Shown here in pieces: positions 1 to 64,000 of a DNA stretch of 64,000 bases (the stretch's first letter is position 1; every line of letters starts with the position of its first letter). The stretch spans positions 1-64,000 of the IMG/VR virus record IMGVR_UViG_3300035099_000047. One strand, written 5' to 3'. This stretch comes from a virus. The notes below the pieces were generated by a model that ran no database searches, was not told where the DNA came from, and saw nothing but the letters and a program-made list of their open reading frames with translations. Made by a program: the position numbers and the translations under genes.

Positions 1-227
1 CAAGCAACGTCCTTGTTATATCGTTGAGGTGTAAATGCAGCCCTGCGCCGGTAAATCGCCACACCTGTATATTTGACTAGATCGTCTATCAACCAACCAT
101 CCAGTTCCATCCAGCGAGGGCGAATCAACCACTTAGCACAATCCCAAAGTTTGGTCAGCGGATTGTACCGCCAATTCCAAAAATCGTCTTGAGACCAACC
201 ACACCCGTGACAATGCAAATATGCCAT
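1..227 (-). CDS. Hypothetical protein with N-terminal CxxC motif (partial, runs off window)
   Basis: Manual translation from ATG at 227 gives MAYLHCHGCGWSQDDFW..., open to the window edge. Confidence 0.6.
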   Translation of the reverse strand, partial: MAYLHCHGCGWSQDDFWNWRYNPLTKLWDCAKWLIRPRWMELDGWLIDDLVKYTGVAIYRRRAAFTPQRYNKDVA

Positions 228-228
228 A

Positions 229-471
229 TCAACACTCCAAATAAGGAAAGCCAAACCGTTCCAATAGATTGGGTTTCACACATTCCTGGCGGACCCTTTG
301 GCTCAGCACGGCAGCATCATACCAGGTGAAGCTCAAATCCGGATTGGCTGCAAATCGACCAAAAGTCGCACAGACCGCTACACGGCTGGCGTCGTCGTAG
401 AGGAATACATACCGTTCCGATCCCTTGACAAGGGCCAATACATTGATGTCTTGAATCCCAACCACCACCAA
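229..471 (-). CDS. Small conserved protein resembling a Planctomycete-specific hypothetical family
   Basis: DINVLALVKGSERYVFLYDD...GRFAANPDLSFTWYDAAVLSQ, recognised from memory as a Planctomycetota family. Confidence 0.7.
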   Translation of the reverse strand: MVVVGIQDINVLALVKGSERYVFLYDDASRVAVCATFGRFAANPDLSFTWYDAAVLSQRVRQECVKPNLLERFGFPYLEC

Positions 472-549
472 CCGTTCTCCAATACCTAAGTCACCTGTAC
501 AAACTCCCGAATCTCCGAGCCATTCCGCAATCTAGTGATTTGCATTCCA

Positions 550-750
550 TCATCCTCCCAACTTATCCAGGAACTCCACCTGCTTGGCTTTAACCTCTCC
601 CTGTCCCGTTGCCTGCCAACCCACCACTACCCGACTTGGATGGGCCTCAGCCAAGGCTTTGGCCTCTTGAGTCAACGGATCAGACTCGTTGGCTATGGTT
701 TCAGTTACCGTAAACTTACCACCTTCACAAATATAATAGAATTGTTTCAT
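550..750 (-). CDS. Hypothetical protein
   Basis: ATGA overlap with terminase stop. Confidence 0.6.
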   Translation of the reverse strand: MKQFYYICEGGKFTVTETIANESDPLTQEAKALAEAHPSRVVVGWQATGQGEVKAKQVEFLDKLGG

Positions 751-3700
751 CTCGCTCCTTTCTCCATCAGTTCCATCGCCTCCAACTGCTGACCAGTCAT
801 AGGCAAAAGTTCCCTAGCCTCTCTCACTCGTCCCAGCCCCTTGTCCTGACCCAACGCCCGGCTCAAGTAGAACACCACACTAGCAAATGAGTCAGAGATG
901 TCTTTACTCTGATGGTCAACGTGATCTACCTTCTTCCTTTCTCCGTCATAAACCAAACCCAACAATTCTTGAATCATCGGTTGGTAGTCGTAAAATTCCA
1001 CCCGATGTTCGTATATCACCTGGCGTGTAGCTTGATACGCTTCATCTGTGCGATCCACGCTGATGATGCTAGTTTGGAAGCCCAATTTTTCCATGATTTG
1101 CCTGGAATCTGAAGAATTGCCGGTAAACACCTCACTATTACCGCACCTAACCGCAAAGTTCCGATAAATACCCACACTGAGACAATGAACCTCTGAAGCC
1201 ACTTTCAAGAAAGCTACTCTAGTCACTTTGTGATTGAAATCCAGGAACCTCTTTGCTATGTGAAATTTAGGTATACTTTGAACAGAAGCTCCCTTAGAAA
1301 TCAAAACTGCCCGGCTAATATCCCAATCCAACGGATCCAAACCAGATTCAACCATTTTCTCCTTTGCAGCAATAGTTTTAGTTTTGAGTCCTCTCTCCGT
1401 CATTCGAGCCCATTCGTCTTTGGACTTGGTTGCTTTTGTTTTGGCTATACTCTCAATCACCGTCCGTCGATATATGGGGTCTTTCCAACATTGACGTATA
1501 GCTTCAGAATAACTCAAACGTCTTCGGGCTACCCATTCCGGATCGTTCCAAAGCCTTTCATTCATTTCCAAACAATGTTCCCGTGCTTTATCCTTCTGTT
1601 TTTTTGACGTCCCTTTCTTGGAAGCTTCCGATCGCCTTCTAAGGAAATTTTCCCTATAAACAGGGTCTTTCATCATCTCCTTCACCTTCGCTCTACATTT
1701 TTCTATTCCTCTCCTCAAACTGTTCAAAAACATAGGGTCATTAAACCTTTCTCGAATTACTTCAGAATGATAATTAAAATGGTCGTTAAAATTCATCCAC
1801 ACCAAATTTTCCCTACGATTGTCCCTCTTGTTAAAATTCAAATGATGCCTAATGGTTTGTTTCCCGTTCTTTTTACCAAAAACCAATTTCCCACCCATGT
1901 TAGTAGCTGATATTAGACGGTCGCAAAAGCAAACATGGGTATATTTGTATCTCAAAACATTTGGTTGGAAAACCATTTCATATCCATCACATCCAGAATC
2001 CTTATTACTAACAATCCTGTTTAGAGGTTCCAAACTGTCTCCAGGCTTCAAATCAGAGGTCTTTCGCCGCTCCCCACCCTTCAAAATCCATTCATGGTTA
2101 GATGTGCAATCATAGAATGATCCATCATCCAAAGTCACCCGGTACACTGGGCAATTTTTACCAACCACCCCCAGATGAGTAGCTTCACCTTCCACAATGC
2201 AATTGTTTCGTCTGTCAAACGAGTACACAGAAAATGACCTGTCTGTACCGTACTCATCCAATATCTGTTGCAAGGTCAAATTGCGGCCATCTACCAATGG
2301 GACGATGGTATTCGGAGTGAGACATTGAAAGGAGTCAAAACTCACACTCTTAATGGGGTATCCCAACTGATCCCGCAAATAAATGATGAACTCTCTGATC
2401 TTGGAAAAATCAATCGAACCCTGCTTAGGTGGTTGTATCCTCAACATGAAATCAATACATATACGGGGCAAGTTACCCACAGTGCTGGAAACATGACCCA
2501 TTGTAATTCCCACACAATCGTGGCGCTCAGCCAAATCCACATGGACATGCCTCACCGCCATAGGATTCAATTTAGGCTTGACAATGGAGTTCTTGACAGT
2601 TACCAAATCCCTCCATTTCAAATAATCTTGCAATTTAACGGAGGACTTGTCACTGAGAACTACGCTCTCCCGAGTGAAAGGGTGCTGGCGACTCGGATCG
2701 ACACACATCCTCACATGTTCCCTGTGCCGGACAAACAGGCTGTGCGCCAGTGTAGCCACCCCTGCAATATCACGCAATGCGTTTTCAACATCAGCGTCAA
2801 ATGATGCCCTATGCTCCACAGGCACCTCTACAACGCGGGACCCTTCTCTGGGCAACTCGCCATCTTCCAATATTCGGCTACCGCTGATGGCATCCCCTAC
2901 CTCTACCTGGAAAGTCTTACCGCTGTAACCCATCACCTCCCGCTTAACATCCCACAAAGCATAATCGGCTATAAAAGTGCCAGGTTTGTCTCTCACTAAG
3001 GCTATATGGTTTTCCAACCAGCTAGTCTCAACATTGCGACTGCTAATCAATATCATTAAGCCTGGCACAACCCCTTTGTATTGGTACCGGTTTTCCAACC
3101 GACGCTGGACCGCTGTGTAGAGCTTTTGGGCCTGGGAAATAGCAATTCCACCAGGTATGTTAGGCACCCGCATGAAGTTGGCTTCGTCGAGCGCTATTGA
3201 AAACAAATTCAATCCCAAGGCATGCAATTCAGTAGAACCATTTATCACCTGAACTCCATGATCAAAAATCAATCCATCCCTAGCCAATCTGTTGCGCATT
3301 TTCAGCGTAGGGGCATGCTGCTGAAAATAAGGGCTTTGCTCAATAAAATGTTTCAATATACTGTGGACATCCTCAGCTTTGTACTTGAAAATGTTATAGA
3401 TTCCCAGCAGCACTGGGGTACCAGGCATCAATCCAAAGTAAGCGCTAGGACTGCGCAAACAACTCAGCAAGTACAACTTGTAGGCCAAGGCGAAACAGGC
3501 TACTGTTGTCTTGCCTGAACCTATGCAACCTGTTGCTATCAATTCATAATAGTGATTTTGTGGGTCCAAAATTTCCAATAACACTTCCACCCATTTGTCG
3601 TACAAGTATTTTCCAAACTCACCTAAGTAATACGGGTCAAAGAGGAATGTTTCAGGGTCGACTGGCTCACGCAGGTAATCAATATCCAACAAGGACCTAT

Positions 3701-3791
3701 AAGTGGAAGACTGCCCGGTCTCCTCCACCTCCCGAGCTATGCGGAGGGCAAGATTTGCAACTTCGGGGTCTATATGCTCAATCGTACTCAA
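747..3791 (-). CDS. terL: Terminase large subunit, intein-containing
   Basis: Walker A GCIGSGKT, Walker B IALDEANF, motif III ISS, RNase H-like nuclease motifs HVDLA and KDISDS; 403-aa intein insertion. Confidence 0.9.
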   Translation of the reverse strand: MSTIEHIDPEVANLALRIAREVEETGQSSTYRSLLDIDYLREPVDPETFLFDPYYLGEFGKYLYDKWVEVLLEILDPQNHYYELIATGCIGSGKTTVACFALAYKLYLLSCLRSPSAYFGLMPGTPVLLGIYNIFKYKAEDVHSILKHFIEQSPYFQQHAPTLKMRNRLARDGLIFDHGVQVINGSTELHALGLNLFSIALDEANFMRVPNIPGGIAISQAQKLYTAVQRRLENRYQYKGVVPGLMILISSRNVETSWLENHIALVRDKPGTFIADYALWDVKREVMGYSGKTFQVEVGDAISGSRILEDGELPREGSRVVEVPVEHRASFDADVENALRDIAGVATLAHSLFVRHREHVRMCVDPSRQHPFTRESVVLSDKSSVKLQDYLKWRDLVTVKNSIVKPKLNPMAVRHVHVDLAERHDCVGITMGHVSSTVGNLPRICIDFMLRIQPPKQGSIDFSKIREFIIYLRDQLGYPIKSVSFDSFQCLTPNTIVPLVDGRNLTLQQILDEYGTDRSFSVYSFDRRNNCIVEGEATHLGVVGKNCPVYRVTLDDGSFYDCTSNHEWILKGGERRKTSDLKPGDSLEPLNRIVSNKDSGCDGYEMVFQPNVLRYKYTHVCFCDRLISATNMGGKLVFGKKNGKQTIRHHLNFNKRDNRRENLVWMNFNDHFNYHSEVIRERFNDPMFLNSLRRGIEKCRAKVKEMMKDPVYRENFLRRRSEASKKGTSKKQKDKAREHCLEMNERLWNDPEWVARRRLSYSEAIRQCWKDPIYRRTVIESIAKTKATKSKDEWARMTERGLKTKTIAAKEKMVESGLDPLDWDISRAVLISKGASVQSIPKFHIAKRFLDFNHKVTRVAFLKVASEVHCLSVGIYRNFAVRCGNSEVFTGNSSDSRQIMEKLGFQTSIISVDRTDEAYQATRQVIYEHRVEFYDYQPMIQELLGLVYDGERKKVDHVDHQSKDISDSFASVVFYLSRALGQDKGLGRVREARELLPMTGQQLEAMELMEKGAR
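1116..2324 (-). mobile_element. Intein with HNH homing endonuclease in the terminase nuclease domain
   Basis: N-junction SFDSFQ|CLTPNT, block B CTSNHEW, HNH motif HHLNFNKRDNRRENL, C-junction VFTGN|S. Confidence 0.88.
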
Positions 3792-4018
3792 TTCACAATT
3801 TCAGCTATCTTTTCATACTTGGAGTCAAAGTCAAAAGCGGGTAAAACTTCTGACACCCCCTTACCCGAAGCCCCCTCAATTATCCAATCTCCTGACACTT
3901 GTTTCCTAGCTCGGTAAATGCCTTTTGGCAATTGGTACTTCCCTTTTTCACTGCTTTTTTCTCGCACTAAAAACCAACCCAATTTAGAACCCTCCATTTT
4001 CGTTTCCAGGATTAACAT
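3788..4018 (-). CDS. Hypothetical protein
   Basis: ORF coupled to the terL start. Confidence 0.5.
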   Translation of the reverse strand: MLILETKMEGSKLGWFLVREKSSEKGKYQLPKGIYRARKQVSGDWIIEGASGKGVSEVLPAFDFDSKYEKIAEIVN

Positions 4019-4054
4019 CCAATTCGATTGCCACTATTCCATCCTCTTTGCTAT

Positions 4055-4369
4055 TCAAACATCGCAACCATACCCTCGCAAAGCTTCCAACCCACTTTCT
4101 GTGGTTTGATAGATTTCGTTTGGGTACTTCCCAAAACTGATCATCAGCCGATGTGAAATCAAATAATTCACATAAGCTTGCAACAAATTTTCCGAACGCA
4201 CTCTAATATCACCTCTTGCATCGGTTAGCAAATCATCCAACTCTCCCCTTGTAGCCCCTTTTACAGCAGACATCAACAAATCCATTTCAATGGGAGATAG
4301 GCCGTAACTTTCCACCAGGTGGTCAACAGCTTCTACAAATCTCATCCAACCTTCCCCAACCTTCCCCAA
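4055..4369 (-). CDS. Winged-helix-like protein, paralog 3 of a tandem triplet
   Basis: C-terminus YQTTESGLEALRGYGCDV shared with neighbours. Confidence 0.7.
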   Translation of the reverse strand: MGKVGEGWMRFVEAVDHLVESYGLSPIEMDLLMSAVKGATRGELDDLLTDARGDIRVRSENLLQAYVNYLISHRLMISFGKYPNEIYQTTESGLEALRGYGCDV

Positions 4370-4381
4370 CCACTGGCTTAT

Positions 4382-4693
4382 TCAAACATCGCAACCATAC
4401 CCTCGCAAAGCTTCCAACCCACTTTCTGTGGTTTGATAAACCTGGTTCGGAGGCTTTCCAAAAACTTCCATCAACCCATTAGATAATAAAACATCGAGTA
4501 TCTCTTCCCAACCGGAATATAAAAGAGTTTTGGGCGGTACTGGCCAAAAATCCTCCCTGGTACAACCCTTTATCCCCATTTTCAACAATTCAACCGCTAT
4601 ACCGAACTGGTATGACCTCGGTGCCAACCTATCAACTACTTCACCAAATCTCATCCAACCTTCTCCAACTCTTACAACCGATGGCTTATTCAA
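4382..4693 (-). CDS. Winged-helix-like protein, paralog 2
   Basis: Same C-terminus YQTTESGLEALRGYGCDV. Confidence 0.7.
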   Translation of the reverse strand: MNKPSVVRVGEGWMRFGEVVDRLAPRSYQFGIAVELLKMGIKGCTREDFWPVPPKTLLYSGWEEILDVLLSNGLMEVFGKPPNQVYQTTESGLEALRGYGCDV

Positions 4694-4962
4694 ACATCAT
4701 AACCATACCCTTGCAAAGCTTCCAACCCTTTTTCCGTAGTTTGACAAATCTCGTTTGGATACCTCCCGAAACAGGCCATCAACCCATTAGCTGACAAATC
4801 ATCAATTTCAAGTAACCAAACAGCCGTTGGAATAGATATGGACAATGCCTTCGGAATATCCTCCCAGGCACAACCACCTATCCCCAATTGTAACAACCTG
4901 GCCCCTAAATCTGACAGGTAAAACTCTTCTGTCAACTTGTCAACAGCTTCTACAAACTTCAT
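4690..4962 (-). CDS. Winged-helix-like protein, paralog 1
   Basis: C-terminus QTTEKGLEALQGYGYDV; N-terminus FVEAVD shared. Confidence 0.7.
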   Translation of the reverse strand: MKFVEAVDKLTEEFYLSDLGARLLQLGIGGCAWEDIPKALSISIPTAVWLLEIDDLSANGLMACFGRYPNEICQTTEKGLEALQGYGYDV

Positions 4963-5618
4963 TCCGCCTTCTCCAACCTCAACTTGCCCTTCCCATCATC
5001 CCCATTTGCAGCAGCCAACAACCGTTTGACCTTGGAAAGCAAATCACTCCTTTCTCTCGGATCTGACGGGATTGCTATAGGCTGAGACACCTGCTGTACA
5101 TTCACGTTTACAGCCGGTTGCGATTGAGTAATGGGTGGAACCGTCCGACCCTCATCGTACAATTCCTTGGCGTGTATTCGCAAATGTTCACTCAACTCCA
5201 ACAACTCAGGAAACCCCAGCTGAGACACCCTATTAGAATCAGTCAATTCCCGATCAGTCCGGTCCATAGCATCCAACAACCGATTCAATCGGTTCATGCG
5301 CTTGACAGTTGCTATATCCATCATAGCGTTGGCCCGAGCGGCCACCACCCTTTGCAAGTTATCCAAACCAGCCAAGCACTCAGATGGAACCTCTTCCCCC
5401 TTCAATATCAAGGCAGCCACGTGACTAACCAAATCCTGTGGAGGGGGCGGGGCATGTTTACGACGCAAATACTGTTGGTACTCCATCCAGCTACAAATGC
5501 CATGGGTTTTTAAATGACTCACACTCCTGTGATTGAAATGACGACCACATATCTCACAAGTGAATTCCGTTTGGACCGATATTGTAGCCATATCAAAAGT
5601 CCTATTCAGCTTCAACAT
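4959..5618 (-). CDS. C2H2-like zinc-finger/coiled-coil protein, possible terminase small subunit
   Basis: CEICGRHF...HLKTHG, helical middle, upstream of terL. Confidence 0.45.
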   Translation of the reverse strand: MLKLNRTFDMATISVQTEFTCEICGRHFNHRSVSHLKTHGICSWMEYQQYLRRKHAPPPPQDLVSHVAALILKGEEVPSECLAGLDNLQRVVAARANAMMDIATVKRMNRLNRLLDAMDRTDRELTDSNRVSQLGFPELLELSEHLRIHAKELYDEGRTVPPITQSQPAVNVNVQQVSQPIAIPSDPRERSDLLSKVKRLLAAANGDDGKGKLRLEKAE

Positions 5619-5994
5619 CCTTGACCTCTAATCCGTGCAATTCTACTTTATAACTGTGCTTTCTCATCTCCAAGGCTCGCATAGCATTCACTTCATGTTG
5701 CTTGAAAGGCAACATTTGACACCGAAACCACACTGACACCACTTGACCATTGTGGGTTTCAACATCCAAATGAGTGCTACCGTGAACTGTTCCTCCATCA
5801 CCATAAAATCTGGTACCGCGACACTTGAATGCCCGTTGCACCTTGTTCCATCCTCTGGAATACCAACGATGTTTCAACCAATCTGCTAACCCATGATACC
5901 ACCTGTATGGCCGATCGGGTAACAGCCCTTCAGGGTCGGCTATCCACTTGCTACCATCGGCCTTGAACACTAACATATCACCCTCCACCACCAA
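5602..5994 (-). CDS. Hypothetical protein
   Basis: ORF overlapping both neighbours. Confidence 0.55.
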   Translation of the reverse strand: MVVEGDMLVFKADGSKWIADPEGLLPDRPYRWYHGLADWLKHRWYSRGWNKVQRAFKCRGTRFYGDGGTVHGSTHLDVETHNGQVVSVWFRCQMLPFKQHEVNAMRALEMRKHSYKVELHGLEVKDVEAE

Positions 5995-6343
5995 TCACCA
6001 CGATACCCAATTTGCGCAGTGCAACATCCACTTTATTACAAGCCTGCTGAATCTCATGTATTGTCACACCATAACTCCCGGCTATGTCTCGCAGCCCTCG
6101 CTCACACCGTTGCACCTCAGCCCACAGCGATACATCTCTTACGTAGCGCTCTACTAATTCCCTAGACGGTATTCGGATGGTTTGGCCAGCGAAAATATCA
6201 AGGAATTTAATCACAGCCTCCCTACCAAAGATTTCATACATTTCCGGAAAAAACTGGGTTCTATCAGTAGCAACCAACATTGCATAAAGTGCATCCACGT
6301 GGCGATTGCTATTAACGTCAAACAAATGCAACTCGCCCACCAA
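5978..6343 (-). CDS. Mor/C-family transcriptional activator-like protein
   Basis: EIFGREAVIKFLDIFAGQTIRIP followed by C-terminal HTH LRDIAGSYGVTIHEIQQ. Confidence 0.7.
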   Translation of the reverse strand: MVGELHLFDVNSNRHVDALYAMLVATDRTQFFPEMYEIFGREAVIKFLDIFAGQTIRIPSRELVERYVRDVSLWAEVQRCERGLRDIAGSYGVTIHEIQQACNKVDVALRKLGIVVIGGGG

Positions 6344-6367
6344 CTCTCTCCCAACCCCATTTCACCC

Positions 6368-7102
6368 CTATTCCCCCACCAATAACCGACGGCCCACTTC
6401 ATCAATCACCTCGTGACTCCGCTCGTTCACCAAATCGTGGAACTTGTACCGGTACTGATACATAAACCACCGACACATCAGCCTAACGAAACTAATGCAC
6501 ACTTTGGGATTAGCTACATGATACCAGTTGCTCAATAAGCTTTCAGGGACTTTGTCACCCTTAATCATCAAAGACACCACCACAGCCAATACTCGTGCAC
6601 CAAATCCAAACCTATCTCTACTCAAGGCAAAGCTAGCCACTTGGTTAGGTAAATCTTCCAGTATAAGCTTGGCATCTACTTGGCGGGGTACCGAGGATTG
6701 AGATTTCAAAGTAATCTCCGCAGCCTTAGCCCTTGGAATAGAATCGGCTATGTCCCTCAAATCGTGAGATCGCAAATAGTCAATTACCATACGACGAACC
6801 GTTATCCACATCATACTACTAAACACACTGCGAGGACGGCCTGCATAATAATCCAACCGTCCAGACATACGCAACAACACCTCACTGATAATATCCTCCC
6901 GATCTGAGTCCTTGATCCATCCAAAACCGTCGTCTATAACCCAATGGATCAAGGGTACTATGGCATCTAACAACAATGTCAGATTTTCATCAGTCGGTTC
7001 AGCAATATACCGACAGTGGGCAAGATAGAGCTTGCCTTTAGAGTGGCTTACGTACCGCAAACGGGACCAATCCATGACGGCGGTTCCCACAGTCCCTGGC
7101 AA
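6368..7102 (-). CDS. Sigma70 region-2-like phage transcription factor
   Basis: REDIISEVLLRM...FSSMMWITVRRMVIDYLR. Confidence 0.6.
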   Translation of the reverse strand: MPGTVGTAVMDWSRLRYVSHSKGKLYLAHCRYIAEPTDENLTLLLDAIVPLIHWVIDDGFGWIKDSDREDIISEVLLRMSGRLDYYAGRPRSVFSSMMWITVRRMVIDYLRSHDLRDIADSIPRAKAAEITLKSQSSVPRQVDAKLILEDLPNQVASFALSRDRFGFGARVLAVVVSLMIKGDKVPESLLSNWYHVANPKVCISFVRLMCRWFMYQYRYKFHDLVNERSHEVIDEVGRRLLVGE

Positions 7103-7131
7103 ATGTTGCGAATACGCTATCGCACCAGCCT

Positions 7132-7160
7132 ACTATAATTGAATGTTCAAACTTAGTCAA
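7132..7160 (-). promoter_or_regulatory. Sigma70-type promoter TTGACT-17-TATAGT
   Basis: Directly upstream of the sigma-like gene. Confidence 0.6.
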
Positions 7161-7166
7161 ACCCTG

Positions 7167-7499
7167 TCAACAACAACTAGATCGCTCCGGTACATCCCTA
7201 CCAACAAACAACCCACGACACTCTGGATGAGCCCTCCACCACCAGATAGTGCTAATCACTACAGCCCTTACCACAGGTTCCAGGCTGCCACACAACAACC
7301 CACCGTAATGGCTCTGGTAAGCATCTCGAACGTGACGTTGCAAGCCTTTACGGGCCCGGTCACTAATATCCAACTGATTAGTTGGCCAGTATTCCAACAC
7401 CAACTTGAGCAAACTGCAATTCAAGTCATGATTGGACAACAATGGTCCAAAAATGCGACCAGCCACACAAATTTGCTGCTCAAGTTGGTTGAGGTCCAC
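7167..7499 (-). CDS. Hypothetical protein
   Basis: ORF on coding strand. Confidence 0.5.
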   Translation of the reverse strand: MDLNQLEQQICVAGRIFGPLLSNHDLNCSLLKLVLEYWPTNQLDISDRARKGLQRHVRDAYQSHYGGLLCGSLEPVVRAVVISTIWWWRAHPECRGLFVGRDVPERSSCC

Positions 7500-7554
7500 T
7501 GTTCTGCGACCTACTCAAAGACCAACTGAATAGAAACCACAACGTTTGGCCATT

Positions 7555-7752
7555 TCATGCTGTTCCATAGCTTAGCCCTTTCACGTCTGCCGATGGGGCA
7601 ACGATCCAACCAGCGTCGGTGATAGCTTCCGGTTCTTTCCCTTCAGATTCAGGCGAGTGCATCCACTGCACATAAGCATCCGGGAACGTCCCGGCCTGGA
7701 TGAAATACCGGCAGCCATCGCTCGTAAGTACCTCAAAGAGTCGCAGCTTCAT
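7555..7752 (-). CDS. Hypothetical protein
   Basis: ORF on coding strand, overlapping upstream gene. Confidence 0.55.
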   Translation of the reverse strand: MKLRLFEVLTSDGCRYFIQAGTFPDAYVQWMHSPESEGKEPEAITDAGWIVAPSADVKGLSYGTA

Positions 7753-8242
7753 CGCTTGGGTTCCTTTCTTTCTTGCTTAGTGATGGTAATAGTCTCAACT
7801 GCTTCTGTTTGGCGAGGGCAGCGACCAATTCACGGATACGCTCGACGAACGGCTTGCCGTCGGGCCAGCCGAGGGCCGAGGCAACTTCGCACTGAAACGC
7901 ATCGGCCTCGCCAATCAGTTCGTCTCGTTGCGCCTTCAATTCGGCGACCTGCTTCCAGAACCGGCAGAAAAGTCCGCAATTGGGGCATCGTGGCTCCCCT
8001 AAAGGCCGTTCGCTCCAAACTGGGCAAGTTGCAACTGTCTTACCGTCGTCAGAAGGCATTCGGTCACTCCCACACAGCGGGCACTTCTCACCAGCGGGAG
8101 GAGCCTCGGCCGCCTGAGCATCAATTGCCGCTTGCAACGCCTCGGGATCGAATCCGCGGTAGGCGGCAACCAACAGGGCATCGAAGGCCCGCTCTTCTGC
8201 CGAAGTAGTGGCTGAATAGTTGACTTCATCACTCTCACTCAT
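7733..8242 (-). CDS. Zn-ribbon/coiled-coil hypothetical protein
   Basis: CPLCG and CPNCG motifs; AAAGGAG RBS. Confidence 0.6.
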   Translation of the reverse strand: MSESDEVNYSATTSAEERAFDALLVAAYRGFDPEALQAAIDAQAAEAPPAGEKCPLCGSDRMPSDDGKTVATCPVWSERPLGEPRCPNCGLFCRFWKQVAELKAQRDELIGEADAFQCEVASALGWPDGKPFVERIRELVAALAKQKQLRLLPSLSKKERNPSDEAATL

Positions 8243-8277
8243 TCGCTTACTCCTTTCGCCGTCTCAGCAGCCTCACC

Positions 8278-8646
8278 TCAATCATTGGCTCTTACTTGTA
8301 CCGCCAGCTCATCCCGCTGCTGCGTAAGCAGGTCGATTTCTTCTTCCAGTCGCCGGACGGTATCCTTTAACGATGTTTCGGCTTCCGTGTAGCCCTCTTC
8401 GTAGCCCTTTTCCTTGGCGCTGTCCAAACATTTGTCACATGGTTCGACACGGAACTGTGGTTGATTCCGGGACCGACCGCGGGTGAACTCCGTCTGGTTG
8501 CAGAGCCCATTGCCGCAGGCTGCACAATACACCTCGATGTTCACGTTCATGGAGACTTCCGGCATATTCCACCTCCAATCACTTTTTGCACAGTCGCGAT
8601 CCCTTTGCAACCCCGGCGGCGTCCATAACGGCCTCCACAACAGCAC
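8278..8646 (-). CDS. Zn-ribbon/coiled-coil hypothetical protein (true start probably MPEVS)
   Basis: CAACG...CDKC followed by coiled coil. Confidence 0.6.
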   Translation of the reverse strand: MLLWRPLWTPPGLQRDRDCAKSDWRWNMPEVSMNVNIEVYCAACGNGLCNQTEFTRGRSRNQPQFRVEPCDKCLDSAKEKGYEEGYTEAETSLKDTVRRLEEEIDLLTQQRDELAVQVRAND

Positions 8647-8833
8647 GCATATCGCCCCACGTTTGTATCAGAGGGTCCCTCTCGCTCGGATATGTTTGGT
8701 CAAGGGCAACCTCCAACCGCCAGGTCAGTTCTTGGATTCCATCAGCATTGCCACCGAACAGCTTGAGCAGGCGTTCCCAGCAACGGGTTTCGATGCCGAT
8801 ATCCATTGCAAAAATCCTGAAAAACAATTTCAA
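8579..8833 (-). CDS. Hypothetical protein
   Basis: ORF on coding strand. Confidence 0.45.
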   Translation of the reverse strand: MKLFFRIFAMDIGIETRCWERLLKLFGGNADGIQELTWRLEVALDQTYPSERDPLIQTWGDMRAVVEAVMDAAGVAKGSRLCKK

Positions 8834-8840
8834 CCAAAAA

Positions 8841-9257
8841 TCATGCCTGAGTCCTCGATGTGTCTACAATCCGCACTAATGGCCCACAAGGGCACACCTG
8901 CACAAATGGTGACAGCCCCCTTCCACAGTTCGGACATCGCCAACCAATGAGGCCAAAGGCAGAAGTGGACATCTTTGCCGAACACTCAGCACAATATGGT
9001 CCACTCCCATCGCTGTGAATGGTACCCCCCATGATACTTTTGCCACACTTGATGCAAAACCATCCAGAGGACATCCGGAAAAACTCAGGTTGGATGTTAG
9101 ATTTAGTTGCCGTGTTTGTACTCCTGTGTTCTCCGTTCACAAAAACTCGCGATGTCGCGGAGGCACACTTCCTCGTAGAGGGTATACACCTTGGGATAAA
9201 AGGCGTACTTGCGCCAACGAATACACCATGCAATCCAGCCAAGCACTCCATCACCAT
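8841..9257 (-). CDS. Cys-rich small protein (true start probably MSSGWFC)
   Basis: CIKCG, CAEC and GWRCPNCGRGLSPFVQVCPC motifs. Confidence 0.5.
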   Translation of the reverse strand: MVMECLAGLHGVFVGASTPFIPRCIPSTRKCASATSRVFVNGEHRSTNTATKSNIQPEFFRMSSGWFCIKCGKSIMGGTIHSDGSGPYCAECSAKMSTSAFGLIGWRCPNCGRGLSPFVQVCPCGPLVRIVDTSRTQA

Positions 9258-9372
9258 ATTTGGAAACTACTCTCCAAATGTGGGTTTTTGATTTTGACCT
9301 CGCAGGCACAAACCGAATGTGTGTAGCCATACACTTGCCCATAACTGCGGTTGTCACGCCTTCCACCTCCAC
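9103..9372 (-). CDS. Hypothetical phage protein
   Basis: LGWIAWCIRWRKYAFYP...CLRDIASFC, typical small phage ORF. Confidence 0.6.
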   Translation of the reverse strand: MEVEGVTTAVMGKCMATHIRFVPARSKSKTHIWRVVSKYGDGVLGWIAWCIRWRKYAFYPKVYTLYEEVCLRDIASFCERRTQEYKHGN

Positions 9373-9620
9373 ATCAAGCCACCTTCCTGCGACGCTTGCG
9401 CTTGGTTTTGAGTGCCTCGCGCATGTGAGCTTGGGCCAATAGGCTAGTACCGTTGCGCCAATCCGTGACCTTGATTCGCTGGCGGTACAAATGCCCGCTA
9501 ACCTTGGTTACATCGTCCAAAGACCCCAACCCGGTCGGCTATTGCCTTGTGGCTAAAGCCACCGTTGCGGGCCAACATTTCAATGCGCGCCTTGCTCAAA
9601 TCATCCAACATTTCGACACC

Positions 9621-9860
9621 TCACGGGCCTGAACCAACAAGAACAAACTTCCCATCCTTCAAACTGTAATCAGAACTCGACTCCGCAATCAAAACGCTCC
9701 CCCGCTTTAAGTCACGAACTTGAGTAATTATCCTCAAGTCGGTTCTAACTACCCCTGATACATCTTCCACAATGTGCAAAGAGTGTCCTGCAAGAGGCCC
9801 TCCTACAAACGGGATCATAGTTCCTTCTTTTGGAGTCTTTACAATTTGAATGTCCATCAC
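9621..9860 (-). CDS. Hypothetical protein
   Basis: FVGGPLAG motif; RBS. Confidence 0.55.
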   Translation of the reverse strand: MMDIQIVKTPKEGTMIPFVGGPLAGHSLHIVEDVSGVVRTDLRIITQVRDLKRGSVLIAESSSDYSLKDGKFVLVGSGP

Positions 9861-9885
9861 AGCACCTCACAGGTTAAGACAAAAT

Positions 9886-10221
9886 TCAGAGAGCGGCAAC
9901 ACCCACCCTCACCATATCTCTCAGTGTGCCTTTCAACTTTTCCACCTCGGACCGCAAGAATTCGAGTTCACCCTGACCCTTCAAGCTAGCATTAACCCTC
10001 CAAGCATCTTTTTGCCTTGTCAAACGTTTTGCCAAACGTTCCTGACACTTGTTAACACCATGAGCCCGGTTCCAAGCCATCCCTGCTTCTTGGGCCCTCA
10101 CCTCCATTCCCGCCTTTCTTACCAACTCCATGACCTGGTCTCGATTGAGATCCATGCGATTTAGACACAACTGCAACAGTTCGTTCCTGTTGAGTTTACG
10201 CAACTTACGAGGCTTAGCCAT
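9886..10221 (-). CDS. Hypothetical coiled-coil protein
   Basis: GGAG RBS. Confidence 0.55.
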   Translation of the reverse strand: MAKPRKLRKLNRNELLQLCLNRMDLNRDQVMELVRKAGMEVRAQEAGMAWNRAHGVNKCQERLAKRLTRQKDAWRVNASLKGQGELEFLRSEVEKLKGTLRDMVRVGVAAL

Positions 10222-10256
10222 CTCAACATCTCCAACAAGAGCAACAGAAACTCTCT

Positions 10257-10601
10257 CTACACTTTTGACACATCGTCAGGGACAAAATCTCCATAGGTGC
10301 CCGTCACCGAATCAAACGGTTGCCTTCCCATGTGCCAATGTTCTGGGTGACGAATCAGGTCTGTCAAGAGATCTCCCGCCGTCATCAACGCCGACCCCCG
10401 ACCGAAATTATAAATATAATTACCGGCAGGAGAGTAATCAACCATGAACCACTCCCAATGGTCCTGGTCGTCCAGGTCGCAGCGGTAGGTCCTACCTAGG
10501 CACCGCAAATCCTCTGGAGGAGACTGTTCCTCTGGAGTAGCCTGTTCGAGGAATGCTAACAGTTCGCTTGCTTGTTTTCCGTGTGTTGCTCTCAAGTACA
10601 T
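10257..10601 (-). CDS. Hypothetical protein
   Basis: GGAGG RBS. Confidence 0.6.
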   Translation of the reverse strand: MYLRATHGKQASELLAFLEQATPEEQSPPEDLRCLGRTYRCDLDDQDHWEWFMVDYSPAGNYIYNFGRGSALMTAGDLLTDLIRHPEHWHMGRQPFDSVTGTYGDFVPDDVSKV

Positions 10602-10649
10602 GTTATCCCCTCCAACGAATTATTATACAAACTCAAAGCCCTGATCCCT

Positions 10650-10898
10650 TCATGCAACCTTGCGACGGCCATGGTGAAACTCATCATTTAATTCAATTTT
10701 GTCAATCTCCGCCCAATGGGTATCATGCTTGACTTGTAAACAACGGTCCAGTTTTTCTCCGCTTACCATTCCCCGTTCCACCAAATCACACAAAAACCAT
10801 ACCAAATCCAACAACTCCTTGCTACCATATTCCAACGAACCGATTTGCCGTTGCCAATCAGCGGGAACCATGCAGGTTGGAATACAGGACGTGAACAT
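10650..10898 (-). CDS. Hypothetical protein
   Basis: ORF on coding strand. Confidence 0.5.
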   Translation of the reverse strand: MFTSCIPTCMVPADWQRQIGSLEYGSKELLDLVWFLCDLVERGMVSGEKLDRCLQVKHDTHWAEIDKIELNDEFHHGRRKVA

Positions 10899-10906
10899 GA
10901 AACTAA

Positions 10907-11500
10907 CTACCTACTAACCACTCCCGAGTTGTATAACGTTATGCAAAGTTTGAAGATATGCTTGCAGGCGCCAACTACATGGAGTGGATTCACGGGGGGC
11001 CTTGTAGTAGTCTTACGCTTGTATTTGAATGGTTGACCATACCAACTTTTCTTCTGTGAATTCCACCAACTAAAGCGAAAGCGTGCATCCAGGCAATCGC
11101 ATCTCACGCGCGTGTCATTGCGTGACAAGCTAAGTTTGTCAAAGTAATAGTCCTTATTGCCCACCCGAATTTGGACCGAATTAGGCCCTTTCTCTGGCGT
11201 ATAATTCACTCCCGTAAAAAGCACCATAGGATTGTACCAGTGGCGACCATCCTCGTGTTGCTCCCCCAAAGCACTTGCACTCACCAACAAAGTTTTCATA
11301 CCTACATAAGGGGTAAAAGCAACTTTTTTGATGTCTACCTGTTGAACTGCATACTGTCTTTTGGTAGTTTTAGGAAACCCTCGACGGACTTCTTTCTCCA
11401 ACGTATCAATCGTTGCCTCGTCCAGCAGTTTCAACAACTCTTTACCTAAAAACTCAATCAGAGGCATAAACTGATCTTCTTGCAATTGGATCGTTTTCAC
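10907..11500 (-). CDS. SWIM-type zinc-finger protein
   Basis: VRCDCLD...GACKHI. Confidence 0.65.
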   Translation of the reverse strand: MKTIQLQEDQFMPLIEFLGKELLKLLDEATIDTLEKEVRRGFPKTTKRQYAVQQVDIKKVAFTPYVGMKTLLVSASALGEQHEDGRHWYNPMVLFTGVNYTPEKGPNSVQIRVGNKDYYFDKLSLSRNDTRVRCDCLDARFRFSWWNSQKKSWYGQPFKYKRKTTTRPPVNPLHVVGACKHIFKLCITLYNSGVVSR

Positions 11501-11580
11501 CGTTGGGCCCCCTTAAACTAAAGGACACTTAACGCCCGGAACGATAACCACTAATCAACATAAGTGCTCCTCAACCATCC

Positions 11581-11913
11581 TCATTGTAGCCTACCACTTC
11601 CCATACCATGTACATAACTTTTCACCAGATCAAACGCCTCATTTTCTTTGAAGCCTTCCCTGACCAAACCCTCGTACATCCCCTTCAGCAGTAGTGACAA
11701 AGTGTCCAACACCAACTTAAACTTAGTAGCCTGATCCAGCTCAGCTTGCCTTTCAGGCCCTAACATTACCGAAGCAGGTTCTCCCATAATCTCATCACGG
11801 TGTTTCTTACACACGCAAAGCACTATTTGTTTACTTTTGGACCATACCGAGTGGGTCTGATAGGCGGAGCACCCAGCAACCTCACAAAACATTAACATAT
11901 TAGGTAGTCTCAT
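11581..11913 (-). CDS. Hypothetical Zn-binding protein
   Basis: CEVAGC...CVCKKH; paralogous to 12703..12903. Confidence 0.55.
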   Translation of the reverse strand: MRLPNMLMFCEVAGCSAYQTHSVWSKSKQIVLCVCKKHRDEIMGEPASVMLGPERQAELDQATKFKLVLDTLSLLLKGMYEGLVREGFKENEAFDLVKSYVHGMGSGRLQ

Positions 11914-12083
11914 GTTTTTTCCTCAACACGCGGAACCTCCTCCACCACCTATAGTCCCCTTCCCATAATCAAAAAATCATACCCACGGAAGGCAAACACG
12001 GCAAATCAAATGCTCTCCACAAATTATCTTGAACTTAACCCTTTTCGTCTTTCCATTGAAGCACAAAAATACAAGATACCATT

Positions 12084-12275
12084 TCACCCCCCCTCACTTT
12101 TCCCCTCATCGTCGCTCGGGGGATCCAAATCTTCTGGCAGCAGCTCATCTGGAACATCATCAACCCGCAATCCCAACACGCCTAACATTTTCCTAGCCTT
12201 TGTTAATTGACCACAATACTTGGTTATCAACTTGTGCCTTTCATCATCGGGCCTAGCATGAAACTTGTATCACAT
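12084..12275 (-). pseudogene. Degenerate paralog of 12302..12604 with TGG-to-TGA at codon 2
   Basis: M*YKFHA...KYCGQLTKARKMLGVLG versus MWYKFHA...KYTGLLIHASEMLRVLG. Confidence 0.6.
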
Positions 12276-12301
12276 AAGCCTATCTCCAATTCATCAGAAC
12301 A

Positions 12302-12604
12302 CTAGACATTCCCCGCCTTCCCCATAACACAATGAACAATCATCTGGTCATTCACCCCCAACACTCGAAGCATTTCCGACGCATGAATCAGTAAACCAGT
12401 ATATTTATCAACCTGGACATTCATTACCTCTTCAGGAAGTTCCTCCACCCGTTCAAACCCTCCAACAGGCCAATCAAAATCACGAGTCCAATGGTCCCAA
12501 TGATTTTGCAATGCTTTTTTCGACCATTTGCCTGTCAACCACACGTACTCTTCGACACGAGATTGATGACCTGGGCCATGAATAGCATGAAATTTGTACC
12601 ACAT
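12302..12604 (-). CDS. Hypothetical protein
   Basis: ORF on coding strand. Confidence 0.6.
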   Translation of the reverse strand: MWYKFHAIHGPGHQSRVEEYVWLTGKWSKKALQNHWDHWTRDFDWPVGGFERVEELPEEVMNVQVDKYTGLLIHASEMLRVLGVNDQMIVHCVMGKAGNV

Positions 12605-12705
12605 AATTTTATTGTATCCCCTTCGATTAAAATTCGTACCCCATAATTTTAATACGCCCTTTTCAATTAAAATTCGTACCCCATAATTTTATTAGGTACC
12701 CTTCA
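12590..12705. repeat. Three ~39-bp tandem AT-rich repeats
   Basis: ttaaaattcgtaccccataatttta occurs twice, plus a variant overlapping the start of 12302..12604. Confidence 0.8.
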
Positions 12706-12903
12706 ATTCACTGGAATGCCACAACCACAATTAGGGCACACCACTGTGTACTCAGGTGATTTTTCCTCGATAACTTCAGAATAGTGTTCTCCACAAACAC
12801 AAATCACCTTTCCCTGAAGTCTACTAAAAACCACCAGAGCAGCTAACTTCGTACATCCATCAACTTCGCAACGAGTGTGCTCAAATACCACTTTCATCCC
12901 CAA
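12703..12903 (-). CDS. Zn-binding small protein
   Basis: CEVDGC, CVCGEH and CPNCGC motifs. Confidence 0.6.
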   Translation of the reverse strand: MGMKVVFEHTRCEVDGCTKLAALVVFSRLQGKVICVCGEHYSEVIEEKSPEYTVVCPNCGCGIPVN

Positions 12904-13219
12904 TCTCCTCGTCAGTAGCCACCAATTCAGTTATCTTGGATGACCAATCTGGCTCCCAATCATCAAAATAGAACATGCGAACCACCACCAATTCCTCAAA
13001 CCCTCTCGGTCGTTCTCCATCCCAACCAACATCAGCCACGGCGAGCCAAGCCCCAGCCAAAGCATCCTGAAACCATTGGGTTTGAACCATCTCCTCCAAT
13101 GACTCGTACCTCAAACAACCCGCCTTAGCCACTCCACTATTCACCATCCAAAGGGAGTAGGGTATCCCAATCACGTTTGAACACCCCATTTCCCTCAATT
13201 TTTGAGAAGTTACCAACAT
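12881..13219 (-). CDS. Hypothetical protein
   Basis: ORF in operon. Confidence 0.55.
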   Translation of the reverse strand: MLVTSQKLREMGCSNVIGIPYSLWMVNSGVAKAGCLRYESLEEMVQTQWFQDALAGAWLAVADVGWDGERPRGFEELVVVRMFYFDDWEPDWSSKITELVATDEEIGDESGI

Positions 13220-13222
13220 AGC

Positions 13223-13801
13223 TCAATCTCCCAGCTCAACCACCTTTCCGAAACGGAACTCAGTCACGTCAGTATTCAGCAAAATTTGTAAATCCAAATC
13301 CTTCACCAACCGTTCCAACATTGTCTTAGTACGAGCTCGATTGTCCTGACCCCTCACGTATCTGAAGGGTTCATCCAAGCAAAGAAATCGCCTCAACGGA
13401 GGTCGGTGCATCAACACACAACCCAATCTCAAAGCCAAAGCCGCCACATCCACCACCCCACCACCGATTTCATTCAACGGGTCCTCCAATTCCACCCCAT
13501 CCCTGCTGAACACCATACGAGCCTCGGTCTTACCCCGTTTGCGGTCAAACCGAATGCTAAATTGATACGGATCCTCAAACACGGCATTCAAGCACCGAGT
13601 TACGATACCTGCCATGCGCTCATGAACCCGCTGCTGTATTGATTGGGCTACTGACTGAAAAATCACTTGTGACTCGTTGGCCGCTTCCAAGTTGGTTTGA
13701 ATTTGTTGCAACGCTTTGCATTCACGATCTGCATCAGCTAGCGCTCGTTGTCGTTCCAATAACAACTCATTGACTCGTTGACGGTATTCAGCCAGGCTCA
13801 T
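13223..13801 (-). CDS. SbcC/Rad50-like ATPase, C-terminal half
   Basis: Coiled coil, signature-like IGGGVVDVAALALR, Walker B FLCLDEPF. Confidence 0.8.
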   Translation of the reverse strand: MSLAEYRQRVNELLLERQRALADADRECKALQQIQTNLEAANESQVIFQSVAQSIQQRVHERMAGIVTRCLNAVFEDPYQFSIRFDRKRGKTEARMVFSRDGVELEDPLNEIGGGVVDVAALALRLGCVLMHRPPLRRFLCLDEPFRYVRGQDNRARTKTMLERLVKDLDLQILLNTDVTEFRFGKVVELGD

Positions 13802-13810
13802 CGCAATCTT

Positions 13811-14218
13811 CTAACTTTCATCCACACCAGACCCATCTTCCCCTCCCCACTTCCAATCATCCCCCTCTCGCAATTCCTTATTGGCCTTCCTCAAACACTC
13901 CAGGCTCTCTTCCAACAACCGAGCCTGAACCTTTTCAAATTCCGACATCTTCCTATCTGCATAATTATACACCTCAACTCCAGACAATTTATCCACCTTA
14001 AATATAACCCCTCCCATGCAATTGAATTCGATCCACTCCTTATCGTAGTTCTTATTCACGATATAATGTTCAAACAACTCAACCACTTTCTTTGCCGTCT
14101 CTTCAGGCATCTTTCTGGAGATTGTAGTTCCATTCAAATGAAGCACTACACATTTATCCATATTTGTCCTCCCACAATCCCGGTTTCCCTTCCGATTGAG
14201 CTTGTTTTTGTTTAGCAA
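13811..14218 (-). CDS. Hypothetical protein
   Basis: ORF; start probably MDKC. Confidence 0.5.
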   Translation of the reverse strand: MLNKNKLNRKGNRDCGRTNMDKCVVLHLNGTTISRKMPEETAKKVVELFEHYIVNKNYDKEWIEFNCMGGVIFKVDKLSGVEVYNYADRKMSEFEKVQARLLEESLECLRKANKELREGDDWKWGGEDGSGVDES

Positions 14219-14393
14219 ACGGTGGTTCCCCGTAATACACCATCATGTTCACTTCAACCCAAGTTGGGTGCCCGGTACGGTCGTGATGTTGAGCAGCCAA
14301 GCCTTGGGCATTGGGGCCATGCCAATGATATTGCTCTCCCCAACACACAAAACAACCTGCTAGCACATCCCGGACCGTGGAAGTCTCTCTCAT
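14154..14393 (-). CDS. Hypothetical Zn-binding protein
   Basis: CFVC...HHDRTGH. Confidence 0.55.
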   Translation of the reverse strand: MRETSTVRDVLAGCFVCWGEQYHWHGPNAQGLAAQHHDRTGHPTWVEVNMMVYYGEPPFAKQKQAQSEGKPGLWEDKYG

Positions 14394-14400
14394 AAATCAG

Positions 14401-14598
14401 TCACACCAACTCCCACCGCTGAACAGGGGTGCCGTTATCCACCACCCAACGAATCTTGCCATCTTGATGAAGATACTCCACCAACTTATCTGGCACTTCA
14501 TAACATTCATCCCCGGTGTCCAAACACCAGCCTGTCAACCATGTCAACTCAGCCCCAGCACGCAAGTGATTGAGCAGTTCCTCTACATTACGAATCAT
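14401..14598 (-). CDS. Hypothetical protein
   Basis: ATGA coupling. Confidence 0.55.
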   Translation of the reverse strand: MIRNVEELLNHLRAGAELTWLTGWCLDTGDECYEVPDKLVEYLHQDGKIRWVVDNGTPVQRWELV

Positions 14599-14873
14599 TC
14601 CTCATCCTTACTTAACAAATCTTTGTATTCTTTCTCAAACGCAACCAACTCCTCATCAAACTGTTTACCTTTGGCAGACAATTCCCCTTCCAACCGCTTC
14701 AACTCCGCTTCAGCTTCCTCCACTGATTCACAATCATAATCAGTACGTAGGCGGGTCTGTTGAGTTTGTAATGCCCCTTCAATGCGATTCACTTCACGCT
14801 GAAGACGATCCACATTGTTTTTCAAAGTCTCGTAACGCTTTAAGTCCATATCAACTCTCTTCCAACATTTCAA
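14595..14873 (-). CDS. Short coiled-coil protein associated with the SbcCD module
   Basis: Heptad-rich; immediately follows the SbcD-like gene. Confidence 0.6.
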   Translation of the reverse strand: MKCWKRVDMDLKRYETLKNNVDRLQREVNRIEGALQTQQTRLRTDYDCESVEEAEAELKRLEGELSAKGKQFDEELVAFEKEYKDLLSKDEE

Positions 14874-15768
14874 CTACGCAACTCTTTGTAGCCTCACTCA
14901 CCTTGTTAACCGGGTCTGCTATGTACCGTTTGACCTCTTCCGCAAAATCCAAGTAATCAGCCTCAACCCCTTCCAACTCCCTGAGAAAAGCATCCAATTC
15001 AGCCGTTCGTCCTTCCAACTTAATTGCCTCCTCAACCCCAATCCACTTATCCTCAGAACAATCCAACTCGTGGGGCTCAATAGATCCATCCTCAAACAAA
15101 AAGCCCACAGCTGGCCTGAGTGACTTCTCATCAATCCTGCGACGGATCAAACATCCACAATTGTACAACCGACCCTTTTGAAACCTGATATGGTTGTCCC
15201 CAAACACTGCCACATCATAACCCTTCAACTTATCTAGCATCAAACTAGCATGCATTTTCTTTGGAGCATTGGAATAACAACTGTCTGAAGTCCAAACATA
15301 ACTGTGTATCACCGCCACCTGCACTTCCCCCACACCAGAATCTTCCAACGGCCTTATTGCCGACCCCCAAGGGAACGAATGCATACACACCCTTCCCCAG
15401 GGGCATAAGGCCCAACTTCCCGCTTTACCCAAATCGACAATTGCCTTTGCCCTTTCCAAAGTCCAATAAGCAGACCGATGGAGGTCCTCATAGCTATGCA
15501 AGGGCAAATCGTGTTGGCCCGGTACTGCGTACATAGTCGGCAAATTGTCGATTGCCCAATTGATTAGTTCTGGGGGGGAGTTGTGCCGGTCGAAGATATC
15601 TCCCGCACAGATTACCGGACATTGGTGCTGATCAGCCAATCGTCGAACTTGGTTTAACACCCGACCTTGGGCCGCTAACCAATCCGGCTCCGCTGAGCGA
15701 GCAACTGGTGCAGTTAGGCTCAAATGAATATCAGCACAAACTAGAGCAACCACTTGTTTCCCCATCAA
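14851..15768 (-). CDS. SbcD/Mre11-like metallophosphoesterase nuclease
   Basis: ADIH, AGDIFD, PGQHD and GDNH motifs. Confidence 0.88.
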   Translation of the reverse strand: MMGKQVVALVCADIHLSLTAPVARSAEPDWLAAQGRVLNQVRRLADQHQCPVICAGDIFDRHNSPPELINWAIDNLPTMYAVPGQHDLPLHSYEDLHRSAYWTLERAKAIVDLGKAGSWALCPWGRVCMHSFPWGSAIRPLEDSGVGEVQVAVIHSYVWTSDSCYSNAPKKMHASLMLDKLKGYDVAVFGDNHIRFQKGRLYNCGCLIRRRIDEKSLRPAVGFLFEDGSIEPHELDCSEDKWIGVEEAIKLEGRTAELDAFLRELEGVEADYLDFAEEVKRYIADPVNKVSEATKSCVVEMLEES

Positions 15769-15969
15769 TCAACTTTCTTTAAGTTTCCTTTCCTGGCACC
15801 TCAGTAATTCCCCCTTCCTTTCTTCAGAGTTGGCTTTCAGCATGGCCTTTAAGGCATTCACAGAGAGACCTAACTTCCTGGCTTGTTCCTTCAGAGTTTC
15901 TCCTTGATGAGGGAACCTCACATGTCTATTATACTTTTGGGCCATCCTTATTCGGTTCCTTTCCGTCAA
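15769..15969 (-). CDS. Small HTH-like protein
   Basis: TLKEQARKLGLSVNALKAML. Confidence 0.45.
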   Translation of the reverse strand: MTERNRIRMAQKYNRHVRFPHQGETLKEQARKLGLSVNALKAMLKANSEERKGELLRCQERKLKES

Positions 15970-16532
15970 CCAACCTCATGATTCTCCGGATTATGGTAGG
16001 CTTGCTTCCGCTGATCCTCAGTCAAAGGTTTCATCACTTGTTTCTCCTGATACTCTCCTGGCTTGTATGGATTGCCTAATTCTATCTTCCGCTCCGGTCC
16101 ACAAGCGTCAAACAATGGCCACAAGGCTTTATATTCAGGATAAGCCGCCCCTTGAGGTCGCATTTTTCTACGGCGAGCAGCGTACAACATATTGCCATAG
16201 AGTGGCCCAAAATCCGGAACTGCCTTTTCACAGTCCTTGAATGCTTGTTCCAACTGGCTCAAACTCTCGGAGGTAACTCTTTCTCCATCCGCCGAACCCC
16301 AAAAGAAATCATCTGAACAAATGACCTCGAAGTTCAAGTCATCATCCCAAATCAAGTCGTGGAATTTGTCATACTTACGCATTAGTTTGAATAGGCTACA
16401 CACAAAATGGTATCCCTGAAGATGCTCCAAAACGCTCTGCAGCACCCCAATTGGAGGGAACACGTTACCCATTACCCTTTCCCATGCAACCAATCGCTGA
16501 ACCTGCTGAATCAAGTCGGCTAAATCACTCAT
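15966..16532 (-). CDS. Hypothetical phage protein
   Basis: CSDDFFWGSADGE...RRKMRPQGAAY. Confidence 0.6.
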   Translation of the reverse strand: MSDLADLIQQVQRLVAWERVMGNVFPPIGVLQSVLEHLQGYHFVCSLFKLMRKYDKFHDLIWDDDLNFEVICSDDFFWGSADGERVTSESLSQLEQAFKDCEKAVPDFGPLYGNMLYAARRRKMRPQGAAYPEYKALWPLFDACGPERKIELGNPYKPGEYQEKQVMKPLTEDQRKQAYHNPENHEVG

Positions 16533-17550
16533 CTTTCAACTTTCCCCCACAAATAGGGCACAAGCCCTTGGTTTCTTCTTTCAACTGCTTGCGGGCGGCA
16601 ACCAACCGTTCCTTCAATCCCTTCAACTCCCTTTCAGAACTAGCAACAACTTCCAACAATCCACTCAGTCCCTCCTCACGTTTGACCGATGCTTCACATT
16701 CTTCCTTCAACTTAGTCAACTCGGATAAATCAGGCACTGGTCGCCCGGTTTTTCGTTGCAACTGATTGATGTCATCCACTATAGCCTTGACTTTATTATA
16801 CCAATTCTGCCGATTGATTAGCTCTCCACCCTTCCTTGCTAGCACCTTACCCTTGATTAACAAGCCCTTCAATTGAGCCAGCCTTTGTTGGTCCCATTTT
16901 ATCTCAGCAACCAACTGGTTCAATCCCAGGGACCGCTGCCGCAACTGGTGAATCTCGGATTGTAGGCTCTCCAGGCTCTGGAGTATTTCGTCCATCGTAG
17001 GCACGTAGGCTGTTGCCGTAACACGTCCGCAGGCATCTTTGTACCTTTCGCCAACCACCCGCTCCTCCACCGTATATTGGCGTATACGTGACGACACACG
17101 GGATGTCACCAAGTCAATCACATCCAAGTCCACCAGCTTGTTCAACTGACGCGCCAGCTCCGGAGGGCTCATACCCACCCAAAATGGTGGATCATGTTGC
17201 CCAGCAAATGAATAATCGTTCACCCTTAACAAGGACTGTATGGCGGGGGGCACTTCATCCCGGAACGCTCTGAACTCATCCCCATCCAACCTATAAAGGT
17301 TATCACTACCATTGCGTTCCCTGGTCAACTTGTGGCCATCGACCTTACCACGCACTCTCACCAATTTGCTACCCCACCTACAAAACGCACCGCCTTTCGG
17401 CTTGTTCTGAAATAACCACCGTATCCCCCGTACCAAAGAACTTTTACCACTATCCGATGGGCCACATATAGTAGTGATTCCCTCTGACAAAGAGAGCTCG
17501 AACCTGGCATGGGTTTGAAAGTTTTCAAAAAGAAACTTTTCGACGCTCAC
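16525..17550 (-). CDS. SbcC/Rad50-like ATPase, N-terminal half with terminal zinc hook
   Basis: ENFQTH, Walker A GPSDSGKS, Q-loop AGQHD, coiled coil, C-terminal CPICG. Confidence 0.85.
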   Translation of the reverse strand: MSVEKFLFENFQTHARFELSLSEGITTICGPSDSGKSSLVRGIRWLFQNKPKGGAFCRWGSKLVRVRGKVDGHKLTRERNGSDNLYRLDGDEFRAFRDEVPPAIQSLLRVNDYSFAGQHDPPFWVGMSPPELARQLNKLVDLDVIDLVTSRVSSRIRQYTVEERVVGERYKDACGRVTATAYVPTMDEILQSLESLQSEIHQLRQRSLGLNQLVAEIKWDQQRLAQLKGLLIKGKVLARKGGELINRQNWYNKVKAIVDDINQLQRKTGRPVPDLSELTKLKEECEASVKREEGLSGLLEVVASSERELKGLKERLVAARKQLKEETKGLCPICGGKLKDE

Positions 17551-18014
17551 TTCTTACTCCCCCTGCAATACTCACTCATCGCCAAATCGAGCAACCACAA
17601 AGCGTCAGCCTGGTTATCATCAACTATGTTAGTATCAGGCCACTTATCACATGCTGCCTCCACCATCATGTCCTTACTGGCATTGGCGTTGCCTGTAGCA
17701 TGCTTTTTAATTTCCTTGGGAGAATATCCTTTGTATTGAATACCAAAACTATCACACCACCTCTTAACCACCCCTTGCATCTCTGCATGAACCACCAAGG
17801 CCCCTTGCATATGAGGAGCCCCATGCCTAGCCGCTTCGTAGACCACAAAATGAACTCCCACGGAATCCAAGACTTCGTTGAGCTTAGCTTCCAATCGAAG
17901 GAGCCTCATCCCGGACGATTCGTCACGTTTGACGGAGAGATTCCAAACACCACTAGCGCCATTGCTATGGGCCCATCCACATTTCGTCGCAATATCTAAA
18001 CTCAATATCTTCAT
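17547..18014 (-). CDS. ruvC: RuvC-like Holliday junction resolvase
   Basis: ILSLDIAT, VVYE, PKEIKKHATGNANASK, NQADAL. Confidence 0.85.
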   Translation of the reverse strand: MKILSLDIATKCGWAHSNGASGVWNLSVKRDESSGMRLLRLEAKLNEVLDSVGVHFVVYEAARHGAPHMQGALVVHAEMQGVVKRWCDSFGIQYKGYSPKEIKKHATGNANASKDMMVEAACDKWPDTNIVDDNQADALWLLDLAMSEYCRGSKK

Positions 18015-18262
18015 GTTTGTATAATCTTAGAGTACAATTCATTCCAGCCACAATCGCACCTGCTTTCCCTTCCTATTGCAGCATCATCCACCTCCGGGCA
18101 GGAAGGTCTGTGGTCTCCATATTCAATCAAATCTTGCTTCAATTTGAATAGTTCTGACTTTAGCCGGTCACATTCGCACCACGGACACGGCTGATGCGTA
18201 GCACTACACCCGTAAACCCTTCCACAAATCACGCAAACCAACCCCTCAGCAGTTTTAAACAT
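18011..18262 (-). CDS. Cys-rich hypothetical protein
   Basis: Multiple CxxC motifs. Confidence 0.5.
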   Translation of the reverse strand: MFKTAEGLVCVICGRVYGCSATHQPCPWCECDRLKSELFKLKQDLIEYGDHRPSCPEVDDAAIGRESRCDCGWNELYSKIIQT

Positions 18263-18672
18263 TTCCGCAACCCTTTCAGTACAAATCCATCCGACTCCGG
18301 CTTAATCCCAACCTTGACAATATCCCCACGGGGGCCTCTAACATAGTTGTATTTAGGCAGGAGCCACCACAATTTAGGAACCCCAGCGTCTCGCCTTTCA
18401 CGACCTAGTTTCAATCTTTCATCGTTCAGCAACTTATGCTTAGCTTCCCTTTTAGCTCTGGCTTCAAAAATAGACGTTTCACCAACAGACATATACATAT
18501 TGCAAACTTCGCAAAGGGGTACTGGTTTACCCACTTCAGCATCCTTTTCCACCAAATACCTTCCACACCTAGCACAATAATGAAATTCCAACGGAGCTAT
18601 CCAAGCCCCCAAGTCATCGATCTCTTTCATTCCCACAATCCTTTCAACAAACGAATTGCATTTTGTCTTCAC
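18229..18672 (-). CDS. Zn-ribbon hypothetical protein
   Basis: CARCG...CEVC. Confidence 0.5.
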   Translation of the reverse strand: MKTKCNSFVERIVGMKEIDDLGAWIAPLEFHYCARCGRYLVEKDAEVGKPVPLCEVCNMYMSVGETSIFEARAKREAKHKLLNDERLKLGRERRDAGVPKLWWLLPKYNYVRGPRGDIVKVGIKPESDGFVLKGLRKCLKLLRGWFA

Positions 18673-18765
18673 GCCGTCTTACTACCATGTCTGTAGGGTC
18701 TGCATTCATTATACAACATTTTGTCATGAAGAGCTTCCACCAGGGGAATACGATATTTTTCCACT

Positions 18766-20044
18766 GTGACATTCCCCACACCTAAAGGTGGAGGCTTCTG
18801 ACGGACGCTTGTCCTTGCTTGCTCCATGAGGGGGCAAGTAGCGGGGCTACGTTATCCGGCATGGGTGTGTCCCACCCAGCTCGACGCAAGATGTTCAGCG
18901 CCGCGTTGTGATCACGGTCGAGCGACAGACCACAGGCGCAGGTGACCCAACGGGTCGAAAGGTCAAAGTTTGGGAACGCTGTTCCACACTTAGAACAACA
19001 CTTGGACGTATAGGCGGGGTCTACATAGGCGACTTCACGACCAGCGCTTTCAGCCTTGTACGTGAGGTACTGCCGAAATGCAGACCAGCCGCTGTCCAGG
19101 ATGCTCTTGCTCAGGTGATGATTGCAAACCATGTTGCGTACATGCAAGTCTTCCAGTGCAATACGGTCATATCGGCGAATCAAGTCGGTGCTCAGTTTGT
19201 GCAGAAAGTCTGCACGCTGCGCCGCAACATGTGACTGATGGCGCTGAACGGCAAGCAGCACCCGGCGACGGTTGTTGCTACCGCGATGGGCGCGGGCAAG
19301 TTTGCGTTGCAGGCGGCGCAATTCCCGCTGCCCGGCACGATAGAAGGCCGGATGCGCAATCTTTGCTCCATCACTGATAGTTAGCAAGGCGGAAATGCCT
19401 ACGTCAATCCCAGCGATCTTGCCTGTGGGAGGCAGCGGTTTGCCTTCTGGCACTTCACAGGCAAAACAGGCATACCACCATCCCGCTTTGCGCAGGATGC
19501 GAACCGTCTTGACCGTTCCCTCAAGTGGGCGATGCCAGCGTACACGCATCCGCCCAATGCCATACAGCTTCAGTCGCCGCCCATCGAGTTTTGCACCATT
19601 CCCGAATTGCTTGAACAGAAAGCTGTTGAATTTGTTGTGACCTTTGAATCGTGGAAAGCCGGGCTTCTCTCCAGCTTTTACACGGCGAAAAAACGCCTGA
19701 AATGCAAGGTCAACCTGGTCAATGACGCTCTGTGCCGTTTGGCTGAACATCCGTTTGCCACAGAGGAAAGTCTTCCGGTAGTGTTTGGCAAGTTCGTAGA
19801 GTTCCGATCTGCTAACGCTGATCCTTTCCAGCTTATAAGCATACTTGCGCTCTGCCAGCGCCATGTTGTACAATCCTTGGCAGGCTTCCAGTATGCGACA
19901 CAAGTTTTTCTCTTGCGAGCGCGAAGGGTAGAGGCGATAGCGGTAAGTTCGCAGCATTTAGGCTACCTTCATCTCCAAGGCTCTGTTATAAACCTAGCAA
20001 CACCCCCTAGCCTTGACGGTATTTGCACCTGTTTCAACTCCACT
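18766..20044 (-). mobile_element. IS200/IS605-family element carrying tnpB only (IS1341-like)
   Basis: Right-end hairpin GAAGCCTCCACCTTTAGGTGTGGGGAATGTCAC ending in TCAC at 18766; no tnpA; left end inferred. Confidence 0.7.
18782..19957 (-). CDS. tnpB: RNA-guided endonuclease TnpB (IS605 group)
   Basis: HTH YRYRLYPS, RuvC-I GIDVG, RuvC-II ALEDL, Zn finger CSKCG/CACG, RuvC-III DRDHNAALNI. Confidence 0.95.
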   Translation of the reverse strand: MLRTYRYRLYPSRSQEKNLCRILEACQGLYNMALAERKYAYKLERISVSRSELYELAKHYRKTFLCGKRMFSQTAQSVIDQVDLAFQAFFRRVKAGEKPGFPRFKGHNKFNSFLFKQFGNGAKLDGRRLKLYGIGRMRVRWHRPLEGTVKTVRILRKAGWWYACFACEVPEGKPLPPTGKIAGIDVGISALLTISDGAKIAHPAFYRAGQRELRRLQRKLARAHRGSNNRRRVLLAVQRHQSHVAAQRADFLHKLSTDLIRRYDRIALEDLHVRNMVCNHHLSKSILDSGWSAFRQYLTYKAESAGREVAYVDPAYTSKCCSKCGTAFPNFDLSTRWVTCACGLSLDRDHNAALNILRRAGWDTPMPDNVAPLLAPSWSKQGQASVRSLHL

Positions 20045-20377
20045 GTCATACTCATAATCAACCACAAAATAAGGTCTACCTCTAGGCATTTTAGGCCACT
20101 CCACGTACAATTTACCCAAAAATGGATCTAATCTCATTTTCAGGGGTCTCGGTCCCCAATCGTCCTCTTTCCAAATGATCAACCCTCCTTTTCGATTAAA
20201 ACGAAACTTGAAACGGTCCTTCAACCTATAAACCATGACACCTTTCAAAGTACCAGGCATTACAGGAAAGTACTGCAACTGGTATTCTTCCGACTTTTTT
20301 ACCCAATCAATGAATCTAGCTTCCAATCTTTCATTAAACACAACACTGGCTGTATGAAACCATTTGCTCATTCCCAC
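19994..20377 (-). CDS. Hypothetical protein; C-terminus altered by the TnpB element insertion
   Basis: Reading frame runs into the inferred element left end. Confidence 0.55.
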   Translation of the reverse strand: MGMSKWFHTASVVFNERLEARFIDWVKKSEEYQLQYFPVMPGTLKGVMVYRLKDRFKFRFNRKGGLIIWKEDDWGPRPLKMRLDPFLGKLYVEWPKMPRGRPYFVVDYEYDSGVETGANTVKARGCC

Positions 20378-21222
20378 AACCCTTTCAATATTCGTTTACG
20401 AGGCCCCTTCCTCCGGAGAGATTTCATCCCCAGCTCATCCATGATCTCATCCCACGCCCCTTGACTCACGTTGTCCTCTTGCAAATGACAAGGTTCCGTA
20501 CCTACAAAAGGCAGCCTCACCAAATCCAAATTGAAATTCCACACATTCGTACCAGCAACTATAGCTTGGAAAGCCTTGGTATCTGGCTTGAGCTTACCTG
20601 TTAGAAACTTTACAGCCGTTTTCTCCCCAACCCCCTTGATCCCTATCACCCCATCCCCTCTACATCCCGCAAGAGCCTTCACATCTGGCCATTTTGCGGG
20701 ACAAATACCCCACTGACGAGTAAACGAATCCGCTGTCACAATCTTGCCCTTAAGCAACCACATACACACCCGAGGACCAAGCAGCTGAAACAAATCCTCA
20801 TCACTGCTAACTATGATAGCTTCCTCACCTTTTGGTAAGTTGTCGCAAACCGAGGCAATAATGTCATCTGCTTCATAACCATCTTGTGACAGGACATTCT
20901 TGAACCCTATTTCTGGCAGATACCTAGTGCGCAACCGATACAGCTGCTTGCGTAAGTTGCTGAAAGCTTGTCGTTCTTCCGGGGACTGATCCTTGTGGCG
21001 GTTGCGCTTGTATTGACTGAAAATTTCCCTACGCTTATCGCAACCGCGATCAAACGTCCATGCAACCCGATTCGTAGAATGGAGATCCATCAGGTTAAGG
21101 ACAACTTGGAAGATTCCAAAAACAGCACCCGTATGGATCCCTTTATGAGAAAGTTCCCCTAAATGGTAAATAGCTCGATGAGCCAAAGCATTCGTGTCTA
21201 CAATAAGCCAAGGGGGACTCAA
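20368..21222 (-). CDS. 5'-3' exonuclease / flap endonuclease (Pol I N-terminal, T5 D15-like)
   Basis: LIVDTNALAHR, GYEADDIIAS, SSDEDLFQL, H3TH GIKGVGEKTA. Confidence 0.92.
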   Translation of the reverse strand: MSPPWLIVDTNALAHRAIYHLGELSHKGIHTGAVFGIFQVVLNLMDLHSTNRVAWTFDRGCDKRREIFSQYKRNRHKDQSPEERQAFSNLRKQLYRLRTRYLPEIGFKNVLSQDGYEADDIIASVCDNLPKGEEAIIVSSDEDLFQLLGPRVCMWLLKGKIVTADSFTRQWGICPAKWPDVKALAGCRGDGVIGIKGVGEKTAVKFLTGKLKPDTKAFQAIVAGTNVWNFNLDLVRLPFVGTEPCHLQEDNVSQGAWDEIMDELGMKSLRRKGPRKRILKGLWE

Positions 21223-21434
21223 ATCTGAACCACCCTTTTGAACTCAGCAGGGATATCGGGGTACAACCGATCTAACATCAGTTGAGCATCTTCCTTACAA
21301 TCATACCTATAGGCAGGCAAAACGTAGCCTTCAAGTGGACTAGGAACCACGTCCTTCCATTCCCCCATATCAACATAGTGGGTCCCGCCGGAAAACTCAC
21401 TCTTAGCCCCTACTTGTACTTGCATTTTCCACAT
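21219..21434 (-). CDS. Hypothetical protein
   Basis: ORF coupled to the exonuclease gene. Confidence 0.55.
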   Translation of the reverse strand: MWKMQVQVGAKSEFSGGTHYVDMGEWKDVVPSPLEGYVLPAYRYDCKEDAQLMLDRLYPDIPAEFKRVVQI

Positions 21435-21462
21435 AAATCACCCAAATTTCCAGTCCCAAACA

Positions 21463-22593
21463 TCAATGATACCTGCTTTTTCTGTGGATTTTACAAGCTT
21501 CTTCCACAGCATTCCAAGCGTCCACTACTAAAGCCTTCAAATCATCTTCCATATTTTCCTCTTCCACCATACGTACTATTTCCTCTCGGCGCATAATCCG
21601 TTCTGGCCCAAGACCTGTCACCACAATCTTGCCACCGCTCGCATTTTCACTCTGAGTTTCTTTTTCCTTTTTCCAAACCTTTTCCGCTACCAAGTAATCC
21701 ACCATCCCACCAACATCATCTACCCCTGCGCTATGATACACCGGGACCACCACAGACCGATCCCTACCCACCACGCGGTTTTTCTTGACCCGCACCTTGC
21801 AATACGTACCCAGTTCCCGTTCCTTACCATTGACTTCCCTCTTGATTTTACCCACTTGAGTGGACCACAACTGAAGCGTGGCAAAGAACTTCAAGGCTCG
21901 GCCACCAGCCACTGTACTAGACTCAAACAAACTGTAACTATCCCGCGTCTGGCTGACCACTATCAAAATGCTACCACTGCGCTTCAACGGGCCCATCAAT
22001 TTACGCAGATTACGAGAATTCCATTTGGCTATTTCTCCCCCAAAGCTACCCGTGACTTCCTTCTTACCCTTGCGCATAGCCGCCTTGACTTTATCAAACT
22101 GGTTTATCTCCTCCCGACTGGTGAGGCCGTCAAGGCTATCCAAAACGTATATGAAGGGCTTACTTTTTTTGAGTGAGTCATCCAAGTTAAAATAAAACTC
22201 TTGGATAGTCTCGCTGTCTTCACGGTTGCCTTCTTCGTCGTAACGCGGAGCTTCTAACCTTTGGGCCACTTTCGGTCCAAAGAAACGCTCAATGTCCATC
22301 AATGCACCGCCTTCAGGCGCATCATAAACAAACCTGTAATCATCAAAGCTAGGGTTAATGCTAGCTTCCGCCAAACAGGTCAACGTCAAAAATGTCTTAC
22401 CTGAGTCCGAATCACCGACGAACCAGTAAAACTTCCCTTTCACAAACCCCTTGTCTGGATGCCCTGTACATGCCAAATTCAAACAAGTGCTGCCCGTACT
22501 CAAAAACCGATCTGGACTCAGATCTTCCAACACATCCCGTTCCACTGGTTTACACAACGCCTGCTTAATACGTTCAATCTTGTTGGGACTCAT
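21463..22593 (-). CDS. recA: RecA/UvsX-like recombinase
   Basis: LSTGS, Walker A GDSDSGKT, VLDSLDGL, SQTR, GGRALKFFA, VKKNRV. Confidence 0.9.
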   Translation of the reverse strand: MSPNKIERIKQALCKPVERDVLEDLSPDRFLSTGSTCLNLACTGHPDKGFVKGKFYWFVGDSDSGKTFLTLTCLAEASINPSFDDYRFVYDAPEGGALMDIERFFGPKVAQRLEAPRYDEEGNREDSETIQEFYFNLDDSLKKSKPFIYVLDSLDGLTSREEINQFDKVKAAMRKGKKEVTGSFGGEIAKWNSRNLRKLMGPLKRSGSILIVVSQTRDSYSLFESSTVAGGRALKFFATLQLWSTQVGKIKREVNGKERELGTYCKVRVKKNRVVGRDRSVVVPVYHSAGVDDVGGMVDYLVAEKVWKKEKETQSENASGGKIVVTGLGPERIMRREEIVRMVEEENMEDDLKALVVDAWNAVEEACKIHRKSRYH

Positions 22594-22691
22594 AACTCAC
22601 CTCAACAAGGTTTCTGCCAAGTGGTCTTGGTCACAACCGATACTTTACTCGCTTATAATTGCTTATAAGTGGCATGCGAGAGGCTGGCGGT

Positions 22692-24314
22692 TTAGGCCAG
22701 CATCAGGGGAGTATCTTCCAAGGCCCGCAGAAACACTCCGCGAGCGCCGTTTATGTCCCGGTCCATCGAGACACCATCCGAACCACGCACACGATATCGG
22801 CTGCCCAAATTCAGGATGATTTCTCCCGACCATGAGCAAGTCTTGGACGTGTACGCTTCGTCCTGAATCAGAACGGTTTTCTGTTCTTGATCGGCCTTGG
22901 CAACCAATCTCAAACGGAAACGAGAATGGGCCAAGCCGAGCATGGCGCGAACGGACTTGTTGCGCAACTTGCGACTCGTTCGACTGGCCATGCGTCCCGC
23001 CGCGAATGGCGGGATGATGATGGTGTCGAATTCATCAAGCAAGAATCGAATCGTCTTCCAATGTAACTCGTCAATCAAGTTGCTGATCTTGCGCCGCATC
23101 CGTCCAATAGCTAAAGTCAAACGACGTTTCGATCGCTTGTCTCCCTTGGCGCGACGTGAAATCAGCCGATCAAGGTGAACGAGAAGACGGACGATTCGTT
23201 GTTGTGCTTGCTCTCCGATCTTGCCGTGAGAATCAAGAGAAAACAGAGTCTGAAACGTTCGGACGCCGGGGTCCAGAGCTACCGTCCGGCCTTTATCAGC
23301 CTTTTGTTGGACGGTAACTCTGAACGGAACGGACAAGAACCAAGCCCCATTGTCCCAGACGAGTCGGGAATCCCGATGCTGCTGGGGAAGCGGTTCCGCC
23401 GCCTTGAGAACTCCGGCAATTCTCAAGTAAACGCCGATGGCGTTATCTTTTTGCTTCACTGCCGATGCGGGAATGAAGCACGATTGTTTCGGGTTTCGCC
23501 TGGAGCGAAAGCGCATCTTGAACGGCTCGCCAGTCTGCTTGGCTTTCTTCTTTTGAGCCGAGAATGCTTCGCACGCATCGCTTACGGCCACGCTCTTGAT
23601 CTGATACGGGACAGCACGCATCCAGTCCGGGCACGTCGCCAAAATCATCTTCTTGACAACAGTCCAATGCGGACGCGGCCCGTCAAGGCCGTTGATATAC
23701 TCGATGGTTTGGTTGTAGCACCAGCGGCTTGCGGCCAACCAACTGCGGAACCTATTCGCTTGTTCCGGTGTCGGATAGAGTCTGATCTTCCTTGATCTTG
23801 TCGCGGTATTTTCTGAGTCCGTGCATTCGCGCAGAGAAGACGGCAAGGATGGCAAGCAAGTCTTGAGTGAGTTCGTCTGCTGGACTGCCTTTCGCAGACT
23901 TACCGAGAACCACGATTTTGCCACCGTTTCGCTCGACCACCCAACGGATGAGTTCGATTCCGAATCTGGCAAGCCGGTCGCTGTGGGCAACCACAATCGT
24001 AAGCTGTTCGCCGCGCAAGCTGCGTTCCAGTAAGGAGCGCAAACCTTTGCGTCTGAAGTTGAGTCCGCTGCCGATGTCGATGACGATTTCACTGCCTGGA
24101 TTGCGTTGTTTGAGCCATTCGACTTGCCGTTCAAGATCGTCTTTTTGTTTGTGGCTCGAAACTCTGGCGTAACAGACAATGGCTGATTTGACGCCGACCC
24201 AGGTATCAATGCCAAACAATTGCTGTCCAGTCGGAGTTCGTTTGCAAGGAATCTGTCCATGATCGGCATACTTTCTGAGTGTGTGTGGGTGCAAACCAGT
24301 GGTATCGACGGCAA
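22692..24314 (-). CDS. tnpB: TnpB, IS607 / pro-Fanzor-like (start uncertain; overlaps tnpA in another frame)
   Basis: KIRLYPT, RuvC-I ALDPGVRTF, IIIPPF at the usual RuvC-II Glu, DEAYTSKTC, RuvC-III DRDINGARG. Confidence 0.9.
   Translation of the reverse strand: MPSIPLVCTHTHSESMPIMDRFLANELRLDSNCLALIPGSASNQPLSVTPEFRATNKKTILNGKSNGSNNAIQAVKSSSTSAADSTSDAKVCAPYWNAACAANSLRLWLPTATGLPDSESNSSVGWSSETVAKSWFSVSLRKAVQQTNSLKTCLPSLPSSLRECTDSENTATRSRKIRLYPTPEQANRFRSWLAASRWCYNQTIEYINGLDGPRPHWTVVKKMILATCPDWMRAVPYQIKSVAVSDACEAFSAQKKKAKQTGEPFKMRFRSRRNPKQSCFIPASAVKQKDNAIGVYLRIAGVLKAAEPLPQQHRDSRLVWDNGAWFLSVPFRVTVQQKADKGRTVALDPGVRTFQTLFSLDSHGKIGEQAQQRIVRLLVHLDRLISRRAKGDKRSKRRLTLAIGRMRRKISNLIDELHWKTIRFLLDEFDTIIIPPFAAGRMASRTSRKLRNKSVRAMLGLAHSRFRLRLVAKADQEQKTVLIQDEAYTSKTCSWSGEIILNLGSRYRVRGSDGVSMDRDINGARGVFLRALEDTPLMLA
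23752..24294 (-). CDS. tnpA: IS607 serine recombinase TnpA
   Basis: MerR-like HTH HPHTLRKYAD, catalytic YARVSS, DIGSGLN, DRLARFG. Confidence 0.93.
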   Translation of the reverse strand: MHPHTLRKYADHGQIPCKRTPTGQQLFGIDTWVGVKSAIVCYARVSSHKQKDDLERQVEWLKQRNPGSEIVIDIGSGLNFRRKGLRSLLERSLRGEQLTIVVAHSDRLARFGIELIRWVVERNGGKIVVLGKSAKGSPADELTQDLLAILAVFSARMHGLRKYRDKIKEDQTLSDTGTSE

Positions 24315-24446
24315 CCCTTAACGGAATGTACCTCTTCCGGATTAAAATGACTTGGATTCAAGCAATCCTTACGATGTTTGATTAACAAACTCTTCAATTG
24401 CCTCAAGTTGTTAACAGACACCTCAACCCCAACCACCTTGCCTTCA

Positions 24447-24740
24447 TCATTTTGTATTGCTATTTTCACAACTGCTTTCTCCATCATTGTTAGCACTAGC
24501 CAACAATCCAGCGGCCAACAACACACAGCCCACCGGTAGACGGTCACTATCAAGTTCAGAACCCACGTACCAACACCTAACCTCCCAACACCTCTTCATG
24601 AGAGTACGGACCTGGTACAGACAGTTCAACGGATTTTCAAGGGGGCAATCCATATCACCAAAATAAAATGGAGCCAGAGCCAGGGTTTCACTGGGCCTCA
24701 TCTGTACTACAGAAGCGTGCTGCGTACACCACTCTGGCAC
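24447..24740 (-). CDS. Hypothetical protein
   Basis: ORF on coding strand. Confidence 0.35.
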   Translation of the reverse strand: MPEWCTQHASVVQMRPSETLALAPFYFGDMDCPLENPLNCLYQVRTLMKRCWEVRCWYVGSELDSDRLPVGCVLLAAGLLASANNDGESSCENSNTK

Positions 24741-25000
24741 CTTAATCGTTCAATCCGAACCTTTCCTTGACACTTCATCCATTCAATCAACCGACCCAAC
24801 TGCTGCCCAACAAACCTACTCACGATCGGAGCAGCATCCATAATACGTCCATCCTTGTCCGTAACCACCTTCACAGTCATTCTGGGGCTGCTCAACCACC
24901 AGCATTCAATCCCAGCCGTTATCAACTGGTGGTTTCTTGCTAGCAGGTTCGGTTTTTTTAGGGGCCGGTTCATCCCAGTCATCTTGCTTCTTGCTCTCAA
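24707..25000 (-). CDS. Hypothetical protein (start probably downstream of the called start)
   Basis: IMDAAPIVSRFVGQQL motif. Confidence 0.5.
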   Translation of the reverse strand: MRARSKMTGMNRPLKKPNLLARNHQLITAGIECWWLSSPRMTVKVVTDKDGRIMDAAPIVSRFVGQQLGRLIEWMKCQGKVRIERLRCQSGVRSTLL

Positions 25001-26210
25001 GTTCGCTTGATTGGTCCTTATCCACTTTTGGTGCTTGCTTTTCCTCCTTCAGCTTGCGCACCTCATCCACACCAACCGTCGTATGGATCTCACCATCTTC
25101 ATCTTCCACAGTCAGGCTTGTACCATCTCGGCTAATGCGAACGATTTCACACACACCAAACTTACGGGTCTGAACCTTTTCACCCTCTTCCAAACCAGCT
25201 TCCTGCGCCGTCACTCCCTTCCTCTTAGGGGGAGATTTTTCATCCTGTGCTTTTTCGGGCTGCCTGGGTTTTTCTGGCTCTTCAACCTTGTTGCTACCGG
25301 GCTTACCCTTCCTTCCCGGCGATTCATCCGAATCGTCGTCATTGGTCTTGAGAGCCTGTGGCTTGCAGCCCCGAGTTTCTTCCTCTCCGTTGCCCTGGTC
25401 CTCAACCTCCTGCTCGAACGCCTTTTTCAGCTCGTCATAGGGCAACACTTTGACTACGGCATCCAAGTCGATGCCATGTTCTAACAACTTAGGATCCAAT
25501 CCATTCGGCCTAGCCCGGAACTCAATTTTGTAGCACTCGATGTACTTGAAAGTACCGGCATCTTCTTCACGGTAACTAGCCTTCAACAACGCTCCAGCAT
25601 CCGGGTCGTCAAAATCCCTGATGTAGGTTTCATCATCTTCAGCATCCTGACGACAATCATCCAGCAGTCTGCCAAACGTAGCGTGGCTAGTTTCGTACAG
25701 CTGAATCTCATCATCATCCTCATCCTGACGGTGGAGGTGGATCAAAAACAACTGCCGTTCCCGGGGACGCAAAGCTCTAACCAGTTTTTCATCCCCATCC
25801 GGATCCTTGGCCATGCGAGCTCTAAACTCACAAATGGGACACTTTTTACCAGCCGTCTTGGCAGGGCAAGTATAGCTCTCTCGATTAGGCCCCACCCCAG
25901 TATGGACATAGTAAGTACGCTCATAGTACCACTCTCCCGCCCTGGCATAACGGTTGCCCTCAAGAGTTTCCATGCCTGTTTTCACCTCATAGGGCACAAT
26001 GTCAAAACGGTACGATGTGTCCTTGGGCTGAAACACACTGATACCTTCTGGAATGGAGATGGTAGTCCAATCTCCTCCACTACGGTGCCTAGCGTCTCGA
26101 ATGGAGCTACCTGCTCGACGCCGTTCTCTCCGTTCCTCACGATCTCTCCGGTCACTTGCCATTTCTGATCTTCTCCTGATAGTAACGTTTGTGAAACTGT
26201 CTACGACCAT
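24906..26210 (-). CDS. Single-stranded DNA-binding protein (gp32-like) with acidic tail and SH3/KOW-like insert
   Basis: YVH...YTCP...KCPICE Zn site; acidic C-terminal tail ending WD; adjacent to UvsY-like and RecA genes. Confidence 0.75.
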   Translation of the reverse strand: MVVDSFTNVTIRRRSEMASDRRDREERRERRRAGSSIRDARHRSGGDWTTISIPEGISVFQPKDTSYRFDIVPYEVKTGMETLEGNRYARAGEWYYERTYYVHTGVGPNRESYTCPAKTAGKKCPICEFRARMAKDPDGDEKLVRALRPRERQLFLIHLHRQDEDDDEIQLYETSHATFGRLLDDCRQDAEDDETYIRDFDDPDAGALLKASYREEDAGTFKYIECYKIEFRARPNGLDPKLLEHGIDLDAVVKVLPYDELKKAFEQEVEDQGNGEEETRGCKPQALKTNDDDSDESPGRKGKPGSNKVEEPEKPRQPEKAQDEKSPPKRKGVTAQEAGLEEGEKVQTRKFGVCEIVRISRDGTSLTVEDEDGEIHTTVGVDEVRKLKEEKQAPKVDKDQSSELESKKQDDWDEPAPKKTEPASKKPPVDNGWD

Positions 26211-26334
26211 TCAAGTATCCCAACACAGCCAACTTGGCTGAGTAGTACACCAACACAAGCAAGACGGGCATGGCAAAAACCACTACCACAATCCAAGACA
26301 TTACGCTGGACATATCAGTCCCCTCTACGACCAC
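26152..26334 (-). CDS. Small membrane protein
   Basis: Single hydrophobic helix. Confidence 0.5.
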   Translation of the reverse strand: MVVEGTDMSSVMSWIVVVVFAMPVLLVLVYYSAKLAVLGYLNGRRQFHKRYYQEKIRNGK

Positions 26335-26833
26335 GCCTGATTATGTGTTTTTTAAGATCCTCCATTTCCTCGCGAGCTTCATCCGGAGCCTCGCACTCAC
26401 TATAGTATTCAGACAACCGCAACCGGACCAACTCTTGCAATGCTGCCTTTTTGTGTTCTATTGCGGATACAGCAGCATACATTACATCCACAGCATGTTG
26501 GCAGTCCATCAGCTTTTTTTGAGCACTCTTGAAAACAGGCTGAAGCAATATGGTGGCCTTGACTGCGGTTTCCGTGATTTTGTCCAGTCCATAAGCTTCC
26601 TTGTCCGTCCGTATGGCTTGGTCTAATTCTGCTTCAGTCACATCGAGATTGGCTTTGGCATGGCTCAATTCTAATTTAGCATCCGCCAACTCCTTACCAT
26701 AGCGGTACCGCAAACGGGGTTGATCAACCCAGTTGCGATCCAATTGGTCAGGGTCCGGATTGATATCCAATTCGATTTCATCATACTCTTGGACGCTTGA
26801 CATGGTTCCCAGCCTTTCACACCTCTCATCCAT
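26315..26833 (-). CDS. UvsY-like recombination mediator
   Basis: Helical, KITETAVKATI...AIEHKKAALQELVRL; located between SSB and clamp loader. Confidence 0.6.
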   Translation of the reverse strand: MDERCERLGTMSSVQEYDEIELDINPDPDQLDRNWVDQPRLRYRYGKELADAKLELSHAKANLDVTEAELDQAIRTDKEAYGLDKITETAVKATILLQPVFKSAQKKLMDCQHAVDVMYAAVSAIEHKKAALQELVRLRLSEYYSECEAPDEAREEMEDLKKHIIRRGRRGD

Positions 26834-26869
26834 GGGCTTTTCCTATAGCTATTATACCATGCTAACCAA

Positions 26870-27280
26870 TCAATTATCTACATCACTTAACTCTGATCTG
26901 ACCCGCCTAGACCTCAAGTACCCACTCAATTTCCTAGCGGTTTTCAGCGAAGCGTCAGCTATCCATTCCACATAACCAAGATCCACATCATCCCAAGCTT
27001 CACCCCTGTGAGCCTGAAACGGACACAATTGCCTACCAAACAGCTTGGCCTCAGCATCTGTCATCGGAGAAACAGCAAAATCCTTAACCGACTTACTCTC
27101 CCCGGGCCTCCATTGACTTATCAATTCGTAAATGCGGTTGGCAACAATACGTCTACCATCATCATCCAACGATTCACATTCCTCCTTGACCAGTTCAACC
27201 AAACTGTCAGCTATTTCCCCTGCATTCATATCATCGCCTGATCGCCTCATAACACATAGCATCCACCCCAGCCCGTCCAC
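26870..27280 (-). CDS. DUF3820-like protein
   Basis: CPFQAHRGEAWDDVDLGYVEW resembles the MPFGKHKG motif. Confidence 0.5.
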   Translation of the reverse strand: MDGLGWMLCVMRRSGDDMNAGEIADSLVELVKEECESLDDDGRRIVANRIYELISQWRPGESKSVKDFAVSPMTDAEAKLFGRQLCPFQAHRGEAWDDVDLGYVEWIADASLKTARKLSGYLRSRRVRSELSDVDN

Positions 27281-28208
27281 TATAAAACGAAGAGTCCTTG
27301 AAAATATCTGTCACAGTCCAAGCGTATTCCGCCGCATCACCCACGGTATTCAACATGACCTTGCGGGCATAGCCCAACACTCCCCGCCGGATGTCCTCAG
27401 GATCTTCATCCAACTTGTTCAAGCACGCTGCAACCTCTTTCCACTGAACTCCTTTTTTGAATATCAATCGGGCCAACTCAAGTGTAGCACTGCTACCCAT
27501 CCCCCGTGTTACAGCATTTAGCTGCTTTTCCTTGCCCTCTACGTGGATCGCGGCATTTAACAACACCAATGCTTTACGAGGGCTGCCTTCCGCACATTCC
27601 ACGATCTTGTCTGCCACGTCCTCATCCAAATCAAACCGTTCACGGGCTGAAATGTCTTTCAGCAGGGCCAACATTTCTTCGTTTTTGAGCAGCCGGAAAT
27701 GAATTTCGGTGAATCGGGTATGAAGTGGCTTGATGATCTTTTCAGGTTCCGTGGTAGTCAAAATGAAATAGACATGATCTGGTGTAAACTCAGTCATATC
27801 CAACAGTGCATTTTGGCCATCGCTTGTTTCCTTGTGAAACTCATCAAGTAACCATATCCGCTTCCACCCTTCCTCTATTGGGCCACCCATAGGCACCATG
27901 CCCATACTATCACCAATGTCCCGTATAATGTCCACCCCCCGACCGTCGTTAGCGATATTGATGGCCTGCCAATCCATATCATGACACTTCAGCCTGTTTT
28001 TAAGTATAAGCGCCACTGTTGTCTTTCCAGTTCCACTTGGGCCAGAAAACATTAGTGAGTGAGGCACCTTGCCTTGGCGGCCCATTTCCTTCAGCGCCTC
28101 CACCGCGTCCTCCTGACCATACAGCTCACTGAACTTAGTCGGGCGGTATTTTTTGTACAACTCCATTTCACCGTCGTTGCTCATACCACTCGCCTTTTGT
28201 GAAACCAA
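27231..28208 (-). CDS. dnaX: Clamp loader AAA+ (DNA Pol III gamma/tau-like)
   Basis: LYKKYRPTKFSELYGQ, GPSGTGKTT, LLDEFH, AEGSPRKAL. Confidence 0.88.
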   Translation of the reverse strand: MVSQKASGMSNDGEMELYKKYRPTKFSELYGQEDAVEALKEMGRQGKVPHSLMFSGPSGTGKTTVALILKNRLKCHDMDWQAINIANDGRGVDIIRDIGDSMGMVPMGGPIEEGWKRIWLLDEFHKETSDGQNALLDMTEFTPDHVYFILTTTEPEKIIKPLHTRFTEIHFRLLKNEEMLALLKDISARERFDLDEDVADKIVECAEGSPRKALVLLNAAIHVEGKEKQLNAVTRGMGSSATLELARLIFKKGVQWKEVAACLNKLDEDPEDIRRGVLGYARKVMLNTVGDAAEYAWTVTDIFKDSSFYSGRAGVDAMCYEAIRR

Positions 28209-29590
28209 TTATCTTCACACACATCAACTTCCACATCAAACGGGACTATTGCCCATTGAAAATGCTCTCTCACATCCCGGGTCATTACCTGAATGATTTT
28301 GGCTACGTAGTCATCCAACTCACTACGGTGCACATCGCCTGTTATACTATCATGAGTTTCACATATAATCCGACTTTTCATACGGTTTTTGATAATCCAT
28401 TTTACCATCTGAATCATGTCCCAAAGCACACAATGATAAGCCGGACCTTGCACCCCATAGTTTGCCAACTGGTTTACACTGTACACACCCGTACAGCGAA
28501 ATCCTGTCATCATATCAAAATATCCCTTGCATTGGTAATCCTGTATGGCCTCCTGCAACCGCTTGTCCCATTCTGGAAACCGACTGTGAAACCGTTCGTC
28601 CACCTGTTGAATATGCCATTCAAACGTACCCTTAACTGGCTTCTCCCCCCGTTCACATCTACCCAACCGCTTAATGCCTTTAGAAGCCAGATGTTCTCTC
28701 AACGGTACCCCATCCTTAGTCTCCAACCCTTCCAATTGGATGGCCTCCCACAAGTTGCGAGAAGTATTGCGATAGTAGGAACCATAAAATGTGGGAAACA
28801 CAAACTTGTTCTTGGCCTGATCCCTAACTTTTTTAGGTACTTCGTCCAACATGTAACATTCAGCACCCATATCACGGTGTATGTCCTTCGTAGAATCACT
28901 GGCATATTCAATTAGCCTCTTATCGCGCCATCTGCAAGCCCCGCATCTAAATTCATGTGCACGCATATCCGCTTCTACCAACACGTGCCCCTCCGTTGGG
29001 ATATACAGTTGTCTCAACTTGGCTGCGAACTCCGCATCCCTTCGGATTTGATTTTGAACATTTGGGTGATCCGCCGAGGACCGATAAGTGTCTACTGAGT
29101 GCTGGTTAAAGCTGGGATGAATGTACTCACCTACCAACTCCCGTTTGATACCAACCAAGTAATTATCCCGCAATTTGCTAAGCTTGCGCAACCTCAACAA
29201 GCATTTAGCAAACGGGTGATCAATGGTATTGAGAACCTTTTCATCCATCTGCACCCGCTTACCTTTCTCTGTGCGAGCCTTTATTTCTATACCAAGATCC
29301 TTGGTTACCACGGAGGCTAATTGTGGAACACTACCCAGATTTGATCGATCCCCATAGCGACGTTTCCACAATCTCCAAACATCCGAACTCTTCAATTCAG
29401 AACTGATGCGTTTGATTTCATCATCAGATTCTTCGAGAACCCGATTCAACCCCTCAACATTTATACGCATGCCCCACTCTTCCACACGACTGAATGCCAT
29501 TGCCCCCTCATGCAACAACTGGTAGGCATCTTCGCTATTGGCATACACCGTCGGGCTCATCCAAACGATTCCACATTTTTGGGAGCACAA
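28181..29590 (-). CDS. polA: Family A DNA polymerase, polymerase domain
   Basis: RSSADHPNVQN, motif A VEADMRAHEFR, motif B RDQAKNKFVFPTFYG, motif C THDSI. Confidence 0.92.
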   Translation of the reverse strand: MCSQKCGIVWMSPTVYANSEDAYQLLHEGAMAFSRVEEWGMRINVEGLNRVLEESDDEIKRISSELKSSDVWRLWKRRYGDRSNLGSVPQLASVVTKDLGIEIKARTEKGKRVQMDEKVLNTIDHPFAKCLLRLRKLSKLRDNYLVGIKRELVGEYIHPSFNQHSVDTYRSSADHPNVQNQIRRDAEFAAKLRQLYIPTEGHVLVEADMRAHEFRCGACRWRDKRLIEYASDSTKDIHRDMGAECYMLDEVPKKVRDQAKNKFVFPTFYGSYYRNTSRNLWEAIQLEGLETKDGVPLREHLASKGIKRLGRCERGEKPVKGTFEWHIQQVDERFHSRFPEWDKRLQEAIQDYQCKGYFDMMTGFRCTGVYSVNQLANYGVQGPAYHCVLWDMIQMVKWIIKNRMKSRIICETHDSITGDVHRSELDDYVAKIIQVMTRDVREHFQWAIVPFDVEVDVCEDNWFHKRRVV

Positions 29591-29619
29591 TCCATTAACA
29601 ACTTACAACCATATGCATG

Positions 29620-29692
29620 TGGGTCTATCAGGAATCGGACCTGAGACCTGGTGTTTATAAGACACCTGCTCTAACCACTGAGCTATAGACCC
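29620..29692 (-). tRNA. tRNA-Ile(UAU)
   Basis: GGGTCTA/TAGACCC acceptor stem, D-arm GCTC-AGTGGTTA-GAGC, anticodon arm GGTGT-CTTATAA-ACACC, T-arm TCAGG-TCCGATT-CCTGA, discriminator A, no encoded CCA. Confidence 0.88.
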
Positions 29693-29716
29693 AACAACCA
29701 TTTTGTGCTACAAGCC

Positions 29717-29980
29717 TCAGTCCTCATCTTCATCTTCCCAGCCATCCTCATCATCTTCCCAATCTTCATCTTCATCTTCCCAATCTTCATCTTCCCAGTC
29801 CTCCTCGTCCTCCCAGTCCTCCTCATCATCCTCCCAATCCTCTTCGTCCTCCCAGTCCTCTTCGTCCTCCCAGTCCTCCTCATCATCCTCCCAATCTTCA
29901 TCATCATCTTCCCACCCTTCCCAATCCTCATCATCCTCATTCAAGCCGCCCGGATACCCATTTTTTGAAAACAAACTCAT
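29717..29980 (-). CDS. Hyper-acidic (E/D)nW-repeat protein, possible DNA mimic
   Basis: ATGA-coupled to the upstream gene; about ten EDEEDW-type repeats. Confidence 0.65.
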   Translation of the reverse strand: MSLFSKNGYPGGLNEDDEDWEGWEDDDEDWEDDEEDWEDEEDWEDEEDWEDDEEDWEDEEDWEDEDWEDEDEDWEDDEDGWEDEDED

Positions 29981-31191
29981 GACATCATCTCCTTTTTCAA
30001 CTTCAACTGCTTGTCGACACAAAACCATTCCATAACAGCATCCATCCCGTTGTAAATTAACAGATCCCTCAGATCTAATTCATTGATCCGATTGTTTTCA
30101 TTGCCCCCCTTCCTATCAGACTTCAAGTAGGGGCTTACCAGCTTATGCCAAGCTGGCTGCCCCCAAAGGACAAACCCGTTGAACTTCGCACCCACCTTCG
30201 ACCGATTATCCAAGATGTGAGCCATTAACATCCCATCTGCACCCCAATTTCGCACTCCATGACCAAACTCAACTCGGGTCCAACGTTGTTCAAACTTGAT
30301 ATTCCACCCCCATTTTTCATGCTCACTCTGCAAAAATTCGCTCATCACCTGTTTTATTCTACTCATCCAAGGGAACGCAATGGTTTCTTCCCCGTCCCTG
30401 CAGATGGCACAACTAAAAATCCTAGCCCCTTCTCCATCCGGTTTCAACCGATTGGTTTCATAATCAAAAGTGAACACCCCACCCCGTCGAGTCATCCGTT
30501 GGATACGCTTTTCCGCTTCCTCCCCTTCATAAATGCATTCCACCTGAGATTGAAAATCAGGTGGACCATTAGGCCAAGGCTTACCCTCCAATTCAAACAC
30601 AGCTTTCAAGTGTTGATCAAACCAGAACTCCAACACGGGGTCGTCCTGCCGCAACAAGTAACTACTGTGCCAAGTAGGACATATCCAAGCATTGAGTTCT
30701 TGACTAGGTATCCGAAACCCTGCCCAGCGACTAATACCACCCAAACCTTCATCGTCCCACCATATCGAACCTATAAGACTTTTAACAGCCGCCCCACCTA
30801 ACAAGACTATGACGTCCGGTTTCAATTCCATCAGAGTCTTGTTAAGGCTGGGGCGGCAGGCTTCTATCTGCTCATCTGTCGTTTCATTTTCTGAAGGCCG
30901 GCATATAACCGCATTTGTTTTCCAACAGTCCTCGTCCAAATCAACGCCTATCTTACCCAAGTGCTTGCGCAATTTTTGACCTGCACGGCCTATTAACTGA
31001 ACACCTTTTTCATCTTCCGCTTCACCAGGAGATTCCGCCACCACCAACACCTTACGCTTACCCCAGCCAGTCCAACCCATACGGGGACTCTTACAAGTGC
31101 GATACAGCCCACACGATCCACAACGAGGGGCTGTGACCACATCTTCCAACTGCCCTAATTGCGAATCAGAAAAAAATCCTTCAGACCTCAC
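29977..31191 (-). CDS. Uracil-DNA-glycosylase-like (family 4, Fe-S) domain fused to DEDD 3'-5' exonuclease; N-terminal half of split Pol A
   Basis: CGSCGLYRTC, VAESPG, NAVICRP, TWHSSYLLR; exonuclease motifs FDYET, NIKFE, YNGMDA. Confidence 0.88.
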   Translation of the reverse strand: MRSEGFFSDSQLGQLEDVVTAPRCGSCGLYRTCKSPRMGWTGWGKRKVLVVAESPGEAEDEKGVQLIGRAGQKLRKHLGKIGVDLDEDCWKTNAVICRPSENETTDEQIEACRPSLNKTLMELKPDVIVLLGGAAVKSLIGSIWWDDEGLGGISRWAGFRIPSQELNAWICPTWHSSYLLRQDDPVLEFWFDQHLKAVFELEGKPWPNGPPDFQSQVECIYEGEEAEKRIQRMTRRGGVFTFDYETNRLKPDGEGARIFSCAICRDGEETIAFPWMSRIKQVMSEFLQSEHEKWGWNIKFEQRWTRVEFGHGVRNWGADGMLMAHILDNRSKVGAKFNGFVLWGQPAWHKLVSPYLKSDRKGGNENNRINELDLRDLLIYNGMDAVMEWFCVDKQLKLKKEMMS

Positions 31192-31206
31192 AAGGCCCCC
31201 ATTTTC

Positions 31207-31416
31207 TCAGACATCGCTTACTTCCTCTTGCCCACGATTTCCACATTGTCCACTCTTTGTTACACTCTCAAGCAGCCCATTCTGATATTCAGCATTCCAC
31301 TCATTGTGAGTAGAGCCACATTTGGGACAAGCCAAATCCTGGTACACAGACAAAGCCGCTTGAAATGCTTCAGGTGGTCCTTCAAATCCGCACTCCAAAC
31401 ACTCCACCACAGACAT
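31207..31416 (-). CDS. Zn-ribbon protein
   Basis: CLECG...CPKCGS. Confidence 0.6.
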   Translation of the reverse strand: MSVVECLECGFEGPPEAFQAALSVYQDLACPKCGSTHNEWNAEYQNGLLESVTKSGQCGNRGQEEVSDV

Positions 31417-31419
31417 ACA

Positions 31420-32436
31420 TCACTCCTTCTCCACAGGACCGATCAACGTGATGTACTCCCACTTATCAGTCTCCACCCTCAAACGGCTAGGCGCCACAAT
31501 GGCCGAATCCGCTTTGCGGCTAATCTCAGACAACAACCGGGGGTTTATCCTAAAACTCATTTCTCCACCATCAAATTGGCAGTCCCGCGTGCCCCAATAC
31601 TGCCCATTTTTGCCCCGGCCCTTCACCCGGAGTTTGTCAGGCCGCAACTCCACCGTGACATAACCTTGTTCATCAGCATCGGTAAAATCACTGGCCCGAT
31701 CCAACACTTCATCCAAAGCCTTGGGAATGCTCAGTTTTTTGCCTTCCACTTTCAAAAAGGGAGTCAAGTCAGGGTAGCGGTAATTCCCAACCGTATTGTA
31801 CCGACGACAACTCAACATCAACCCTTCAGGGTTACGGAAGTGAAACCAACTATCAGTTTCACTGTACTGAGTCATCTCCAAGCCCGTGCACAACTGTATT
31901 GCCTCCCGGTGCAATAGGCAGTCCCGAGTCAACTTCAACTTGACAGGATAACGGCTGATTTGGAACTTATCACTGGCTTCAACCCAATCAGGGGTCAAAT
32001 GCACACAAGTGAGCACTGCCCGGACTGCTTTGTTGCTGCAGCAGTTCCGAACCACCCCCATTGCATCCCAAAAATTGGTAGGCAAGTCGTTCCACTCACC
32101 TGGATTTTCGATCTCTTCAGTAGGCAAGGCAATCTTGGCTTCCATACTGATCACAGCCCGGTCCCCAGGTACCCGAACACCCAAACCCCCCTGTTCCAAA
32201 CCAATCTCCACTTCATCCTGGGGCAGCTTGCGCAACAAAGACAACAACTCTTTACCGTGAACAGCCCCCTCAAAATCAACCTTGCATTCCACCCGGCAAG
32301 CCACAGTCTCGTTGTATGTAACCACATAACCACCATGGAACACAAAACAGTCGCTTTGGGCCAAATTCGGTATTTTAGCCAAACCAGCAGCCATGGCTTC
32401 CAATTTGTTCAACAGATCTTTGCGTTTAACTTGCAT
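31420..32436 (-). CDS. dnaN: Sliding clamp (DNA Pol III beta-like)
   Basis: 338 aa three-domain pattern; RAVLTCVHL, ASDKFQI, YPDL, INPRLLSE. Confidence 0.75.
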   Translation of the reverse strand: MQVKRKDLLNKLEAMAAGLAKIPNLAQSDCFVFHGGYVVTYNETVACRVECKVDFEGAVHGKELLSLLRKLPQDEVEIGLEQGGLGVRVPGDRAVISMEAKIALPTEEIENPGEWNDLPTNFWDAMGVVRNCCSNKAVRAVLTCVHLTPDWVEASDKFQISRYPVKLKLTRDCLLHREAIQLCTGLEMTQYSETDSWFHFRNPEGLMLSCRRYNTVGNYRYPDLTPFLKVEGKKLSIPKALDEVLDRASDFTDADEQGYVTVELRPDKLRVKGRGKNGQYWGTRDCQFDGGEMSFRINPRLLSEISRKADSAIVAPSRLRVETDKWEYITLIGPVEKE

Positions 32437-32583
32437 TATCCGGTTCCTTCAAACTAGAAATGACCTTTCGGCCTGTCAACGCCTCATATGTGAATTGCTT
32501 CCCTTTGCTCCTCACAGGTGTAATCGCAAGGGCCCAAACGTTGGTAACTTCCACAATTAGGGCACTGCATTTGCTCACCCTTT

Positions 32584-33396
32584 TCAACCGTTACTGTACA
32601 CCTTAGCAACCTTGATGGGGTTGAGTTTCTTCTTAAACTTTAGCAAACCCTCACTCCCCAGGCTTCCACCATCATTCACCAACTTTTTACGATTTTGAAC
32701 CCATTCGCTGGTGTAAAACAAATATCGCAGGTACTCCTGCAAAAACGGATCCCCCCGATCCACACACAAGCGATGGTTGATATACATCCAGTTCTCATCG
32801 CAAACGTTTAATCCCACCAACTCACCATTCAAGAACAACCCCCAACGCAGCAAACCCCGGATGGCAAACCGCAACATGACTTCAACATCTTCCAACTCCC
32901 TACCTTTTGCCCATTTGTCCAACAAGTTGGCTGCCCCCTTACTACATTCCCTTTCATCCAACCTACGATACCAAATGTTGCCTGTTGTGCGGCTACACCA
33001 TTTGTGTACGTTGCGACGGAATGTCAACCATTTATTACCCACCATGAACAAAAACTGCTTCGGATCATAAATGATTTGATAATCCAAAAATTTCGTCAAC
33101 TCACCATCACCCCAACCCTTGTCAGGTTGGCTAGCCCAACAAGGAACGCTCAAATCAGGGGTATCATTGGTGTCCAAGGGGCAAACAAACCAACCATCCT
33201 CCCCAGGCTCTACAAAACCCCTGTATTCAGCAACTTGATTCCATTCCAAATCCTTCAGAGTCAAGTATTCTGCACTCTGAAAGAAATTAGGCTCCACGCC
33301 CACCTTCATCAGGCAATTCAAATAGTCCAGGATTAGCCTTTCGTTTACCACCACCGCGTTCCTTTTTAGGCAACTCCCCCTTAACCTCTTTTTCAC
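32584..33396 (-). CDS. DUF2156 / Fem-like GNAT-fold (tRNA-dependent aminoacyl-transferase-like) protein
   Basis: DYQIIYDPKQFLFMVGNKW..FRRNV and VNDGGSLGSEGLLKFKKKLNP. Confidence 0.65.
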   Translation of the reverse strand: MKKRLRGSCLKRNAVVVNERLILDYLNCLMKVGVEPNFFQSAEYLTLKDLEWNQVAEYRGFVEPGEDGWFVCPLDTNDTPDLSVPCWASQPDKGWGDGELTKFLDYQIIYDPKQFLFMVGNKWLTFRRNVHKWCSRTTGNIWYRRLDERECSKGAANLLDKWAKGRELEDVEVMLRFAIRGLLRWGLFLNGELVGLNVCDENWMYINHRLCVDRGDPFLQEYLRYLFYTSEWVQNRKKLVNDGGSLGSEGLLKFKKKLNPIKVAKVYSNG

Positions 33397-33460
33397 GAAG
33401 CAATCGCTCGATAAGCTTCTTGCTCACCCCTCCTGATTTACGACTCTTGCCGCCCACTTT

Positions 33461-33748
33461 CTAACCCTCCCCCTTTCCAGAACAACTACCAGGCATCGAA
33501 GGGAAACGATGCAGCAGAGACTTCAATGCCTTATCATATTCAGCCTTCTGGAGGAAGTATTCCCTGTCGTCCTCCACAACCATAACAGAAGAAGGTTCCC
33601 CTTTATCACCTATTCCATCAGGCATCTCTAAATCATTACTACCACAACGCGGGCAACAATTGATTGGTGGCCCCCCATCATCTGCTACATAGGTCACTTC
33701 ATATTGCAACTCACAATCAGTACAACGGATCAGGCGCAATTCAGTCAC
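33461..33748 (-). CDS. Zn-ribbon protein
   Basis: CTDC...CPRCGS. Confidence 0.6.
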   Translation of the reverse strand: MTELRLIRCTDCELQYEVTYVADDGGPPINCCPRCGSNDLEMPDGIGDKGEPSSVMVVEDDREYFLQKAEYDKALKSLLHRFPSMPGSCSGKGEG

Positions 33749-33757
33749 GATTTTCCC

Positions 33758-34000
33758 CTAAAAAGCAAACACCTGAACCCCATTGCAAAGCACTCTCGCC
33801 CGTACCCCACTTCCTTTGCGCACCAATTCCGTGGCTTGAATAACAGCAGCCTCCAAAGTGTACATGGGAATGATTTGAGGATTCTGACCCTTACAAGTGA
33901 CTTCTATTTCAAACATGTTCGACAGCCTCCCAGCGCAAAAATTTAGCCAGTTGACGGTAGTCAGACCTCCACTCCACCCGCCAAGGTCCCCCTCGCTCAC
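33758..34000 (-). CDS. Hypothetical protein
   Basis: ORF on coding strand. Confidence 0.4.
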   Translation of the reverse strand: MSEGDLGGWSGGLTTVNWLNFCAGRLSNMFEIEVTCKGQNPQIIPMYTLEAAVIQATELVRKGSGVRARVLCNGVQVFAF

Positions 34001-34112
34001 CTATCAATTGCACCCGGGTGCCTCCACTCCGTTTAACAGCTAAAACCACCCGATCAGCTGTTTTCTTCAAGTGATACTCTCTGCTACAACTAAACCTATC
34101 AAGCCTCATCAC
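33909..34112 (-). CDS. Hypothetical protein
   Basis: Coupled to the upstream gene. Confidence 0.4.
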   Translation of the reverse strand: MMRLDRFSCSREYHLKKTADRVVLAVKRSGGTRVQLIGERGGPWRVEWRSDYRQLAKFLRWEAVEHV

Positions 34113-34831
34113 TTGTCCTCTTGCATTTCTCCACCCAGCTCATCATACACACACATACTTACTCTACCACGCATGTCTAGCTTCAAATCGTCAGACTCAA
34201 CATGAACCACGTCTTTCCCACCAAACCAAAACTTAACCTTATCTACAAACGTGTACAAAGCCATAAAATCATCCGTCCGCATACCCAAAGGCCCAAAGTG
34301 ATCAATCTCCACCGGGAACAACGGCATCCCTTTAGGCTTGTGTTCCACTTTAATCATTGTGCCTGTATAGATATTGCGCTGCACTATAGTCAGTTGTCCT
34401 TCGCGAGCACTAAACTCAATGTGACTCAAGCTATCATCCAGTAACTTACACACCTCACGAGGTATTACAGTCATACCGCCTATCGGCGGGCCTAACCTCC
34501 GAAACATATCCATTACCTGTTCCGGTGTATACTTGGGGGTCCTGCAACTCTTGGTGCGAATGTATTCTGGACTCTCCGCCCCATCAGTCAATATGAATTC
34601 CACTCGCCCGTCTTTCTCTACAACCTCTGAACTGTCGTAATCATTGGCTTCAAAGCTCACTGGGTGAGCAAACGGCTTTTCCCCAGTCAGGAACCGAAGC
34701 AACACCGTGCGATCGAAGTTAAGTATGTACACCCTATCATCAATACAATACACCGTGTTGCGAAACCGACCACACTGATGCAAAGCCACTGCATGCGAGA
34801 AAATGTTTTCTACGCGGTCAGATATTTTCAC
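34109..34831 (-). CDS. Hypothetical protein, possibly a divergent sliding-clamp fold
   Basis: 240-aa alternating alpha/beta pattern; coupled to a radical SAM gene. Confidence 0.55.
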   Translation of the reverse strand: MKISDRVENIFSHAVALHQCGRFRNTVYCIDDRVYILNFDRTVLLRFLTGEKPFAHPVSFEANDYDSSEVVEKDGRVEFILTDGAESPEYIRTKSCRTPKYTPEQVMDMFRRLGPPIGGMTVIPREVCKLLDDSLSHIEFSAREGQLTIVQRNIYTGTMIKVEHKPKGMPLFPVEIDHFGPLGMRTDDFMALYTFVDKVKFWFGGKDVVHVESDDLKLDMRGRVSMCVYDELGGEMQEDK

Positions 34832-36335
34832 AAATCAGGTCCTTTCTAAAATCGGTACCATCCCAAGTCCAAGTCTTACCATCCCGGTCATGCCCCACGG
34901 GTTCCAACCCTCTAGCCCAGCCGTGAGAGTAAGCATCATTACTTCCAGAGACATTCCAAAGCAAGTGGACCTCTTGTTTCAACGATTCACTCAAGAATCC
35001 ACCATGTTCATTTACCCAATTTACAAAATCTTGCCAATTGGTAGCCTGATTGCCCCGGCGTTTGATAAACCGGGCAGCCATCACCGCACAACCATAATTG
35101 AAACCCCCTCGGAACCAATCCCCCACTTCACAGCAAACGTCATCATCGTTGTCTGGCACATTGCCCATATCAAACGTGCTACATCGAATGCCCTTTTCCC
35201 TAAACAACTTCATAAACTCCCCAAGTAACAGACTACCCAACGGCTGACTGTCACACCCTAATAGGACCAAGCGATCCCAATCCAATCCAACATTGCAAAA
35301 TGCTTGATACATACCAGGGTTCTTAGCCGTATAGCTGTAAGTATCAAACGTAATGTGCCCCACCCCTGCATCCTTGAGGTCTGATATGTACCGCTCCACT
35401 TCGTCGGGTGGGTCACTCAAATACACCAAGAACGGTTCAATCCTAGCTACCACCCTCACCCCAGCCGAGGCCAATTGTTTCATAGCCCAAATGCGCCGTT
35501 CGTAACTAGGAGCACCAGGTTCCAACGCCTTGAGCACTTTGTTGTTGCTAGAAATCAACGTAACATGAACCGCCGCCTTGCCCTTGTTCTTGGCTAGGGC
35601 ATCCACGTAGTCATCTTCTCCAATCAAGTCACTCTTGGTGTTAACCATAGTAGGATAGGCCGTGTTAGACAAGTATCGCAGCAAACCGAGGCTAATACCC
35701 AACTTCCTCTCTTTGGGTAAAAAATCCTCGAACCGAATACCTAACCGCATAGGGATTTCCAAGGCAACTGCACGTTTCAAAGCTACCAAGGGGGATCCTG
35801 CATAGGCTTGCCAACCAGACTTACCTCCCCGAGTAGCCATCTTTTCCCCACTAGCAGTAACCCGAGCTATGCGACGCTCAGCCTTTTCATCGGATTCCCC
35901 TGATATGCTGTGGGTATCTTTACCCCGATAAGCCATCAACTTATCAAGCTCTCTGCAACTTTCATCCAAGTTACAATGGCGTAAGCCTACTGAGCGACTG
36001 TTGTCAAAAAAGGCTGTGTACAAAGTTGACTTAAAATTGCAAGCAAAACAGTATTTACATGCGTAAGGACAAAATATTGCATCGTACACATCCAAATTTA
36101 GAGGCATTGGACAAGCAGCTGCTCTGCAACTAACCTCAGCAAACGAGCCAAAATTATCCTCTTGCAACATGCGGGCCCGGCTTTGCCACTCTCTATTGTC
36201 CTGCTTAAACTCACGATACCCTTTTTTGCGCCCCTTTTCCTTTACAGCCTCCACCTTACCCCGGTCATCAACCAAGGGTTTCATGCGAGGGATCATTTGA
36301 CTCACAGCTTTGCGCAGCGCGTAGTAATTACTCAA
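34818..36335 (-). CDS. Radical SAM enzyme (SPL-like)
   Basis: CPYACKYCF, NTKS, LEPGAPSYERR, ARIEPF. Confidence 0.85.
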   Translation of the reverse strand: MSNYYALRKAVSQMIPRMKPLVDDRGKVEAVKEKGRKKGYREFKQDNREWQSRARMLQEDNFGSFAEVSCRAAACPMPLNLDVYDAIFCPYACKYCFACNFKSTLYTAFFDNSRSVGLRHCNLDESCRELDKLMAYRGKDTHSISGESDEKAERRIARVTASGEKMATRGGKSGWQAYAGSPLVALKRAVALEIPMRLGIRFEDFLPKERKLGISLGLLRYLSNTAYPTMVNTKSDLIGEDDYVDALAKNKGKAAVHVTLISSNNKVLKALEPGAPSYERRIWAMKQLASAGVRVVARIEPFLVYLSDPPDEVERYISDLKDAGVGHITFDTYSYTAKNPGMYQAFCNVGLDWDRLVLLGCDSQPLGSLLLGEFMKLFREKGIRCSTFDMGNVPDNDDDVCCEVGDWFRGGFNYGCAVMAARFIKRRGNQATNWQDFVNWVNEHGGFLSESLKQEVHLLWNVSGSNDAYSHGWARGLEPVGHDRDGKTWTWDGTDFRKDLICENI

Positions 36336-36897
36336 CTTTAATCCCCTTCTCTCCCACGTACTTGTCCTCTTCCCAACCCGGGAACTTCAATTTACCTGAC
36401 TTAAACAAGGGTCGGAATATCTGAACAATTTCCTTTTCCCATCTTTTCATCATTTTTTCGTATGCTTTGAGATTAACAAGGGTCCCTTGACGACAAAGAT
36501 CCCGACAGCGATCCTGATGCTTGCGCCGTTGCAAATTGAGAAAATGTTGAAGTGAACAACAAGGGTCTCCTTCCCCACACAGTTCGTCTCCGAACATGCC
36601 CTCTTCTGCAGCCAGCTTCCAAGTCCCTTTCCGACACATGTCCGTAAACTCTTTACCTGCAGAACCTGACCACAACAACGTCCCCGGTAGCCACTTTTTT
36701 CCCTCAGCCACTAAGTAAATACGACACCTTTCTGCTTTAGCTATACCTTCACCCGGGTAAGGCTCAGCTGGCCGAATCGCCACATCCTTGCTGCCTATAC
36801 CTTCTCCGAAAGGGTGAAAAAGATCTATTGACTCAGCCATTTCCCGCACACCCGCCGCATGACCCACGTTAGACATTTCAAATCTCCCTTCCAACAT
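36328..36897 (-). CDS. Hypothetical protein in the modification cluster
   Basis: Overlaps both neighbours. Confidence 0.55.
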   Translation of the reverse strand: MLEGRFEMSNVGHAAGVREMAESIDLFHPFGEGIGSKDVAIRPAEPYPGEGIAKAERCRIYLVAEGKKWLPGTLLWSGSAGKEFTDMCRKGTWKLAAEEGMFGDELCGEGDPCCSLQHFLNLQRRKHQDRCRDLCRQGTLVNLKAYEKMMKRWEKEIVQIFRPLFKSGKLKFPGWEEDKYVGEKGIKVE

Positions 36898-37753
36898 TCC
36901 AAAACAACACTGGGTCTTTCAACCCTTTTATTCTACACCTCAACCACTCCCAAGCCTTCAAATCATAGTACCTATGACATGGAAATGGACATTCCACGGT
37001 ACTTGCTTGAGTGTATTCCCAACCCGGGTCCTCCAAGACCAGTGGACTACCACCGAGGCCTCCCCCCATTGGGTAGCCCCGAGCCTCGATTGATTCCTTT
37101 TTATGCTCCAAGTCCCCAGTACGCCCCATCACGCCTATTATTATACCATCCCCAGGCTTCCAACCCCGTAACAAACCCGCACAAACCGTTCCACTGCCCA
37201 CCGGTACCACTGTGGTCGCCGGTCGAATCAACTGAGTAACCGTTTTAACCCATTGATCCGCTGTAGCCTCTACAGTTTCACTCAATGGCAAACCCAACTC
37301 AAGCATTTCTGAACCATTCTTGTACCTATCCTTCAACATTTTCTTGCTGGAGTAATAGTTGATCTTGGCCCGTCCAGCCTCAATAGGCACCAACTCAGCC
37401 CCAAATTCCTTCCATTTGGCCCGGTGTTTCAACAACAATTCATTCGGCTGATTGTATTGAGGATCAAATATCACAGCCCTCATACCCAATTGTTGAGCTA
37501 CCCAAGCCACCCCGACCCCAGCCATGCTAATGGATGTCTCTGTGTATCCCACCACTGAGATCCCATTAGCTTTCAAACTACTCATCTTTTCCCACAGTCC
37601 ACGAACCTTGCTGAACGGAGGACCAGGCGCAGGGCAACATTGGTCTTCCCGCTTGACATACACGGTACGGCCCTTTACTTGATACACCTCCACCGGGGTA
37701 AGGGGATTTAGCTGAATCACACTTTCAAGCCCCACCGCAAACGCTTGCGACAC
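36878..37753 (-). CDS. PLP-dependent enzyme (fold type II)
   Basis: LTPVE...YVKRED...SKVRG, VPVGSGT, YYDLKAW, LFWNVG. Confidence 0.85.
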   Translation of the reverse strand: MSQAFAVGLESVIQLNPLTPVEVYQVKGRTVYVKREDQCCPAPGPPFSKVRGLWEKMSSLKANGISVVGYTETSISMAGVGVAWVAQQLGMRAVIFDPQYNQPNELLLKHRAKWKEFGAELVPIEAGRAKINYYSSKKMLKDRYKNGSEMLELGLPLSETVEATADQWVKTVTQLIRPATTVVPVGSGTVCAGLLRGWKPGDGIIIGVMGRTGDLEHKKESIEARGYPMGGGLGGSPLVLEDPGWEYTQASTVECPFPCHRYYDLKAWEWLRCRIKGLKDPVLFWNVGREI

Positions 37754-38568
37754 AACTCAATTTGGCTCTCCCGTACATCCACACCCACGCTGTTCCTACC
37801 CCACCATTGGGCCACTTCACACGTAGTGCCCGAACCAACAAAAGGGTCCAAGACCCATCCTCCCGGAGGGCAACAACTCAAAATAAAAATCTCTGGCAAC
37901 CCTTCCGGGAAGGGGGCTTCGTTTTCATGAGCCAACTGATCCCCAATGTTACCACCTCCTACCACAAAGTGAAATACATTGCCCGGATTGGCCTTTTCCG
38001 GCGTTGTACGGCAGTTACGTTCCGGCTGCCTACGATGGGTAACCCGAGTGCCATCCTTGTTACGATTGCTCATCGCACCCCCAGTTCCATATTTAGGCTC
38101 GTGTCCACAAGCAGTGTTATCTGACCAGGGCAATTTACCAGGCCGCTTGAGGCATATAATGTACTCCCAATCCGCTCGAAACCAATCGTCCCCGCCACTG
38201 CCGGGAATGCCTACTCTATAATACACACATGGCCGATACATATGACAATCACCACCAGTCTGAAACCATTTAACCATCAAGGCTTCAGCCACTGGATAGT
38301 AATTGCGGTCCCTAGTAGGACAACCCATCACCCAAATCACCGGACCCTTGCAAATACGGGCGGCCTCAGTACTGACCTCCAACATATGGTCCACATATGT
38401 TTCAAAATCATCCCACCACTGCCATTCCTTCGACATCCCGTAGGTGCGAGCAAACAAATATGGCGGACTCCCGAACACCAAATCGAATCGATCGGCTGGT
38501 TGGGCTCTCATCCAAGTCAAGTTATCAGCACAAACCAGCTCGACCTTGATCACAACACAAATCTCCAC
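37717..38568 (-). CDS. DNA methyltransferase, beta class (probably N4-cytosine)
   Basis: SPPY catalytic motif precedes SAM motif VLDPFVGSGTT. Confidence 0.88.
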   Translation of the reverse strand: MEICVVIKVELVCADNLTWMRAQPADRFDLVFGSPPYLFARTYGMSKEWQWWDDFETYVDHMLEVSTEAARICKGPVIWVMGCPTRDRNYYPVAEALMVKWFQTGGDCHMYRPCVYYRVGIPGSGGDDWFRADWEYIICLKRPGKLPWSDNTACGHEPKYGTGGAMSNRNKDGTRVTHRRQPERNCRTTPEKANPGNVFHFVVGGGNIGDQLAHENEAPFPEGLPEIFILSCCPPGGWVLDPFVGSGTTCEVAQWWGRNSVGVDVRESQIELCRKRLRWGLKV

Positions 38569-39524
38569 GATCTACGTTTATCCAACCCTAGCTTTTGCTT
38601 GAACACATCTATTGTGTCTCCACAAATTATCCTACTCACCCCCAACCCACCAATCCATTCCAATGTCTTGGCAAAACCAAACACAGCAAAGCTATTATCT
38701 CCCAACTGGTGCTTATTAACCGTGATTTGTGCCTTGTCTCCCTTGACCTCAAATCCCACTGTGGCCCAAAGTACCCCATCACTTTTACGTCGGAACGACA
38801 AGAATTGGATATTCCCCACACCAGCGAAATACATGTCCAAATAAGCCAAATAATGACCCTTAAACAACATGAAATGACGATCCTTAGCATCTTCCGTCCA
38901 GGTGTCCCACAATTCTCTCACCTCTTCCTTTGAAAACTCACCTAAACCAACCTCGTACCGTTCTTGAGACAACCTGTAGTCCCGACGCATAACGTAACGA
39001 TGTTTGCCACTGTGGTGTGCTATCCTGTCCTCTAACACAAAAGGCGTGTCCACATAGTATTCATAATCACCTAATGGTTGTCCTTGCGGCCTCTCCCTAA
39101 ATGCAAAAGTCAATGATTTGACTTTACCTTTTATCCCTTGCAACGTTTGCAAGGCTTCCTCTGCACTACCACGAAACGTAATCAATTTGTAGTGGTCTCC
39201 ACGCCTTCGCAACAAGCAATTATCCACAAAACGGGCTTCACTGTTGTTCAAACTCAAACAAAAAGCAGCAGCAGAAGCTGGAAAATCAAAATAATCCAGT
39301 GGAACTTCACCTGCCAACCACTCACTAACCTTACCATAGGTTTCTTCCAACAAACCACCACCAATATCAAAATCAAAACCTTCCAACACGGCTATCCACC
39401 CCAAAACCTTAAAAATCAAATCCTTCCATCTCTCCAACCTGCTCCACCTCAATAGGTATTGGCTCCAAAAACTGAATATCAGTAGGGTCTCCATGGCCCA
39501 ATAGCACCACCGAAGCAAAGCCAA
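38550..39524 (-). CDS. Second DUF2156/GNAT-like protein (start probably internal)
   Basis: DYEYYVD...RYVMRRDY...WDTW...FKQKLG pattern parallels 32584..33396. Confidence 0.5.
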   Translation of the reverse strand: MALLRWCYWAMETLLIFSFWSQYLLRWSRLERWKDLIFKVLGWIAVLEGFDFDIGGGLLEETYGKVSEWLAGEVPLDYFDFPASAAAFCLSLNNSEARFVDNCLLRRRGDHYKLITFRGSAEEALQTLQGIKGKVKSLTFAFRERPQGQPLGDYEYYVDTPFVLEDRIAHHSGKHRYVMRRDYRLSQERYEVGLGEFSKEEVRELWDTWTEDAKDRHFMLFKGHYLAYLDMYFAGVGNIQFLSFRRKSDGVLWATVGFEVKGDKAQITVNKHQLGDNSFAVFGFAKTLEWIGGLGVSRIICGDTIDVFKQKLGLDKRRSWRFVL

Positions 39525-40116
39525 ACATACCCACCATTTCCACTCTCAAGTTCACTCTAGCCAATCCCTTGCTGAGCAACCAATAGTATTCCTCCACAGA
39601 CTGCACCCCATAGCTTTTACTCAAAGTACCAAACTTGAAAGCAAAACAAGCAGTATCCGTAACCATCAATCTATGACAAGCCTTACCAAACCTGCCCAAC
39701 ACCTCCCACCAATTCTCCAACTTACGATAGGTAAAATTATCACAGTCCATGAAGCACAGATCACAATCTGGAGGGTCCCAATTCCTAACATCAAAATTAG
39801 TGATTTCAGAGCAATACCCCCAATTGTCCTTTAGTATACTACAACAGTCTTCACTAAAGTCATTTAGATACATTTTGTCTATATCAAAACAACTGCTGGC
39901 CACAGCGGCACTAAAACCACAACCAGCCATAGCATCCAGGTAACACTGCAAATGTTTATCCGGTATAGAGCAATAAACCGCAGCAATTGCTCCGTACTTG
40001 TTTTTTATGTCCTTCCAGTGCCTTCCAACAAACTCACCCGGGGGCAAAAGCGCCCCATCTGCCCTCCGAACCATATCAGGCAACTTCAAACTCTTCCCCA
40101 TCACATGATAAATCAC
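39409..40116 (-). CDS. SAM-dependent methyltransferase-fold protein
   Basis: LDAMAGCG, LNDFSEDC, DLCFMDCDNFT. Confidence 0.65.
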   Translation of the reverse strand: MIYHVMGKSLKLPDMVRRADGALLPPGEFVGRHWKDIKNKYGAIAAVYCSIPDKHLQCYLDAMAGCGFSAAVASSCFDIDKMYLNDFSEDCCSILKDNWGYCSEITNFDVRNWDPPDCDLCFMDCDNFTYRKLENWWEVLGRFGKACHRLMVTDTACFAFKFGTLSKSYGVQSVEEYYWLLSKGLARVNLRVEMVGMFGFASVVLLGHGDPTDIQFLEPIPIEVEQVGEMEGFDF

Positions 40117-41171
40117 AGCCCAGCATCCTTTAATGTAAAAAACTCACAACCATCTTCGCCCATCACTATTTGTTTGCCCTTATCATAGTCCCCTACACCT
40201 TCCCAGGTTCCTTCTAACACTTCCACTTTACTCCTACCCTGTTGGATACGGTGCACCCACCAATGAGTGTTAAACTTACTAGGATTAGGCACTGTTACGC
40301 CACAGCAGGTATTGCTCCGCTGCCGCCAACCCGGTTCCACATTAACAAAATCAGGACAACCCAGCACCATACCTTCCTCATCAGCTATTCTACACAATTC
40401 ACGCTGTATAGGTCTCCAATGTTTGTCTTGATTCATCTCCCAAATCCGCTCTATGTCCAACCCAATCTCAACAAACCGTTTAGCCACATGGTCATTCATG
40501 TGTAAATTGTAAGTGTTGTAGCTATGAACCCCAACAGATTTCAACCGTTTCAGCATATCACGGAACTGCTCAACCGTGTGATAGCCAGGTATGAATGGCT
40601 CACCATTAACTCCCACCTTGAATCCCCGTTTGACCCACTGAGCCATCAACTTGAACCGTTCCGGAACAGGTGTGGTCCGCCCTCGCTCTAACACCTCCCA
40701 ATCGCTCTCAGCTCCAGGACTGATGATGGGCATAATGGTCAACCCACCTAGCTTGTCCGCCTGCGCTAGCAAACCCTCTTCCATGTACAGTAACCCAAGA
40801 AACCGGGTTTGGATCACGTAGGACCACTCTAGTTGGATTAAGTGTTGCTGTATTCGATGAGACACCCGGTGTTCCGACTCAGCTAACTGATAAGGATCAG
40901 CCTTGTTGCCCAACCGAATAGTTTTTTTACGCTTGAGGGCCCAAGCCAAGCTGCTCTTGGGATTGGGGTTTTTCAAACCTCGCTCAAGCTGTCGGCGCAC
41001 CTCGTCTGGATCGGCCGGGCGGAGATCTTGACCCCAAGTGCGGTTCAGACGCCGCATATAGCAATGGTGACAGTCGGTCAAGCAATTCCAATAGGAATCA
41101 ATGGAAAGAGGCAAGGGGCAATACAGACAGTCCCCTCGGATGCCAACTGCCGATTGGTAATGTCCGGGCAT
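40113..41171 (-). CDS. Radical SAM enzyme (SPL-like), paralog of 34818..36335
   Basis: CPLPLSIDSYWNCLTDCHHCY, RLGNKADPYQ, EPFIPG. Confidence 0.85.
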   Translation of the reverse strand: MPGHYQSAVGIRGDCLYCPLPLSIDSYWNCLTDCHHCYMRRLNRTWGQDLRPADPDEVRRQLERGLKNPNPKSSLAWALKRKKTIRLGNKADPYQLAESEHRVSHRIQQHLIQLEWSYVIQTRFLGLLYMEEGLLAQADKLGGLTIMPIISPGAESDWEVLERGRTTPVPERFKLMAQWVKRGFKVGVNGEPFIPGYHTVEQFRDMLKRLKSVGVHSYNTYNLHMNDHVAKRFVEIGLDIERIWEMNQDKHWRPIQRELCRIADEEGMVLGCPDFVNVEPGWRQRSNTCCGVTVPNPSKFNTHWWVHRIQQGRSKVEVLEGTWEGVGDYDKGKQIVMGEDGCEFFTLKDAGL

Positions 41172-41238
41172 CTTGCTCTGACCCTAAAATAGGATCACTT
41201 CCACCATCGAGGCACCTTAACCCCTTCCTACAAAAATC

Positions 41239-41288
41239 AAAAAAGGCGGGGGAACGCAGAGTTTCAACTCAACACGCTCAACCCCGCC
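41239..41288 (-). terminator. Intrinsic terminator
   Basis: GGCGGGG...CCCCGCC stem followed by TTTTTT on the minus strand. Confidence 0.65.
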
Positions 41289-41289
41289 C

Positions 41290-41490
41290 CGGGGTTTGGT
41301 CCCACCGGGACTGGTAGATCTCATTCAGAAAGAGCTACCAGTCCCATCTTCTTCTGATTCCTGCTTCAACAACCATTGCCTGACTAGTCAGGTCTTACAC
41401 AGTTTCCACAGGCGTTTGCTTGCCTAGGGCAAGCCTGTTCCAGTGGAACTCACCGTACAGCAAAGTCGATCCCCACCAATCCCAACGGAG
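41290..41490 (-). ncRNA. Candidate structured non-coding RNA / 3' UTR
   Basis: Several perfect stems: GGGACTGGTAG/CTACCAGTCCC, CCTGACTAGTCAGG, GCTTGCC/GGCAAGC. Confidence 0.35.
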
Positions 41491-41492
41491 GC

Positions 41493-42074
41493 TCAATTGG
41501 TGACAGGCGTGACCTTGTCTCCATCCACGGTCAGGGCCCCAAACATCTGTCCAGCCATGGTGGACCACTTGGCTACAACGTAGGACTCTCTGGAGTTGCT
41601 CTTACCACCAGCAGCCACGTAATGCTTATCGATAGCTTCCGTCAGCTGTGCAATGGTGGAAGGACCCTTCAGTGCCACAACCACCTCCAAACCGGCCTTC
41701 ACCCGGCTGAGCTTAGATTGCTTGGGGGGCTTGGGGGCCTTGGCTGTCCCTCGTGGCCTTCCCCGCTTTTTCTCAACCACAGGGGCCGCAGGCTCAGTCG
41801 CCTCAGCAACACCTTCATCACCATTGGCTTCCACCACAGGCTTAGCCTCTTTAACCACCTCAACTTCGCCCTTGGTGCGGATCAACGTCTGAAGCGTTTC
41901 CAACTGCTCATCGGTCAGCTCCGCATCCTCCGGCTTCACCTGTTCAGCAATCTTGGCAACCTGCTCCATGGTCTTTTCCCGGCTCCAAGAACCCGCGTTC
42001 TTGTACCCGAGTGCCACACACAAACTCACAACATCCGACCTTAACAACTGAGTCATCTCCGGTCTCCCTATCAA
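41493..42074 (-). CDS. DNA-binding protein with AT-hook (nucleoid-like)
   Basis: KKRGRPRG AT-hook, Lys/Pro linker, winged-helix-like C-terminus. Confidence 0.6.
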   Translation of the reverse strand: MIGRPEMTQLLRSDVVSLCVALGYKNAGSWSREKTMEQVAKIAEQVKPEDAELTDEQLETLQTLIRTKGEVEVVKEAKPVVEANGDEGVAEATEPAAPVVEKKRGRPRGTAKAPKPPKQSKLSRVKAGLEVVVALKGPSTIAQLTEAIDKHYVAAGGKSNSRESYVVAKWSTMAGQMFGALTVDGDKVTPVTN

Positions 42075-42221
42075 CTAGAAATCGAACCTTTTGTTCAACC
42101 CACCTTGGGTCTCATCATTATCTATTATACACAGAGTTGAGTACAAACACACAGGATTCCAATAAAATTTTCAAAAATAGTTGCTACTCTTGAGTCCCCA
42201 ACTGGTTAGAACTTCAGTTCT

Positions 42222-43661
42222 TCATTTCACTGACAAAATCACAGGACAAGCAATGTCCAAGCAACCAGCTATCAGTACCTCTTGCCTCTCCGTACTATGA
42301 GCAAACCGACGATCCAGCAAATTGACGTGGATAATATCCTTTTCCTTCTCCTCCTCGCTGCTGTATAGCCCCAACATAGCTGTTACATGATCGTGTACCC
42401 TGCGATCATTGTTAAAATTGCGTTTACGCAATTGCATCCCGCTGTAACTCTCTGCATCCGCCTGAGTAGCAGTCACCACACAACAGTTGAAATCCTGACT
42501 CAAGCGGCGCAAATCCATCCAGTTGCGATTGATTTTGTCCCGTCGATCCTCCCTGCCATGGGGCAAAGCCAAAATGTCAGCATAATCTACCAACAACACA
42601 TCCACGTGCCATCCCTCACGGCCCCAACCTTGCAATTTAGATCTGATTTCAGCTACAGCCAAGCTACCAGCGCTATAACAACTCAAACGAAACAGATCTT
42701 TACCTCGACTAATCTTGCGCCAAGCCCGGAATGCTTCCACCCCACTAATACCCTCCAACCGCCTTTCTTCAACAACCGGGGGCAGCCTTTTGTCTTTGAA
42801 CTCTACAGGATACAAAACTGTCTTGGTCTTCAATGGTCGCCTCAACACCCGCTGACCCAGCCGCATCAGCACTTCGTATTTGGTATGATCCCCAGCATCA
42901 AAGTAAGCCAAGTTGCACCGAGCTTTGACAACCCGATAGGCTAGGTCTTGAATGAAAAAGCTCTTCCCCCGTTTAGAGCTTGCTATTAGCACCACCAACG
43001 CATCCCTGCGGAACTCGTTACCTATAAACCTGCCCAGCACCCCAGGGTAAGTAACCAACGGCCGCATGTGATCTTGATCATCAATTGCTTCCATCCACAC
43101 ATCCAAATCCTCAGTCACCTTAATCGTATCATCCCCATCCAAGTTCACAGGCCCCAGAGCACTCAACCGACCCTGAGCCCCGTAGGCGTCATTGCGGTCC
43201 TCGAGGTCAACCTGAGCCTCTTCTATTGCTTTCTTGACTTTAACTCTGGTAAGCAACGTACTACCCAAATCCAGAGCGTAGTCGGTACGATAGTGTTCCT
43301 GATTGTTTAGCCACTCATCGTTCAAACTAGTCAGCAACCGTTCCACCAACTTAACACTGTCTTCACTCCGACCAACAGCCCAATCCTCATACATACCCCG
43401 TATAGCCGGACCCGGGCTGGTGCCATACTTGCGCATGTAATCTATGCACCAACCGGCTACCATGTTTTCTTCATTGGTGCTAAACAAGTCCCCACCATTC
43501 CATATACCAGCTACTCTGGCGCAGACCACAGGGTCCATGATCATGGAACCCAGAAATCGCCGGGCATCCTTGCCTTCGTAACGAACCGATTTCATTAGTT
43601 CACACCCCAGCCTCGGCCATACAATTGTATACCGGATTGATGAAACCAGCCGGCAACCCAA
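42222..43661 (-). CDS. DnaB-like replicative helicase (start probably MKSVRY)
   Basis: Walker A ASSKRGKS, LLVDYADIL, VVTATQ. Confidence 0.85.
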   Translation of the reverse strand: MGCRLVSSIRYTIVWPRLGCELMKSVRYEGKDARRFLGSMIMDPVVCARVAGIWNGGDLFSTNEENMVAGWCIDYMRKYGTSPGPAIRGMYEDWAVGRSEDSVKLVERLLTSLNDEWLNNQEHYRTDYALDLGSTLLTRVKVKKAIEEAQVDLEDRNDAYGAQGRLSALGPVNLDGDDTIKVTEDLDVWMEAIDDQDHMRPLVTYPGVLGRFIGNEFRRDALVVLIASSKRGKSFFIQDLAYRVVKARCNLAYFDAGDHTKYEVLMRLGQRVLRRPLKTKTVLYPVEFKDKRLPPVVEERRLEGISGVEAFRAWRKISRGKDLFRLSCYSAGSLAVAEIRSKLQGWGREGWHVDVLLVDYADILALPHGREDRRDKINRNWMDLRRLSQDFNCCVVTATQADAESYSGMQLRKRNFNNDRRVHDHVTAMLGLYSSEEEKEKDIIHVNLLDRRFAHSTERQEVLIAGCLDIACPVILSVK

Positions 43662-44832
43662 ACTCCTGCAACACCACGTCTAACTCCTCTTGAGTGGGCC
43701 TGCGTCGAGGGTTTTCAAATGATGCTGGATTGTATCGCTTTTGCCAAGTGTAGCAAATGGCTTTATACAACTTGTCCTCCGGACAGCCCGCATCCACCTT
43801 GTAACGATAGTATTGGGAATCTTGAGCAAGGAGCTTGAACCGCTTAGTGTCTATTGTACCGAACCCGGTCAAAGTCATGTGGCCATTGGTACCTTCTCGT
43901 TGATCCAATTCCCACAATCCCATATCTCTTTGATACTTGCCCCAGTAAGTACACATATCAGTTAATGCCCACAGCCGACGTATGTACTGCCACCAATAGG
44001 CTTTTTTGTACCACTTGATAAACTTCCAAACATCCTCGTTTGTAGCATTTCTTTCCTTCTTTACTCTATCAATTTCTCTCATGCAACCCTCTCTTGTAAC
44101 CGCTCTCCTTTTGGGTCCTGCATGGACTAAATCATCATCTTCATCAACTAACACTCCAAACAGGTAAGCTCCCTGTTCCCTTGTTTCTTGGTCATATTCG
44201 GATCCGCTGGGTTTTCCATGAGGACATTCCTTCATTTTGTGTGTGCGACATTTTTCGTTAGAAAAATGTCCCGCCTTTTTCCTAGTTGCCTTACTCTTAA
44301 TATAGGAGTTGGGGGTTTGACTAGGATCCAATACCGCAGTTTCACGGTAATTGGAGTCATGATTTTCTGGTTCCAAATACCGTGGTTCCCCAGTAGATGG
44401 AGTTCCTTGGTCACTAGTGTTTTGCACTTCTAAATACCCATTATCCAAAAGCCACAAGGTCACTACCCTGTGTATCCATTTAGCATTGATGCGAATGTGT
44501 CGCCTTGGAGGGCAACCGAACCTTGCTACTTCTATAGGAGCTCCATCTGCCTCCGATAGTTGCTTCAGTAGTCGGGCTTGTACCTCGTAGGATAGACCTA
44601 GTTCCTTTTGCATTTCCTCCACTGTGTAGAAAAACCAACCCCTATTCCACTTGTATCCCTTACTCTTCATAACCCTAGCGTGAAAACGCACTAGGGCATG
44701 AAGAAAACAAGCTTTTTCCAACCCTAGTTTTAGCACAATAGCTTGATGTACAGTGAAATGGCCTTTGCTAATCAGATCCCTCTTCATCAACTTCTTGAAT
44801 CCTTCCATCGTGAAATCTGCTGTTACTTTCAT
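43600..44832 (-). CDS. Phage replication initiator-like protein (N-terminal winged helix)
   Basis: GWFFYTVEEMQKELGLS...GCPPRRHIRIN, low-complexity linker, upstream of helicase. Confidence 0.65.
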   Translation of the reverse strand: MKVTADFTMEGFKKLMKRDLISKGHFTVHQAIVLKLGLEKACFLHALVRFHARVMKSKGYKWNRGWFFYTVEEMQKELGLSYEVQARLLKQLSEADGAPIEVARFGCPPRRHIRINAKWIHRVVTLWLLDNGYLEVQNTSDQGTPSTGEPRYLEPENHDSNYRETAVLDPSQTPNSYIKSKATRKKAGHFSNEKCRTHKMKECPHGKPSGSEYDQETREQGAYLFGVLVDEDDDLVHAGPKRRAVTREGCMREIDRVKKERNATNEDVWKFIKWYKKAYWWQYIRRLWALTDMCTYWGKYQRDMGLWELDQREGTNGHMTLTGFGTIDTKRFKLLAQDSQYYRYKVDAGCPEDKLYKAICYTWQKRYNPASFENPRRRPTQEELDVVLQEFGLPAGFINPVYNCMAEAGV

Positions 44833-45271
44833 GTTCGTTCTCTCCCTCTTTGGGGTTGACTGATTTCATTTGATCAACGGCCCATTTAGCAATCATTTCG
44901 TTGACCGATTCCCACTTTATCCGTATATGTCTTTTTGCAGGCAATCCCATCCTTTTAGTTTCTATTACACCCTCCGCCATGAGCCTATTCAGTAATCTAG
45001 TTTGAGCCTCTACAGGTATTTCTAAACCTCGTTCTATCAAACTGGATGGACAACAGAACCACCCCCCTACCCGCATAGCTATTGGCAACTCACTGCAGTA
45101 ATCAATCAGGTAGTGCAGTAATCCAGCGGCCTCCAATCCCAAACGAGAAGCAGTACCTCGATGAACTCGGATGTAGTCGTCTAGTGATAGAGCGCTAAGC
45201 ATAAACGCTTGTTCTGTACAATTGTCATAGTCCATGTTCATTTTCCTATGTTGTGGTTTACAACTTCTCAC
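44768..45271 (-). CDS. Stand-alone paralog of the initiator winged-helix domain
   Basis: LGLEAAGLLH...GWF...QTRLLNRL...GLPAKRHIRI aligns with the N-terminus of 43600..44832. Confidence 0.65.
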   Translation of the reverse strand: MRSCKPQHRKMNMDYDNCTEQAFMLSALSLDDYIRVHRGTASRLGLEAAGLLHYLIDYCSELPIAMRVGGWFCCPSSLIERGLEIPVEAQTRLLNRLMAEGVIETKRMGLPAKRHIRIKWESVNEMIAKWAVDQMKSVNPKEGENEHESNSRFHDGRIQEVDEEGSD

Positions 45272-45303
45272 TCCAGGCCAGTCTGTGTTTAGGTCTGGAT
45301 GAA

Positions 45304-45672
45304 TTAGAAAGGGGTGTAGTGTTTTTCATCGTGTTCTTCCGGCGTCAGCGCAAGCAGATTTCCTGGTCGGTTGTTGGTATTATTGCTATCTTTGTGATGG
45401 ATGTCATGGTTTTCTGGTACAACTCGTCGATGATAATTCATCCATACCAGACGGGACAGGCTTATGGCAGCTACGGTTCGATGACCCCCACATCTCAATT
45501 CAGCTTGAATGAATAACCTATTTTCCCCGTCAACTTTTGGGGACAGTTTGACATACTTACGACGGGAATTGTGGAACTTCCATACCGATCCATCCCGGTT
45601 GACTAGCAGCCTAGCGCTCCGCAGTAGATCAAAGAAAAATTGGTCATTCTTGGCTTTGTTGTCCCGAGGCAT
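45304..45672 (-). CDS. HNH endonuclease
   Basis: SRLVW...DIHHKDSNNTNNRPGNL...EH. Confidence 0.85.
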   Translation of the reverse strand: MPRDNKAKNDQFFFDLLRSARLLVNRDGSVWKFHNSRRKYVKLSPKVDGENRLFIQAELRCGGHRTVAAISLSRLVWMNYHRRVVPENHDIHHKDSNNTNNRPGNLLALTPEEHDEKHYTPF

Positions 45673-45705
45673 GTTGGCAGCGCTAGCGTAACATCATCTC
45701 AGTGG

Positions 45706-45754
45706 AAAAAAGTAGAGCCCGTCCGACCCTTGCGGGTTAGCTCCGGACGGGCTC
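45706..45754 (-). terminator. Intrinsic terminator / attenuator hairpin
   Basis: GAGCCCGTCCG...CGGACGGGCTC followed by TACTTTTTT. Confidence 0.7.
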
Positions 45755-45809
45755 AAATACGGCTCGATGGGATCGCGGTGGACGGGACCTTACCGCATGC
45801 CGTGTTTCT

Positions 45810-45838
45810 ATTATATTAGGTTGATACATACGGGTCAA
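45810..45838 (-). promoter_or_regulatory. Sigma70 promoter TTGACC-17-TATAAT
   Basis: Near-consensus hexamers with 17-bp spacer. Confidence 0.75.
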
Positions 45839-46009
45839 GGCCCCGCCAATAAATAACCCACCGAACCACTGGGAGCTAACCAGGGTGGCCAACCATCTGC
45901 ACCTCCGTCACGAGGGACCTTATGTCCATCAGCCTCAAGGCTATAGCCTTAAACGTTTTAGCCTAACTATTATACCACTTGATTGGCGCGGATTTTTAGA
46001 ATCCCAAGG

Positions 46010-46480
46010 TCATTTGGAAGCTTTGACAAATCTACCCCGCTCTCGGGGCTGCTGTTTAGCAGCTTCACTCCACTCCTTGCGGGATCGATCGTCCCAGGGC
46101 AACCCGTTGACATACCTCCAGGGCAATTCGGCCCCCTTGGGAATTAACTGCTCCGTTGCTGGTTCCAGGTCCTGCTCCAACACCTCTACGGGTTGGTTAG
46201 TAACACCCCGAGTCACCAACCAAACCAGCACTGAACTATCAACAGCCAGGTAGGGAGGATCAGATCCACCGTCCGGGTAGCAGGCGTCGTTTGGGTAGCA
46301 GGCGTGAACGTAACGCCCTAAAAACCGCTTGCGGGCTCCCACCACCACACCAACAAAAGGGGTGGTGGTTGTTTCACGGTGGACCCGCTTGTGCTGATCC
46401 TCGTCATAATGGACACTGCAGGTTGCCTTGACCAAAACCCATTGACCAACGTGGAACCGGGGTTTACCTTTTTTGCTCAT
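46010..46480 (-). CDS. Hypothetical protein
   Basis: ORF on coding strand. Confidence 0.6.
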   Translation of the reverse strand: MSKKGKPRFHVGQWVLVKATCSVHYDEDQHKRVHRETTTTPFVGVVVGARKRFLGRYVHACYPNDACYPDGGSDPPYLAVDSSVLVWLVTRGVTNQPVEVLEQDLEPATEQLIPKGAELPWRYVNGLPWDDRSRKEWSEAAKQQPRERGRFVKASK

Positions 46481-46763
46481 TCAATTGTTTCCTCAGTTTT
46501 TCGATATCTTTGATAGTCTGATCCGGCCAGCTACCTGTAGGCCAGACCTTTTCATTGACCTTCATCGCCTCAACTATCAATCCGATAAATCCTTTTTGGA
46601 TCTCAACCTCAGACTTCAGCTCATTTATCTCGTTTTGAGCCTGCCTCAGTTCAGTTTTCAAACGTCTAACCTGAAAAGCAGGATCAACAACAATCATTGC
46701 CATCAGAACCACTCCTGCAATAAAAGTAAGTACCAACAAAACTCGCAGTGAAAGAGTCAACAT
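46464..46763 (-). CDS. Membrane-anchored coiled-coil protein
   Basis: N-terminal TM helix followed by heptads. Confidence 0.6.
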   Translation of the reverse strand: MLTLSLRVLLVLTFIAGVVLMAMIVVDPAFQVRRLKTELRQAQNEINELKSEVEIQKGFIGLIVEAMKVNEKVWPTGSWPDQTIKDIEKLRKQLNEQKR

Positions 46764-46960
46764 GGTTTTTGTCCCTCCAATTTCTCATTGTTCTCAATGT
46801 GGATCACAAACCGTTGACCCCTGACCACCATGAACCGAATGGAGTGATACTGATTGCTTTCGTCCTCCACAACTACTTCAAGATGTTTATCGCAAGGTTG
46901 CAGGTATTTGAGGAACTTGCCAATAGTCATTGTATTCCTCCTATTGGGGACCTTATGCAA
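46757..46960 (-). CDS. Hypothetical protein
   Basis: ORF on coding strand. Confidence 0.45.
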   Translation of the reverse strand: MHKVPNRRNTMTIGKFLKYLQPCDKHLEVVVEDESNQYHSIRFMVVRGQRFVIHIENNEKLEGQKPC

Positions 46961-47214
46961 TTTCCTACCAATAGTAGGTCCCCTTTTTATCCAAATTTCA
47001 ACTTCTTTTGCTGTATTTTACCACAGATAGTGCATCGGCGCTCTTGCCAAATCACTGTTCTAGTTAAAGGTTTCCCAATAGTCACTCCCCCTCGATGATG
47101 TTGGATGCCCCCCAATCTGCCACCTTTTTCTCCCACTGAGTAAATTCCTCACACACATGGACACCCATCAAACGGCCATATAATCGTTTCAATTGTTTCC
47201 ACATTTCCAACCCC

Positions 47215-47529
47215 TTAGCAATGACCAGACATCAAAGTGGAACCTGCGCAATAAGGAGCAAGAACCATCCTTTTCGTGCACATGGCGTATGAAGTCAATC
47301 TTTGGCTGAAGACCAAAGGAAGGGTCCTCATCGTTCGTTTTCGGCGGCTGCCGACTATCCGAGGGGGGAGTGAACTTCTGTTGATCGGGAATACACGGAA
47401 CTTGCTGTTCGAGTTGTTTTTTCGATCACAAACAACACTCAAACACACTATAACCACACCAACAAACACTATGAAACTAAGGCGGCCCACAGCTTCATCT
47501 ACCACGTAAACAGGTATGGGCTCTGGCAT
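47215..47529 (-). CDS. Hypothetical membrane protein
   Basis: N-terminal hydrophobic segment. Confidence 0.35.
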   Translation of the reverse strand: MPEPIPVYVVDEAVGRLSFIVFVGVVIVCLSVVCDRKNNSNSKFRVFPINRSSLPPRIVGSRRKRTMRTLPLVFSQRLTSYAMCTKRMVLAPYCAGSTLMSGHC

Positions 47530-47599
47530 GGTTTTGTCCTAATTCTGCTTTTTGTAAGCAACTGTGTGGATAATCCTTTGAAAGACCCAGATGATAACA

Positions 47600-47947
47600 T
47601 CCTTGTCTAGTCTTGTCGGGTCAGGTCTGGTTTCGTCGAGTCGGGTCGCATCTCGCCTGGTCCGGTCCGGTCTAGTCACGTCCTATCATGTCCAATCCGG
47701 TCTTGCCGTGCCCTGGTCCAGCCTGGTTTGGTTGGGTTTTATTTGGTATAATCTTGTTGCACCCAGCCCTATCTAACCCAATTGTGTCGCGTTGCATCGG
47801 TCTGGTCTAGTCTTGTCTGATCCGGTCTCGTCCCGCCCTGTCTCGCCTGGTCAGGTCCAATCGTGTCATGTTCGATCTGGTTTGGTCTTGTTGGGTCAGG
47901 TCTTGTCAGGTCTAACCTTGTCCTGTCAAGTCTGGTCCAATCTAGTT
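47600..47947 (-). repeat. Pentamer array C, (RRY-NN)n, mostly GAC-NN, ~70 units
   Basis: GTC/GCC/ATC/GTT every 5 nt on the plus strand with a variable dinucleotide. Confidence 0.9.
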
Positions 47948-47953
47948 GTGGGG

Positions 47954-48481
47954 TCAAGTATCCTTCATCAGCTCTAACAACTTGCTGGGCTCTATTTGAC
48001 GTAGCCTAGTCCGGCCATCTTGTGAAAGCAAACGCTGTGCCTTATTGTGAAAGCCGCCAGAACTCAGCAATGATTCCATACCCATTTGAGCCGTCCTGAT
48101 ATTCAGTTCCAGTCGTTCCTCTGGGCTCATTTCCGACCGATCAGTCCCAACTGCTATGCGCATCATCCTCTTGGAAAACTTGTGGATGCGCTTGGAACCT
48201 CGATTCAATACCTTTAGTCGGCCCTTTGAATCTAAACACACCCAAGCTTTCTCCTCGGGAAACCACCTCCACGTCACGTTGTAATTGACTTCGGTGTAGT
48301 AAATCGCGTAAGTTACATTGCGGTATCCCGGAGATTTGGAATCGCAGGGCCTACCTACAATTTTGTTCATTTCCTCCAGGGGAATTTTGTCCCCTGGTTT
48401 TCCTTTGCACATGTGTTGAACAGCTGCAGCAGTGTAACTGCTAAGCTCATACATGCGCCTGCCGTCTCCCACGTTACTCAT
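47954..48481 (-). CDS. Partner protein of the RAMP/pentamer locus (putative winged helix + helical)
   Basis: GAAAGGA RBS; lies between arrays B and C. Confidence 0.7.
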   Translation of the reverse strand: MSNVGDGRRMYELSSYTAAAVQHMCKGKPGDKIPLEEMNKIVGRPCDSKSPGYRNVTYAIYYTEVNYNVTWRWFPEEKAWVCLDSKGRLKVLNRGSKRIHKFSKRMMRIAVGTDRSEMSPEERLELNIRTAQMGMESLLSSGGFHNKAQRLLSQDGRTRLRQIEPSKLLELMKDT

Positions 48482-48499
48482 AAATCGATCCTTTCTTTG

Positions 48500-49065
48500 G
48501 TTAAGTCTCGTCTTGTCTTGTTGTGTCGCGTTCAGTTTTGTCTAGTCTAGTCGGGTCAGGTCACATCGGGTTGGGTCTAGTCTGGTCGGGCCCTGTCATG
48601 CCTTGTCTGGTGTGCTTTGATCGCACCGTGCCCCGTTTAATCTAACCGTGTTGTGCTTGATTAGACCTTGCTTTGTCCAGTCAGGTCATATTGCGTCAAG
48701 TCGGGTCTGGTCCAGTCTCGTCAAGCCTTGTCAGGTCCGGTCTCGTCCAGTCATGTCTAGTCACGTCATGTCCAGTCCAATCCTGTCACGTCATGTCCCG
48801 TCTTGTCATGTCTAGTCAAGTCCGGTCCAGTCGAGTCCTGCCCCGTCCTGTCTAGTCACGTCATGTCCAGTCCAGTCTCGCCCAGTCAGGTTTGGTCTGG
48901 TCCGGCATCGTCCAGCTATATCTAGTCCTGTCTTGTCGCGTCACGTCCAGTCCCGTCACGTCCAGTCGCGTCCAGTCTAGTCCTGTCCCGTCTCGCCTCG
49001 CCTAGTCCAGTCATGTCTCGTCATGTCCTGTCAAGCCGTGTCCTGTCAAGCCTTGTCCTGTCATG
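48500..49065 (-). repeat. Pentamer array B, ~113 units in unbroken 5-nt register
   Basis: GTCNN periodicity on the plus strand; no long minus-strand ORF. Confidence 0.92.
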
Positions 49066-49076
49066 ACATACTGAGT

Positions 49077-49655
49077 TCATTCGTCGGTTTGGAAGTCCAA
49101 CTTATCAATCCGGAACCGTCCATTGATACCACCGTTTTCCACCCTCATGGCGCCCCAACCAATGAACTGACCAACACACCGCAGATGATCGTGGATCTGA
49201 TCCGGGGTGATTTTGCCGTCAAAGACGTCAAAATCTCCGTGGGCCACCCATTGATGGAACGTTGGGAAAATGCGAGGTACCCGCTTGGTACCTCCATGCT
49301 TACCGTCGGATGGTACCGGAAGGGGGATGGGATCCACGTCTTCGACCGTCATAGGAGATCCATCAGGTTTAAACAATAACACTGATGAACCAGGTGAAAT
49401 ACCCTTGACAAATCGGCTGGCAAAAGTGGTACGACCCTCCACCTTGCGCCCCAACCATTTGGCTGCAGACAGTAGAGAGTTGGTAACGCAGAAGGAATTC
49501 AGGTAACATTGACCTTCTGGGTTGACCCAAAGTTTCTTCTTCCAAATCCTTTCCTCGAACTGTTCATAAGTCTCCCCGTCCTGCTTTTTGTCCAGCAGAT
49601 ACCTGGAAACCATGAGATCAGCCATCCCGATCACTTGAAAAGTAACCTTCAACAT
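49077..49655 (-). CDS. Stand-alone RAMP (Cas7/Csm3-like) protein
   Basis: N-terminal strand ending G..LM, YLNSFCVTNSLLSAA helix, RIFPTFHQW, C-terminal Gly-rich loop GQFIGWGAMRVENGGINGRF; AAGGAG RBS. Confidence 0.75.
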   Translation of the reverse strand: MLKVTFQVIGMADLMVSRYLLDKKQDGETYEQFEERIWKKKLWVNPEGQCYLNSFCVTNSLLSAAKWLGRKVEGRTTFASRFVKGISPGSSVLLFKPDGSPMTVEDVDPIPLPVPSDGKHGGTKRVPRIFPTFHQWVAHGDFDVFDGKITPDQIHDHLRCVGQFIGWGAMRVENGGINGRFRIDKLDFQTDE

Positions 49656-49761
49656 ACAAACTTCTCCTTGAAAAGGGCTTCACGACTGATTGGTTCTTGA
49701 GTGTCGGCCCTGTGCCGTACTGCTAACCATGTCTTGCGCTTGCCCTTGATTCACCTAACAA

Positions 49762-50014
49762 GTTCTTGTCTGGTCTAGTTTGGTCTAGTCATATCTCGTC
49801 AGGTCTAGTCTGTTCCCGTCCGGTCCTACCGCGTCTTGTCGGGTCACATCTAGTCACGTCCGATTCCGTCGTGTCTTGTCGGGTCACATCTAGTCACGTC
49901 CGGTCAGGCTTGGTCAGATCATGTCTCGTCATGTCAGGTCGGGCCCAGTCTCGTCAGGTCTAGTCTGGTTTGGTTCGGTCCCGTCTTGTCCCGTCCTGTC
50001 AGATCGGGTCAAGC
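49762..50014 (-). repeat. Pentamer array A, ~50 units
   Basis: GTCNN periodicity; internal 30-nt duplication gtcttgtcgggtcacatctagtcacgtccg. Confidence 0.9.
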
Positions 50015-50022
50015 TAATTACT

Positions 50023-50904
50023 TTATTCTACCAAGAATCGTTTACGCAACTCAGCAATTTCATCGGAATCAGCCTCAGCTGCATCTTTACCAGTTTCCAA
50101 TTTTACTCGATGGGTCTCTCCAGAGTATCTGGCCAACTCGTCAGCCAACCTGTTAGCTCGCCATTGAGCTTGAGTTTCACTGTCAAAACAAACCACCCTG
50201 ACCGGATACTTGATCATTTTGTTCAATTGGGCTGGAGTGTAATTCAATCCCATAGTGGCTACGGCTCCAGGTCCAATGGCCCAAGCATCAGCTGGCCCTT
50301 CCACAATTATTATACACTGTCTGGCCAAATCATTCCCGTAAAGCAACTCTTTTGCAGGAATGGCTTCTTCTGCTACTGGAGCATTACTGTACCGTTTGCC
50401 TTTGTCGCCAATAGAGCGGGTTGTCCAGCTAACTGTTTCACCCCGGTACTGAATAGGTATGAATAGGCTCCAACTGTACCTAGCCGCAATCCCTATGCCT
50501 TGCACACCCCACAACCGAGCTATACGGTCCGGATCAAATCCCCTGCCTTGCAGGTACTTGCGATGAGCCTTGGCCAGCAGTCCTACACCAGGAGGAATTT
50601 TAAGCTTACCTGCTAATCGTTCAGCCCATTTACGATTCCGCTCCCAACCAACACTTTTGAGCAAATCATAGCATTCCAGAACGGACAGATGGGTAGTTTC
50701 AGACAGAGCATCAACTAACCGAATTGACCCACATGACCAGCAATTGGCATAACCTCCGGACACATTGATGCCCAGTCGAAACCGGCCACTGCGGGGACTG
50801 CACCTTGGACAGTCGATTTGCACCCATCCCTCACGAGCGTGCTCATGTTGACCCACCGTGCGAGTCGGTATCCTCAATTCGGCAAGTAATGAATCAATCC
50901 TCAT
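50023..50904 (-). CDS. DNA primase (Zn ribbon + TOPRIM)
   Basis: CPRC...CWSCG, IIVEGPADA, CFDSE, KDAAE. Confidence 0.88.
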   Translation of the reverse strand: MRIDSLLAELRIPTRTVGQHEHAREGWVQIDCPRCSPRSGRFRLGINVSGGYANCWSCGSIRLVDALSETTHLSVLECYDLLKSVGWERNRKWAERLAGKLKIPPGVGLLAKAHRKYLQGRGFDPDRIARLWGVQGIGIAARYSWSLFIPIQYRGETVSWTTRSIGDKGKRYSNAPVAEEAIPAKELLYGNDLARQCIIIVEGPADAWAIGPGAVATMGLNYTPAQLNKMIKYPVRVVCFDSETQAQWRANRLADELARYSGETHRVKLETGKDAAEADSDEIAELRKRFLVE

Positions 50905-51230
50905 GACAACACAGCCTCAGCCCGCTCAACCACAGCCTTGACACGGTTGAAATACTCACGTACAAACTTCATGGCCCGACGCACGGCCTTGTTGGGATCA
51001 GAGTATTGTTTAAGGTTTGGATCGTCCCATATTGACCAACCGCCCCCAGCGTGATCTGGATTGTTTGATACCACGGCCCAATACTCAACCTTGCCATGGA
51101 CTGATATTGGACCATTGTAAGCATAGAACTGCCAGCCGATGTTTTTCCACACCCGTAGCTTCCAGCCCTTACCCTTCAACTTGCGAATCAGAGCCCGACC
51201 TGCTTCAACTGCTTCTCGCTTGGTTTTCAT
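50901..51230 (-). CDS. Hypothetical protein
   Basis: AAGGAG RBS; coupled to primase. Confidence 0.6.
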   Translation of the reverse strand: MKTKREAVEAGRALIRKLKGKGWKLRVWKNIGWQFYAYNGPISVHGKVEYWAVVSNNPDHAGGGWSIWDDPNLKQYSDPNKAVRRAMKFVREYFNRVKAVVERAEAVLS

Positions 51231-51240
51231 GATTAACTCC

Positions 51241-51453
51241 TTAAGCTGTCCAACGAGGAAACTTGAGCCGCTTAGTTTTCAACACAATCTTGGCCAGTTC
51301 CTCCAACCCAGTGACATCCCACCCCTTGCAGCTTGCCACATGTCGGGCGAACTTCGTATACAGTTCATCCTCCAAGGCATGAGCCTTCTCCGGATCGTAA
51401 TTCTTGGCTTCTTTGATCCTTTCCACCATACATTCCGCCTGCTCAAGAGTCAT
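51241..51453 (-). CDS. Hypothetical phage protein
   Basis: DPEKAHALEDELY...FPRW. Confidence 0.6.
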   Translation of the reverse strand: MTLEQAECMVERIKEAKNYDPEKAHALEDELYTKFARHVASCKGWDVTGLEELAKIVLKTKRLKFPRWTA

Positions 51454-52814
51454 AACCGCATCTCCTTTCCCATTTGAATCAAGAGTTCGTCATACACCCC
51501 CAATTGCTCTCCACGGCCATTGCCATCAATGACCTCATTGAATGTTTCCTGCCTACGTTGTATTATACACAAAACCTTCTCTTCAATTGTATCATGAGCC
51601 ACTAAATAATAGACAGAAACGTCCTTGGTCGTGCCGATTCTCCAACACCTGTCTTCATTCTGGATAGCAGTACCGGGGTTCCAAGGCAATTCCGCAATGG
51701 CTACGTTGTGAGCAGCAGTCAGGTTGGTACCAACTCCAGCGGCCTTATGTTCCCCAAACAGTACCCGCACCCGTGGATCTTGTTGAAACTTGTCCGTTAA
51801 GGCCCCTCGCTTGTTGCTAGGCACGCTTCCGTCAATCGTAACAGACGAGTACCTACAACCCTGTCGAAGTCCATCTAGGAACGCTCGATGGTGAGCAAAA
51901 AACACCATCTTCTCTTCACTCTGGTCTAGCCAATTGTTTAGCCAATCTATTACAGCTGGTAGCTTCTCTTGGGATGCCAATCTCATCAAGTACCCAACCT
52001 TTGAGAACCCCTCAGTCTTCAATGCACGACGAGCCTTGACCGTCCCATACTTTTGGATCCAATTGCGAAAATCGTTTTCTGCCCGTTGATACTCATCAGG
52101 ATCTCGCAACGGTACCGGCATTACACAACGGAATTTGTCTGGCAAGTCCTTGAGCACTTCCCGTTTGTTATGGCGCACTAACACCCTACGTTTCAATTCC
52201 TCATGCAATTCATCTAGGTGGCGGGTGTGATTGAAATTCCAACCCCACGGGGTCAATTTGGGTGGGCAGTAGCGTTCGGCATACCTGGCACGATTACCCC
52301 ACACCTTGGGTTGCAAAATGCTGAGCACGGGCCATAGTTCAATGACTCGGTTCAAAAAAGGGGTACCACTGAGTGCCAATACATGAGGAACGTTGAGGCA
52401 AATGGCTCTGGTGCAAATCGTCCTAACGCTACGCGGCGAACTGAGCATCTGACATTCATCAATTATGATTGTTTCAGCCCCGTACCAATACAACCATTTC
52501 ATCCAGTACTGCAAAATGTCATAATTGATGATGACTATATCTGGCCGTTTGCTTTTGTAAACAATATCCCGTGGGGTGGTGGACTCTGCGATGAAAATGT
52601 TTGGGTTATTTAACACCCGCTTGGCCTCCCGTTCCCAATGGAACTTGACGGAAGCGGGGCAGATCACCAGGGCCGGGAGGGCATCAGGATGATGCTTCAG
52701 ATACAGGTAAGACGTGAAGGTCTTACCAAGACCAGGGTCCATCGCCAAAAGAGGACGGCCGTCGAACCACTCGATTTCTCTGAGAGCTTGGATTTGGTAG
52801 GGGTAGGGTATCAC
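51450..52814 (-). CDS. SNF2-family helicase
   Basis: MDPGLGKT, IIDECQ, LSGTP, QNEDRCWRIG. Confidence 0.92.
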   Translation of the reverse strand: MIPYPYQIQALREIEWFDGRPLLAMDPGLGKTFTSYLYLKHHPDALPALVICPASVKFHWEREAKRVLNNPNIFIAESTTPRDIVYKSKRPDIVIINYDILQYWMKWLYWYGAETIIIDECQMLSSPRSVRTICTRAICLNVPHVLALSGTPFLNRVIELWPVLSILQPKVWGNRARYAERYCPPKLTPWGWNFNHTRHLDELHEELKRRVLVRHNKREVLKDLPDKFRCVMPVPLRDPDEYQRAENDFRNWIQKYGTVKARRALKTEGFSKVGYLMRLASQEKLPAVIDWLNNWLDQSEEKMVFFAHHRAFLDGLRQGCRYSSVTIDGSVPSNKRGALTDKFQQDPRVRVLFGEHKAAGVGTNLTAAHNVAIAELPWNPGTAIQNEDRCWRIGTTKDVSVYYLVAHDTIEEKVLCIIQRRQETFNEVIDGNGRGEQLGVYDELLIQMGKEMRL

Positions 52815-53434
52815 TCAATGGTTGCTCCCTGAGCCTTTTTCTTACGGTATTCCCCCAGGGCGTCACATATCTTTCCATAAATCTCGGGCCCGATGCCATT
52901 GGCTCGCTGCAAATTGCAAGCCTCTCTGACTAAATCCCCAATGGTGTATAAACCAGCACAGCAAATAAGCAAGTGATTGACATGTTCGGACATCCCTAAC
53001 TGCTCAATAGGAGTCTTGTCAAATCTCAGGGGATCGCCATAATCATTTGGAGGCTCTGACTCACTGATCAGCTGTAGCAGCTTGCTTATGATCTGTTTGT
53101 GTAGTTGTTGGAGTTTGGCATTTTGTCCCTTGGTTAAGTATTTGCGACTGCCCACCTCACCTTCAAACTCCACCCGGCGCACCGGATCCCTGTAAGGTCT
53201 TTGGATATGACCGGATTGGTCCTGCCGTGCAATTCTAACCTCTCTGATGTACACAGACACCAACCGGCCCATTTTTCCAATCGAAGCCAAATAGGGCAAC
53301 ATTGCATAAGTCCATTTCAGGGCTCCCACCATCGCCTCTCCCTCAGTATCAAATTCTACCAAGGTGGATTCATTGCGATGATCGTATCCCGTCAAACGAC
53401 TACGGTAGTTAATGGTGAATTCCCAATACATCAA
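52811..53434 (-). CDS. Protein with C-terminal RNA polymerase alpha-CTD-like domain
   Basis: TPIEQLGMSEHVNHLL...GLYTIGDLV...NGIGPEIYGKICDAL. Confidence 0.65.
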   Translation of the reverse strand: MMYWEFTINYRSRLTGYDHRNESTLVEFDTEGEAMVGALKWTYAMLPYLASIGKMGRLVSVYIREVRIARQDQSGHIQRPYRDPVRRVEFEGEVGSRKYLTKGQNAKLQQLHKQIISKLLQLISESEPPNDYGDPLRFDKTPIEQLGMSEHVNHLLICCAGLYTIGDLVREACNLQRANGIGPEIYGKICDALGEYRKKKAQGATIE

Positions 53435-53641
53435 TCAACTCGCAGGCAAGACTGAAACCTCTATCAACCAATTTTCCTCATTCAGTTCATCTACCAAACT
53501 CCTGGCTTCCAACTCACTGAGTTCCTTTTTGTTTAGATACCCAGCCACAAATCGCGGTTCCCTTTGCGGCCCGCGATCCAAGGTTAGCAGCACGTTGTAC
53601 TTGCCATTACGGCTTTTAATGAACTTAGCAACCATTTTCAT
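53435..53641 (-). CDS. Hypothetical protein
   Basis: ORF on coding strand. Confidence 0.5.
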   Translation of the reverse strand: MKMVAKFIKSRNGKYNVLLTLDRGPQREPRFVAGYLNKKELSELEARSLVDELNEENWLIEVSVLPAS

Positions 53642-53838
53642 TTGATCTCTTGCCTTTCTTCCTTACTGGGGTCTAAAGTGGCCTCGGCCAAGGGGGCCGT
53701 TCGCTGCCGAGGCCAAACCGACTCAAGGAGGGCCGACCCTACCGAAGTTAGCCCAGCAGGTCGGCGACAGCCATCGTTCACCCGACGGTCCCGGCGCAAG
53801 TGAGCAGGCCGCTCTATGAACCTGGGCTAGCAATTCCA

Positions 53839-54186
53839 TTATTTGACCTTGACCTTTCCTACCGCCTTGCCTGTGTAGTTGTAATAAATGATGTCTTTGC
53901 CCCGCTGTTCGGCGCTGCCTAGCAGCTTACCTTCGCGGTTGTAATACCTGGTTCGGTTCCCCCGTTGGATGGACCGACCTTCGTATTTACCCGTGCGGTC
54001 GTAAAATTTGTTGTAGCCAGTGGGACCAAAGATTTGGTCGTTTTGGACCCCCTTGGAATGTCCTACCGTCCGTTGGTGGGTTTGAACTTGAAGTTGGGTT
54101 GGAACAGTCTGGTTGCATTTGGTCAAACACACCGCTAATACTCCCACCAACATCAGTCCGAAACCAGTCTTCATTGTGCCCTCCAA
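53839..54186 (-). CDS. Secreted/membrane protein with Y-x-x-x-G-K repeats
   Basis: Signal-like N-terminus; FYDRTGK, YYNREGK and YYNYTGK repeats. Confidence 0.6.
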   Translation of the reverse strand: MEGTMKTGFGLMLVGVLAVCLTKCNQTVPTQLQVQTHQRTVGHSKGVQNDQIFGPTGYNKFYDRTGKYEGRSIQRGNRTRYYNREGKLLGSAEQRGKDIIYYNYTGKAVGKVKVK

Positions 54187-54187
54187 T

Positions 54188-54943
54188 CTATTGGCTTTGG
54201 GGAGTGTTGGTCATAGGGACCGCATACATAGTTATTCTACCATTCACGAGCTTGGCCCAGTGATCACTCCAAACGTGTTTGCCAATAATTTCGTTGTTTG
54301 CAATAGTAGCAGACCGCAACTGCTCCGATGAATTGCGTGCACCGTTTCCCCTTTGGTAAGCCAAAAATACCGGAAGGATTTGGTTCAATCGCCTAAAAAT
54401 TCCAGCCTCATTGCTATCCCCATAACGGCGATAGACCACCAAACCATAATAGGTAGGACCTCCGCAGATTACTAGCCGTACCAGTGCCCTCCACAGGAAC
54501 TTACCAGCCTTATCAGGTACGAACACTATGGCAATGTCTGGGTCCGCTAAGTATCGCAATTGTTGGGCCCCCCGCCATGATGCAAAGCAACTTCTATAGT
54601 GTTCAGTCTCGGCCAACCTAAGCAAATCGTTGTGACGACAAGATAACTTAAAGTTGATGGGTTTGAGAACCTTTCCCAACTCACTAGCCCGCTTGTCGTC
54701 AATTCGTCCCCTGCGCAGCAACCATCGCGTGAACTTCGTTCTGCCCCCCTCAGCGGCCCAAAGGTCGTAGGCATTCAACAAATCGGCCGGTACGAGATCC
54801 CTCTGGAAAGGGGCCTCGTACCAGCCTTCTATTTCTAGCAGCTTTTTATGCCGTGGCCGCACGTCCAAACTGCCAACGATCCCACGGCGTCCACCGTTGA
54901 CTGTCTTTGTTCGCTCCCGTTCAATTCGTTGCTCTAACACCAC
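54188..54943 (-). CDS. Hypothetical protein
   Basis: 251-aa ORF. Confidence 0.6.
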   Translation of the reverse strand: MVLEQRIERERTKTVNGGRRGIVGSLDVRPRHKKLLEIEGWYEAPFQRDLVPADLLNAYDLWAAEGGRTKFTRWLLRRGRIDDKRASELGKVLKPINFKLSCRHNDLLRLAETEHYRSCFASWRGAQQLRYLADPDIAIVFVPDKAGKFLWRALVRLVICGGPTYYGLVVYRRYGDSNEAGIFRRLNQILPVFLAYQRGNGARNSSEQLRSATIANNEIIGKHVWSDHWAKLVNGRITMYAVPMTNTPQSQ

Positions 54944-55082
54944 CTTAGCTCCCTTGTTTCCTCCGGCTAGCGAGTCCCCGAAGGGTACGCCATCAAGTCA
55001 GGTTGCCAAGCCTAACCGCCACGGATTTTAAAGAATCAAAAATCATTTGTCTCTAAAGTCCGCTATCTAACACTCACACCCT

Positions 55083-55625
55083 TCAACCCTCCACCAATGC
55101 CTGTTCAACCTCGCTTAACCCATCTATAACCCGAGCAACTGACCACCCCAACTTGACCATGTATTTGACCACCATATGTTTCATGGTGCTTTGGTTGCGC
55201 TTCAAATGCAATGAAGCTAGTTCCGCTGGCCCTTCTATTATAGCTGTCAGGATTGTACGAGCATCATCACTCAATTCTTGAGTCAAACTATCAAACCAAC
55301 CAATATAGCCCTGCCGGATATAGTCCTGCCGAATTAAACCCTGCCGTTGGTCCAAGACTTCCGGATCAATGTTCCTGATATGCTGGCGACGGTAATCGTG
55401 AACCAGATCTTTCATCGTGTTTTCTAACACCTTGTGCAAGTAGGTGGTAAATCGCACGCTCTTGTCTGGGTCCCAATACTTATAAGCGTAGCAGTAAGCC
55501 AACTGGCCTTCGGCCACACAATCCTCCAATGGAATACCAGTTTTGCGGTGGCACCTCCAAGCCACCTTGTAAATGAGTTGTTTCACGTCTCGAAACGTTT
55601 CTGAGCAAGCATCAGTTGTTACCAT
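55083..55625 (-). CDS. Sigma70 region-2-like phage transcription factor
   Basis: EDCVAEGQLAYCYAYKYWDPDKSVRFTTYL. Confidence 0.75.
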   Translation of the reverse strand: MVTTDACSETFRDVKQLIYKVAWRCHRKTGIPLEDCVAEGQLAYCYAYKYWDPDKSVRFTTYLHKVLENTMKDLVHDYRRQHIRNIDPEVLDQRQGLIRQDYIRQGYIGWFDSLTQELSDDARTILTAIIEGPAELASLHLKRNQSTMKHMVVKYMVKLGWSVARVIDGLSEVEQALVEG

Positions 55626-55670
55626 GGTAAATCCTTTTCCAAATTGAGCCTTGTCACTGCTGAAAGCCCC

Positions 55671-55699
55671 AGTATACGCGAAACCGTAAACCGGGTCAA
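55671..55699 (-). promoter_or_regulatory. Sigma70 promoter TTGACC-17-TATACT
   Basis: Upstream of the sigma-like gene. Confidence 0.7.
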
Positions 55700-55707
55700 T
55701 ACCCTTA

Positions 55708-56007
55708 TCAGGGGGTTTTCACTGGATTTTTTTGCCAACACTCGACGATCCGGTAAGCCCATTTAGCCCCATAATCTATGTGACCCATTGCATATCGCTC
55801 AGCCGCTTCAATTTCTTCCAAAGACAACACCCGCAACCCATGTTGCTGGGCGTAATCCCTAGCAGCTGACCAAACTGCTTTCCGCTCACTCAAAATCCAT
55901 TCCTCAACGGGCTTCTCAGGACGCTTTTTAGCCTCGTTCTGGAAAGTGTCATATAGCAATTGAGCCGGTTCTGTTTTAGGTCGAAAGAAACCTTGCATGT
56001 TACTCAT
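55708..56007 (-). CDS. Hypothetical phage protein
   Basis: AMGHIDYGAKWA; GGAGG RBS. Confidence 0.6.
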   Translation of the reverse strand: MSNMQGFFRPKTEPAQLLYDTFQNEAKKRPEKPVEEWILSERKAVWSAARDYAQQHGLRVLSLEEIEAAERYAMGHIDYGAKWAYRIVECWQKNPVKTP

Positions 56008-56219
56008 TTCACCTCCTCCTTTCTCACTCCGTCGGTTACACAGACAACACGGTGAGGTATCAACCTTTTGATCTCCTTGGCCGCTCTCAAGGCTTCCTCC
56101 CTACTACCGTAGACCTTCTGATTAGCAGGCTGAACACTGGCCGGGATGCCCCGATGCTGCTTGGTGATGTACCATTTCATGCTAGTCCCTCCACACAAAC
56201 ATACCGGACCAGGACGCAA
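56004..56219 (-). CDS. Hypothetical protein
   Basis: Coupled ORF. Confidence 0.45.
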   Translation of the reverse strand: MRPGPVCLCGGTSMKWYITKQHRGIPASVQPANQKVYGSREEALRAAKEIKRLIPHRVVCVTDGVRKEEVK

Positions 56220-56460
56220 ATTGTTTCAGCGACATTTTCTCAATAGCATCCGCCACATTGGGCCGGACTGAACACGGCAAAGGCCCCAAATGCCCAGTCC
56301 GTTTGGCCTCGGCATACCGCTGCTGGGCTCGCTTAACCGCGGCAGCAGAAATCCTTTTCCCAGAACGCAAGAACCACCTGGTCATGTTCGAGCCCTTTCC
56401 CCACCCAGGTATTGATGCCATCTCCCTCACACAGGCTGCCTGTTTGATTCTACCTTTCAT
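56182..56460 (-). CDS. Hypothetical protein
   Basis: ORF with RBS. Confidence 0.45.
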   Translation of the reverse strand: MKGRIKQAACVREMASIPGWGKGSNMTRWFLRSGKRISAAAVKRAQQRYAEAKRTGHLGPLPCSVRPNVADAIEKMSLKQFASWSGMFVWRD

Positions 56461-56571
56461 GTTCCTGCTCCGTTCGCTGGCTCATTTGAATCTTCCCTCG
56501 GCAACTAACCATTGTGGCATTCCAAGCAGCTTGGGCTACCCCTTGAAAACAGCCGATTAGCTCTCTCATCT

Positions 56572-57261
56572 CTATTGCCCGAGTAATGCATTTGGTTTCA
56601 CCGGTCGGAACATCCACTGTTCGCTTGTAGTAACATGGTTTTTTCGCACAAATTTAGCCACGTATCTCTCGGAATCCGCATAGGGAAAACTTTCAGCTAG
56701 CCGTACCACGTAGCCCTCTGCTCCTGTTGGGGGTCCACCAGGCGATTCAAAGGATGGAAAGATGCTTGTTCCCCTCCAACTCTCGTGGAACTTTGCATCC
56801 CAAATGCCATTGTAAAGTACCGGCACGGTTTGAATGCCTAACAGTTCGCACAACTCTGCGGTTTCTTTCCAAGACAAACATTTGTTCTGTTCGTCATAGA
56901 TGCCAAAAGCAAAGAAATAGGTGGGCAGGTTGGTGTAGAAAATAGAGTGGTATGCATAGAGGTTTTCCCCACAAACCCTGTAACCAGCAGGGATATTATA
57001 GGCCCATTCAGAGGCAAATGCCTTCATCCAGGAACGGGAAGGGTGTGAGCCACTATCTAAGGAGCGGGCGTGAATCCAACCGTCTGGATAGACGGTGGTG
57101 CATTCTCCATCCAGCTTCTCTGTGATGACAACCTCTTTATCTTCAAAAACGGCAACGGCACAGTCGCTCCACCGCAAGTCGTCGCTGGAAATCAACTGCG
57201 ACCATGGCAAATGATGGGTGCGAGGGTATTTAGTCCTTTGCATGGTACACCTCAAACACAT
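56572..57261 (-). CDS. RNA ligase family nucleotidyltransferase
   Basis: KYPRTHHLPWS, motif I TEKLDGECT, CGEN, EGYVVR, AKFVR. Confidence 0.88.
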   Translation of the reverse strand: MCLRCTMQRTKYPRTHHLPWSQLISSDDLRWSDCAVAVFEDKEVVITEKLDGECTTVYPDGWIHARSLDSGSHPSRSWMKAFASEWAYNIPAGYRVCGENLYAYHSIFYTNLPTYFFAFGIYDEQNKCLSWKETAELCELLGIQTVPVLYNGIWDAKFHESWRGTSIFPSFESPGGPPTGAEGYVVRLAESFPYADSERYVAKFVRKNHVTTSEQWMFRPVKPNALLGQ

Positions 57262-57306
57262 CGAATTTAGCCGTCATTGGTCTTGCTTTTCCCTCACAAC
57301 ACCGTT

Positions 57307-57335
57307 ATTATACGGTTTCTTGCGTTGCAGGTCAA
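57307..57335 (-). promoter_or_regulatory. Early sigma70 promoter TTGACC-17-TATAAT
   Basis: Near-consensus; shared AAACCGTATAATAA extension. Confidence 0.8.
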
Positions 57336-57355
57336 TAGGAAAACTGAAAAATTCC

Positions 57356-57643
57356 TCACGAAGTTTGAGAATTTGCCTTGGCCATGATGCGAATGAAGAC
57401 CTTGCGCTGTTTGGGGGTCATGCGATCTATGCCATAGATGGACATCAAAAAATTACGTTCCCAGTCGTTCAACCGGTTACTTTCAATTACAGCCACAATC
57501 CTTGCATCCAAGCTCATCCTCCCTGCCGAACCAGAAGAAGGGCTATTAGGGTTGTCAGTAATTTGAACAGGACCGCCGATACCCTGCCCGTATGGGCCAA
57601 TTTTATACCTCACTGTTGAATCTCCTTTTTTAACAACAATCAC
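57356..57643 (-). CDS. Hypothetical protein
   Basis: LNDWERNFLMSI...MTPKQ. Confidence 0.55.
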   Translation of the reverse strand: MIVVKKGDSTVRYKIGPYGQGIGGPVQITDNPNSPSSGSAGRMSLDARIVAVIESNRLNDWERNFLMSIYGIDRMTPKQRKVFIRIMAKANSQTS

Positions 57644-57774
57644 AAAATGGGGGCAGCCGCACTGCTTTAGGCCCCTATCCTCCTATTCAACGTCCTGTAT
57701 CCAAAAAGGCAGGGTTGGACTTACTGCATGTCAGGCTAGTAGGGTTGCTGACGGTTGCCAATCCTGACACCATC

Positions 57775-58818
57775 CTACAAAGCCACTTCCAAATTAGCAA
57801 ACTTGCAAGCCATTGCCAAGGCTCGCTTTTTCATATCCCGGCCGGGCCCAAACATCGTCACATTGAAGCGGGCTTCCGCTTTTTGCTGTCGTGTGGCCCC
57901 CCTGCGGGGAAGGTGGTCGATGTGTTCAACCACGGCGTTGTAAGCAGCCCAGCAAGTGTTCTCCATGCCTTCTAGCGTGTTCCGCTCATTGTGATAACAA
58001 CTGGCAATGGCTAACCGTGTGTCGGCCAATCGCTCAGCCCGCAGCTCACTGTAGTCCGGATCTCGGGGGTCCAACTCCGGGCACATCAGGTTCAAGTAAT
58101 CCCGCCACTCCTGAGCAGTCAGCTTACGCTGAGCCAACTGCTTGCCGATTTCAGCGTACTGAGCAAATTGATTGCTAGCCACCCCAAGAATGTTGCGGGC
58201 TTGGGACAATTTGCTCTCAATGTTACCCATATGCCGAACACTCAATTCCTTGACAGTACCACTCCCCACTGCTAATGCATAAGTGTTGGCGCACACAACA
58301 CGGACCGCCGTTGGCCCGAACCGAATCGCCTCTGAACCATCGTGGCTCAAGCTCAACAGAATGTAGGGCAGAATGTGATCGCCTTTGACCACTTCCTGCA
58401 CTCCTGGCATGCGAGCCAACATGCAAACCTTGCGACCACCGTACAAGCTGAAAGCGCTCTCGTACAACATCTCGTGGTTTTCCACAAGCTTGTCCAGGAA
58501 TGCGAAAGCCTCTTGGTTCTGCACCACCTTGTAATTGTTGGTAACCAGGCCCATCAGGGCATTGGTGTCCTGACGCACGTTGGCTTTGAAGCCCTCTTGG
58601 TAGTGCCAAATGGTCTTGACCTCGTCCGGGCTAACCGGCACCTCCTCCCCAACGGCAACAGGCCGTTGGACGATTAACCAATCCAGCCCACCTTCCTTGA
58701 GACACTCCAGACTGGTCATGGGGTGGTCAAACACCTTGCCCAAGCCATGCCATGCCGGCTCCATGGCAAACACTGCCTCAGCAAACCCATCCTCTCGAAT
58801 CGTGATCTCGTGACTCAT
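57775..58818 (-). CDS. DUF932-family phage/plasmid protein
   Basis: PAWHGLG, YKVVQNQEAF, SHDGS, VRVVCANT, RHMG, WAAYNAVVE. Confidence 0.88.
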   Translation of the reverse strand: MSHEITIREDGFAEAVFAMEPAWHGLGKVFDHPMTSLECLKEGGLDWLIVQRPVAVGEEVPVSPDEVKTIWHYQEGFKANVRQDTNALMGLVTNNYKVVQNQEAFAFLDKLVENHEMLYESAFSLYGGRKVCMLARMPGVQEVVKGDHILPYILLSLSHDGSEAIRFGPTAVRVVCANTYALAVGSGTVKELSVRHMGNIESKLSQARNILGVASNQFAQYAEIGKQLAQRKLTAQEWRDYLNLMCPELDPRDPDYSELRAERLADTRLAIASCYHNERNTLEGMENTCWAAYNAVVEHIDHLPRRGATRQQKAEARFNVTMFGPGRDMKKRALAMACKFANLEVAL

Positions 58819-59054
58819 ACTCGGTTCTCCTCATTGTCACTCGCTATAGTGATCTCAACCGCTGGATTGCCAGCCAATACCAAGCCTCGTTGAGGATCAT
58901 CGCCCAATGGATGAACGGAACAGGGATTCATCACCCCCATATCGTGTAACAGGGCCCCAACACCAGAGGCCAACACCTCGCTCTCTAGTTCCAGCCCACT
59001 CGGGTAGACAAATGTCACCTTGAACCTCATTGTGTTGCTCCTTACACCACCTTT

Positions 59055-59083
59055 ATTATACGGTTTCTGTGCTTGCAAGTCAA
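59055..59083 (-). promoter_or_regulatory. Early sigma70 promoter TTGACT-17-TATAAT
   Basis: Near-consensus; shared AAACCGTATAATAA. Confidence 0.8.
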
Positions 59084-59157
59084 CAAAAAACTGGTAATTC
59101 CTGAAAATAATTCCAGGATAGGTCAAAAACCCCCTTTCAGGTTTTGGATCAACCTGT

Positions 59158-59475
59158 TCATTTGACTAATCGCTCATCCGGGGGTATCCGATACCACTCA
59201 GAAGCATATCGCAGAATGAATACTATCCACCTTGCAATATTATCAGGATCCTCTTCTACCGTTCCGTTTCTGCGCCATTTGGCGATCCGCTCATCGAGGT
59301 ATGCAGCAACCTTCTTCATGGCTGCCTTGGTTTTGTCACTCACTTCACCAGCGGGTTCGATGTAAGGCATGAGAAATGGTCCTTGACTACTGTGCCAAAA
59401 TACAACTAAACAACGAGCCATCAAACTTTCGCTGGAACTTGCTTCCATTGCCTTACCATTTCGGGGGTCCACCAA
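59158..59475 (-). CDS. Hypothetical protein
   Basis: ORF on coding strand. Confidence 0.45.
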   Translation of the reverse strand: MVDPRNGKAMEASSSESLMARCLVVFWHSSQGPFLMPYIEPAGEVSDKTKAAMKKVAAYLDERIAKWRRNGTVEEDPDNIARWIVFILRYASEWYRIPPDERLVK

Positions 59476-59744
59476 CCATGCCCCCTGGGCCTATGGTCCG
59501 GCAACGGGTACGCCTCCCCAACCTCTATCTCCAGGATGACACTCCGTTGAGTCCTTTTGCCCCAATCCGCCGCCGACTGGTAGAATCTCCAAAACCTCAC
59601 AGGGGGTAAAATACAGCCTGTGGAAACATACCTAGCTAACTTCGCGGGGGTGGTCACATGATACCCTACCATTTTCCTCTTCCCTAAAGAATCTGACCAA
59701 TGCCCGCAAAAAAGCGTCTTGCACCTCCTTGGAACATGAATCAA
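59421..59744 (-). CDS. Hypothetical protein (start probably MVGYHVTT)
   Basis: YHVTT motif. Confidence 0.45.
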   Translation of the reverse strand: MIHVPRRCKTLFCGHWSDSLGKRKMVGYHVTTPAKLARYVSTGCILPPVRFWRFYQSAADWGKRTQRSVILEIEVGEAYPLPDHRPRGHGWWTPEMVRQWKQVPAKV

Positions 59745-59853
59745 CCAACATGTGGTCCAGAAACAGCGGGATAAGATAGTCGCCCCGCCTTTCGATCTTG
59801 GACAGCTTGGACACTTCCCTATCGAACACCAAGCTCAGTACATTCCAATCCAT
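59632..59853 (-). CDS. Hypothetical protein
   Basis: AAAGGAG RBS. Confidence 0.5.
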   Translation of the reverse strand: MDWNVLSLVFDREVSKLSKIERRGDYLIPLFLDHMLVDSCSKEVQDAFLRALVRFFREEENGRVSCDHPREVS

Positions 59854-59879
59854 AGCAGTCTCCTTTCATTCACTGCCTT

Positions 59880-60158
59880 TCAACATCGTGCGCGATGCAG
59901 CAGACGACGGAATTGGATTTCTTGTTCGAGAGCGGTGAACACGTCCGCGACCAAGCGAATCATTATGTTGGCGCGTCCATCCAGCAATCGGGTGACGAAC
60001 CCCTTGCTTCTTCCCATCCGCCGGGCAAGCTCCGCGCGGGTGACACCTTCCCTCTCCATGACTTCACAAATCAACTCGGTCAATTCAAGCATCGCCCGCT
60101 CTCGGTTGAATCCCCGCTTTCCCATCTCGGTTGAAACAACCTTTTTAACAAACGTCAT
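59880..60158 (-). CDS. XRE-family HTH regulator
   Basis: GVTRAELARRMGRSKGFVTRLLDGRAN. Confidence 0.85.
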   Translation of the reverse strand: MTFVKKVVSTEMGKRGFNRERAMLELTELICEVMEREGVTRAELARRMGRSKGFVTRLLDGRANIMIRLVADVFTALEQEIQFRRLLHRARC

Positions 60159-60373
60159 AATACATCCTCCGTCACGGTCTGATTGGATGCCGCCTTCGCT
60201 TTCAAAACAGCGGCTACGGGATCAAGATCATAAAATACTTGGCCTGGCATCCCGGGGGACTTGTATGCCATAAATACTCCGTTCTTACCCCCAAGGTACC
60301 TTCTGACCACATCAACGGCCCCAGACCGAAGCGACTCCCACGCTTCATGCTTCCGCTCTTGTTCGTCACTCAT
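60155..60373 (-). CDS. Hypothetical protein
   Basis: AAAGGAG RBS. Confidence 0.55.
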   Translation of the reverse strand: MSDEQERKHEAWESLRSGAVDVVRRYLGGKNGVFMAYKSPGMPGQVFYDLDPVAAVLKAKAASNQTVTEDVL

Positions 60374-60439
60374 TATTGTGCTCCTTTACTAATCTTCACC
60401 ATTCCCACCCCTGCCGCAGCAGAGGTGGAGGGGAGGTAG

Positions 60440-60826
60440 TTAGGTCTTCGGGGTCTTTTGTAGGACGACACTCAATTCTGGCTCCGCACCACCAAAGGCG
60501 GTGCGGACCATCTCCGGCTCGCCGTTAATGGCGGCGAGCCTGTCGAGGTCCCCATCAATGGGGACCTCGATGAGGTCTGGCCTGGGCAAGTGCTCTGTCC
60601 CGCGCTTCGCGCCCAGAAACGCGGGGGGAATATCGGACTTTCCGGAGGCCCAGAGTTCGAGGGCCTCGAGGATGCCCGCGGTATAGCGGACATCGCCCCA
60701 ATAGCCCCTGAACTGTTCCGCTCGCTCTACATCGTCGGCGAGCGCCGCCAAGCACAACTTGCGGGCTAGCTTGTAGCCCGGCATGGCCCGACGGCCGCAC
60801 TGGTGTTCGCCCCAGTAGGTCAACAT
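60440..60826 (-). CDS. Hypothetical protein
   Basis: AAGGAG RBS. Confidence 0.55.
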   Translation of the reverse strand: MLTYWGEHQCGRRAMPGYKLARKLCLAALADDVERAEQFRGYWGDVRYTAGILEALELWASGKSDIPPAFLGAKRGTEHLPRPDLIEVPIDGDLDRLAAINGEPEMVRTAFGGAEPELSVVLQKTPKT

Positions 60827-60920
60827 GTTTTTTCTCCTTGCTTTCCCGGCCTGTTCTCCGGCCAGGTCCGAGTTGCCAGCACCATGCCGGTCCGACTATC
60901 CAAAAAACACCCGAGTAGGC

Positions 60921-61283
60921 TCATGGTGAGGTCCTCCACGTTATCACATACCAGTCAACCCAGGCCTCCCAGCTTCCGAAAGTAGCTCCTTCTGGGAGCC
61001 GCAGGCCCCTATACTGCCCAACCAGGGCTGGGCAATTCGGGGCCAAAGTAACAGAGACCCACCGAGGCTCAACGGGGACCCCGAGCAGGTTGGAGAAGAT
61101 CGCCGCCGTGTCAGCATGGCCGACTGCGGACTCAACACCCTTGCTGCGGCACATGGCCGCAGCCTCGCCAGCGCTGATGACCCGGACTTCTAAATTCCCC
61201 AAGGGGGAATCCGGGAGCATGTTCAGCGAAATCGCATTTAGCAACAACATTTTCGGCTTCTTAAGATGCTTGACTGCCACCAC
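60921..61283 (-). CDS. acrIII-1: DUF1874 / STIV B116-like ring nuclease (AcrIII-1-like); start probably 61250
   Basis: LLNAISLNML, SAVGHADTA, LVGQY.G.RLPEG. Confidence 0.8.
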   Translation of the reverse strand: MVAVKHLKKPKMLLLNAISLNMLPDSPLGNLEVRVISAGEAAAMCRSKGVESAVGHADTAAIFSNLLGVPVEPRWVSVTLAPNCPALVGQYRGLRLPEGATFGSWEAWVDWYVITWRTSP

Positions 61284-61332
61284 CCCGCTTCTCTCGGCGA
61301 GAGGGGCGGGGGGCAGTCACTACTCCTCCTCC

Positions 61333-61599
61333 TCAACCGCCCTCATTGGTCACTTGCGGCGCTTTGCGCCGGGAGATTTGGATGATACGCGGTTCGGCGC
61401 CACCGCACAGCACCCAATTGTGCACGTCGAACCACGTCTTCTCTAGCCGGATTCTTTCATGCTCTAGCCTGTCAAATACCGGCTGTGCGATGGCCCTGCG
61501 CGCTAGACAGCGCGCCCGCAGGTCTTCGCCCTTGATGTCGTTGTTGGTCATGGGTTCTCTCCTTTTTTGCTTTTTTGTCCTGTAGACACACGGCTTCAA
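61333..61599 (-). CDS. Hypothetical protein
   Basis: AAAGGAG RBS before MTNND. Confidence 0.5.
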   Translation of the reverse strand: MKPCVYRTKKQKRREPMTNNDIKGEDLRARCLARRAIAQPVFDRLEHERIRLEKTWFDVHNWVLCGGAEPRIIQISRRKAPQVTNEGG

Positions 61600-61673
61600 C
61601 CGCTGGCCTATTGACTGCCCTCACCCCGCCCCTGCTGCAAGAGTGGCGGAGGGGAGGCGGTCACTCACCAACC

Positions 61674-61997
61674 CTACAGCTTGCCATTCTTTGCCACAAC
61701 CCGCACATTGGTTTGTGACTTGGTGGAAGTGTGGGCAGCAACCAGCTGGTAGTTAGGTTCCAGCTTTTCACAGATGGCCTTGTAATCCACCCTAACTGCG
61801 TCAAAGGTGGAAACCGTAGCCCGAAACAACTCCCCCTCCACCGCCTTCTCCCCCGATTCCTTGAGCAACTGTTTGAGGCATTCTTCCCGCTTGGAAAGCT
61901 CCGCCTTTTGGGCCAGCAATAACCCCAACTCGTCCACCACCACCCCCAAATCCACCCCCCGCTCAACTCCCCGATCCAACTCAGCAATCGCAATCAT
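61674..61997 (-). CDS. Hypothetical phage protein
   Basis: AAGGAGG RBS; first gene after a promoter. Confidence 0.65.
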   Translation of the reverse strand: MIAIAELDRGVERGVDLGVVVDELGLLLAQKAELSKREECLKQLLKESGEKAVEGELFRATVSTFDAVRVDYKAICEKLEPNYQLVAAHTSTKSQTNVRVVAKNGKL

Positions 61998-62029
61998 CTC
62001 ATCCCTCCTTTTTTCCTCACGACACCTTT

Positions 62030-62058
62030 ATTATACGGTTTTCAGTTCATCAGGTCAA
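62030..62058 (-). promoter_or_regulatory. Early sigma70 promoter TTGACC-17-TATAAT
   Basis: Near-consensus; shared AAACCGTATAATAA. Confidence 0.8.
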
Positions 62059-62084
62059 CACCCAAAATGGGTATTTTCTGAAAA

Positions 62085-63536
62085 TTATTTGAAGATTTCT
62101 GGCTGGTTCAACGCCAACCGAACCAACTGGGAACCCAAGTCAGCCAATGCATCGTAATACTTTTGACTCAGGTGATCACTCTCGTAGTGGTGAGCGAACT
62201 CATGAATGAGTAAACTGTTTAACTCATTGCTGATGCCCTGATCGAAAAATCTGTGCCCAAGACGCCCCAGGTTGAATGTCAAATGGCCGTTGCCATAGGT
62301 TGCCCCATAAGGCCAAGCCACCTCAGAGGCTATGTCCACACAAACCTCTTGACCGAGCAACTCGTGGGCAATTCGCTTGGTATAGGCAGCGACCCCTCGC
62401 ATCCCACTAGTCCACCTGTTTTCTGGTAATAGCTTGAGTGGAGTACCATTGGGAGAGTAGGGCTTGGGGCTGGGTGTAACCTTGCCGGCCGGAGGAATTA
62501 GTCCAGCCTGTTTAATGTTTTGCCACTCCGCCCCAGTCAAGCTCCTTCCATACACAACTGGGCGACCTTCAGCCTGGCTGCGCTTGTTGGCTTCAGGGTC
62601 CGTAGGATCAAAAGCAACTGCATTTTCCCCAAATCGCAAAGTCACGGCAGTCTTGAGCGCTTTGGGGTCTACCCGCTTATCCCCACAAGCTTCCCGCACC
62701 CAAGTTTGAGAGGCATCCGAGTCCGTGATCAAATGGTGAGTAGCATTCAACACAGCCACCCTGATAGCTTGCAAATAGCTAGGGGTGACGTTATCACGGT
62801 CCATGTTGAGAGGCACCTTTTGTTGCACATCCACATGGAAACGGTCTCCGGTCTCCACCACTGGAATGCCCATTTCGTACAAAGAGGCTTTCTCACCAAG
62901 CTTTGGTTCATACACATTTACCACGGTCTTGCGAACTGTGGGCTTCATCACCCCATCCCCGCTTGCGACCACAGTAGGCAAAGCAGCCTCAAAGCTGGTC
63001 ACTGCCTTGGGTCGCTCCAGCTGGACCCCGTTGATCGTGGTAGCAATCCTAACCGGAGCGATCAGATGTTGTGCCGATCGAATGATCTCTTCCACTTCCG
63101 ACTTGGTCAGAGGCATTACCACCTCAAACCAGCTGCCTGAAGCTCTGCAACAATTGGAGACCAACCGGGTGCCCTTCTCAGTGAACTCCACCGTACCCTT
63201 GGTGGTTTCCAACCGAGCGGACTTGGCCAACGCCAACACCAGCTTCTCCCCAATGTTGAAGCGGCCTCGCTGTTGAGCATTGGTCTTCTTACGACTCTCT
63301 GCAAACAGCGTGTAAGCGTCCCGTAGGTCATTGAACCCATTGGGATCGTCGTCTTCAATTGCAATCACGGCATGCTTATGGCTACCTGCGACCATTTGTG
63401 CTGTCACGTCCACTTGAGTCACATTCTGATCCCAGGCATTTTGCAACAGTTCGTACAGCACAAATGCCTTGGGGCGGCTGGCTACCAGCTTGGCTAGCCC
63501 TACCTTATCTACTATCAACCAATTGTTCACTCCCAT
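62085..63536 (-). CDS. GHKL ATPase fused to a zincin-like HEXXH metallopeptidase
   Basis: ELLQNAWD, IEDD, RGRFNIGEK; C-terminal LLIHEFAHH. Confidence 0.8.
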   Translation of the reverse strand: MGVNNWLIVDKVGLAKLVASRPKAFVLYELLQNAWDQNVTQVDVTAQMVAGSHKHAVIAIEDDDPNGFNDLRDAYTLFAESRKKTNAQQRGRFNIGEKLVLALAKSARLETTKGTVEFTEKGTRLVSNCCRASGSWFEVVMPLTKSEVEEIIRSAQHLIAPVRIATTINGVQLERPKAVTSFEAALPTVVASGDGVMKPTVRKTVVNVYEPKLGEKASLYEMGIPVVETGDRFHVDVQQKVPLNMDRDNVTPSYLQAIRVAVLNATHHLITDSDASQTWVREACGDKRVDPKALKTAVTLRFGENAVAFDPTDPEANKRSQAEGRPVVYGRSLTGAEWQNIKQAGLIPPAGKVTPSPKPYSPNGTPLKLLPENRWTSGMRGVAAYTKRIAHELLGQEVCVDIASEVAWPYGATYGNGHLTFNLGRLGHRFFDQGISNELNSLLIHEFAHHYESDHLSQKYYDALADLGSQLVRLALNQPEIFK

Positions 63537-63560
63537 CTCCTTTTGCCTTACAACAACGTT

Positions 63561-63589
63561 ATTATACTATATCGGCTAATTGAGGTCAA
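63561..63589 (-). promoter_or_regulatory. Early sigma70 promoter TTGACC-17-TATAAT
   Basis: Near-consensus hexamers. Confidence 0.8.
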
Positions 63590-63619
63590 GGGCTTTCCTC
63601 AAAAATCCTGAAAATAATC

Positions 63620-63823
63620 TCAACTCAACTCATGCCGCCTCAGTGCATCCCGAAGTGCCCACCCCTCCAATTCCATAATCTCCTTCAAAAACGGTTCGGA
63701 TCGCCTCAATCCTCTCAAGTCCTCCTCAGCCTCTCCCCTGGTATCGTAAGGTCCCATGTCAGGATCGGATAGATACTCCACAATCCACCAACCATCCGAT
63801 CGCTTCTCTAGTCTACCGTTCAT
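63620..63823 (-). CDS. Hypothetical protein
   Basis: MGPYDTRGEAE motif. Confidence 0.55.
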   Translation of the reverse strand: MNGRLEKRSDGWWIVEYLSDPDMGPYDTRGEAEEDLRGLRRSEPFLKEIMELEGWALRDALRRHELS

Positions 63824-64000
63824 GGTCCTTTTACCTTGTAATGCTTGACCACCTTACCCAAGTTCTCGCTCCCACGCGCGTGCTGGGGAATCCAGAACCT
63901 GCCGTGCAACTTTCCAAATAGTCCCGGCGAATCCTCTCCATACGTGCGAAAGTGACCCCGGCAAATATGAAGTGCTTTTTTAAGACCTTCTTGATCCATT

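Follow-up and report, generated by a model that had tools for sequence, protein, structure and literature searches.

In a T4-like phage, an IS607-family insertion sequence occupies a site 43 nt upstream of the uvsX-like gene. The tnpB gene of this element has a Fanzor-type active site, lacks the zinc finger, and is open across the transposase gene tnpA. The likely explanation of the whole is a phage IS607 element with a zinc-finger-less Fanzor-type nuclease, an overprinted 525-aa ORF, and guide-directed homing. The window is the complete stretch of DNA that was analysed, 64,000 nt of the 172-kb virus record IMGVR_UViG_3300035099_000047. All sequence features quoted in an earlier sequence-only reading of this stretch were found on its minus strand. 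The phage-borne IS607 proposed there is supported by a serine-recombinase tnpA, the right-end consensus, and a virus record with T4-like replication genes.

Element ends and transposase gene

The IS607-family element (22637-24420, minus strand; left end alternatively 24400) comprises tnpA and tnpB, and the 172-kb record has one copy of it. The phage replication module in the record includes UvsX, a gp32-like SSB, a polymerase, a clamp loader, a primase, and helicases. The element has a GC content of 0.54 and a GC skew of 0.00, and the surrounding phage DNA has a skew of about -0.16 to -0.33. This composition unlike that of the phage, together with the single copy, supports the presence of an element beyond chance. 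The gene order is that of IS607, with tnpA 5′ of tnpB on the same strand and a slight overlap. Serine recombinases of the IS607 family excise and insert their elements by crossover at GG dinucleotides.

The right end at 22637 fits the family consensus GTATCGG set by multi-copy relatives, and is identical to that of the related locus L162 up to the GG. The junctions read TTGAGG, ending at 24421, and TATCGG, ending at 22637. The left flank TTGAGG (24421-24426, minus strand) is the predicted TAM side, and a left flank ending in GG is found in every case among relatives that have multiple copies in a genome. The GG at the right end and the left flank ending in GG, as in the multi-copy relatives, place the element in IS607. 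A check of the element end to end for inverted and direct repeats found neither terminal inverted repeats nor a target duplication, and IS607 likewise has neither (Chen et al. 2018, PMC6188088).

The sequence-only reading had given exact junctions. Its right end and its GG logic match the multi-copy relatives, but its left end is not fixed. An additional TTGAGG at 24401-24406, ending 20 nt inward at 24401, makes the left end uncertain to the base. The distance to the tnpA start, which is 63-68 nt in relatives and here 84 (from 24420) or 64 (from 24400), points to 24400, as does a recurrent phage 9-mer spanning the first junction. The family end motif at 24407-24415 and the architecture of L162 point to 24420, which is somewhat preferred. 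Direct reading places two copies of the family end motif within 24378-24415 (minus strand), GTTAACAAC at 24407-24415 and GTTAATCAA at 24378-24386. Similar motifs are found at the ends of relatives, and those at the left end may be bound by TnpA.

In-silico excision leaves a short ORF that terminates within the ribosome-binding site of uvsX. The restored ORF proves nothing, since excision at the alternative junction also yields one, and a tblastx search against 29 related phage loci found no relative of it below E 0.1. Viral and metagenome contigs were scanned for exact matches to the empty junction and to the right flank, with no hit for either, and no empty allele was found. Judged by UvsX, even the nearest phages have only 40-62% identity, and the closest TnpB homologues (P0005-P0009) are 69-77% identical.

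The tnpA gene (23752-24336, minus strand) encodes a serine recombinase (PF00239, E 1.8e-18) with an N-terminal MerR-type HTH (E 3.3e-4). IS607 TnpA has the same arrangement of an N-terminal MerR-like HTH followed by a resolvase catalytic domain (PMC6188088). The gene here differs in its AAG start and in that almost all of it can also be read in the +1 frame as part of tnpB. The start was placed by codon-by-codon alignment with L162, L031, and the N-termini of 60 relatives (M-x-Y-V-P-L-R). The homologous codon is AAG (24334-24336), and relatives have ATG. The frame is open from 24357, and its first canonical start is a TTG at 24294, which would delete HTH helix 1. An autonomous element has a translatable transposase; with AAG in place of the conserved ATG, this one is probably poorly mobile or immobile. 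In a five-copy family from Caldilineaceae the same codon is ACG, which suggests that a non-AUG start may be tolerated. The sequence-only reading overlooked both this start loss and the overprinted N-terminal extension of TnpB.

The change from ATG to AAG, insertions in the left-end region relative to L162 and L031, the single copy, and the failure to find a closely related phage would suit a decaying relic, with a dead tnpA and a non-functional TnpB, carried as a passive passenger. Such a relic is unlikely, as both frames are intact across 1.6 kb and every residue invariant among 76 relatives is retained, including the catalytic D, E, and D. The right end shared with L162 up to the GG and the ACG start of the Caldilineaceae family also speak against decay.

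Active site and relatives of TnpB

The TnpB core (22692-23806, minus strand) has WED, REC, and RuvC regions and the Pfam domains PF07282 and PF12323. Its AlphaFold 2 (AF2) model has a pLDDT above 90 and matches ISDra2 TnpB and ApmFz2 with Z 27-28. The RuvC-I motif is DPGVRTF, with the catalytic Asp at 23271-23273. In IIIPPF, Pro420 (23010-23012) occupies the canonical RuvC-II Glu position, and the alternative Glu, E471 in DEAYTSKTC (22857-22859), fits the spacing E-x6-C before a remnant Cys. The further catalytic Asp, D505, is at 22755-22757. Among 76 sequences D333, P334, G335, E471, and D505 are invariant and P420 is near-invariant. The combination of DPG with an alternative Glu in place of the RuvC-II Glu is the pro-Fanzor-type active site as defined by Yoon et al. 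2023 (PMC10711439), so this part of the sequence-only reading holds. Mutants D324A and E467A of ApmFNuc, at the matching positions, are dead (PMC10530073). The tnpB product is predicted to be an RNA-guided nuclease, presumably an active one.

The former zinc-finger segment, CSWSG to RGSDG (22770-22838, minus strand), retains one of four Cys, as the sequence-only reading had counted. In many members of the clade even this remnant, the first Cys, has given way to V, A, L, I, or T, and the Cys pairs are replaced by SW[ST]GE and GSDG-type motifs. The earlier term degenerate does not fit: the zinc-finger-less TnpBs form a monophyletic clade (SH-aLRT 97) of 552 bacterial loci and 51 viral contigs, and the loss is a conserved trait of this clade and not decay. 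The CxxC...CxxC zinc finger in the pattern of Yoon et al. 2023 is absent clade-wide. The published pro-Fanzor set left out the clade because the search pattern demands both CxxC pairs. Pro-Fanzors also have cyanobacterial hosts; this copy is phage-borne, and the clade extends beyond cyanobacteria to Chloroflexota, Pseudomonadota, Bacteroidota, and viral contigs. The Fanzor-type active site is far commoner among prokaryotes and prokaryotic viruses than the published set, limited to cyanobacteria, implies, and the success of a whole clade without a zinc finger bears on the purpose of this module and on smaller editors.

Zinc-finger loss could also accompany exaptation to a non-nuclease role such as TldR-like RNA-guided repression, and many TnpB exaptations have been described (Altae-Tran et al. 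2023, PMC10691335). This is highly improbable here, where the catalytic triad is invariant, the gene remains alongside tnpA within IS607 elements whose ends are conserved and of which a genome has several identical copies, and the guide region coincides with the variable flank.

The kinship claimed in the sequence-only reading was checked by searches and by phylogeny, and both place the protein much nearer Fanzor2 than canonical TnpBs. A profile search finds the mimivirus Fanzor2 (PDB 9B0L) at E 1e-35 and ISDra2 TnpB at 1e-4. In phmmer with the single TnpB, 9b0l is found at E 8e-19, and ISDra2 TnpB is missing at E <= 1. In the tree, the zinc-finger-less clade, zinc-finger-bearing viral TnpBs, and the giant-virus clade together form a polytomy, and the canonical TnpB outgroup sits on a long branch. 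The sequence-only reading had placed such phage elements on the path from TnpB to Fanzor. This is not the case for the present one: Fanzor2 retains its zinc finger, so the zinc-finger-less clade is a side branch and is not ancestral to zinc-finger-bearing Fanzors. Better candidates would be the zinc-finger-bearing relatives on other viral contigs.

The top solved-structure match by sequence is ApmFz2, or ApmFNuc (protein L79; PDB 9B0L; PMC11832414, PMC10530073), with about 21% identity in structural alignment. ApmFz2 shares the DPG, a Pro or Gly at the old Glu position, the relocated Glu, the IS607 context, and a G-rich TAM, which is a prediction here. It differs in retaining the CxxC...CxxC zinc finger and in residues 1-53, which are a basic NLS, whereas the N-terminus here is Ser/Thr-rich and not basic. 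Cyanobacterial pro-Fanzor IS607 TnpBs also have DPG, the alternative Glu, an IS607 tnpA, and the GG crossover, and Yoon et al. 2023 (PMC10711439) mention neither an N-terminal extension nor a gene overlap. Canonical IS607 TnpBs such as that of ISFba1 (PDB 8IAZ; PMC11061315) share the IS607 context and the core fold (Z 24.7), but differ in their canonical RuvC-II Glu, their D-phi-G motif, and their intact zinc finger. ISDra2 TnpB (PDB 8EXA, 8H1J) shares the WED/REC/RuvC core fold (Z 27.8 over 325 residues). In contrast, ISDra2 is an IS200/605 element, its transposase is of the Y1 type and its TAM is AT-rich, and its TnpB has both the canonical Glu and a zinc finger.

The probable overprinted N-terminal extension

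In the sequence-only reading tnpB was a short gene. Its frame is actually open across tnpA and gives an ORF of 525 aa (22692-24269, minus strand), with an ATG at 24269, a second ATG at 24260, and the stop at 22692-22694. The two genes overlap at 23752-24269. The first ~155 TnpB codons lie in the tnpA +1 frame, which is the tnpB frame throughout the zinc-finger-less clade, and those at 23807-24269 (minus strand) form the N-terminal extension. Homologues annotated at 520-536 aa begin at the same alignment column, and tblastn covers residues about 6-538 in a single frame at most loci. Some relatives have 2-5 stops and retain only ~100 upstream codons. No clear Shine-Dalgarno sequence precedes ATG 24269.

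The open frame is maintained across relatives. The +1 frame has at most one stop in 94 of 109 loci, with a mean of 0.89 stops per locus compared with 9.8 in the +2 frame. Under a null from tnpB-only codon usage, 8.9 stops are expected and 0.33 are observed; P is <= 0.01 at 60 of 64 non-redundant loci, which are related, so that these P values are non-independent. The NTR/NTN codon ratio is 0.235 in tnpA and 0.442 in tnpB. In the canonical IS607 elements used as controls, seven in number, 3-39 stops occur, and the tnpB frame stays open for just 2-47 codons upstream.

Synonymous codons in tnpA follow the needs of the extension. TnpA residue 87 varies (A/S/T), yet its codon is xCC in 51 of 64 loci, which gives Pro in the extension. 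At residue 88 xTA codons, avoided elsewhere, occur in 42 of 64 and give Tyr, and at Leu89 xTG occurs in 56 of 64 and gives Trp. Val128 is GTG in 42 of 44. The extension motifs PYW, LWLP, and SWF are conserved. Overall synonymous-site conservation was set aside as a dual-coding test for its weak effect; identity in the overlap is only slightly above reference (0.40 vs 0.365), so constraint falls mainly on stops and a small number of anchor residues.

In the AF2 model about the first 77 residues are disordered, and structured islands occur at residues 78-97 and 111-127. The structured part is predicted to be a short helix and a beta-hairpin, corresponding to the Fanzor2 N-terminal domain (NTD). 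Model residues 77-520 align to chain residues 53-516 of 9b0l (413 residues, Z 27.4), where the match reports first and last aligned residues only and the pLDDT of the extension is below 50 in parts. The alignment, beginning at residue 53 of ApmFz2, takes in its NTD (RuvC-R and thumb). TnpB structures, ISDra2 TnpB among them, align from model residue 155 onward only. A structured NTD before WED, the Fanzor2 architecture of Schargel et al. 2024, is thus predicted for the window protein. A profile alignment of the extension with the ApmFz2 NTD extends to chain residue 98, but its quality is low and it was not decisive.

A short TnpB might alone be made, from TTG 23855 or 23846; the open +1 frame would then go untranslated and simply reflect tnpA composition or another constraint such as RNA structure. 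These two in-frame TTG codons lie 23-26 codons ahead of KIRLYP, many database entries are annotated at 375-395 aa, and the mildly raised synonymous identity and the disordered first 77 residues would agree with a short protein. This reading has little probability. Stop avoidance is far above both nulls and missing from the canonical controls, and the conserved Pro, Tyr, and Trp need specific synonymous codons even where TnpA residues change. The predicted islands superpose on an NTD seen experimentally in ApmFz2, within its ORF (PMC11832414), and in solo relatives from Vibrio phages the match already begins at residue 79. That the overprinted extension is a real domain is indicated by the avoided stops, the forced synonymous codons, the negative controls, and the AlphaFold fit to the Fanzor2 NTD; the long form is presumably translated.

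The literature search found no paper describing a tnpB N-terminal extension overprinted on tnpA. In the solved structure (9B0L) the Fanzor2 NTD touches guide RNA and target DNA, and this domain has been regarded as unique to Fanzor2. There is a slightly better than even chance that it was born by overprinting in prokaryotic IS607 tnpA and not in eukaryotic viruses, and that it works in bacteria and phages. The overprinted extension would then be a concrete origin for the Fanzor2 NTD, and an unusually clear instance of a functional domain born within another gene and conserved from bacteria to giant viruses. If so, the two start codons, separated by about 65 nt on a single mRNA, would let the choice of start control how much transposase is made relative to nuclease, and this phage copy, which has lost the tnpA ATG, would make nuclease alone, as a pure homing element. 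Annotations of tnpB in this clade often miss the true length by 150 codons in either direction, and sometimes leave out tnpA.

Predicted guide RNA and homing

The predicted omegaRNA/reRNA scaffold (22637-22860, minus strand) has a fold z-score of -2.7, and its 3′ tail is conserved as far as GTATCGG. A conserved RNA hairpin in the 3′ coding region of tnpB (22723-22745, minus strand) is a predicted part of it. In an RNAalifold analysis of 36 relatives, 95.9% of cells pair, and the hairpin has 43 double changes, compared with 15 +/- 3 in shuffles and 0-17 in slid controls. The covariation is located at wobble positions. Rfam has no family at E <= 1 within 22300-24700, which indicates that the guide RNA is not of the RAGATH-18 type. 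In contrast, canonical IS607 elements of the ISFba1 type have RAGATH-18-derived guide RNAs. ApmFz2 has about 200 nt of non-coding guide-RNA region past its ORF, compared with 55 nt after the stop here.

Known TAMs are GGG for ISXfa1 and ApmFz2 (PMC10711439, PMC11832414), and canonical IS607 TAMs are also G-rich, AGGAG or GAGGG for the ISFba1 type (PMC11061315). A TAM ending in GG is expected for the window TnpB. As the right end also finishes in GG, a bare GG would permit self-cleavage.

The element would home as follows. The guide RNA would be transcribed from the 3′ part of tnpB, across the right end, and into the flank. It would then direct cutting of element-free phage genomes at a TAM ending in GG followed by the sequence from 22636 downward, and recombinational repair off an occupied copy would regain the element. 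By its position, the predicted 20-nt guide or target in the right flank is 22617-22636 (minus strand). The guide region is the variable flank among relatives, and its 16-mer is unique within the 172-kb record.

Genomic setting of the element

The virus record is linear, has 172,227 bases, of which the window is part, and a CheckV completeness of 78%; its minus strand carries all genes. A 1.78-kb stretch separates the genes for a gp32-like SSB (24906-26210, minus strand) and a UvsX-like recombinase (21463-22593, minus strand). Other replication and recombination genes flanking it include a 5'-3' exonuclease, DNA polymerase pieces, clamp loader, sliding clamp, primase, and helicases. Its GC content is 0.54 and its GC skew 0.00, compared with about -0.16 to -0.33 in the surroundings. 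The stretch encodes a serine recombinase with an N-terminal MerR-type HTH (tnpA; PF00239, E 1.8e-18) and a TnpB (PF07282, PF12323), and this IS607-family element is present as a single copy in the record.

Two further TnpB-like genes of the phage were both called canonical. The one at 18782-19957 (minus strand) has GIDVG, IALEDL, intact Cys pairs, and PF01385, PF07282, and PF12323, and was used as in-genome contrast and outgroup. No transposase adjoins it, and a local GC of 0.54 with a skew near 0 marks it as another insertion. The other, outside the window (G000:C1:152261-153346 of the phage record), is an open frame of 396 aa with 26% identity to the query core. The 9-mer GTTGAGGTG and its one-mismatch variants are over-represented on the coding (minus) strand of the window (45 versus 24 ± 5 expected; for example at 13970, 22598, 24419, 36936, and 41856), which is probably the ribosome-binding-site context of the phage.

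Family placement and active site of the TnpB

All motifs named by the sequence-only reading are present: DPGVRTF, IIIPPF at the position of the RuvC-II Glu, DEAYTSKTC, and CSWSG...RGSDG in place of two Cys pairs. In the alignment of 76 relatives (numbering of the 525-aa ORF), D333, E471, and D505 never vary and P420 rarely does. The alternative Glu lies six residues ahead of the remnant Cys, which fits the pattern of Yoon et al. 2023 (PMC10711439), and the equivalent ApmFNuc mutants D324A and E467A are inactive (PMC10530073). The first zinc-finger Cys is also substituted in many clade members.

As a single query, the protein matched Fanzor2 of mimivirus (L79, PDB 9B0L) at E 8e-19, and ISDra2 TnpB gave no match at E ≤ 1. 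The profile search gave 1e-35 for 9B0L, 1.7e-7 for ISFba1 TnpB, and about 1e-4 for ISDra2 TnpB. Of the scored candidates, 1894 proteins belong to the family at E ≤ 1e-3; it has 552 loci in bacterial contigs (one genome per species) and 51 among IMG/VR contigs, giant-virus MAGs included, and its hosts are Chloroflexota, cyanobacteria, Chromatiaceae, and others. Relatives in isolated phages comprise Vibrio phage 355E48.1 (MW824376), about 20 related Vibrio crassostreae phages, and Microcoleus phage My-WqHQDG, at 34-36% identity; along the long ORF, the match starts at residue 79. The MW824376 annotation lacks a tnpA and divides the gene between two CDS.

In a quick maximum-likelihood search on 74 rows, whose single canonical outgroup sits on a long branch, the nearest relatives of the protein are viral-contig sequences (L031, then L043 and L037). 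The zinc-finger-less sequences form one clade of 57 rows (SH-aLRT 97). This clade meets three groups of zinc-finger-bearing viral-contig sequences and a giant/large-virus clade (support 90) at an unresolved node. Clades with rearranged RuvC-II, some virus-specific, and zinc-finger loss in some large branches were reported by Altae-Tran et al. 2023 (PMC10691335).

By these searches and the tree, the TnpB is Fanzor-like; the original observation stands, and its interpretation holds in part. The missing zinc finger, which had been taken as degeneracy, is a derived and conserved trait of the clade. The proposed place on a route from TnpB to Fanzor is not upheld, because Fanzor2 retains the finger and the zinc-finger-less clade is thus a side branch. 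Beyond the sequence-only reading, the analysis adds this clade and a probably overprinted N-terminal domain of Fanzor2 type.

A probable overprinted N-terminal extension

Gene calls for the closest homologues are 520-536 aa long and lack a resolvase domain; the extra ~150 residues of these proteins align to a 540-aa ORF of the window that crosses tnpA in another frame. The tnpB gene always lies in the +1 frame of tnpA, and 94 of 109 loci have at most one +1 stop over tnpA; the lone stop lies at a conserved position near tnpA codon 20, with an ATG after it. Loci average 0.89 stops in this frame; the corresponding means are 9.8 for the +2 frame and 3.9 for synonymous shuffles. A null based on the codon usage of non-overlapping tnpB predicts 8.9 stops where 0.33 occur, and P is ≤ 0.01 in 60 of the 64 loci retained below 85% identity. 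Compared with tnpB, tnpA has half the frequency of NTA and NTG codons. In seven canonical IS607 elements of plasmids (D-phi-G, zinc finger intact), either alternative frame has 3-39 stops, and the tnpB frame is open upstream for just 2-47 codons. The giant-virus loci share the overlap arrangement.

Particular codons reveal selection on the second frame. TnpA residue 87 (A, S, or T) is encoded by xCC in 51/64 loci, giving Pro in the extension; residue 88 by the elsewhere avoided xTA in 42/64, giving Tyr; and Leu89 by xTG in 56/64, giving Trp. Val128 is GTG in 42/44 and Val129 GTT in 51/63, giving the Trp and Phe of SWF. The extension is otherwise mostly loosely constrained, since synonymous-codon identity overall is barely elevated (0.40 versus 0.365).

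The AlphaFold2 model (76-sequence alignment, no templates) has a mean pLDDT of 78.6 and pTM of 0.73. It predicts disorder in residues 1-77, a helix at 83-91 (pLDDT ~88), strands at 111-115 and 122-127, a loose linker, and a core from 155 with pLDDT above 90. VIA-align of the model with ApmFz2 (9b0l_P) gave Z 27.4 and rmsd 4.1 over 413 residues; its output gives the aligned range by its ends only (model 77-520, chain 53-516) and not residue by residue. The NTD of ApmFz2 begins at chain residue 53 (PMC11832414). The model thus aligns with ApmFz2 from the start of the NTD, whereas ISDra2 and ISFba1 TnpBs align with the predicted core only, from model residue ~155 over 325-346 residues. The papers found in a literature search mention neither an open tnpB frame across tnpA nor an N-terminal extension in prokaryotic relatives. 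P0065, an ENA metagenome protein of 562 aa, is an in-frame tnpA-tnpB fusion by a frame switch within 3' tnpA, which reflects either natural frameshifting or faulty assembly.

Transposase, element ends and predicted guide RNA

The TnpA N-terminus reads M-x-Y-V-P-L-R-K-A-V in sixty relatives and K-R-Y-I-P-L-R-V-A-V in the window, where the start codon position (24334-24336, minus strand) is AAG; it is ATG in L162, the closest metagenomic relative (70% protein identity), and in L031. The next canonical start, TTG at 24294, would delete the first HTH helix; the remaining frame is intact. Loss of mobility is therefore probable and not certain, because a Caldilineaceae family with five copies has ACG at the same codon. 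This ACG is a hint that the family may use non-AUG or leaderless initiation. The left ends of L162 and five other relatives (L118, L122, L124, L128, and L141) contain a near-consensus promoter (TTGACA / 17-18 nt / TATAAT-like) a few bases upstream of the tnpA start, and the tnpA mRNA may therefore have little or no leader.

The ends were defined from genomes with several copies. In Anabaenopsis elenkinii, a Caldilineaceae MAG, and Dehalococcoidia MAGs, similarity ends exactly past ..GTATCGG on the right and past a flanking GG on the left. The exact right-end motif occurs in 36 of 69 non-redundant loci, and close variants occur in others. The proposed right junction at 22637 is confirmed, because ..AAAGTATCGG| matches this motif and is identical to L162 through GG. 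The left side has two TTGAGG| sites 20 nt apart, with a copy of the family end motif between them. The inner site is favoured by its spacing to the tnpA start, which resembles that of relatives, and by the six occurrences in the window of the 9-mer across the outer junction; the end motif favours the outer site. On balance, a left end at 24420, as first proposed, is slightly favoured. Neither terminal inverted repeats nor a target duplication was found at the element, which fits IS607 (PMC6188088). No empty allele was found in related phages or in scans of viral and metagenome contigs, and the small ORF said to be restored by excision has no relatives in the related phage loci.

The scaffold of the predicted guide RNA must lie mostly within the coding region, because the element extends just 55 nt beyond the tnpB stop. 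When the final 160 nt of 36 elements are aligned, a 10-bp hairpin (22723-22745, minus strand) emerges with 95.9% of cells paired. It shows 43 double changes, compared with 15 ± 3 for shuffled and 0-17 for slid controls, and the covariation lies at codon third positions. No Rfam family matches the region. The 16 nt beyond the right end are unique in the phage genome. By analogy with IS605 TnpB homing (bioRxiv 10.1101/2023.11.20.567912) and the G-rich TAMs of ISXfa1, ApmFz2, and ISFba1 (PMC10711439, PMC11832414, PMC11061315), the TAM would be expected to end in GG and the guide to start at 22636; the GG that finishes the right end itself is unexplained under such a TAM. In many clade members the tnpB stop TAG lies inside the terminal motif, just 14 nt from the element end, and therefore coding sequence, putative repeats for transposase binding, and the 3' tail of the predicted guide RNA use the same bases.

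Follow-up and report, generated by a model that had tools for sequence, protein, structure and literature searches.

A kinase-free candidate DNA hypermodification module among the replication genes of an uncultured sediment phage

Pseudomonas phage M6 (Yuavirus) makes 5-(2-aminoethyl)-deoxyuridine in its DNA through an amino acid:DNA transferase (gp51), a PLP decarboxylase (gp52), a radical SAM isomerase (gp53) and a 5-hmdU DNA kinase (gp54), with gp52 decarboxylating an amino acid attached to thymine in DNA and gp53 isomerising glycinyl-thymine (PMC8989533). In both M6 and phage ViI, the entry route runs through a hydroxymethyl-pyrimidine, a DNA kinase and an amino acid:DNA transferase. A different precedent is Mom of phage Mu, a GNAT enzyme that transfers glycine from Gly-tRNA(Gly) to N6 of adenine in double-stranded DNA (PMC13219725). 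Other enzymes that use aminoacyl-tRNA, such as the C-terminal DUF2156 domain of MprF and FemX-type transferases, aminoacylate lipids or peptidoglycan precursors, and spore photoproduct lyase (SPL) is a DNA-acting radical SAM enzyme that handles a thymine methyl radical.

We analysed a window of 64,000 nucleotides, positions 1 to 64,000 of the 172 kb IMG/VR virus record IMGVR_UViG_3300035099_000047, which derives from an uncultured phage known only from contigs assembled from sediment metagenomes. Positions 32584–41171 hold a tightly coupled operon on the minus strand, with overlapping or abutting ORF ends. The operon and its neighbours are as follows.

41493..42074, minus strand: X193 (193 aa), a conserved gene of unknown role between DnaB and gene A
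40113..41171, minus strand: A (352 aa), an SPL-like radical SAM enzyme, core member and first gene of the module
39409..40116, minus strand: B (235 aa), a predicted class I SAM methyltransferase fold, accessory
38550..39392, minus strand: C (about 280 aa from the GTG start; the longer ORF to 39524 overlaps B), a probable second Fem/DUF2156-like tandem GNAT, accessory and rare
37717..38568, minus strand: D (283 aa), a beta-class N6-adenine/N4-cytosine DNA methyltransferase, accessory
36878..37753, minus strand: E (291 aa), a fold-type II PLP enzyme homologous to M6 gp52, accessory
36328..36897, minus strand: F (189 aa), an orphan ORF
34818..36335, minus strand: G (505 aa), an SPL-like radical SAM paralogue of A, core member
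34109..34831, minus strand: H (240 aa), a predicted two-domain PCNA/gp45/9-1-1-like sliding-clamp protomer, core member
33461..33748, minus strand: I (95 aa), a small zinc-ribbon protein of unknown role
32584..33309, minus strand: J (241 aa from the internal Met; the ORF extends to 33396), a DUF2156/LPG_synthase_C tandem-GNAT fold, core member and last gene before the beta clamp
31420..32436, minus strand: a DnaN-like beta sliding clamp (338 aa), a conserved neighbour and not part of the pathway itself

The two radical SAM enzymes each carry the cluster motif. In A (CLTDCHHC), C30/C34/C37 form the CX3CX2C motif, and C18, C272 and C289–C290 are also invariant in 73 sequences; A matches the NCBIfam Rv2578c/PA0069 family (E 1.7e-8) and is found in 94 viral contigs at 45–76% identity. 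G (CPYACKYC) matches PF04055 (E 1.5e-7; 32.2 bits, above the 29.5 cut-off) and phrog_13321 (E 9e-18), with invariant C89/C93/C96 plus C75 and C401–C402, and in relatives it is interrupted by inteins near the cluster motif. Profile–profile alignment with hhalign links the G family to the A family (E 2.5e-22) and both to M6 gp53, A at 96.4% (E 1.4e-9 over 256 columns) and G at 94.5% (E 7.8e-8). The PLP enzyme E matches PF00291 (42 bits, above the 35 cut-off) and phrog_7093 (E 2e-51) and is 35.6% identical to M6 gp52 over 93% of its length. Its K49 aligns with the Schiff-base lysine K36 of gp52, and 34 columns, including FWNIG, are at least 95% conserved.

Of the remaining enzymes, D matches PF01555 (E 3.6e-25, 89.6 bits) and phrog_67, with motif IV FGSPPY and motif I DPFVGSGTT visible in the translation. 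Among the loci of relatives (numbered L), an orthologue of D sits inside the cassette in L003, and D-cluster methyltransferases sit inside the module in L025/26, L067 and L073, although the methyltransferase may be an independent anti-restriction gene. B has no HMM hit, but an AlphaFold model (pLDDT 85) matches class I SAM methyltransferases in a Foldseek search of the PDB, with Trm1 (3axs) as the top hit (E 3.5e-10); B has 10 relatives, paired with an aldo-keto reductase or with the PLP enzyme. J is assigned by fold and by weak HMM scores (13 bits for the window's own copy): 29 of 48 family members hit PF09924 (best E 1.3e-6), the family profile hits the DUF2156 structure 2hqy (E 1.7e-5), and the Atlas model aligns to PF09924-bearing clusters at TM 0.80–0.82 by query. 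Support for C is thinner and its assignment is only probable. It rests on Atlas language-model neighbours, which score 0.95 and of which all named ones are LPG_synthase_C, Acetyltransf_6 or Mig-14, and on one relative that hits Acetyltransf_6 (PF13480) at E 0.026; hhalign against the J family is not significant, and only 4 other homologues were found in 5.8 billion proteins, plus those in L025/L026.

F has no Pfam, PHROG or NCBIfam hit, jackhmmer finds no relative of it in 88 loci, and relatives have unrelated small ORFs at this position. I gives only weak Zn_ribbon_8 and FmdB hits (E 1.5e-3 and 5e-4, below cut-offs), was a singleton in the clustering and is not conserved in relatives. X193 carries a basic RGRPRG stretch and belongs to a cluster of 47 members at the same position, but has no family hit. 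The family profile of the neighbouring beta clamp hits DNA polymerase III beta structures (E 2.8e-23).

An earlier note, made from the sequence alone, had recognised two radical SAM enzymes, a PLP enzyme, two methyltransferase folds and two DUF2156/GNAT proteins here, but missed that H is PCNA-like. The AlphaFold model of H (pLDDT 89.9) hits 9-1-1 and PCNA structures in the PDB by Foldseek (E 2.5e-9, TM 0.5–0.63), and Atlas comparison gives TM 0.65–0.71 to PCNA, gp45, Rad9 and beta-clamp clusters. A head-to-tail homotrimer is predicted with an ipSAE of 0.68, against 0.00 for the best of 3 controls; the same mark was reached by 20 of 30 solved one-chain pairs and 1 of 23 single chains, the runs share at least 92% of contacts and pLDDT is at least 80, although the pass may rest on likeness to solved PCNA rings. 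Further, B (9/11 family members), the cluster c27 (4/4), several DNA methyltransferases (7/21), some A proteins, as appended tails, and DnaB end in a short G[FL]x[FL]-type tail, compared with 85/1728 overall, which is what clamp-docking peptides look like. The B protein of this phage ends in EGFDF.

Comparison with relatives separates a core from a cassette. In 48 non-redundant loci that span the module, A, G and H are always present and J is present in 47, always in the order A, cassette, G, H, J, beta clamp and always between DnaB and a true beta clamp. In 79 H-anchored loci, H always occurs with G and J where the flank is long enough. The 11 genes are not one fixed pathway but a four-gene core (A, G, H and J) plus a lineage-specific cassette. 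Between A and G lie PLP (20 loci), nothing (15), the methyltransferase-fold B plus an aldo-keto reductase (5), a FAD DAO-like oxidase plus an aldo-keto reductase (2), two SAM methyltransferases plus PLP, or an amidoligase; these are enzyme classes that act on an amine, a carboxylate or a carbonyl, and the variation is of the kind expected of tailoring sets. The PLP enzyme is present in 25 of 48 loci. The window carries the richest cassette seen in this set, and no cultured phage carries the module. A and G are the most conserved genes of the region, with a median identity of 51% compared with 29–35% for DnaB, beta clamp and PolA. The position is a DNA-modification hot spot, where relatives carry Mom, Dam, N6/N4 methyltransferases and a PAPS reductase. 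All instances sit on one broad phage backbone, so part of the co-occurrence is inheritance; against that, three loci (L028, L037 and L048) have a large gene of one cluster in place of PolA, the L028 member having DnaE-type polymerase domains.

The enzymes that start the known pathways were not found. ThyA, ThyX, TET/JBP, both 5-hmdU kinase families (PF18748 and PF18723), the amino acid:DNA transferase (PF18724) and Mom (PF25680) have no HMM match in the 172 kb record, which extends to the whole record the earlier note's statement that kinase, transferase and hydroxymethylase are missing. The record is only about 78% complete, leaving the possibility that an entry enzyme lies in the missing part, but no ThyA-like cluster showed up in the gene-order tables of the relatives.

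Taken together, these data support the earlier note's reading of a new DNA hypermodification route that shares PLP and radical SAM tailoring enzymes with M6 but lacks the known entry enzymes, possibly loaded by tRNA-dependent GNAT-type transferases; everything that could be tested agrees with it. We consider the operon probably (about 0.6) a post-replicative base hypermodification system of an uncultured virulent phage lineage, although no modified base has been observed and DNA as the substrate, the tRNA donor, the target base, the order of steps and the product are inferences at most. In this reading, the core installs an amino-acid-derived side chain on a normal base in finished double-stranded DNA, replacing the entry route of M6 and ViI. 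J would deliver an amino acid, probably from aminoacyl-tRNA, as MprF, FemX and Mom do; the radical SAM pair would make or rearrange the carbon link to the base by hydrogen abstraction, as M6 gp53 does on glycinyl-thymine and SPL on the thymine methyl group; and H, as a ring on DNA, would hold the enzymes on the substrate. The cassette would then tailor the side chain, here through E (probably a decarboxylase giving an amine), B, C (a second aminoacylation) and D. One difficulty is that aminoacyl transfer uses up the carboxyl group that a gp52-like decarboxylase needs free, such that the simple order of J first and PLP later does not work without a rearrangement, unless J acts last on an amine. 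In addition, the donor of DUF2156 enzymes appears to be known only for lipid and natural-product enzymes, tRNA genes near the module are sporadic and of different kinds, and H could be a replication or late-transcription clamp that merely travels with the module.

Other readings appear unlikely. The enzymes might make a modified nucleotide before replication, or modify RNA such as tRNA, with their position reflecting only the timing of expression: radical SAM enzymes, class I methyltransferases and aminoacyl-tRNA-binding folds are common in tRNA modification, the best structural match of B is the tRNA methyltransferase Trm1, a tRNA-Ile(UAU) gene lies 3 kb away, and nothing here shows DNA binding by A, G or J. 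However, the closest characterised relatives of E, A and G act on DNA polymer, a bona fide DNA methyltransferase sits inside the cassette, a clamp-fold protein is an obligate partner, clamp-type C-terminal tails occur on cassette enzymes, tRNA genes are not consistently linked, and no nucleotide kinase or dNTP-handling gene is found in the module.

Still less likely, A and G could be SPL-type repair lyases protecting replicating phage DNA, with the other genes as unrelated passengers. Both fall in the SPL-like 'DNA repair photolyase' group, as M6 gp53 is also annotated, and they are tightly linked with replication genes; but the strict four-gene unit includes a DUF2156 transferase, a variable set of amine and carboxylate tailoring enzymes is inserted between A and G, the gp52 homologue has no role in repair, and UV photoproducts are unlikely in the dark sediment from which the phage comes. 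Similarly doubtful is a module that modifies a protein (for example H, which would then be substrate rather than platform, the beta clamp or X193) or makes a small-molecule or peptide product. Fem-type transferases, radical SAM enzymes, PLP enzymes, FAD oxidases and aldo-keto reductases are typical of peptide and natural-product pathways, yet no precursor peptide or carrier protein is conserved in the module, the homology is specifically to the DNA-acting gp52 and gp53, DNA methyltransferases and Mom share the site, and the position between helicase and clamp is invariant.

Compared with the M6 pathway, the logic of an amino acid on a base followed by tailoring is the same, and in both phages the PLP and radical SAM genes lie close together beside replication genes, adjacent in M6 and separated by F here. 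Unlike M6, this phage has two radical SAM paralogues instead of one and no detected dUMP hydroxymethylase, TET/JBP, kinase or amino acid:DNA transferase in 172 kb, and its module has an obligatory DUF2156 transferase and PCNA-like clamp and an optional PLP enzyme. Mom is the precedent for an acyltransferase-fold enzyme that uses charged tRNA to modify DNA, and Mom-family genes occur at the same genomic site in relatives (L004 and L055), but J is a tandem-GNAT DUF2156 protein rather than a Mom-family protein, and Mom works alone, whereas J is always found with two radical SAM enzymes and a clamp. J shares its fold and weak profile similarity with the MprF C-terminal domain and FemX-type transferases, and C resembles the same clan by language-model features, but J and C are small soluble phage proteins with no membrane domain, placed in a replication operon. 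A and G belong to the same radical SAM subgroup as SPL and the Rv2578c/PA0069 families, with no significant direct sequence match to SPL structures and in a context that is biosynthetic, not repair. Finally, similar to T4 gp45 and PCNA sliding clamps as docking platforms, H has the two-domain clamp fold with a predicted trimer and partner enzymes that end in short hydrophobic tails, but the phage also has a DnaN-type beta clamp next door, and H is found only with G and J.

The window comprises the first 64 kb of a 172,227-base linear IMG/VR virus record, estimated to be 78% complete, whose source is a sediment metagenome. Genes run on the minus strand, and from 41171 down to 32584 the ORFs overlap or abut in the following order:
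A, radical SAM enzyme, 352 aa
B, 235 aa, class I SAM methyltransferase fold in a predicted model
C, about 280 aa from a GTG start, probably Fem/GNAT-like
D, DNA methyltransferase
E, PLP enzyme
F, orphan ORF, 189 aa
G, radical SAM enzyme, 505 aa
H, 240 aa, predicted clamp protomer
two doubtful small ORFs
I, zinc ribbon, 95 aa
J, 241-270 aa, DUF2156/LPG_synthase_C

Upstream lie a DnaB helicase and a conserved 193-aa protein (X193). Downstream lie a 338-aa protein, a UDG-exonuclease, tRNA-Ile(UAU), the family A polymerase, an RFC-like clamp loader and gp32. Also present in the window are:
47600-50014 (read at 48480-49080, minus strand), long arrays of about 110 head-to-tail 5-nt units, GACNN with a variable NN, which are kept in strict register and interleaved with two small genes downstream of the primase region, a very unusual arrangement
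22692-24314 (minus strand), a 540-aa TnpB/Cas12f-like protein (OrfB_IS605, HTH and TNB domains) inside the replication module between gp32 and RecA-side genes, a singleton among 88 related loci and so a recent insertion

A and G carry CX3CX2C cluster motifs, invariant in 73 and 55 sequences, respectively, and match the SPL-like Rv2578c/PA0069 radical SAM models and phrog_13321. G passes the PF04055 cut-off, whereas A scores below it (17.3 bits); the two are nevertheless paralogues by profile-profile alignment (hhalign E 2.5e-22). The A-family profile gave nothing significant against PDB sequences. E is a fold-type II PLP enzyme (PF00291, 42 bits against a cut-off of 35; phrog_7093, E 2e-51), and D is an N6_N4 DNA methyltransferase (PF01555, 89.6 bits against a cut-off of 26.7) with FGSPPY (motif IV) and FVGSGTT (motif I) visible in its translation. 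B has no HMM match, but its predicted model (pLDDT 85) is a class I SAM methyltransferase fold. ORF F has no family and no relative by jackhmmer in 88 loci, and we treat it as an orphan ORF of uncertain reality.

J was assigned to DUF2156/LPG_synthase_C on the basis of its relatives and its fold. Of 48 relatives, 29 hit PF09924 (best E 1.3e-6), although the copy in the window reaches only E 0.051; the family profile hits PDB structure 2hqy at E 1.7e-5, and the Atlas model superposes on PF09924 domains at TM 0.80-0.82. Searches of PDB sequences with C or J alone by phmmer gave nothing significant. C is only probably Fem/GNAT-like, resting on language-model features, and alignment of the C family to the J family was not significant (hhalign E 0.081, probability 0.7%), so we do not claim that C and J are paralogues. 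The longer C ORF would overlap B by 116 nt. In this region (39366-39432, minus strand), the last codons of B (GAA GGA TTT GAT TTT TAA, ending EGFDF) are repeated about 40 nt downstream as GAA GGT TTT GAT TTT GAT, in the frame of C and just after its likely GTG start. This looks like a recombination scar from cassette insertion at the tail motif, and it also explains the apparent overlap.

The 338-aa neighbour is a true DnaN-type beta clamp (family profile against PDB, E 2.8e-23). H is predicted with a pLDDT of 89.9 to fold into a two-domain PCNA/9-1-1/gp45-like clamp protomer. A three-copy model of H gives a head-to-tail interface in which edge strands 88-97 pair with 156-165, with an ipSAE of 0.68 against 0.00 for the best of 3 controls. 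That mark was reached by 20 of 30 solved one-chain pairs and 1 of 23 single chains; the runs share at least 92% of contacts and pLDDT is at least 80. This pass may, however, reflect likeness to solved PCNA rings. The phage encodes both a DnaN-type beta clamp (31420-32436) and a predicted PCNA/gp45-type clamp (34109-34831), but only one RFC-like loader gene was seen in the window (27231-28208). Overall, the inventory in the earlier note, which listed two radical SAM enzymes, a PLP enzyme, two DUF2156/GNAT proteins and two methyltransferase folds, is right, with C, which is only probable, as its weakest item, but the note missed one important gene, H.

We next compared the operon with known DNA hypermodification pathways. 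A tblastn search with E finds 70 phage records, mostly M6-like Pseudomonas and Bordetella phages, at about 35% identity over 93% of the protein. In phage M6 this gene is gp52 (35.6% identity, E 5e-48), and the next gene is gp53, an SPL-like radical SAM enzyme. In M6, gp53 isomerises N-alpha-glycinyl-thymine to C-alpha-glycinyl-thymine in DNA, gp52 decarboxylates the product to 5-aminoethyl-uracil, and gp51 (amino acid:DNA transferase) and gp54 (5-hmdU DNA kinase) perform the steps before these (PMC8989533). Here, K49 of E aligns with the proposed Schiff-base lysine K36 of gp52 and is conserved in at least 95% of 40 sequences, across which 34 columns reach at least 95% conservation. The A family aligns with gp53 over 256 columns (hhalign 96.4%, E 1.4e-9) and the G family over 84 columns (E 7.8e-8).

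By contrast, nothing in the 172-kb record, which is about 78% complete, matches ThyA, ThyX or Tet_JBP (PF00303, PF02511 and PF12851), the amino acid:DNA transferase (ADDT/aGPT-Pplase2, PF18724) or either 5-hmdU kinase family (the P-loop domain PF18748 and the helical domain PF18723) at E<=1. The M6 proteins served as positive examples for those models. The record also has no match to Mom (PF25680). Blastp of the M6 cluster proteins against all ORFs finds only the PLP enzyme, the radical SAM enzyme and the polymerase.

To examine how this gene set varies, we collected related loci. J has 36 relatives in a set of 5.8 billion proteins, and their contigs show the same neighbourhood. A single-protein pattern search of viral contigs with G found nothing, but an alignment of A found 94 viral contigs, of which 80 were fetched. 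After clustering of all ORFs, the order is constant: DnaB, X193, A, a variable cassette, G, H, J, the beta clamp and then polymerase genes. In the 48 non-redundant loci that span A to the clamp, G is present in 48, H in 48 and J in 47; the exception, L014, has an unrelated minus-strand ORF at the position of J and may be a gene-calling failure. An independent search anchored on H gave 79 loci, and every one with enough flank also has G and J.

The PLP gene is present in 25 of the 48 loci. Between A and G, 20 loci carry PLP only, 15 carry nothing, 5 carry B plus an aldo-keto reductase, 3 carry an unknown 230-aa protein (c27) and 2 carry a DAO-like FAD oxidase plus an aldo-keto reductase, with the remainder being single cases, including two SAM methyltransferases plus PLP. 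One lineage, counted under PLP only, also carries an amidoligase after the PLP gene. The window, with B, C, D, E and F, has the richest cassette in the set. Some relatives (L080, L082, L085 and L035) carry a third SPL-like radical SAM gene (486-507 aa), preceded by one or two small conserved ORFs (c21 and/or c31), between J and the beta clamp.

A and G are the best-conserved genes of the region, with a median of 51% identity to the window, compared with 29% for DnaB and the clamp and 35% for PolA. In several lineages (L004:6147-8696, L009:6776-9174, L044, L050, L076 and others), G is interrupted by Hint/intein sequences next to the CX3CX2C motif, giving proteins of 612-849 aa or split genes, as happens to essential, conserved genes; the copy in the window has no intein. 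Three loci (L028, L037 and L048) have, in place of the split PolA, a large gene of one cluster, and the L028 member tested has DnaE-type polymerase domains. The module is therefore not tied to one polymerase. The same site also collects Mom, Dam, N6/N4 methyltransferases and a PAPS reductase in relatives. Mom-family genes (PF25680, E 6e-33) sit between J and the beta clamp in L055 (16013-16924) and between PolA and the clamp loader in L004 (15101-15754), so some members of the clade may carry two different DNA modification systems, one of them known and one inferred to depend on tRNA.

Megablast of the operon and tblastn of A and J against 50,697 GenBank phages found no match, and G gave only three weak partial hits in human-gut contigs. 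Among 185,579 prokaryotic species genomes, only four MAG contigs carry A (Thioalkalivibrio, Nitrospiraceae, Melioribacteraceae and Bacteroidota bins); these are probably binned phage contigs, and no host could be assigned.

Comparison of C-termini revealed a short terminal G[FL]x[FL]-type motif at the end of 9 of 11 B proteins (EGFDF in the window), 4 of 4 c27 proteins, 7 of 21 D-cluster methyltransferases and 13 of 73 DnaB proteins, as well as a subset of A proteins, in which it is appended after the conserved KDAG end through a short charged linker. The background is 85 of 1728 ORFs. This is how clamp-binding peptides look, and it fits enzymes that work on DNA from a clamp, although binding to either clamp remains hypothetical.

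Taken together, A, G, H and J form a four-gene evolutionary unit; A, G and E are homologous to enzymes that work on amino-acid-bearing bases in DNA; and the variable genes encode enzymes whose classes act on amines, carboxylates and carbonyls, with no known entry enzyme found. We infer that the core puts an amino-acid-derived group on a normal base of double-stranded DNA and that the cassette edits it, although the DNA is known only from assembled sediment-metagenome contigs, which cannot show modification. In the most economical scheme, J brings the amino acid from charged tRNA, the radical SAM pair creates or migrates the bond to the base by hydrogen abstraction, and H keeps the enzymes on DNA. 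The characterised DUF2156 and Fem enzymes appear to use aminoacyl-tRNA, and Mom has shown that a tRNA-to-DNA transfer exists (PMC13219725). One difficulty is that acyl transfer consumes the carboxyl group that a gp52-like decarboxylase needs: either a rearrangement frees it, or J acts on an amine made by the other enzymes, or the side chain comes from another donor. Nor did we find a dedicated tRNA donor gene. The only tRNA in the 172-kb record, tRNA-Ile(UAU), lies between the exonuclease and polymerase halves of the split PolA (29619-29692, minus strand) and is conserved at that place in the closest relative (L003:13622-13696), but relatives have Gly(CCC), Leu, Phe or Met tRNAs at scattered places with no consistent link. 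The D methyltransferase of the window may be a separate anti-restriction methylase, because similar genes sit at several places around the module in relatives.

Other readings are possible. The enzymes might act on nucleotides or RNA, might carry out plain SPL-type repair, or might perform protein or small-molecule chemistry; we consider each of these unlikely, the first somewhat less so than the other two. Each is weakened by the specific gp52 and gp53 homology, the clamp partner, the embedded DNA methyltransferases and the cassette pattern, although none is excluded in the absence of chemistry. H could also be the ordinary replicative clamp of the phage, which we neither accept nor exclude: a DnaN-type clamp lies next door, and H was not found without G and J in loci with enough flank. 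Finally, SAM-derived aminocarboxypropyl transfer (diphthamide-like) as the source of the side chain would fit the tailoring set, but A and G have the canonical cluster motif, which points to 5'-deoxyadenosyl chemistry, leaving this as a minor possibility only.

A more far-reaching hypothesis, which we hold only tentatively, is that a widespread clade of uncultured phages makes a family of undescribed DNA bases by direct radical C-H functionalisation of an ordinary base in finished DNA. In this view, two SPL-like radical SAM enzymes and an aminoacyl-tRNA-dependent DUF2156 transferase ride on a dedicated PCNA-like clamp, with no hydroxymethyl-pyrimidine precursor, kinase or pyrophosphorylase, and swappable cassettes (PLP, FAD oxidase plus reductase, methyltransferases, amidoligase, second Fem-like enzyme) turn one core product into many different side chains. 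If the module acts as proposed, it would give a second, radical-based entry into DNA hypermodification, link the translation apparatus (charged tRNA) to DNA chemistry beyond Mom, provide the first sliding clamp dedicated to base modification, and offer a set of new bases and enzymes for restriction evasion studies and DNA labelling.

Phage DNA hypermodification by amino acids, its PLP, radical SAM and FAD tailoring, and tRNA-dependent modification by Mom are all published, but this gene set is not. Full-text searches for DUF2156 with phage DNA modification found nothing, and those for radical SAM with DNA hypermodification returned only the M6, PaMx11 and dapT line of work. Every characterised amino-acid-type DNA hypermodification starts either from a hydroxymethyl-pyrimidine that is phosphorylated and displaced, as in M6, ViI, SP10, PhiW-14 and PaMx11, or from Mom acting alone. 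The module described here, present in at least about 100 viral contigs, more conserved than the polymerase and found in many cassette versions, keeps the known finishing enzymes but, as far as the 78% complete record shows, replaces every starting enzyme.

What the first reader, a model, noticed from the sequence alone, without database searches (positions are those of the whole stretch)
47600..50014. Solo Cas7/RAMP-like gene interleaved with three long GAC-NN pentamer arrays: candidate phage RNA-guided system with a non-CRISPR guide code
Seen in sequence: directly after the primase stop, the sense-strand order is array A (~50 units), a 192-aa gene, array B (~113 units), a 175-aa gene, array C (~70 units). 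Each unit is a conserved triplet (GAC, variants GGC/GAT/AAC/GGT, i.e. RRY) plus a highly variable dinucleotide. Established knowledge: the 192-aa protein has RAMP hallmarks (N-terminal strand, YxxxxxxxxxLxxAA helix, Gly-rich GxxxGxGxxRxxxGGxxGRF loop), and Cas7-type RAMPs polymerise along RNA with a fixed nucleotide step. No cas1/2/3/10 genes or CRISPR array are present in the window. Inference: each RAMP protomer binds one 5-nt unit by its triplet and displays the NN pair, so the NN series spells a gapped target, for example for silencing competing phages or host genes. I recall recent reports of phage RAMP + GGY/NN repeat RNAs (VIPR-type) but cannot verify them here; this locus would be a GAC-dominated, unusually long variant.
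Basis: partly seen in the sequence, partly recalled or inferred. Interest (0 to 1): 0.97.

Follow-up and report, generated by a model that had tools for sequence, protein, structure and literature searches.

The report
Phage VIPR locus with GAC-type guides
A large phage carries a VIPR system, a CRISPR-related system first described in 2026: a small Cas7-like protein, a helper gene and three guide-RNA arrays built from five-base GAC-NN units. It is a further example of a published kind, unusual only for its very long, unpunctuated arrays.

Summary
On the minus strand, right after the primase stop, three phased pentamer arrays (51, 116 and 70 units) alternate with a 192-aa and a 175-aa gene. Three positions of each unit are fixed (GAC in 151 of 237 units, purine-purine-pyrimidine in 228). 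The other two use all four bases.

The 192-aa protein is a Vipr protein. A profile of its family matches the solved SUSP1 Vipr (E 2e-12; hhalign 98.5%), and its model has a Csm3/Cmr4-type Cas7 fold (Z 12). All 27 related loci fetched carry period-5 signal beside the gene, on the gene strand. Between close relatives the NN positions differ at 54-57% of sites and the triplet at 5-10%. The 175-aa protein is a conserved partner with a winged-helix-like N-terminus.

The system (bioRxiv 10.64898/2026.04.26.720920) and the GAC/NN variant (10.64898/2026.10.21.760802) are both already in print. This scan has also met GAC-type VIPR on other DNA. So this is a new member of a known kind.

The distinctive points are uninterrupted runs of 40-48 units, array B staying in one register for 116 units, and no shared tail. 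No targets were found, and expression could not be tested.

The parts
49761..50015 (-). Array A: 51 in-phase GAC/RRY-NN units (36 exact GAC). It begins 8 nt after the primase stop and contains a 6-unit block duplicated at an 8-unit offset.
49656..49760 (-). About 105-nt non-periodic stretch between array A and the vipr start. It ends in CTTTTCAAGGAG (ribosome-binding site). Its predicted fold is only weakly better than shuffles (z -1.7).
49077..49655 (-). vipr gene (P0001, 192 aa): Cas7-like RAMP, G-loop GWGAMRVENGGINGRF.
48493..49072 (-). Array B: 116 units in one unbroken 5-nt register (79 exact GAC). It runs from 4 nt after the vipr stop to 11 nt before the next start codon.
48608..48672 (-). 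Degenerate block inside array B (units 80-92). The register is kept and the triplets are RRY, but none is GAC. It may delimit guides or be a decayed segment. It contains GGTTAGAT.
47954..48481 (-). Accessory gene (P0002, 175 aa): conserved partner of this Vipr clade, with a winged-helix-like N-terminal domain and a helical C-terminal part. Candidate vap.
47598..47947 (-). Array C: 70 units (36 exact GAC, 68 RRY) with two 1-nt register slips and a degenerate middle block (about 47703-47798).

Best explanation
This is a VIPR (Viral Interference Programmable Repeat) system of the non-canonical GAC/NN class. It sits in the replication-gene module of a large phage.

Shown here:
- the Vipr homology and Cas7-like fold of the protein;
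- the 3-fixed + 2-variable pentamer arrays on the gene strand;
- the same layout in relatives;
- a conserved accessory gene;
- fast NN turnover against a conserved triplet.

Inferred by homology with SUSP1 VIPR (bioRxiv 10.64898/2026.04.26.720920 and .720927):
- the arrays are transcribed with the operon;
- one Vipr protomer binds each 5-nt unit, with two neighbouring protomers sequestering the GAC (more broadly RRY) triplet through the G-loop, strand beta-1 and the thumb;
- the NN pairs are presented to base-pair with double-stranded DNA that reads NN-x-NN-x (one skipped base per unit);
- binding silences genes of competing phages or other mobile elements;
- the winged-helix-like accessory protein assists at the DNA.

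The G-loop residues that read G1 and G2 in SUSP1 (D177, W178) are Ala/Ser-Met in this clade. That fits a changed triplet specificity.
For: (1) Homology. A profile of 128 family members hits only 'SUSP1 Vipr protein' (36pp_D) in the PDB sequence set at a meaningful level, at E 2.3e-12 over 160 of 188 positions. A narrower profile gives E 0.034. hhalign against the SUSP1 Vipr gene product gives probability 98.5%, E 4e-15, over 169 columns.

(2) Fold. The AF2 model has pLDDT 90.9. Top matches are all Cas7-family RAMPs: Csm3, Cmr4, type VII Cas7 and Cas7-11 domains. Foldseek E is 9e-6; VIA Z is 12.1, 12.0 and 11.9 with 150-158 residues aligned.

(3) Arrays. See the observation check.

(4) Co-occurrence. 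All 27 related loci fetched (IMG/VR, JGI, Logan, NCBI, one Paracoccus genome) show period-5 signal next to the vipr homologue, read on the gene strand. Most have clear runs of 8 or more units; L014 and L023 give only short runs.

(5) The closest relative, L027 (62% identity), has canonical vrRNAs of 14-17 GAC-NN units. Each is followed by a roughly 35-nt conserved tail with a hairpin.

(6) Between loci whose vipr genes are 86-97% identical in DNA, aligned array units differ at 5-10% of triplet positions and 54-57% of NN positions.

(7) The G-loop motif tracks the fixed triplet. It is G[FW]G[SA]MR[VK].[NG]GG in all 23 related loci with GAC or GAA arrays and in the window. It is GIGRFRPENGG in all 3 CGC loci, and GVGDWRPR-FG in SUSP1 (GGT).

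(8) P0002 homologues sit beside vipr in 12 loci. The best viral fold match (E 6.5e-6) is a 267-aa protein of Gordonia phage Trine. That length matches gp40, the gene directly downstream of Trine's Vipr homologue.

(9) GAC/NN arrays beside Vipr-like folds are reported in bioRxiv 10.64898/2026.10.21.760802.

(10) The record is an IMG/VR virus record, and the locus lies among primase, helicase and polymerase genes.
Against:
- No shared 3' tail and no recurring inter-guide spacer were found in the window's arrays. Guide boundaries are therefore unknown, and the architecture departs from the 9-16-unit + tail vrRNA of SUSP1 and of the closest relative.
- 36% of units are not exact GAC. Relatives are nearly all exact. 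In SUSP1, substitutions in the triplet are reported to abolish silencing.
- The 1-nt skip rule has not been tested for any GAC-type system.
- The covariation between G-loop and triplet is confounded by phylogeny: each triplet type is one clade.
Confidence: 0.9

Rival explanations
1. The locus is a VIPR system in decay or runaway expansion. Only part of the 237 units still makes working guides. The rest are duplicated and mutated leftovers kept in register by slippage, and the lack of tails means most of the RNA is not processed into functional vrRNAs.
For: - Only 64% of units are exact GAC (51% in array C), against nearly 100% in L027 and L004.
- There are fully degenerate blocks of 13 and about 19 units.
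- Block duplications exceed shuffled controls: 8 repeated 4-unit NN words against 0.8 expected.
- No shared tail was found.
- The seeds searched found no targets.
Against: - 96% of units keep purine-purine-pyrimidine, and 92% of departures from GAC are transitions, while NN uses all bases. That looks like constraint rather than free decay.
- Array B keeps one register for 580 nt with no indel.
- Most NN words are unique.
- vipr and the accessory gene are intact and conserved.
Confidence: 0.2
2. The pentamer arrays act as DNA rather than RNA. They could be iterons or an origin-like, bent or easily unwound region bound by the winged-helix protein in the replication module, with the RAMP protein doing something unrelated.
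For: The locus lies between primase and helicase/initiator-like genes. P0002 has a winged-helix-like domain. A 5-nt period is half a DNA turn.
Against: - In all 27 related loci the repeat reads on the vipr strand.
- The fixed triplet tracks the Vipr G-loop motif.
- In the homologous SUSP1 system the repeats are expressed as RNAs that co-purify with Vipr, and they are seen bound in cryo-EM.
- Relatives carry the cassette in unrelated neighbourhoods: next to an integrase and a LexA-like gene in L026, and next to a portal gene in L002.
Confidence: 0.03
3. The arrays are translated or are chance low-complexity sequence.
For: Short ORFs of 55-65 aa run through the arrays on the plus strand.
Against: - A 5-nt period cannot hold a reading frame.
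- These ORFs are not called in relatives.
- No other such run exists in the 172-kb record.
Confidence: 0.01

Closest known systems
Type II VIPR of Escherichia phage SUSP1 and the Pseudomonas fulva prophage clade (Vipr + Vap1 + vrRNAs; bioRxiv 10.64898/2026.04.26.720920, 10.64898/2026.04.26.720927; PDB 36pp)
   Same: - Homologous roughly 190-aa Vipr protein with a Cas7-like fold and G-loop.
- 5-nt units with three fixed and two hypervariable bases, on the gene strand, in the gaps before and after vipr.
- A small accessory gene directly downstream.
- Phage-encoded, beside replication genes.
- No self-targets in the own genome.
   Different: - The fixed triplet is GAC (RRY overall), not GGY.
- SUSP1's G1/G2-reading residues D177, W178 and R138 are Ala, Met and Phe here.
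- Arrays have 51-116 units with no shared tail, against 9-16 units plus a pseudoknot tail.
- The accessory protein shows no detectable sequence similarity to Vap1.
Non-canonical VIPR arrays (GAC/NN, CAC/NN and others) reported from language-model entropy periodicity (bioRxiv 10.64898/2026.10.21.760802, section 2.3)
   Same: GAC/NN pentamers next to a protein with a Vipr-like fold. This is the class the window belongs to.
   Different: That report is a survey of 21 clusters and 6,318 sequences, and its figures are not readable here. The text I could read says nothing about runs of 40-116 units without tails, about the accessory gene, or about which protein residues change with the triplet.
'Staggered' vrRNA arrays mentioned in the first VIPR paper (its fig. 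S18)
   Same: Continuous arrays in which one vrRNA ends where the next begins, with no long spacers.
   Different: Only the legend is available. The type, triplet and length of those arrays could not be compared, so equivalence is untested.
Class 1 CRISPR backbone subunits Cas7 (Csm3, Cmr4, type VII Cas7)
   Same: RRM core, Gly-rich loop and thumb hairpin. Best structural matches have Z 12. Both polymerise along a guide RNA at a fixed step.
   Different: No CRISPR repeats, no Cas10, Cas5 or Cas6 partners, and no Pfam RAMP hit. The step is 5 nt with 2 guide bases, not 6 nt with 5.

Membership tests
VIPR system | Protein homologous to Vipr (reference: SUSP1 Vipr, PDB 36pp) | tested here: met
   Profile A2 against PDB sequences: E 2.3e-12, and the only meaningful hit. 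hhalign: probability 98.5%, E 4e-15.
VIPR system | Minimal RAMP fold: single RRM core, glycine-rich loop, thumb | tested here: met
   Model pLDDT 90.9. Cas7-family matches at Z 9-12 over residues 1-192. The G-loop is invariant in the clade. The thumb is inferred from the beta-hairpin at residues 108-133 of the model and was not examined in 3D.
VIPR system | Tandem 5-nt units with three conserved and two hypervariable positions, flanking vipr on its strand | tested here: met
   for the window. for the 27 related loci. for NN hypervariability between close relatives.
VIPR system | Canonical GGY as the fixed triplet | tested here: not met
   The triplet is GAC in 64% of units and RRY in 96%. The first paper allows 'a related consensus', and GAC/NN is listed as a non-canonical VIPR motif in 10.64898/2026.10.21.760802. 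So this excludes the canonical subclass, not the family.
VIPR system | vrRNA of about 9-16 units capped by a conserved, structured 3' tail | tested here: not met
   The window has in-phase runs of 40-48 units, and array B has 116 units in one register. The non-repeat and degenerate blocks share no motif above shuffles. The feature is met in relatives L027, L001, L012 and L004.
VIPR system | Adjacent accessory (vap) gene with a predicted DNA-interaction domain | tested here: inconclusive
   P0002 is a conserved partner in 12 loci. Its residues 12-84 match winged-helix domains only at a middling level: PurR Z 7.4, NaeI Z 7.2, MarR by Foldseek at E 0.045 or weaker. The best viral match equals in length the gene downstream of vipr in Gordonia phage Trine. 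No similarity to Vap1. Which of vap1-6 it is, if any, cannot be told.
VIPR system | Encoded by a virus or provirus, outside CRISPR-cas loci | tested here: met
   IMG/VR virus record, CheckV 78% complete. Phage replication genes surround the locus. No CRISPR-like repeat in the window. cas genes were not searched genome-wide.
VIPR system | Arrays expressed as small RNAs that co-purify with Vipr | not testable with these tools
VIPR system | NN series matches natural DNA targets under the 1-nt skip rule and does not match the own genome | tested here: inconclusive
   No self-match above the 0-, 2- and 3-nt skip controls in the 172-kb record or in the related loci. Seven 9-unit seeds in IMG/VR gave 0-2 independent exact hits each, none extending beyond the seed. 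Two 10-unit seeds in metagenomes gave nothing. Only about a third of the units were used as seeds, and exact matching was required.
CRISPR-Cas class 1 (Cas7 backbone) | CRISPR repeat-spacer array and partner cas genes (Cas5/Cas6/Cas10 or Cas8/Cas3) | tested here: not met
   No CRISPR-type repeats in the window. The neighbours are primase, the winged-helix-like gene and small ORFs. No Pfam RAMP family hit.

The most novel reading that the evidence does not exclude
The window, and to a lesser degree relative L004, may show a tail-less, continuous-register form of VIPR array. In it, 50-116 units would be coated as one long Vipr filament, or cut at weak non-GAC (RRY) units. Guides would then be overlapping or sliding segments rather than discrete 9-16-unit genes. 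Together with the G-loop change from D-W to [A/S]-M, this would give a readable protein code for the scaffold triplet and a different route of guide biogenesis.
Probability: 0.25. Interest if true: 0.55.

Novelty: new member of a known kind. Interest (0 to 1): 0.35.

Why it matters
VIPR is a months-old class of RNA-guided DNA-binding systems, and only the GGY type has been studied at the bench. This locus is a clean GAC-type example with 27 related loci. From it come three testable points:
- The scaffold rule looks like purine-purine-pyrimidine rather than GGY.
- Two G-loop residues track the triplet across clades. They are candidate specificity determinants.
- Guide arrays can run for more than 100 units without the tail that caps SUSP1 guides. 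This raises the question of how guide length is set.

None of this changes the kind of system. It widens the known range of one.

Tried and rejected
- Pfam, PHROGs and PADLOC scans of P0001 and P0002 gave nothing useful: PUA_3 at E 0.022, an unnamed PHROG, and Cas2b at E 0.046, taken as noise.
- Rfam on 47000-50500 found no family and no hammerhead.
- The promoter/terminator scan gave no more than shuffles.
- A tail search inside the window found no shared motif above shuffles. The only common feature is a short GGTTAG word in three non-GAC blocks. Folds of the post-array stretches are weak (z -1.7 and -2.6).
- tblastn of P0001 and of the Paracoccus homologue against GenBank phages found no match.
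- A word-index search with P0002 found only itself. Its relatives were found through neighbouring ORFs instead.
- Target hunting is described under the membership test. All exact seed hits stopped at the seed edges and are taken as chance.
- Complex prediction was not used, because the report does not claim a new protein-protein contact.
- Which of the seven VIPR types this clade belongs to could not be determined. The paper's figures and data tables are not held, and cluster look-ups gave no accessions.
Full report
**What is there.**
On the minus strand the window reads: primase (50904..50023; PHROG 47, E 3e-32), array A, a 192-aa gene (P0001), array B, a 175-aa gene (P0002), array C, then a 104-aa ORF. 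Parsing the arrays unit by unit gives 51, 116 and 70 pentamers. Array A starts 8 nt after the primase stop. Array B fills the whole gap between the two genes and never leaves its register. Array C slips by one base twice.

Identity at lag 5 is 0.46-0.59 against about 0.2 at other lags. Positions 1-3 read G, A and C in 84-86% of units, and almost all the rest are the transition partner. That gives 228 of 237 units as RRY, with 100 transitions against 9 transversions. Positions 4-5 use all four bases. No comparable run exists elsewhere in the 172-kb record on either strand.

**The protein.**
P0001 has 686 relatives at E 0.001 or better among 50%-identity cluster representatives and 28 closer ones. 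None has a Pfam domain. A profile of 128 of them finds one meaningful entry in the PDB sequence set, 'SUSP1 Vipr protein' (36pp_D), at E 2.3e-12. hhalign against the SUSP1 gene product fetched from GenBank gives 98.5% probability and E 4e-15 over 169 columns. The AF2 model (pLDDT 90.9) matches Csm3, Cmr4, type VII Cas7 and Cas7-11 domains at Z 9-12, and Foldseek E goes down to 9e-6. So P0001 is a Vipr protein with a Cas7-like RAMP fold.

**What is known.**
VIPR was described in April 2026 (bioRxiv 10.64898/2026.04.26.720920). It consists of Vipr, an accessory vap gene, and vrRNAs of 9-16 GGY-NN units capped by a tail. The NN pairs read double-stranded DNA with one skipped base per unit. Natural targets are satellites, prophages and other VIPR systems. 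Seven types are named, with 'a related consensus' in some, and with staggered or ribozyme-punctuated arrays.

The companion structure paper (10.64898/2026.04.26.720927) shows one protomer per unit. G1 is read by H17 and D177. G2 is read by R138 and W178. Y3 sits in a pocket that includes R179. A third preprint (10.64898/2026.10.21.760802) lists GAC/NN and CAC/NN among non-canonical VIPR motifs found beside Vipr-like folds. Earlier follow-ups of this scan reached the same conclusion for GAC- or GAY-type loci in other genomes.

**Relatives.**
I fetched 27 loci encoding relatives of P0001. Every one shows period-5 signal next to the gene, read on the gene strand. The triplet is GAC in most, GAA in L002, and CGC in L022, L024 and L025 (the last is a Paracoccus genome).

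The closest relative, L027 (62% identity), has three discrete guides of 14-17 exact GAC-NN units. Each ends in units with NN = AA, AA (or AT), TC (or TT), followed by a roughly 35-nt conserved tail with a hairpin. L001 has three single guides of 13-15 units, one in each gap. L004 has runs of 26-39 units separated by a conserved roughly 30-nt spacer.

In pairs of loci whose vipr genes are 86-97% identical in DNA, aligned array units differ at 5-10% of triplet positions and at 54-57% of NN positions. So the guide letters are replaced far faster than the flanking gene diverges, while the scaffold is kept. This is the published VIPR signature, and it rejects neutral slippage.

**Protein-triplet link.**
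In alignments with SUSP1, SUSP1 D177-W178 correspond to A169-M170 of P0001, R179 to the invariant R171, and R138 to the invariant F130.

Across the fetched loci the G-loop motif tracks the triplet:
- GAC or GAA: G[FW]G[SA]MR[VK].[NG]GG in all 23 related loci and in the window.
- CGC: GIGRFRPENGG in all 3 loci.
- SUSP1 (GGT): GVGDWRPR-FG.

F or Y at the R138 position is common to the GAC, GAA and CGC clades, so it does not by itself explain the triplet. This pattern is a correlation across clades. It is not an independent test.

**The accessory gene.**
P0002 has no Pfam, PHROG or PADLOC match. Homologues of 163-197 aa lie beside vipr in 12 loci, usually downstream and once upstream. Its model (pLDDT 89.5) has an N-terminal helix-strand-helix ... 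helix-hairpin domain. That domain aligns to winged-helix domains at middling scores (PurR Z 7.4, NaeI Z 7.2; MarR-type by Foldseek at E 0.045 or weaker). The C-terminal half is a helical bundle.

Predicted-structure libraries give three viral clusters at TM 0.73-0.77. They also give a 267-aa protein of Gordonia phage Trine as the best BFVD hit (E 6.5e-6). Trine carries a Vipr homologue (35% identity to SUSP1), and the gene directly downstream is annotated as 267 aa. The profile alignment to it is weak (probability 27%, E 7e-4).

P0002 shows no detectable sequence similarity to SUSP1 Vap1. I read it as the vap of this clade, probably DNA-binding. Which numbered vap it is cannot be told.

**What is unusual here.**
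Relatives mostly have runs of 10-19 units. The window has runs of 48 and 40 units, and array B holds one register for 116 units.

The non-repeat stretch after array A, the degenerate blocks in B (units 80-92) and C (units 30-48), and the ends of B and C share no motif above shuffles. The only common feature is a short GGTTAG word. No Rfam family, including hammerhead, is found.

Only 64% of units are exact GAC. Repeated NN words exceed shuffles, for example a 6-unit block duplicated 8 units apart in A, but most of the NN series is unique. Guide boundaries are therefore undefined. Three readings fit:
- a long continuous filament;
- processing at weak units, perhaps like the 'staggered' arrays of the first paper;
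- partial decay.

**Targets.**
[quoted passage not shown] The same holds for the related loci. Absence of self-targets agrees with the published systems.

Seven 9-unit seeds scanned against IMG/VR gave 0-2 independent exact hits each. All stopped at the seed edges. Two 10-unit seeds against metagenome contigs gave none. These scans needed exact matches and used about a third of the units, so targets remain unknown rather than absent. Expression data could not be obtained.

**Verdict.**
It is a new member of a known, very recent kind: a GAC-type VIPR.

Three points are new to what I could read in the papers, and all need experiments:
- the RRY pattern of the scaffold;
- the G-loop residues that track the triplet;
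- the very long tail-less arrays.

Confidence that this is a VIPR system is about 0.9. The molecular steps (RNA binding, gapped pairing, silencing of rival elements) are inferred from SUSP1 and are not shown here.

Noticed in passing
L038:3070-3400 (Gordonia phage Trine, MH271318.1): The annotated 267-aa gp40 downstream of Trine's Vipr homologue appears to run through two GGC-NN guide arrays of about 12 units. These are flanked by three copies of a tRNA-like element (GGTTCGACTCC T-arm motif; ARAGORN calls one a tRNA with an odd anticodon). An in-frame ATG at 3382 would give a 168-aa protein the size of P0002, and the profile match starts after it. This is likely an over-extended gene call, and it suggests tRNA-like processing signals between guides.
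   Followed up: partly
L022, L024:2510-2900 and 3496-4010, L025:2780-2990 and 3555-3660: More distant relatives of P0001 (33-34% identity), including one in a Paracoccus litorisediminis genome, are flanked by CGC-NN arrays. Their G-loop is GIGRFRPENGG. In L025 each guide ends in three or four CGC-AA units.
   Followed up: partly
L002:3909-4000 and 4570-4650: A 43%-identical relative on a 647-kb metagenome contig uses GAA-NN units (11-13 per guide) with the same [A]M G-loop pair. Position 3 of the triplet is therefore not always a pyrimidine in this clade.
   Followed up: no
window 47598-50015: The second guide base (N5) is poor in C (34 of 237), and the dinucleotide TC occurs once. Relative L004 is rich in TC and GC units, so this is not a family rule.
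   Followed up: no
window 49700-49730, 48630-48660, 47750-47780 (minus strand): The three non-GAC blocks each contain GGTTAG followed a few bases later by a G-rich stretch (GGCAC / GGGGCAC / GGGCTGGG). This is too short to score, but it is the only word they share.
   Followed up: partly
window 22692-24314 (-): A 540-aa ORF matches phage transposase family phrog_506 (E 9e-42). It sits inside the replication/modification gene region.
   Followed up: no
window 12590-12708 and 29718-29914: A 40-nt unit is repeated three times in a gap between genes. A long imperfect 9/18/21/57-nt coding repeat gives an acidic, low-complexity protein segment (TRF).
   Followed up: no
L026:1309-3372: In a 60%-identical relative the VIPR cassette sits directly after a tyrosine integrase and a LexA-like repressor gene. 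That is a temperate element, unlike the replication-module setting in the window.
   Followed up: no
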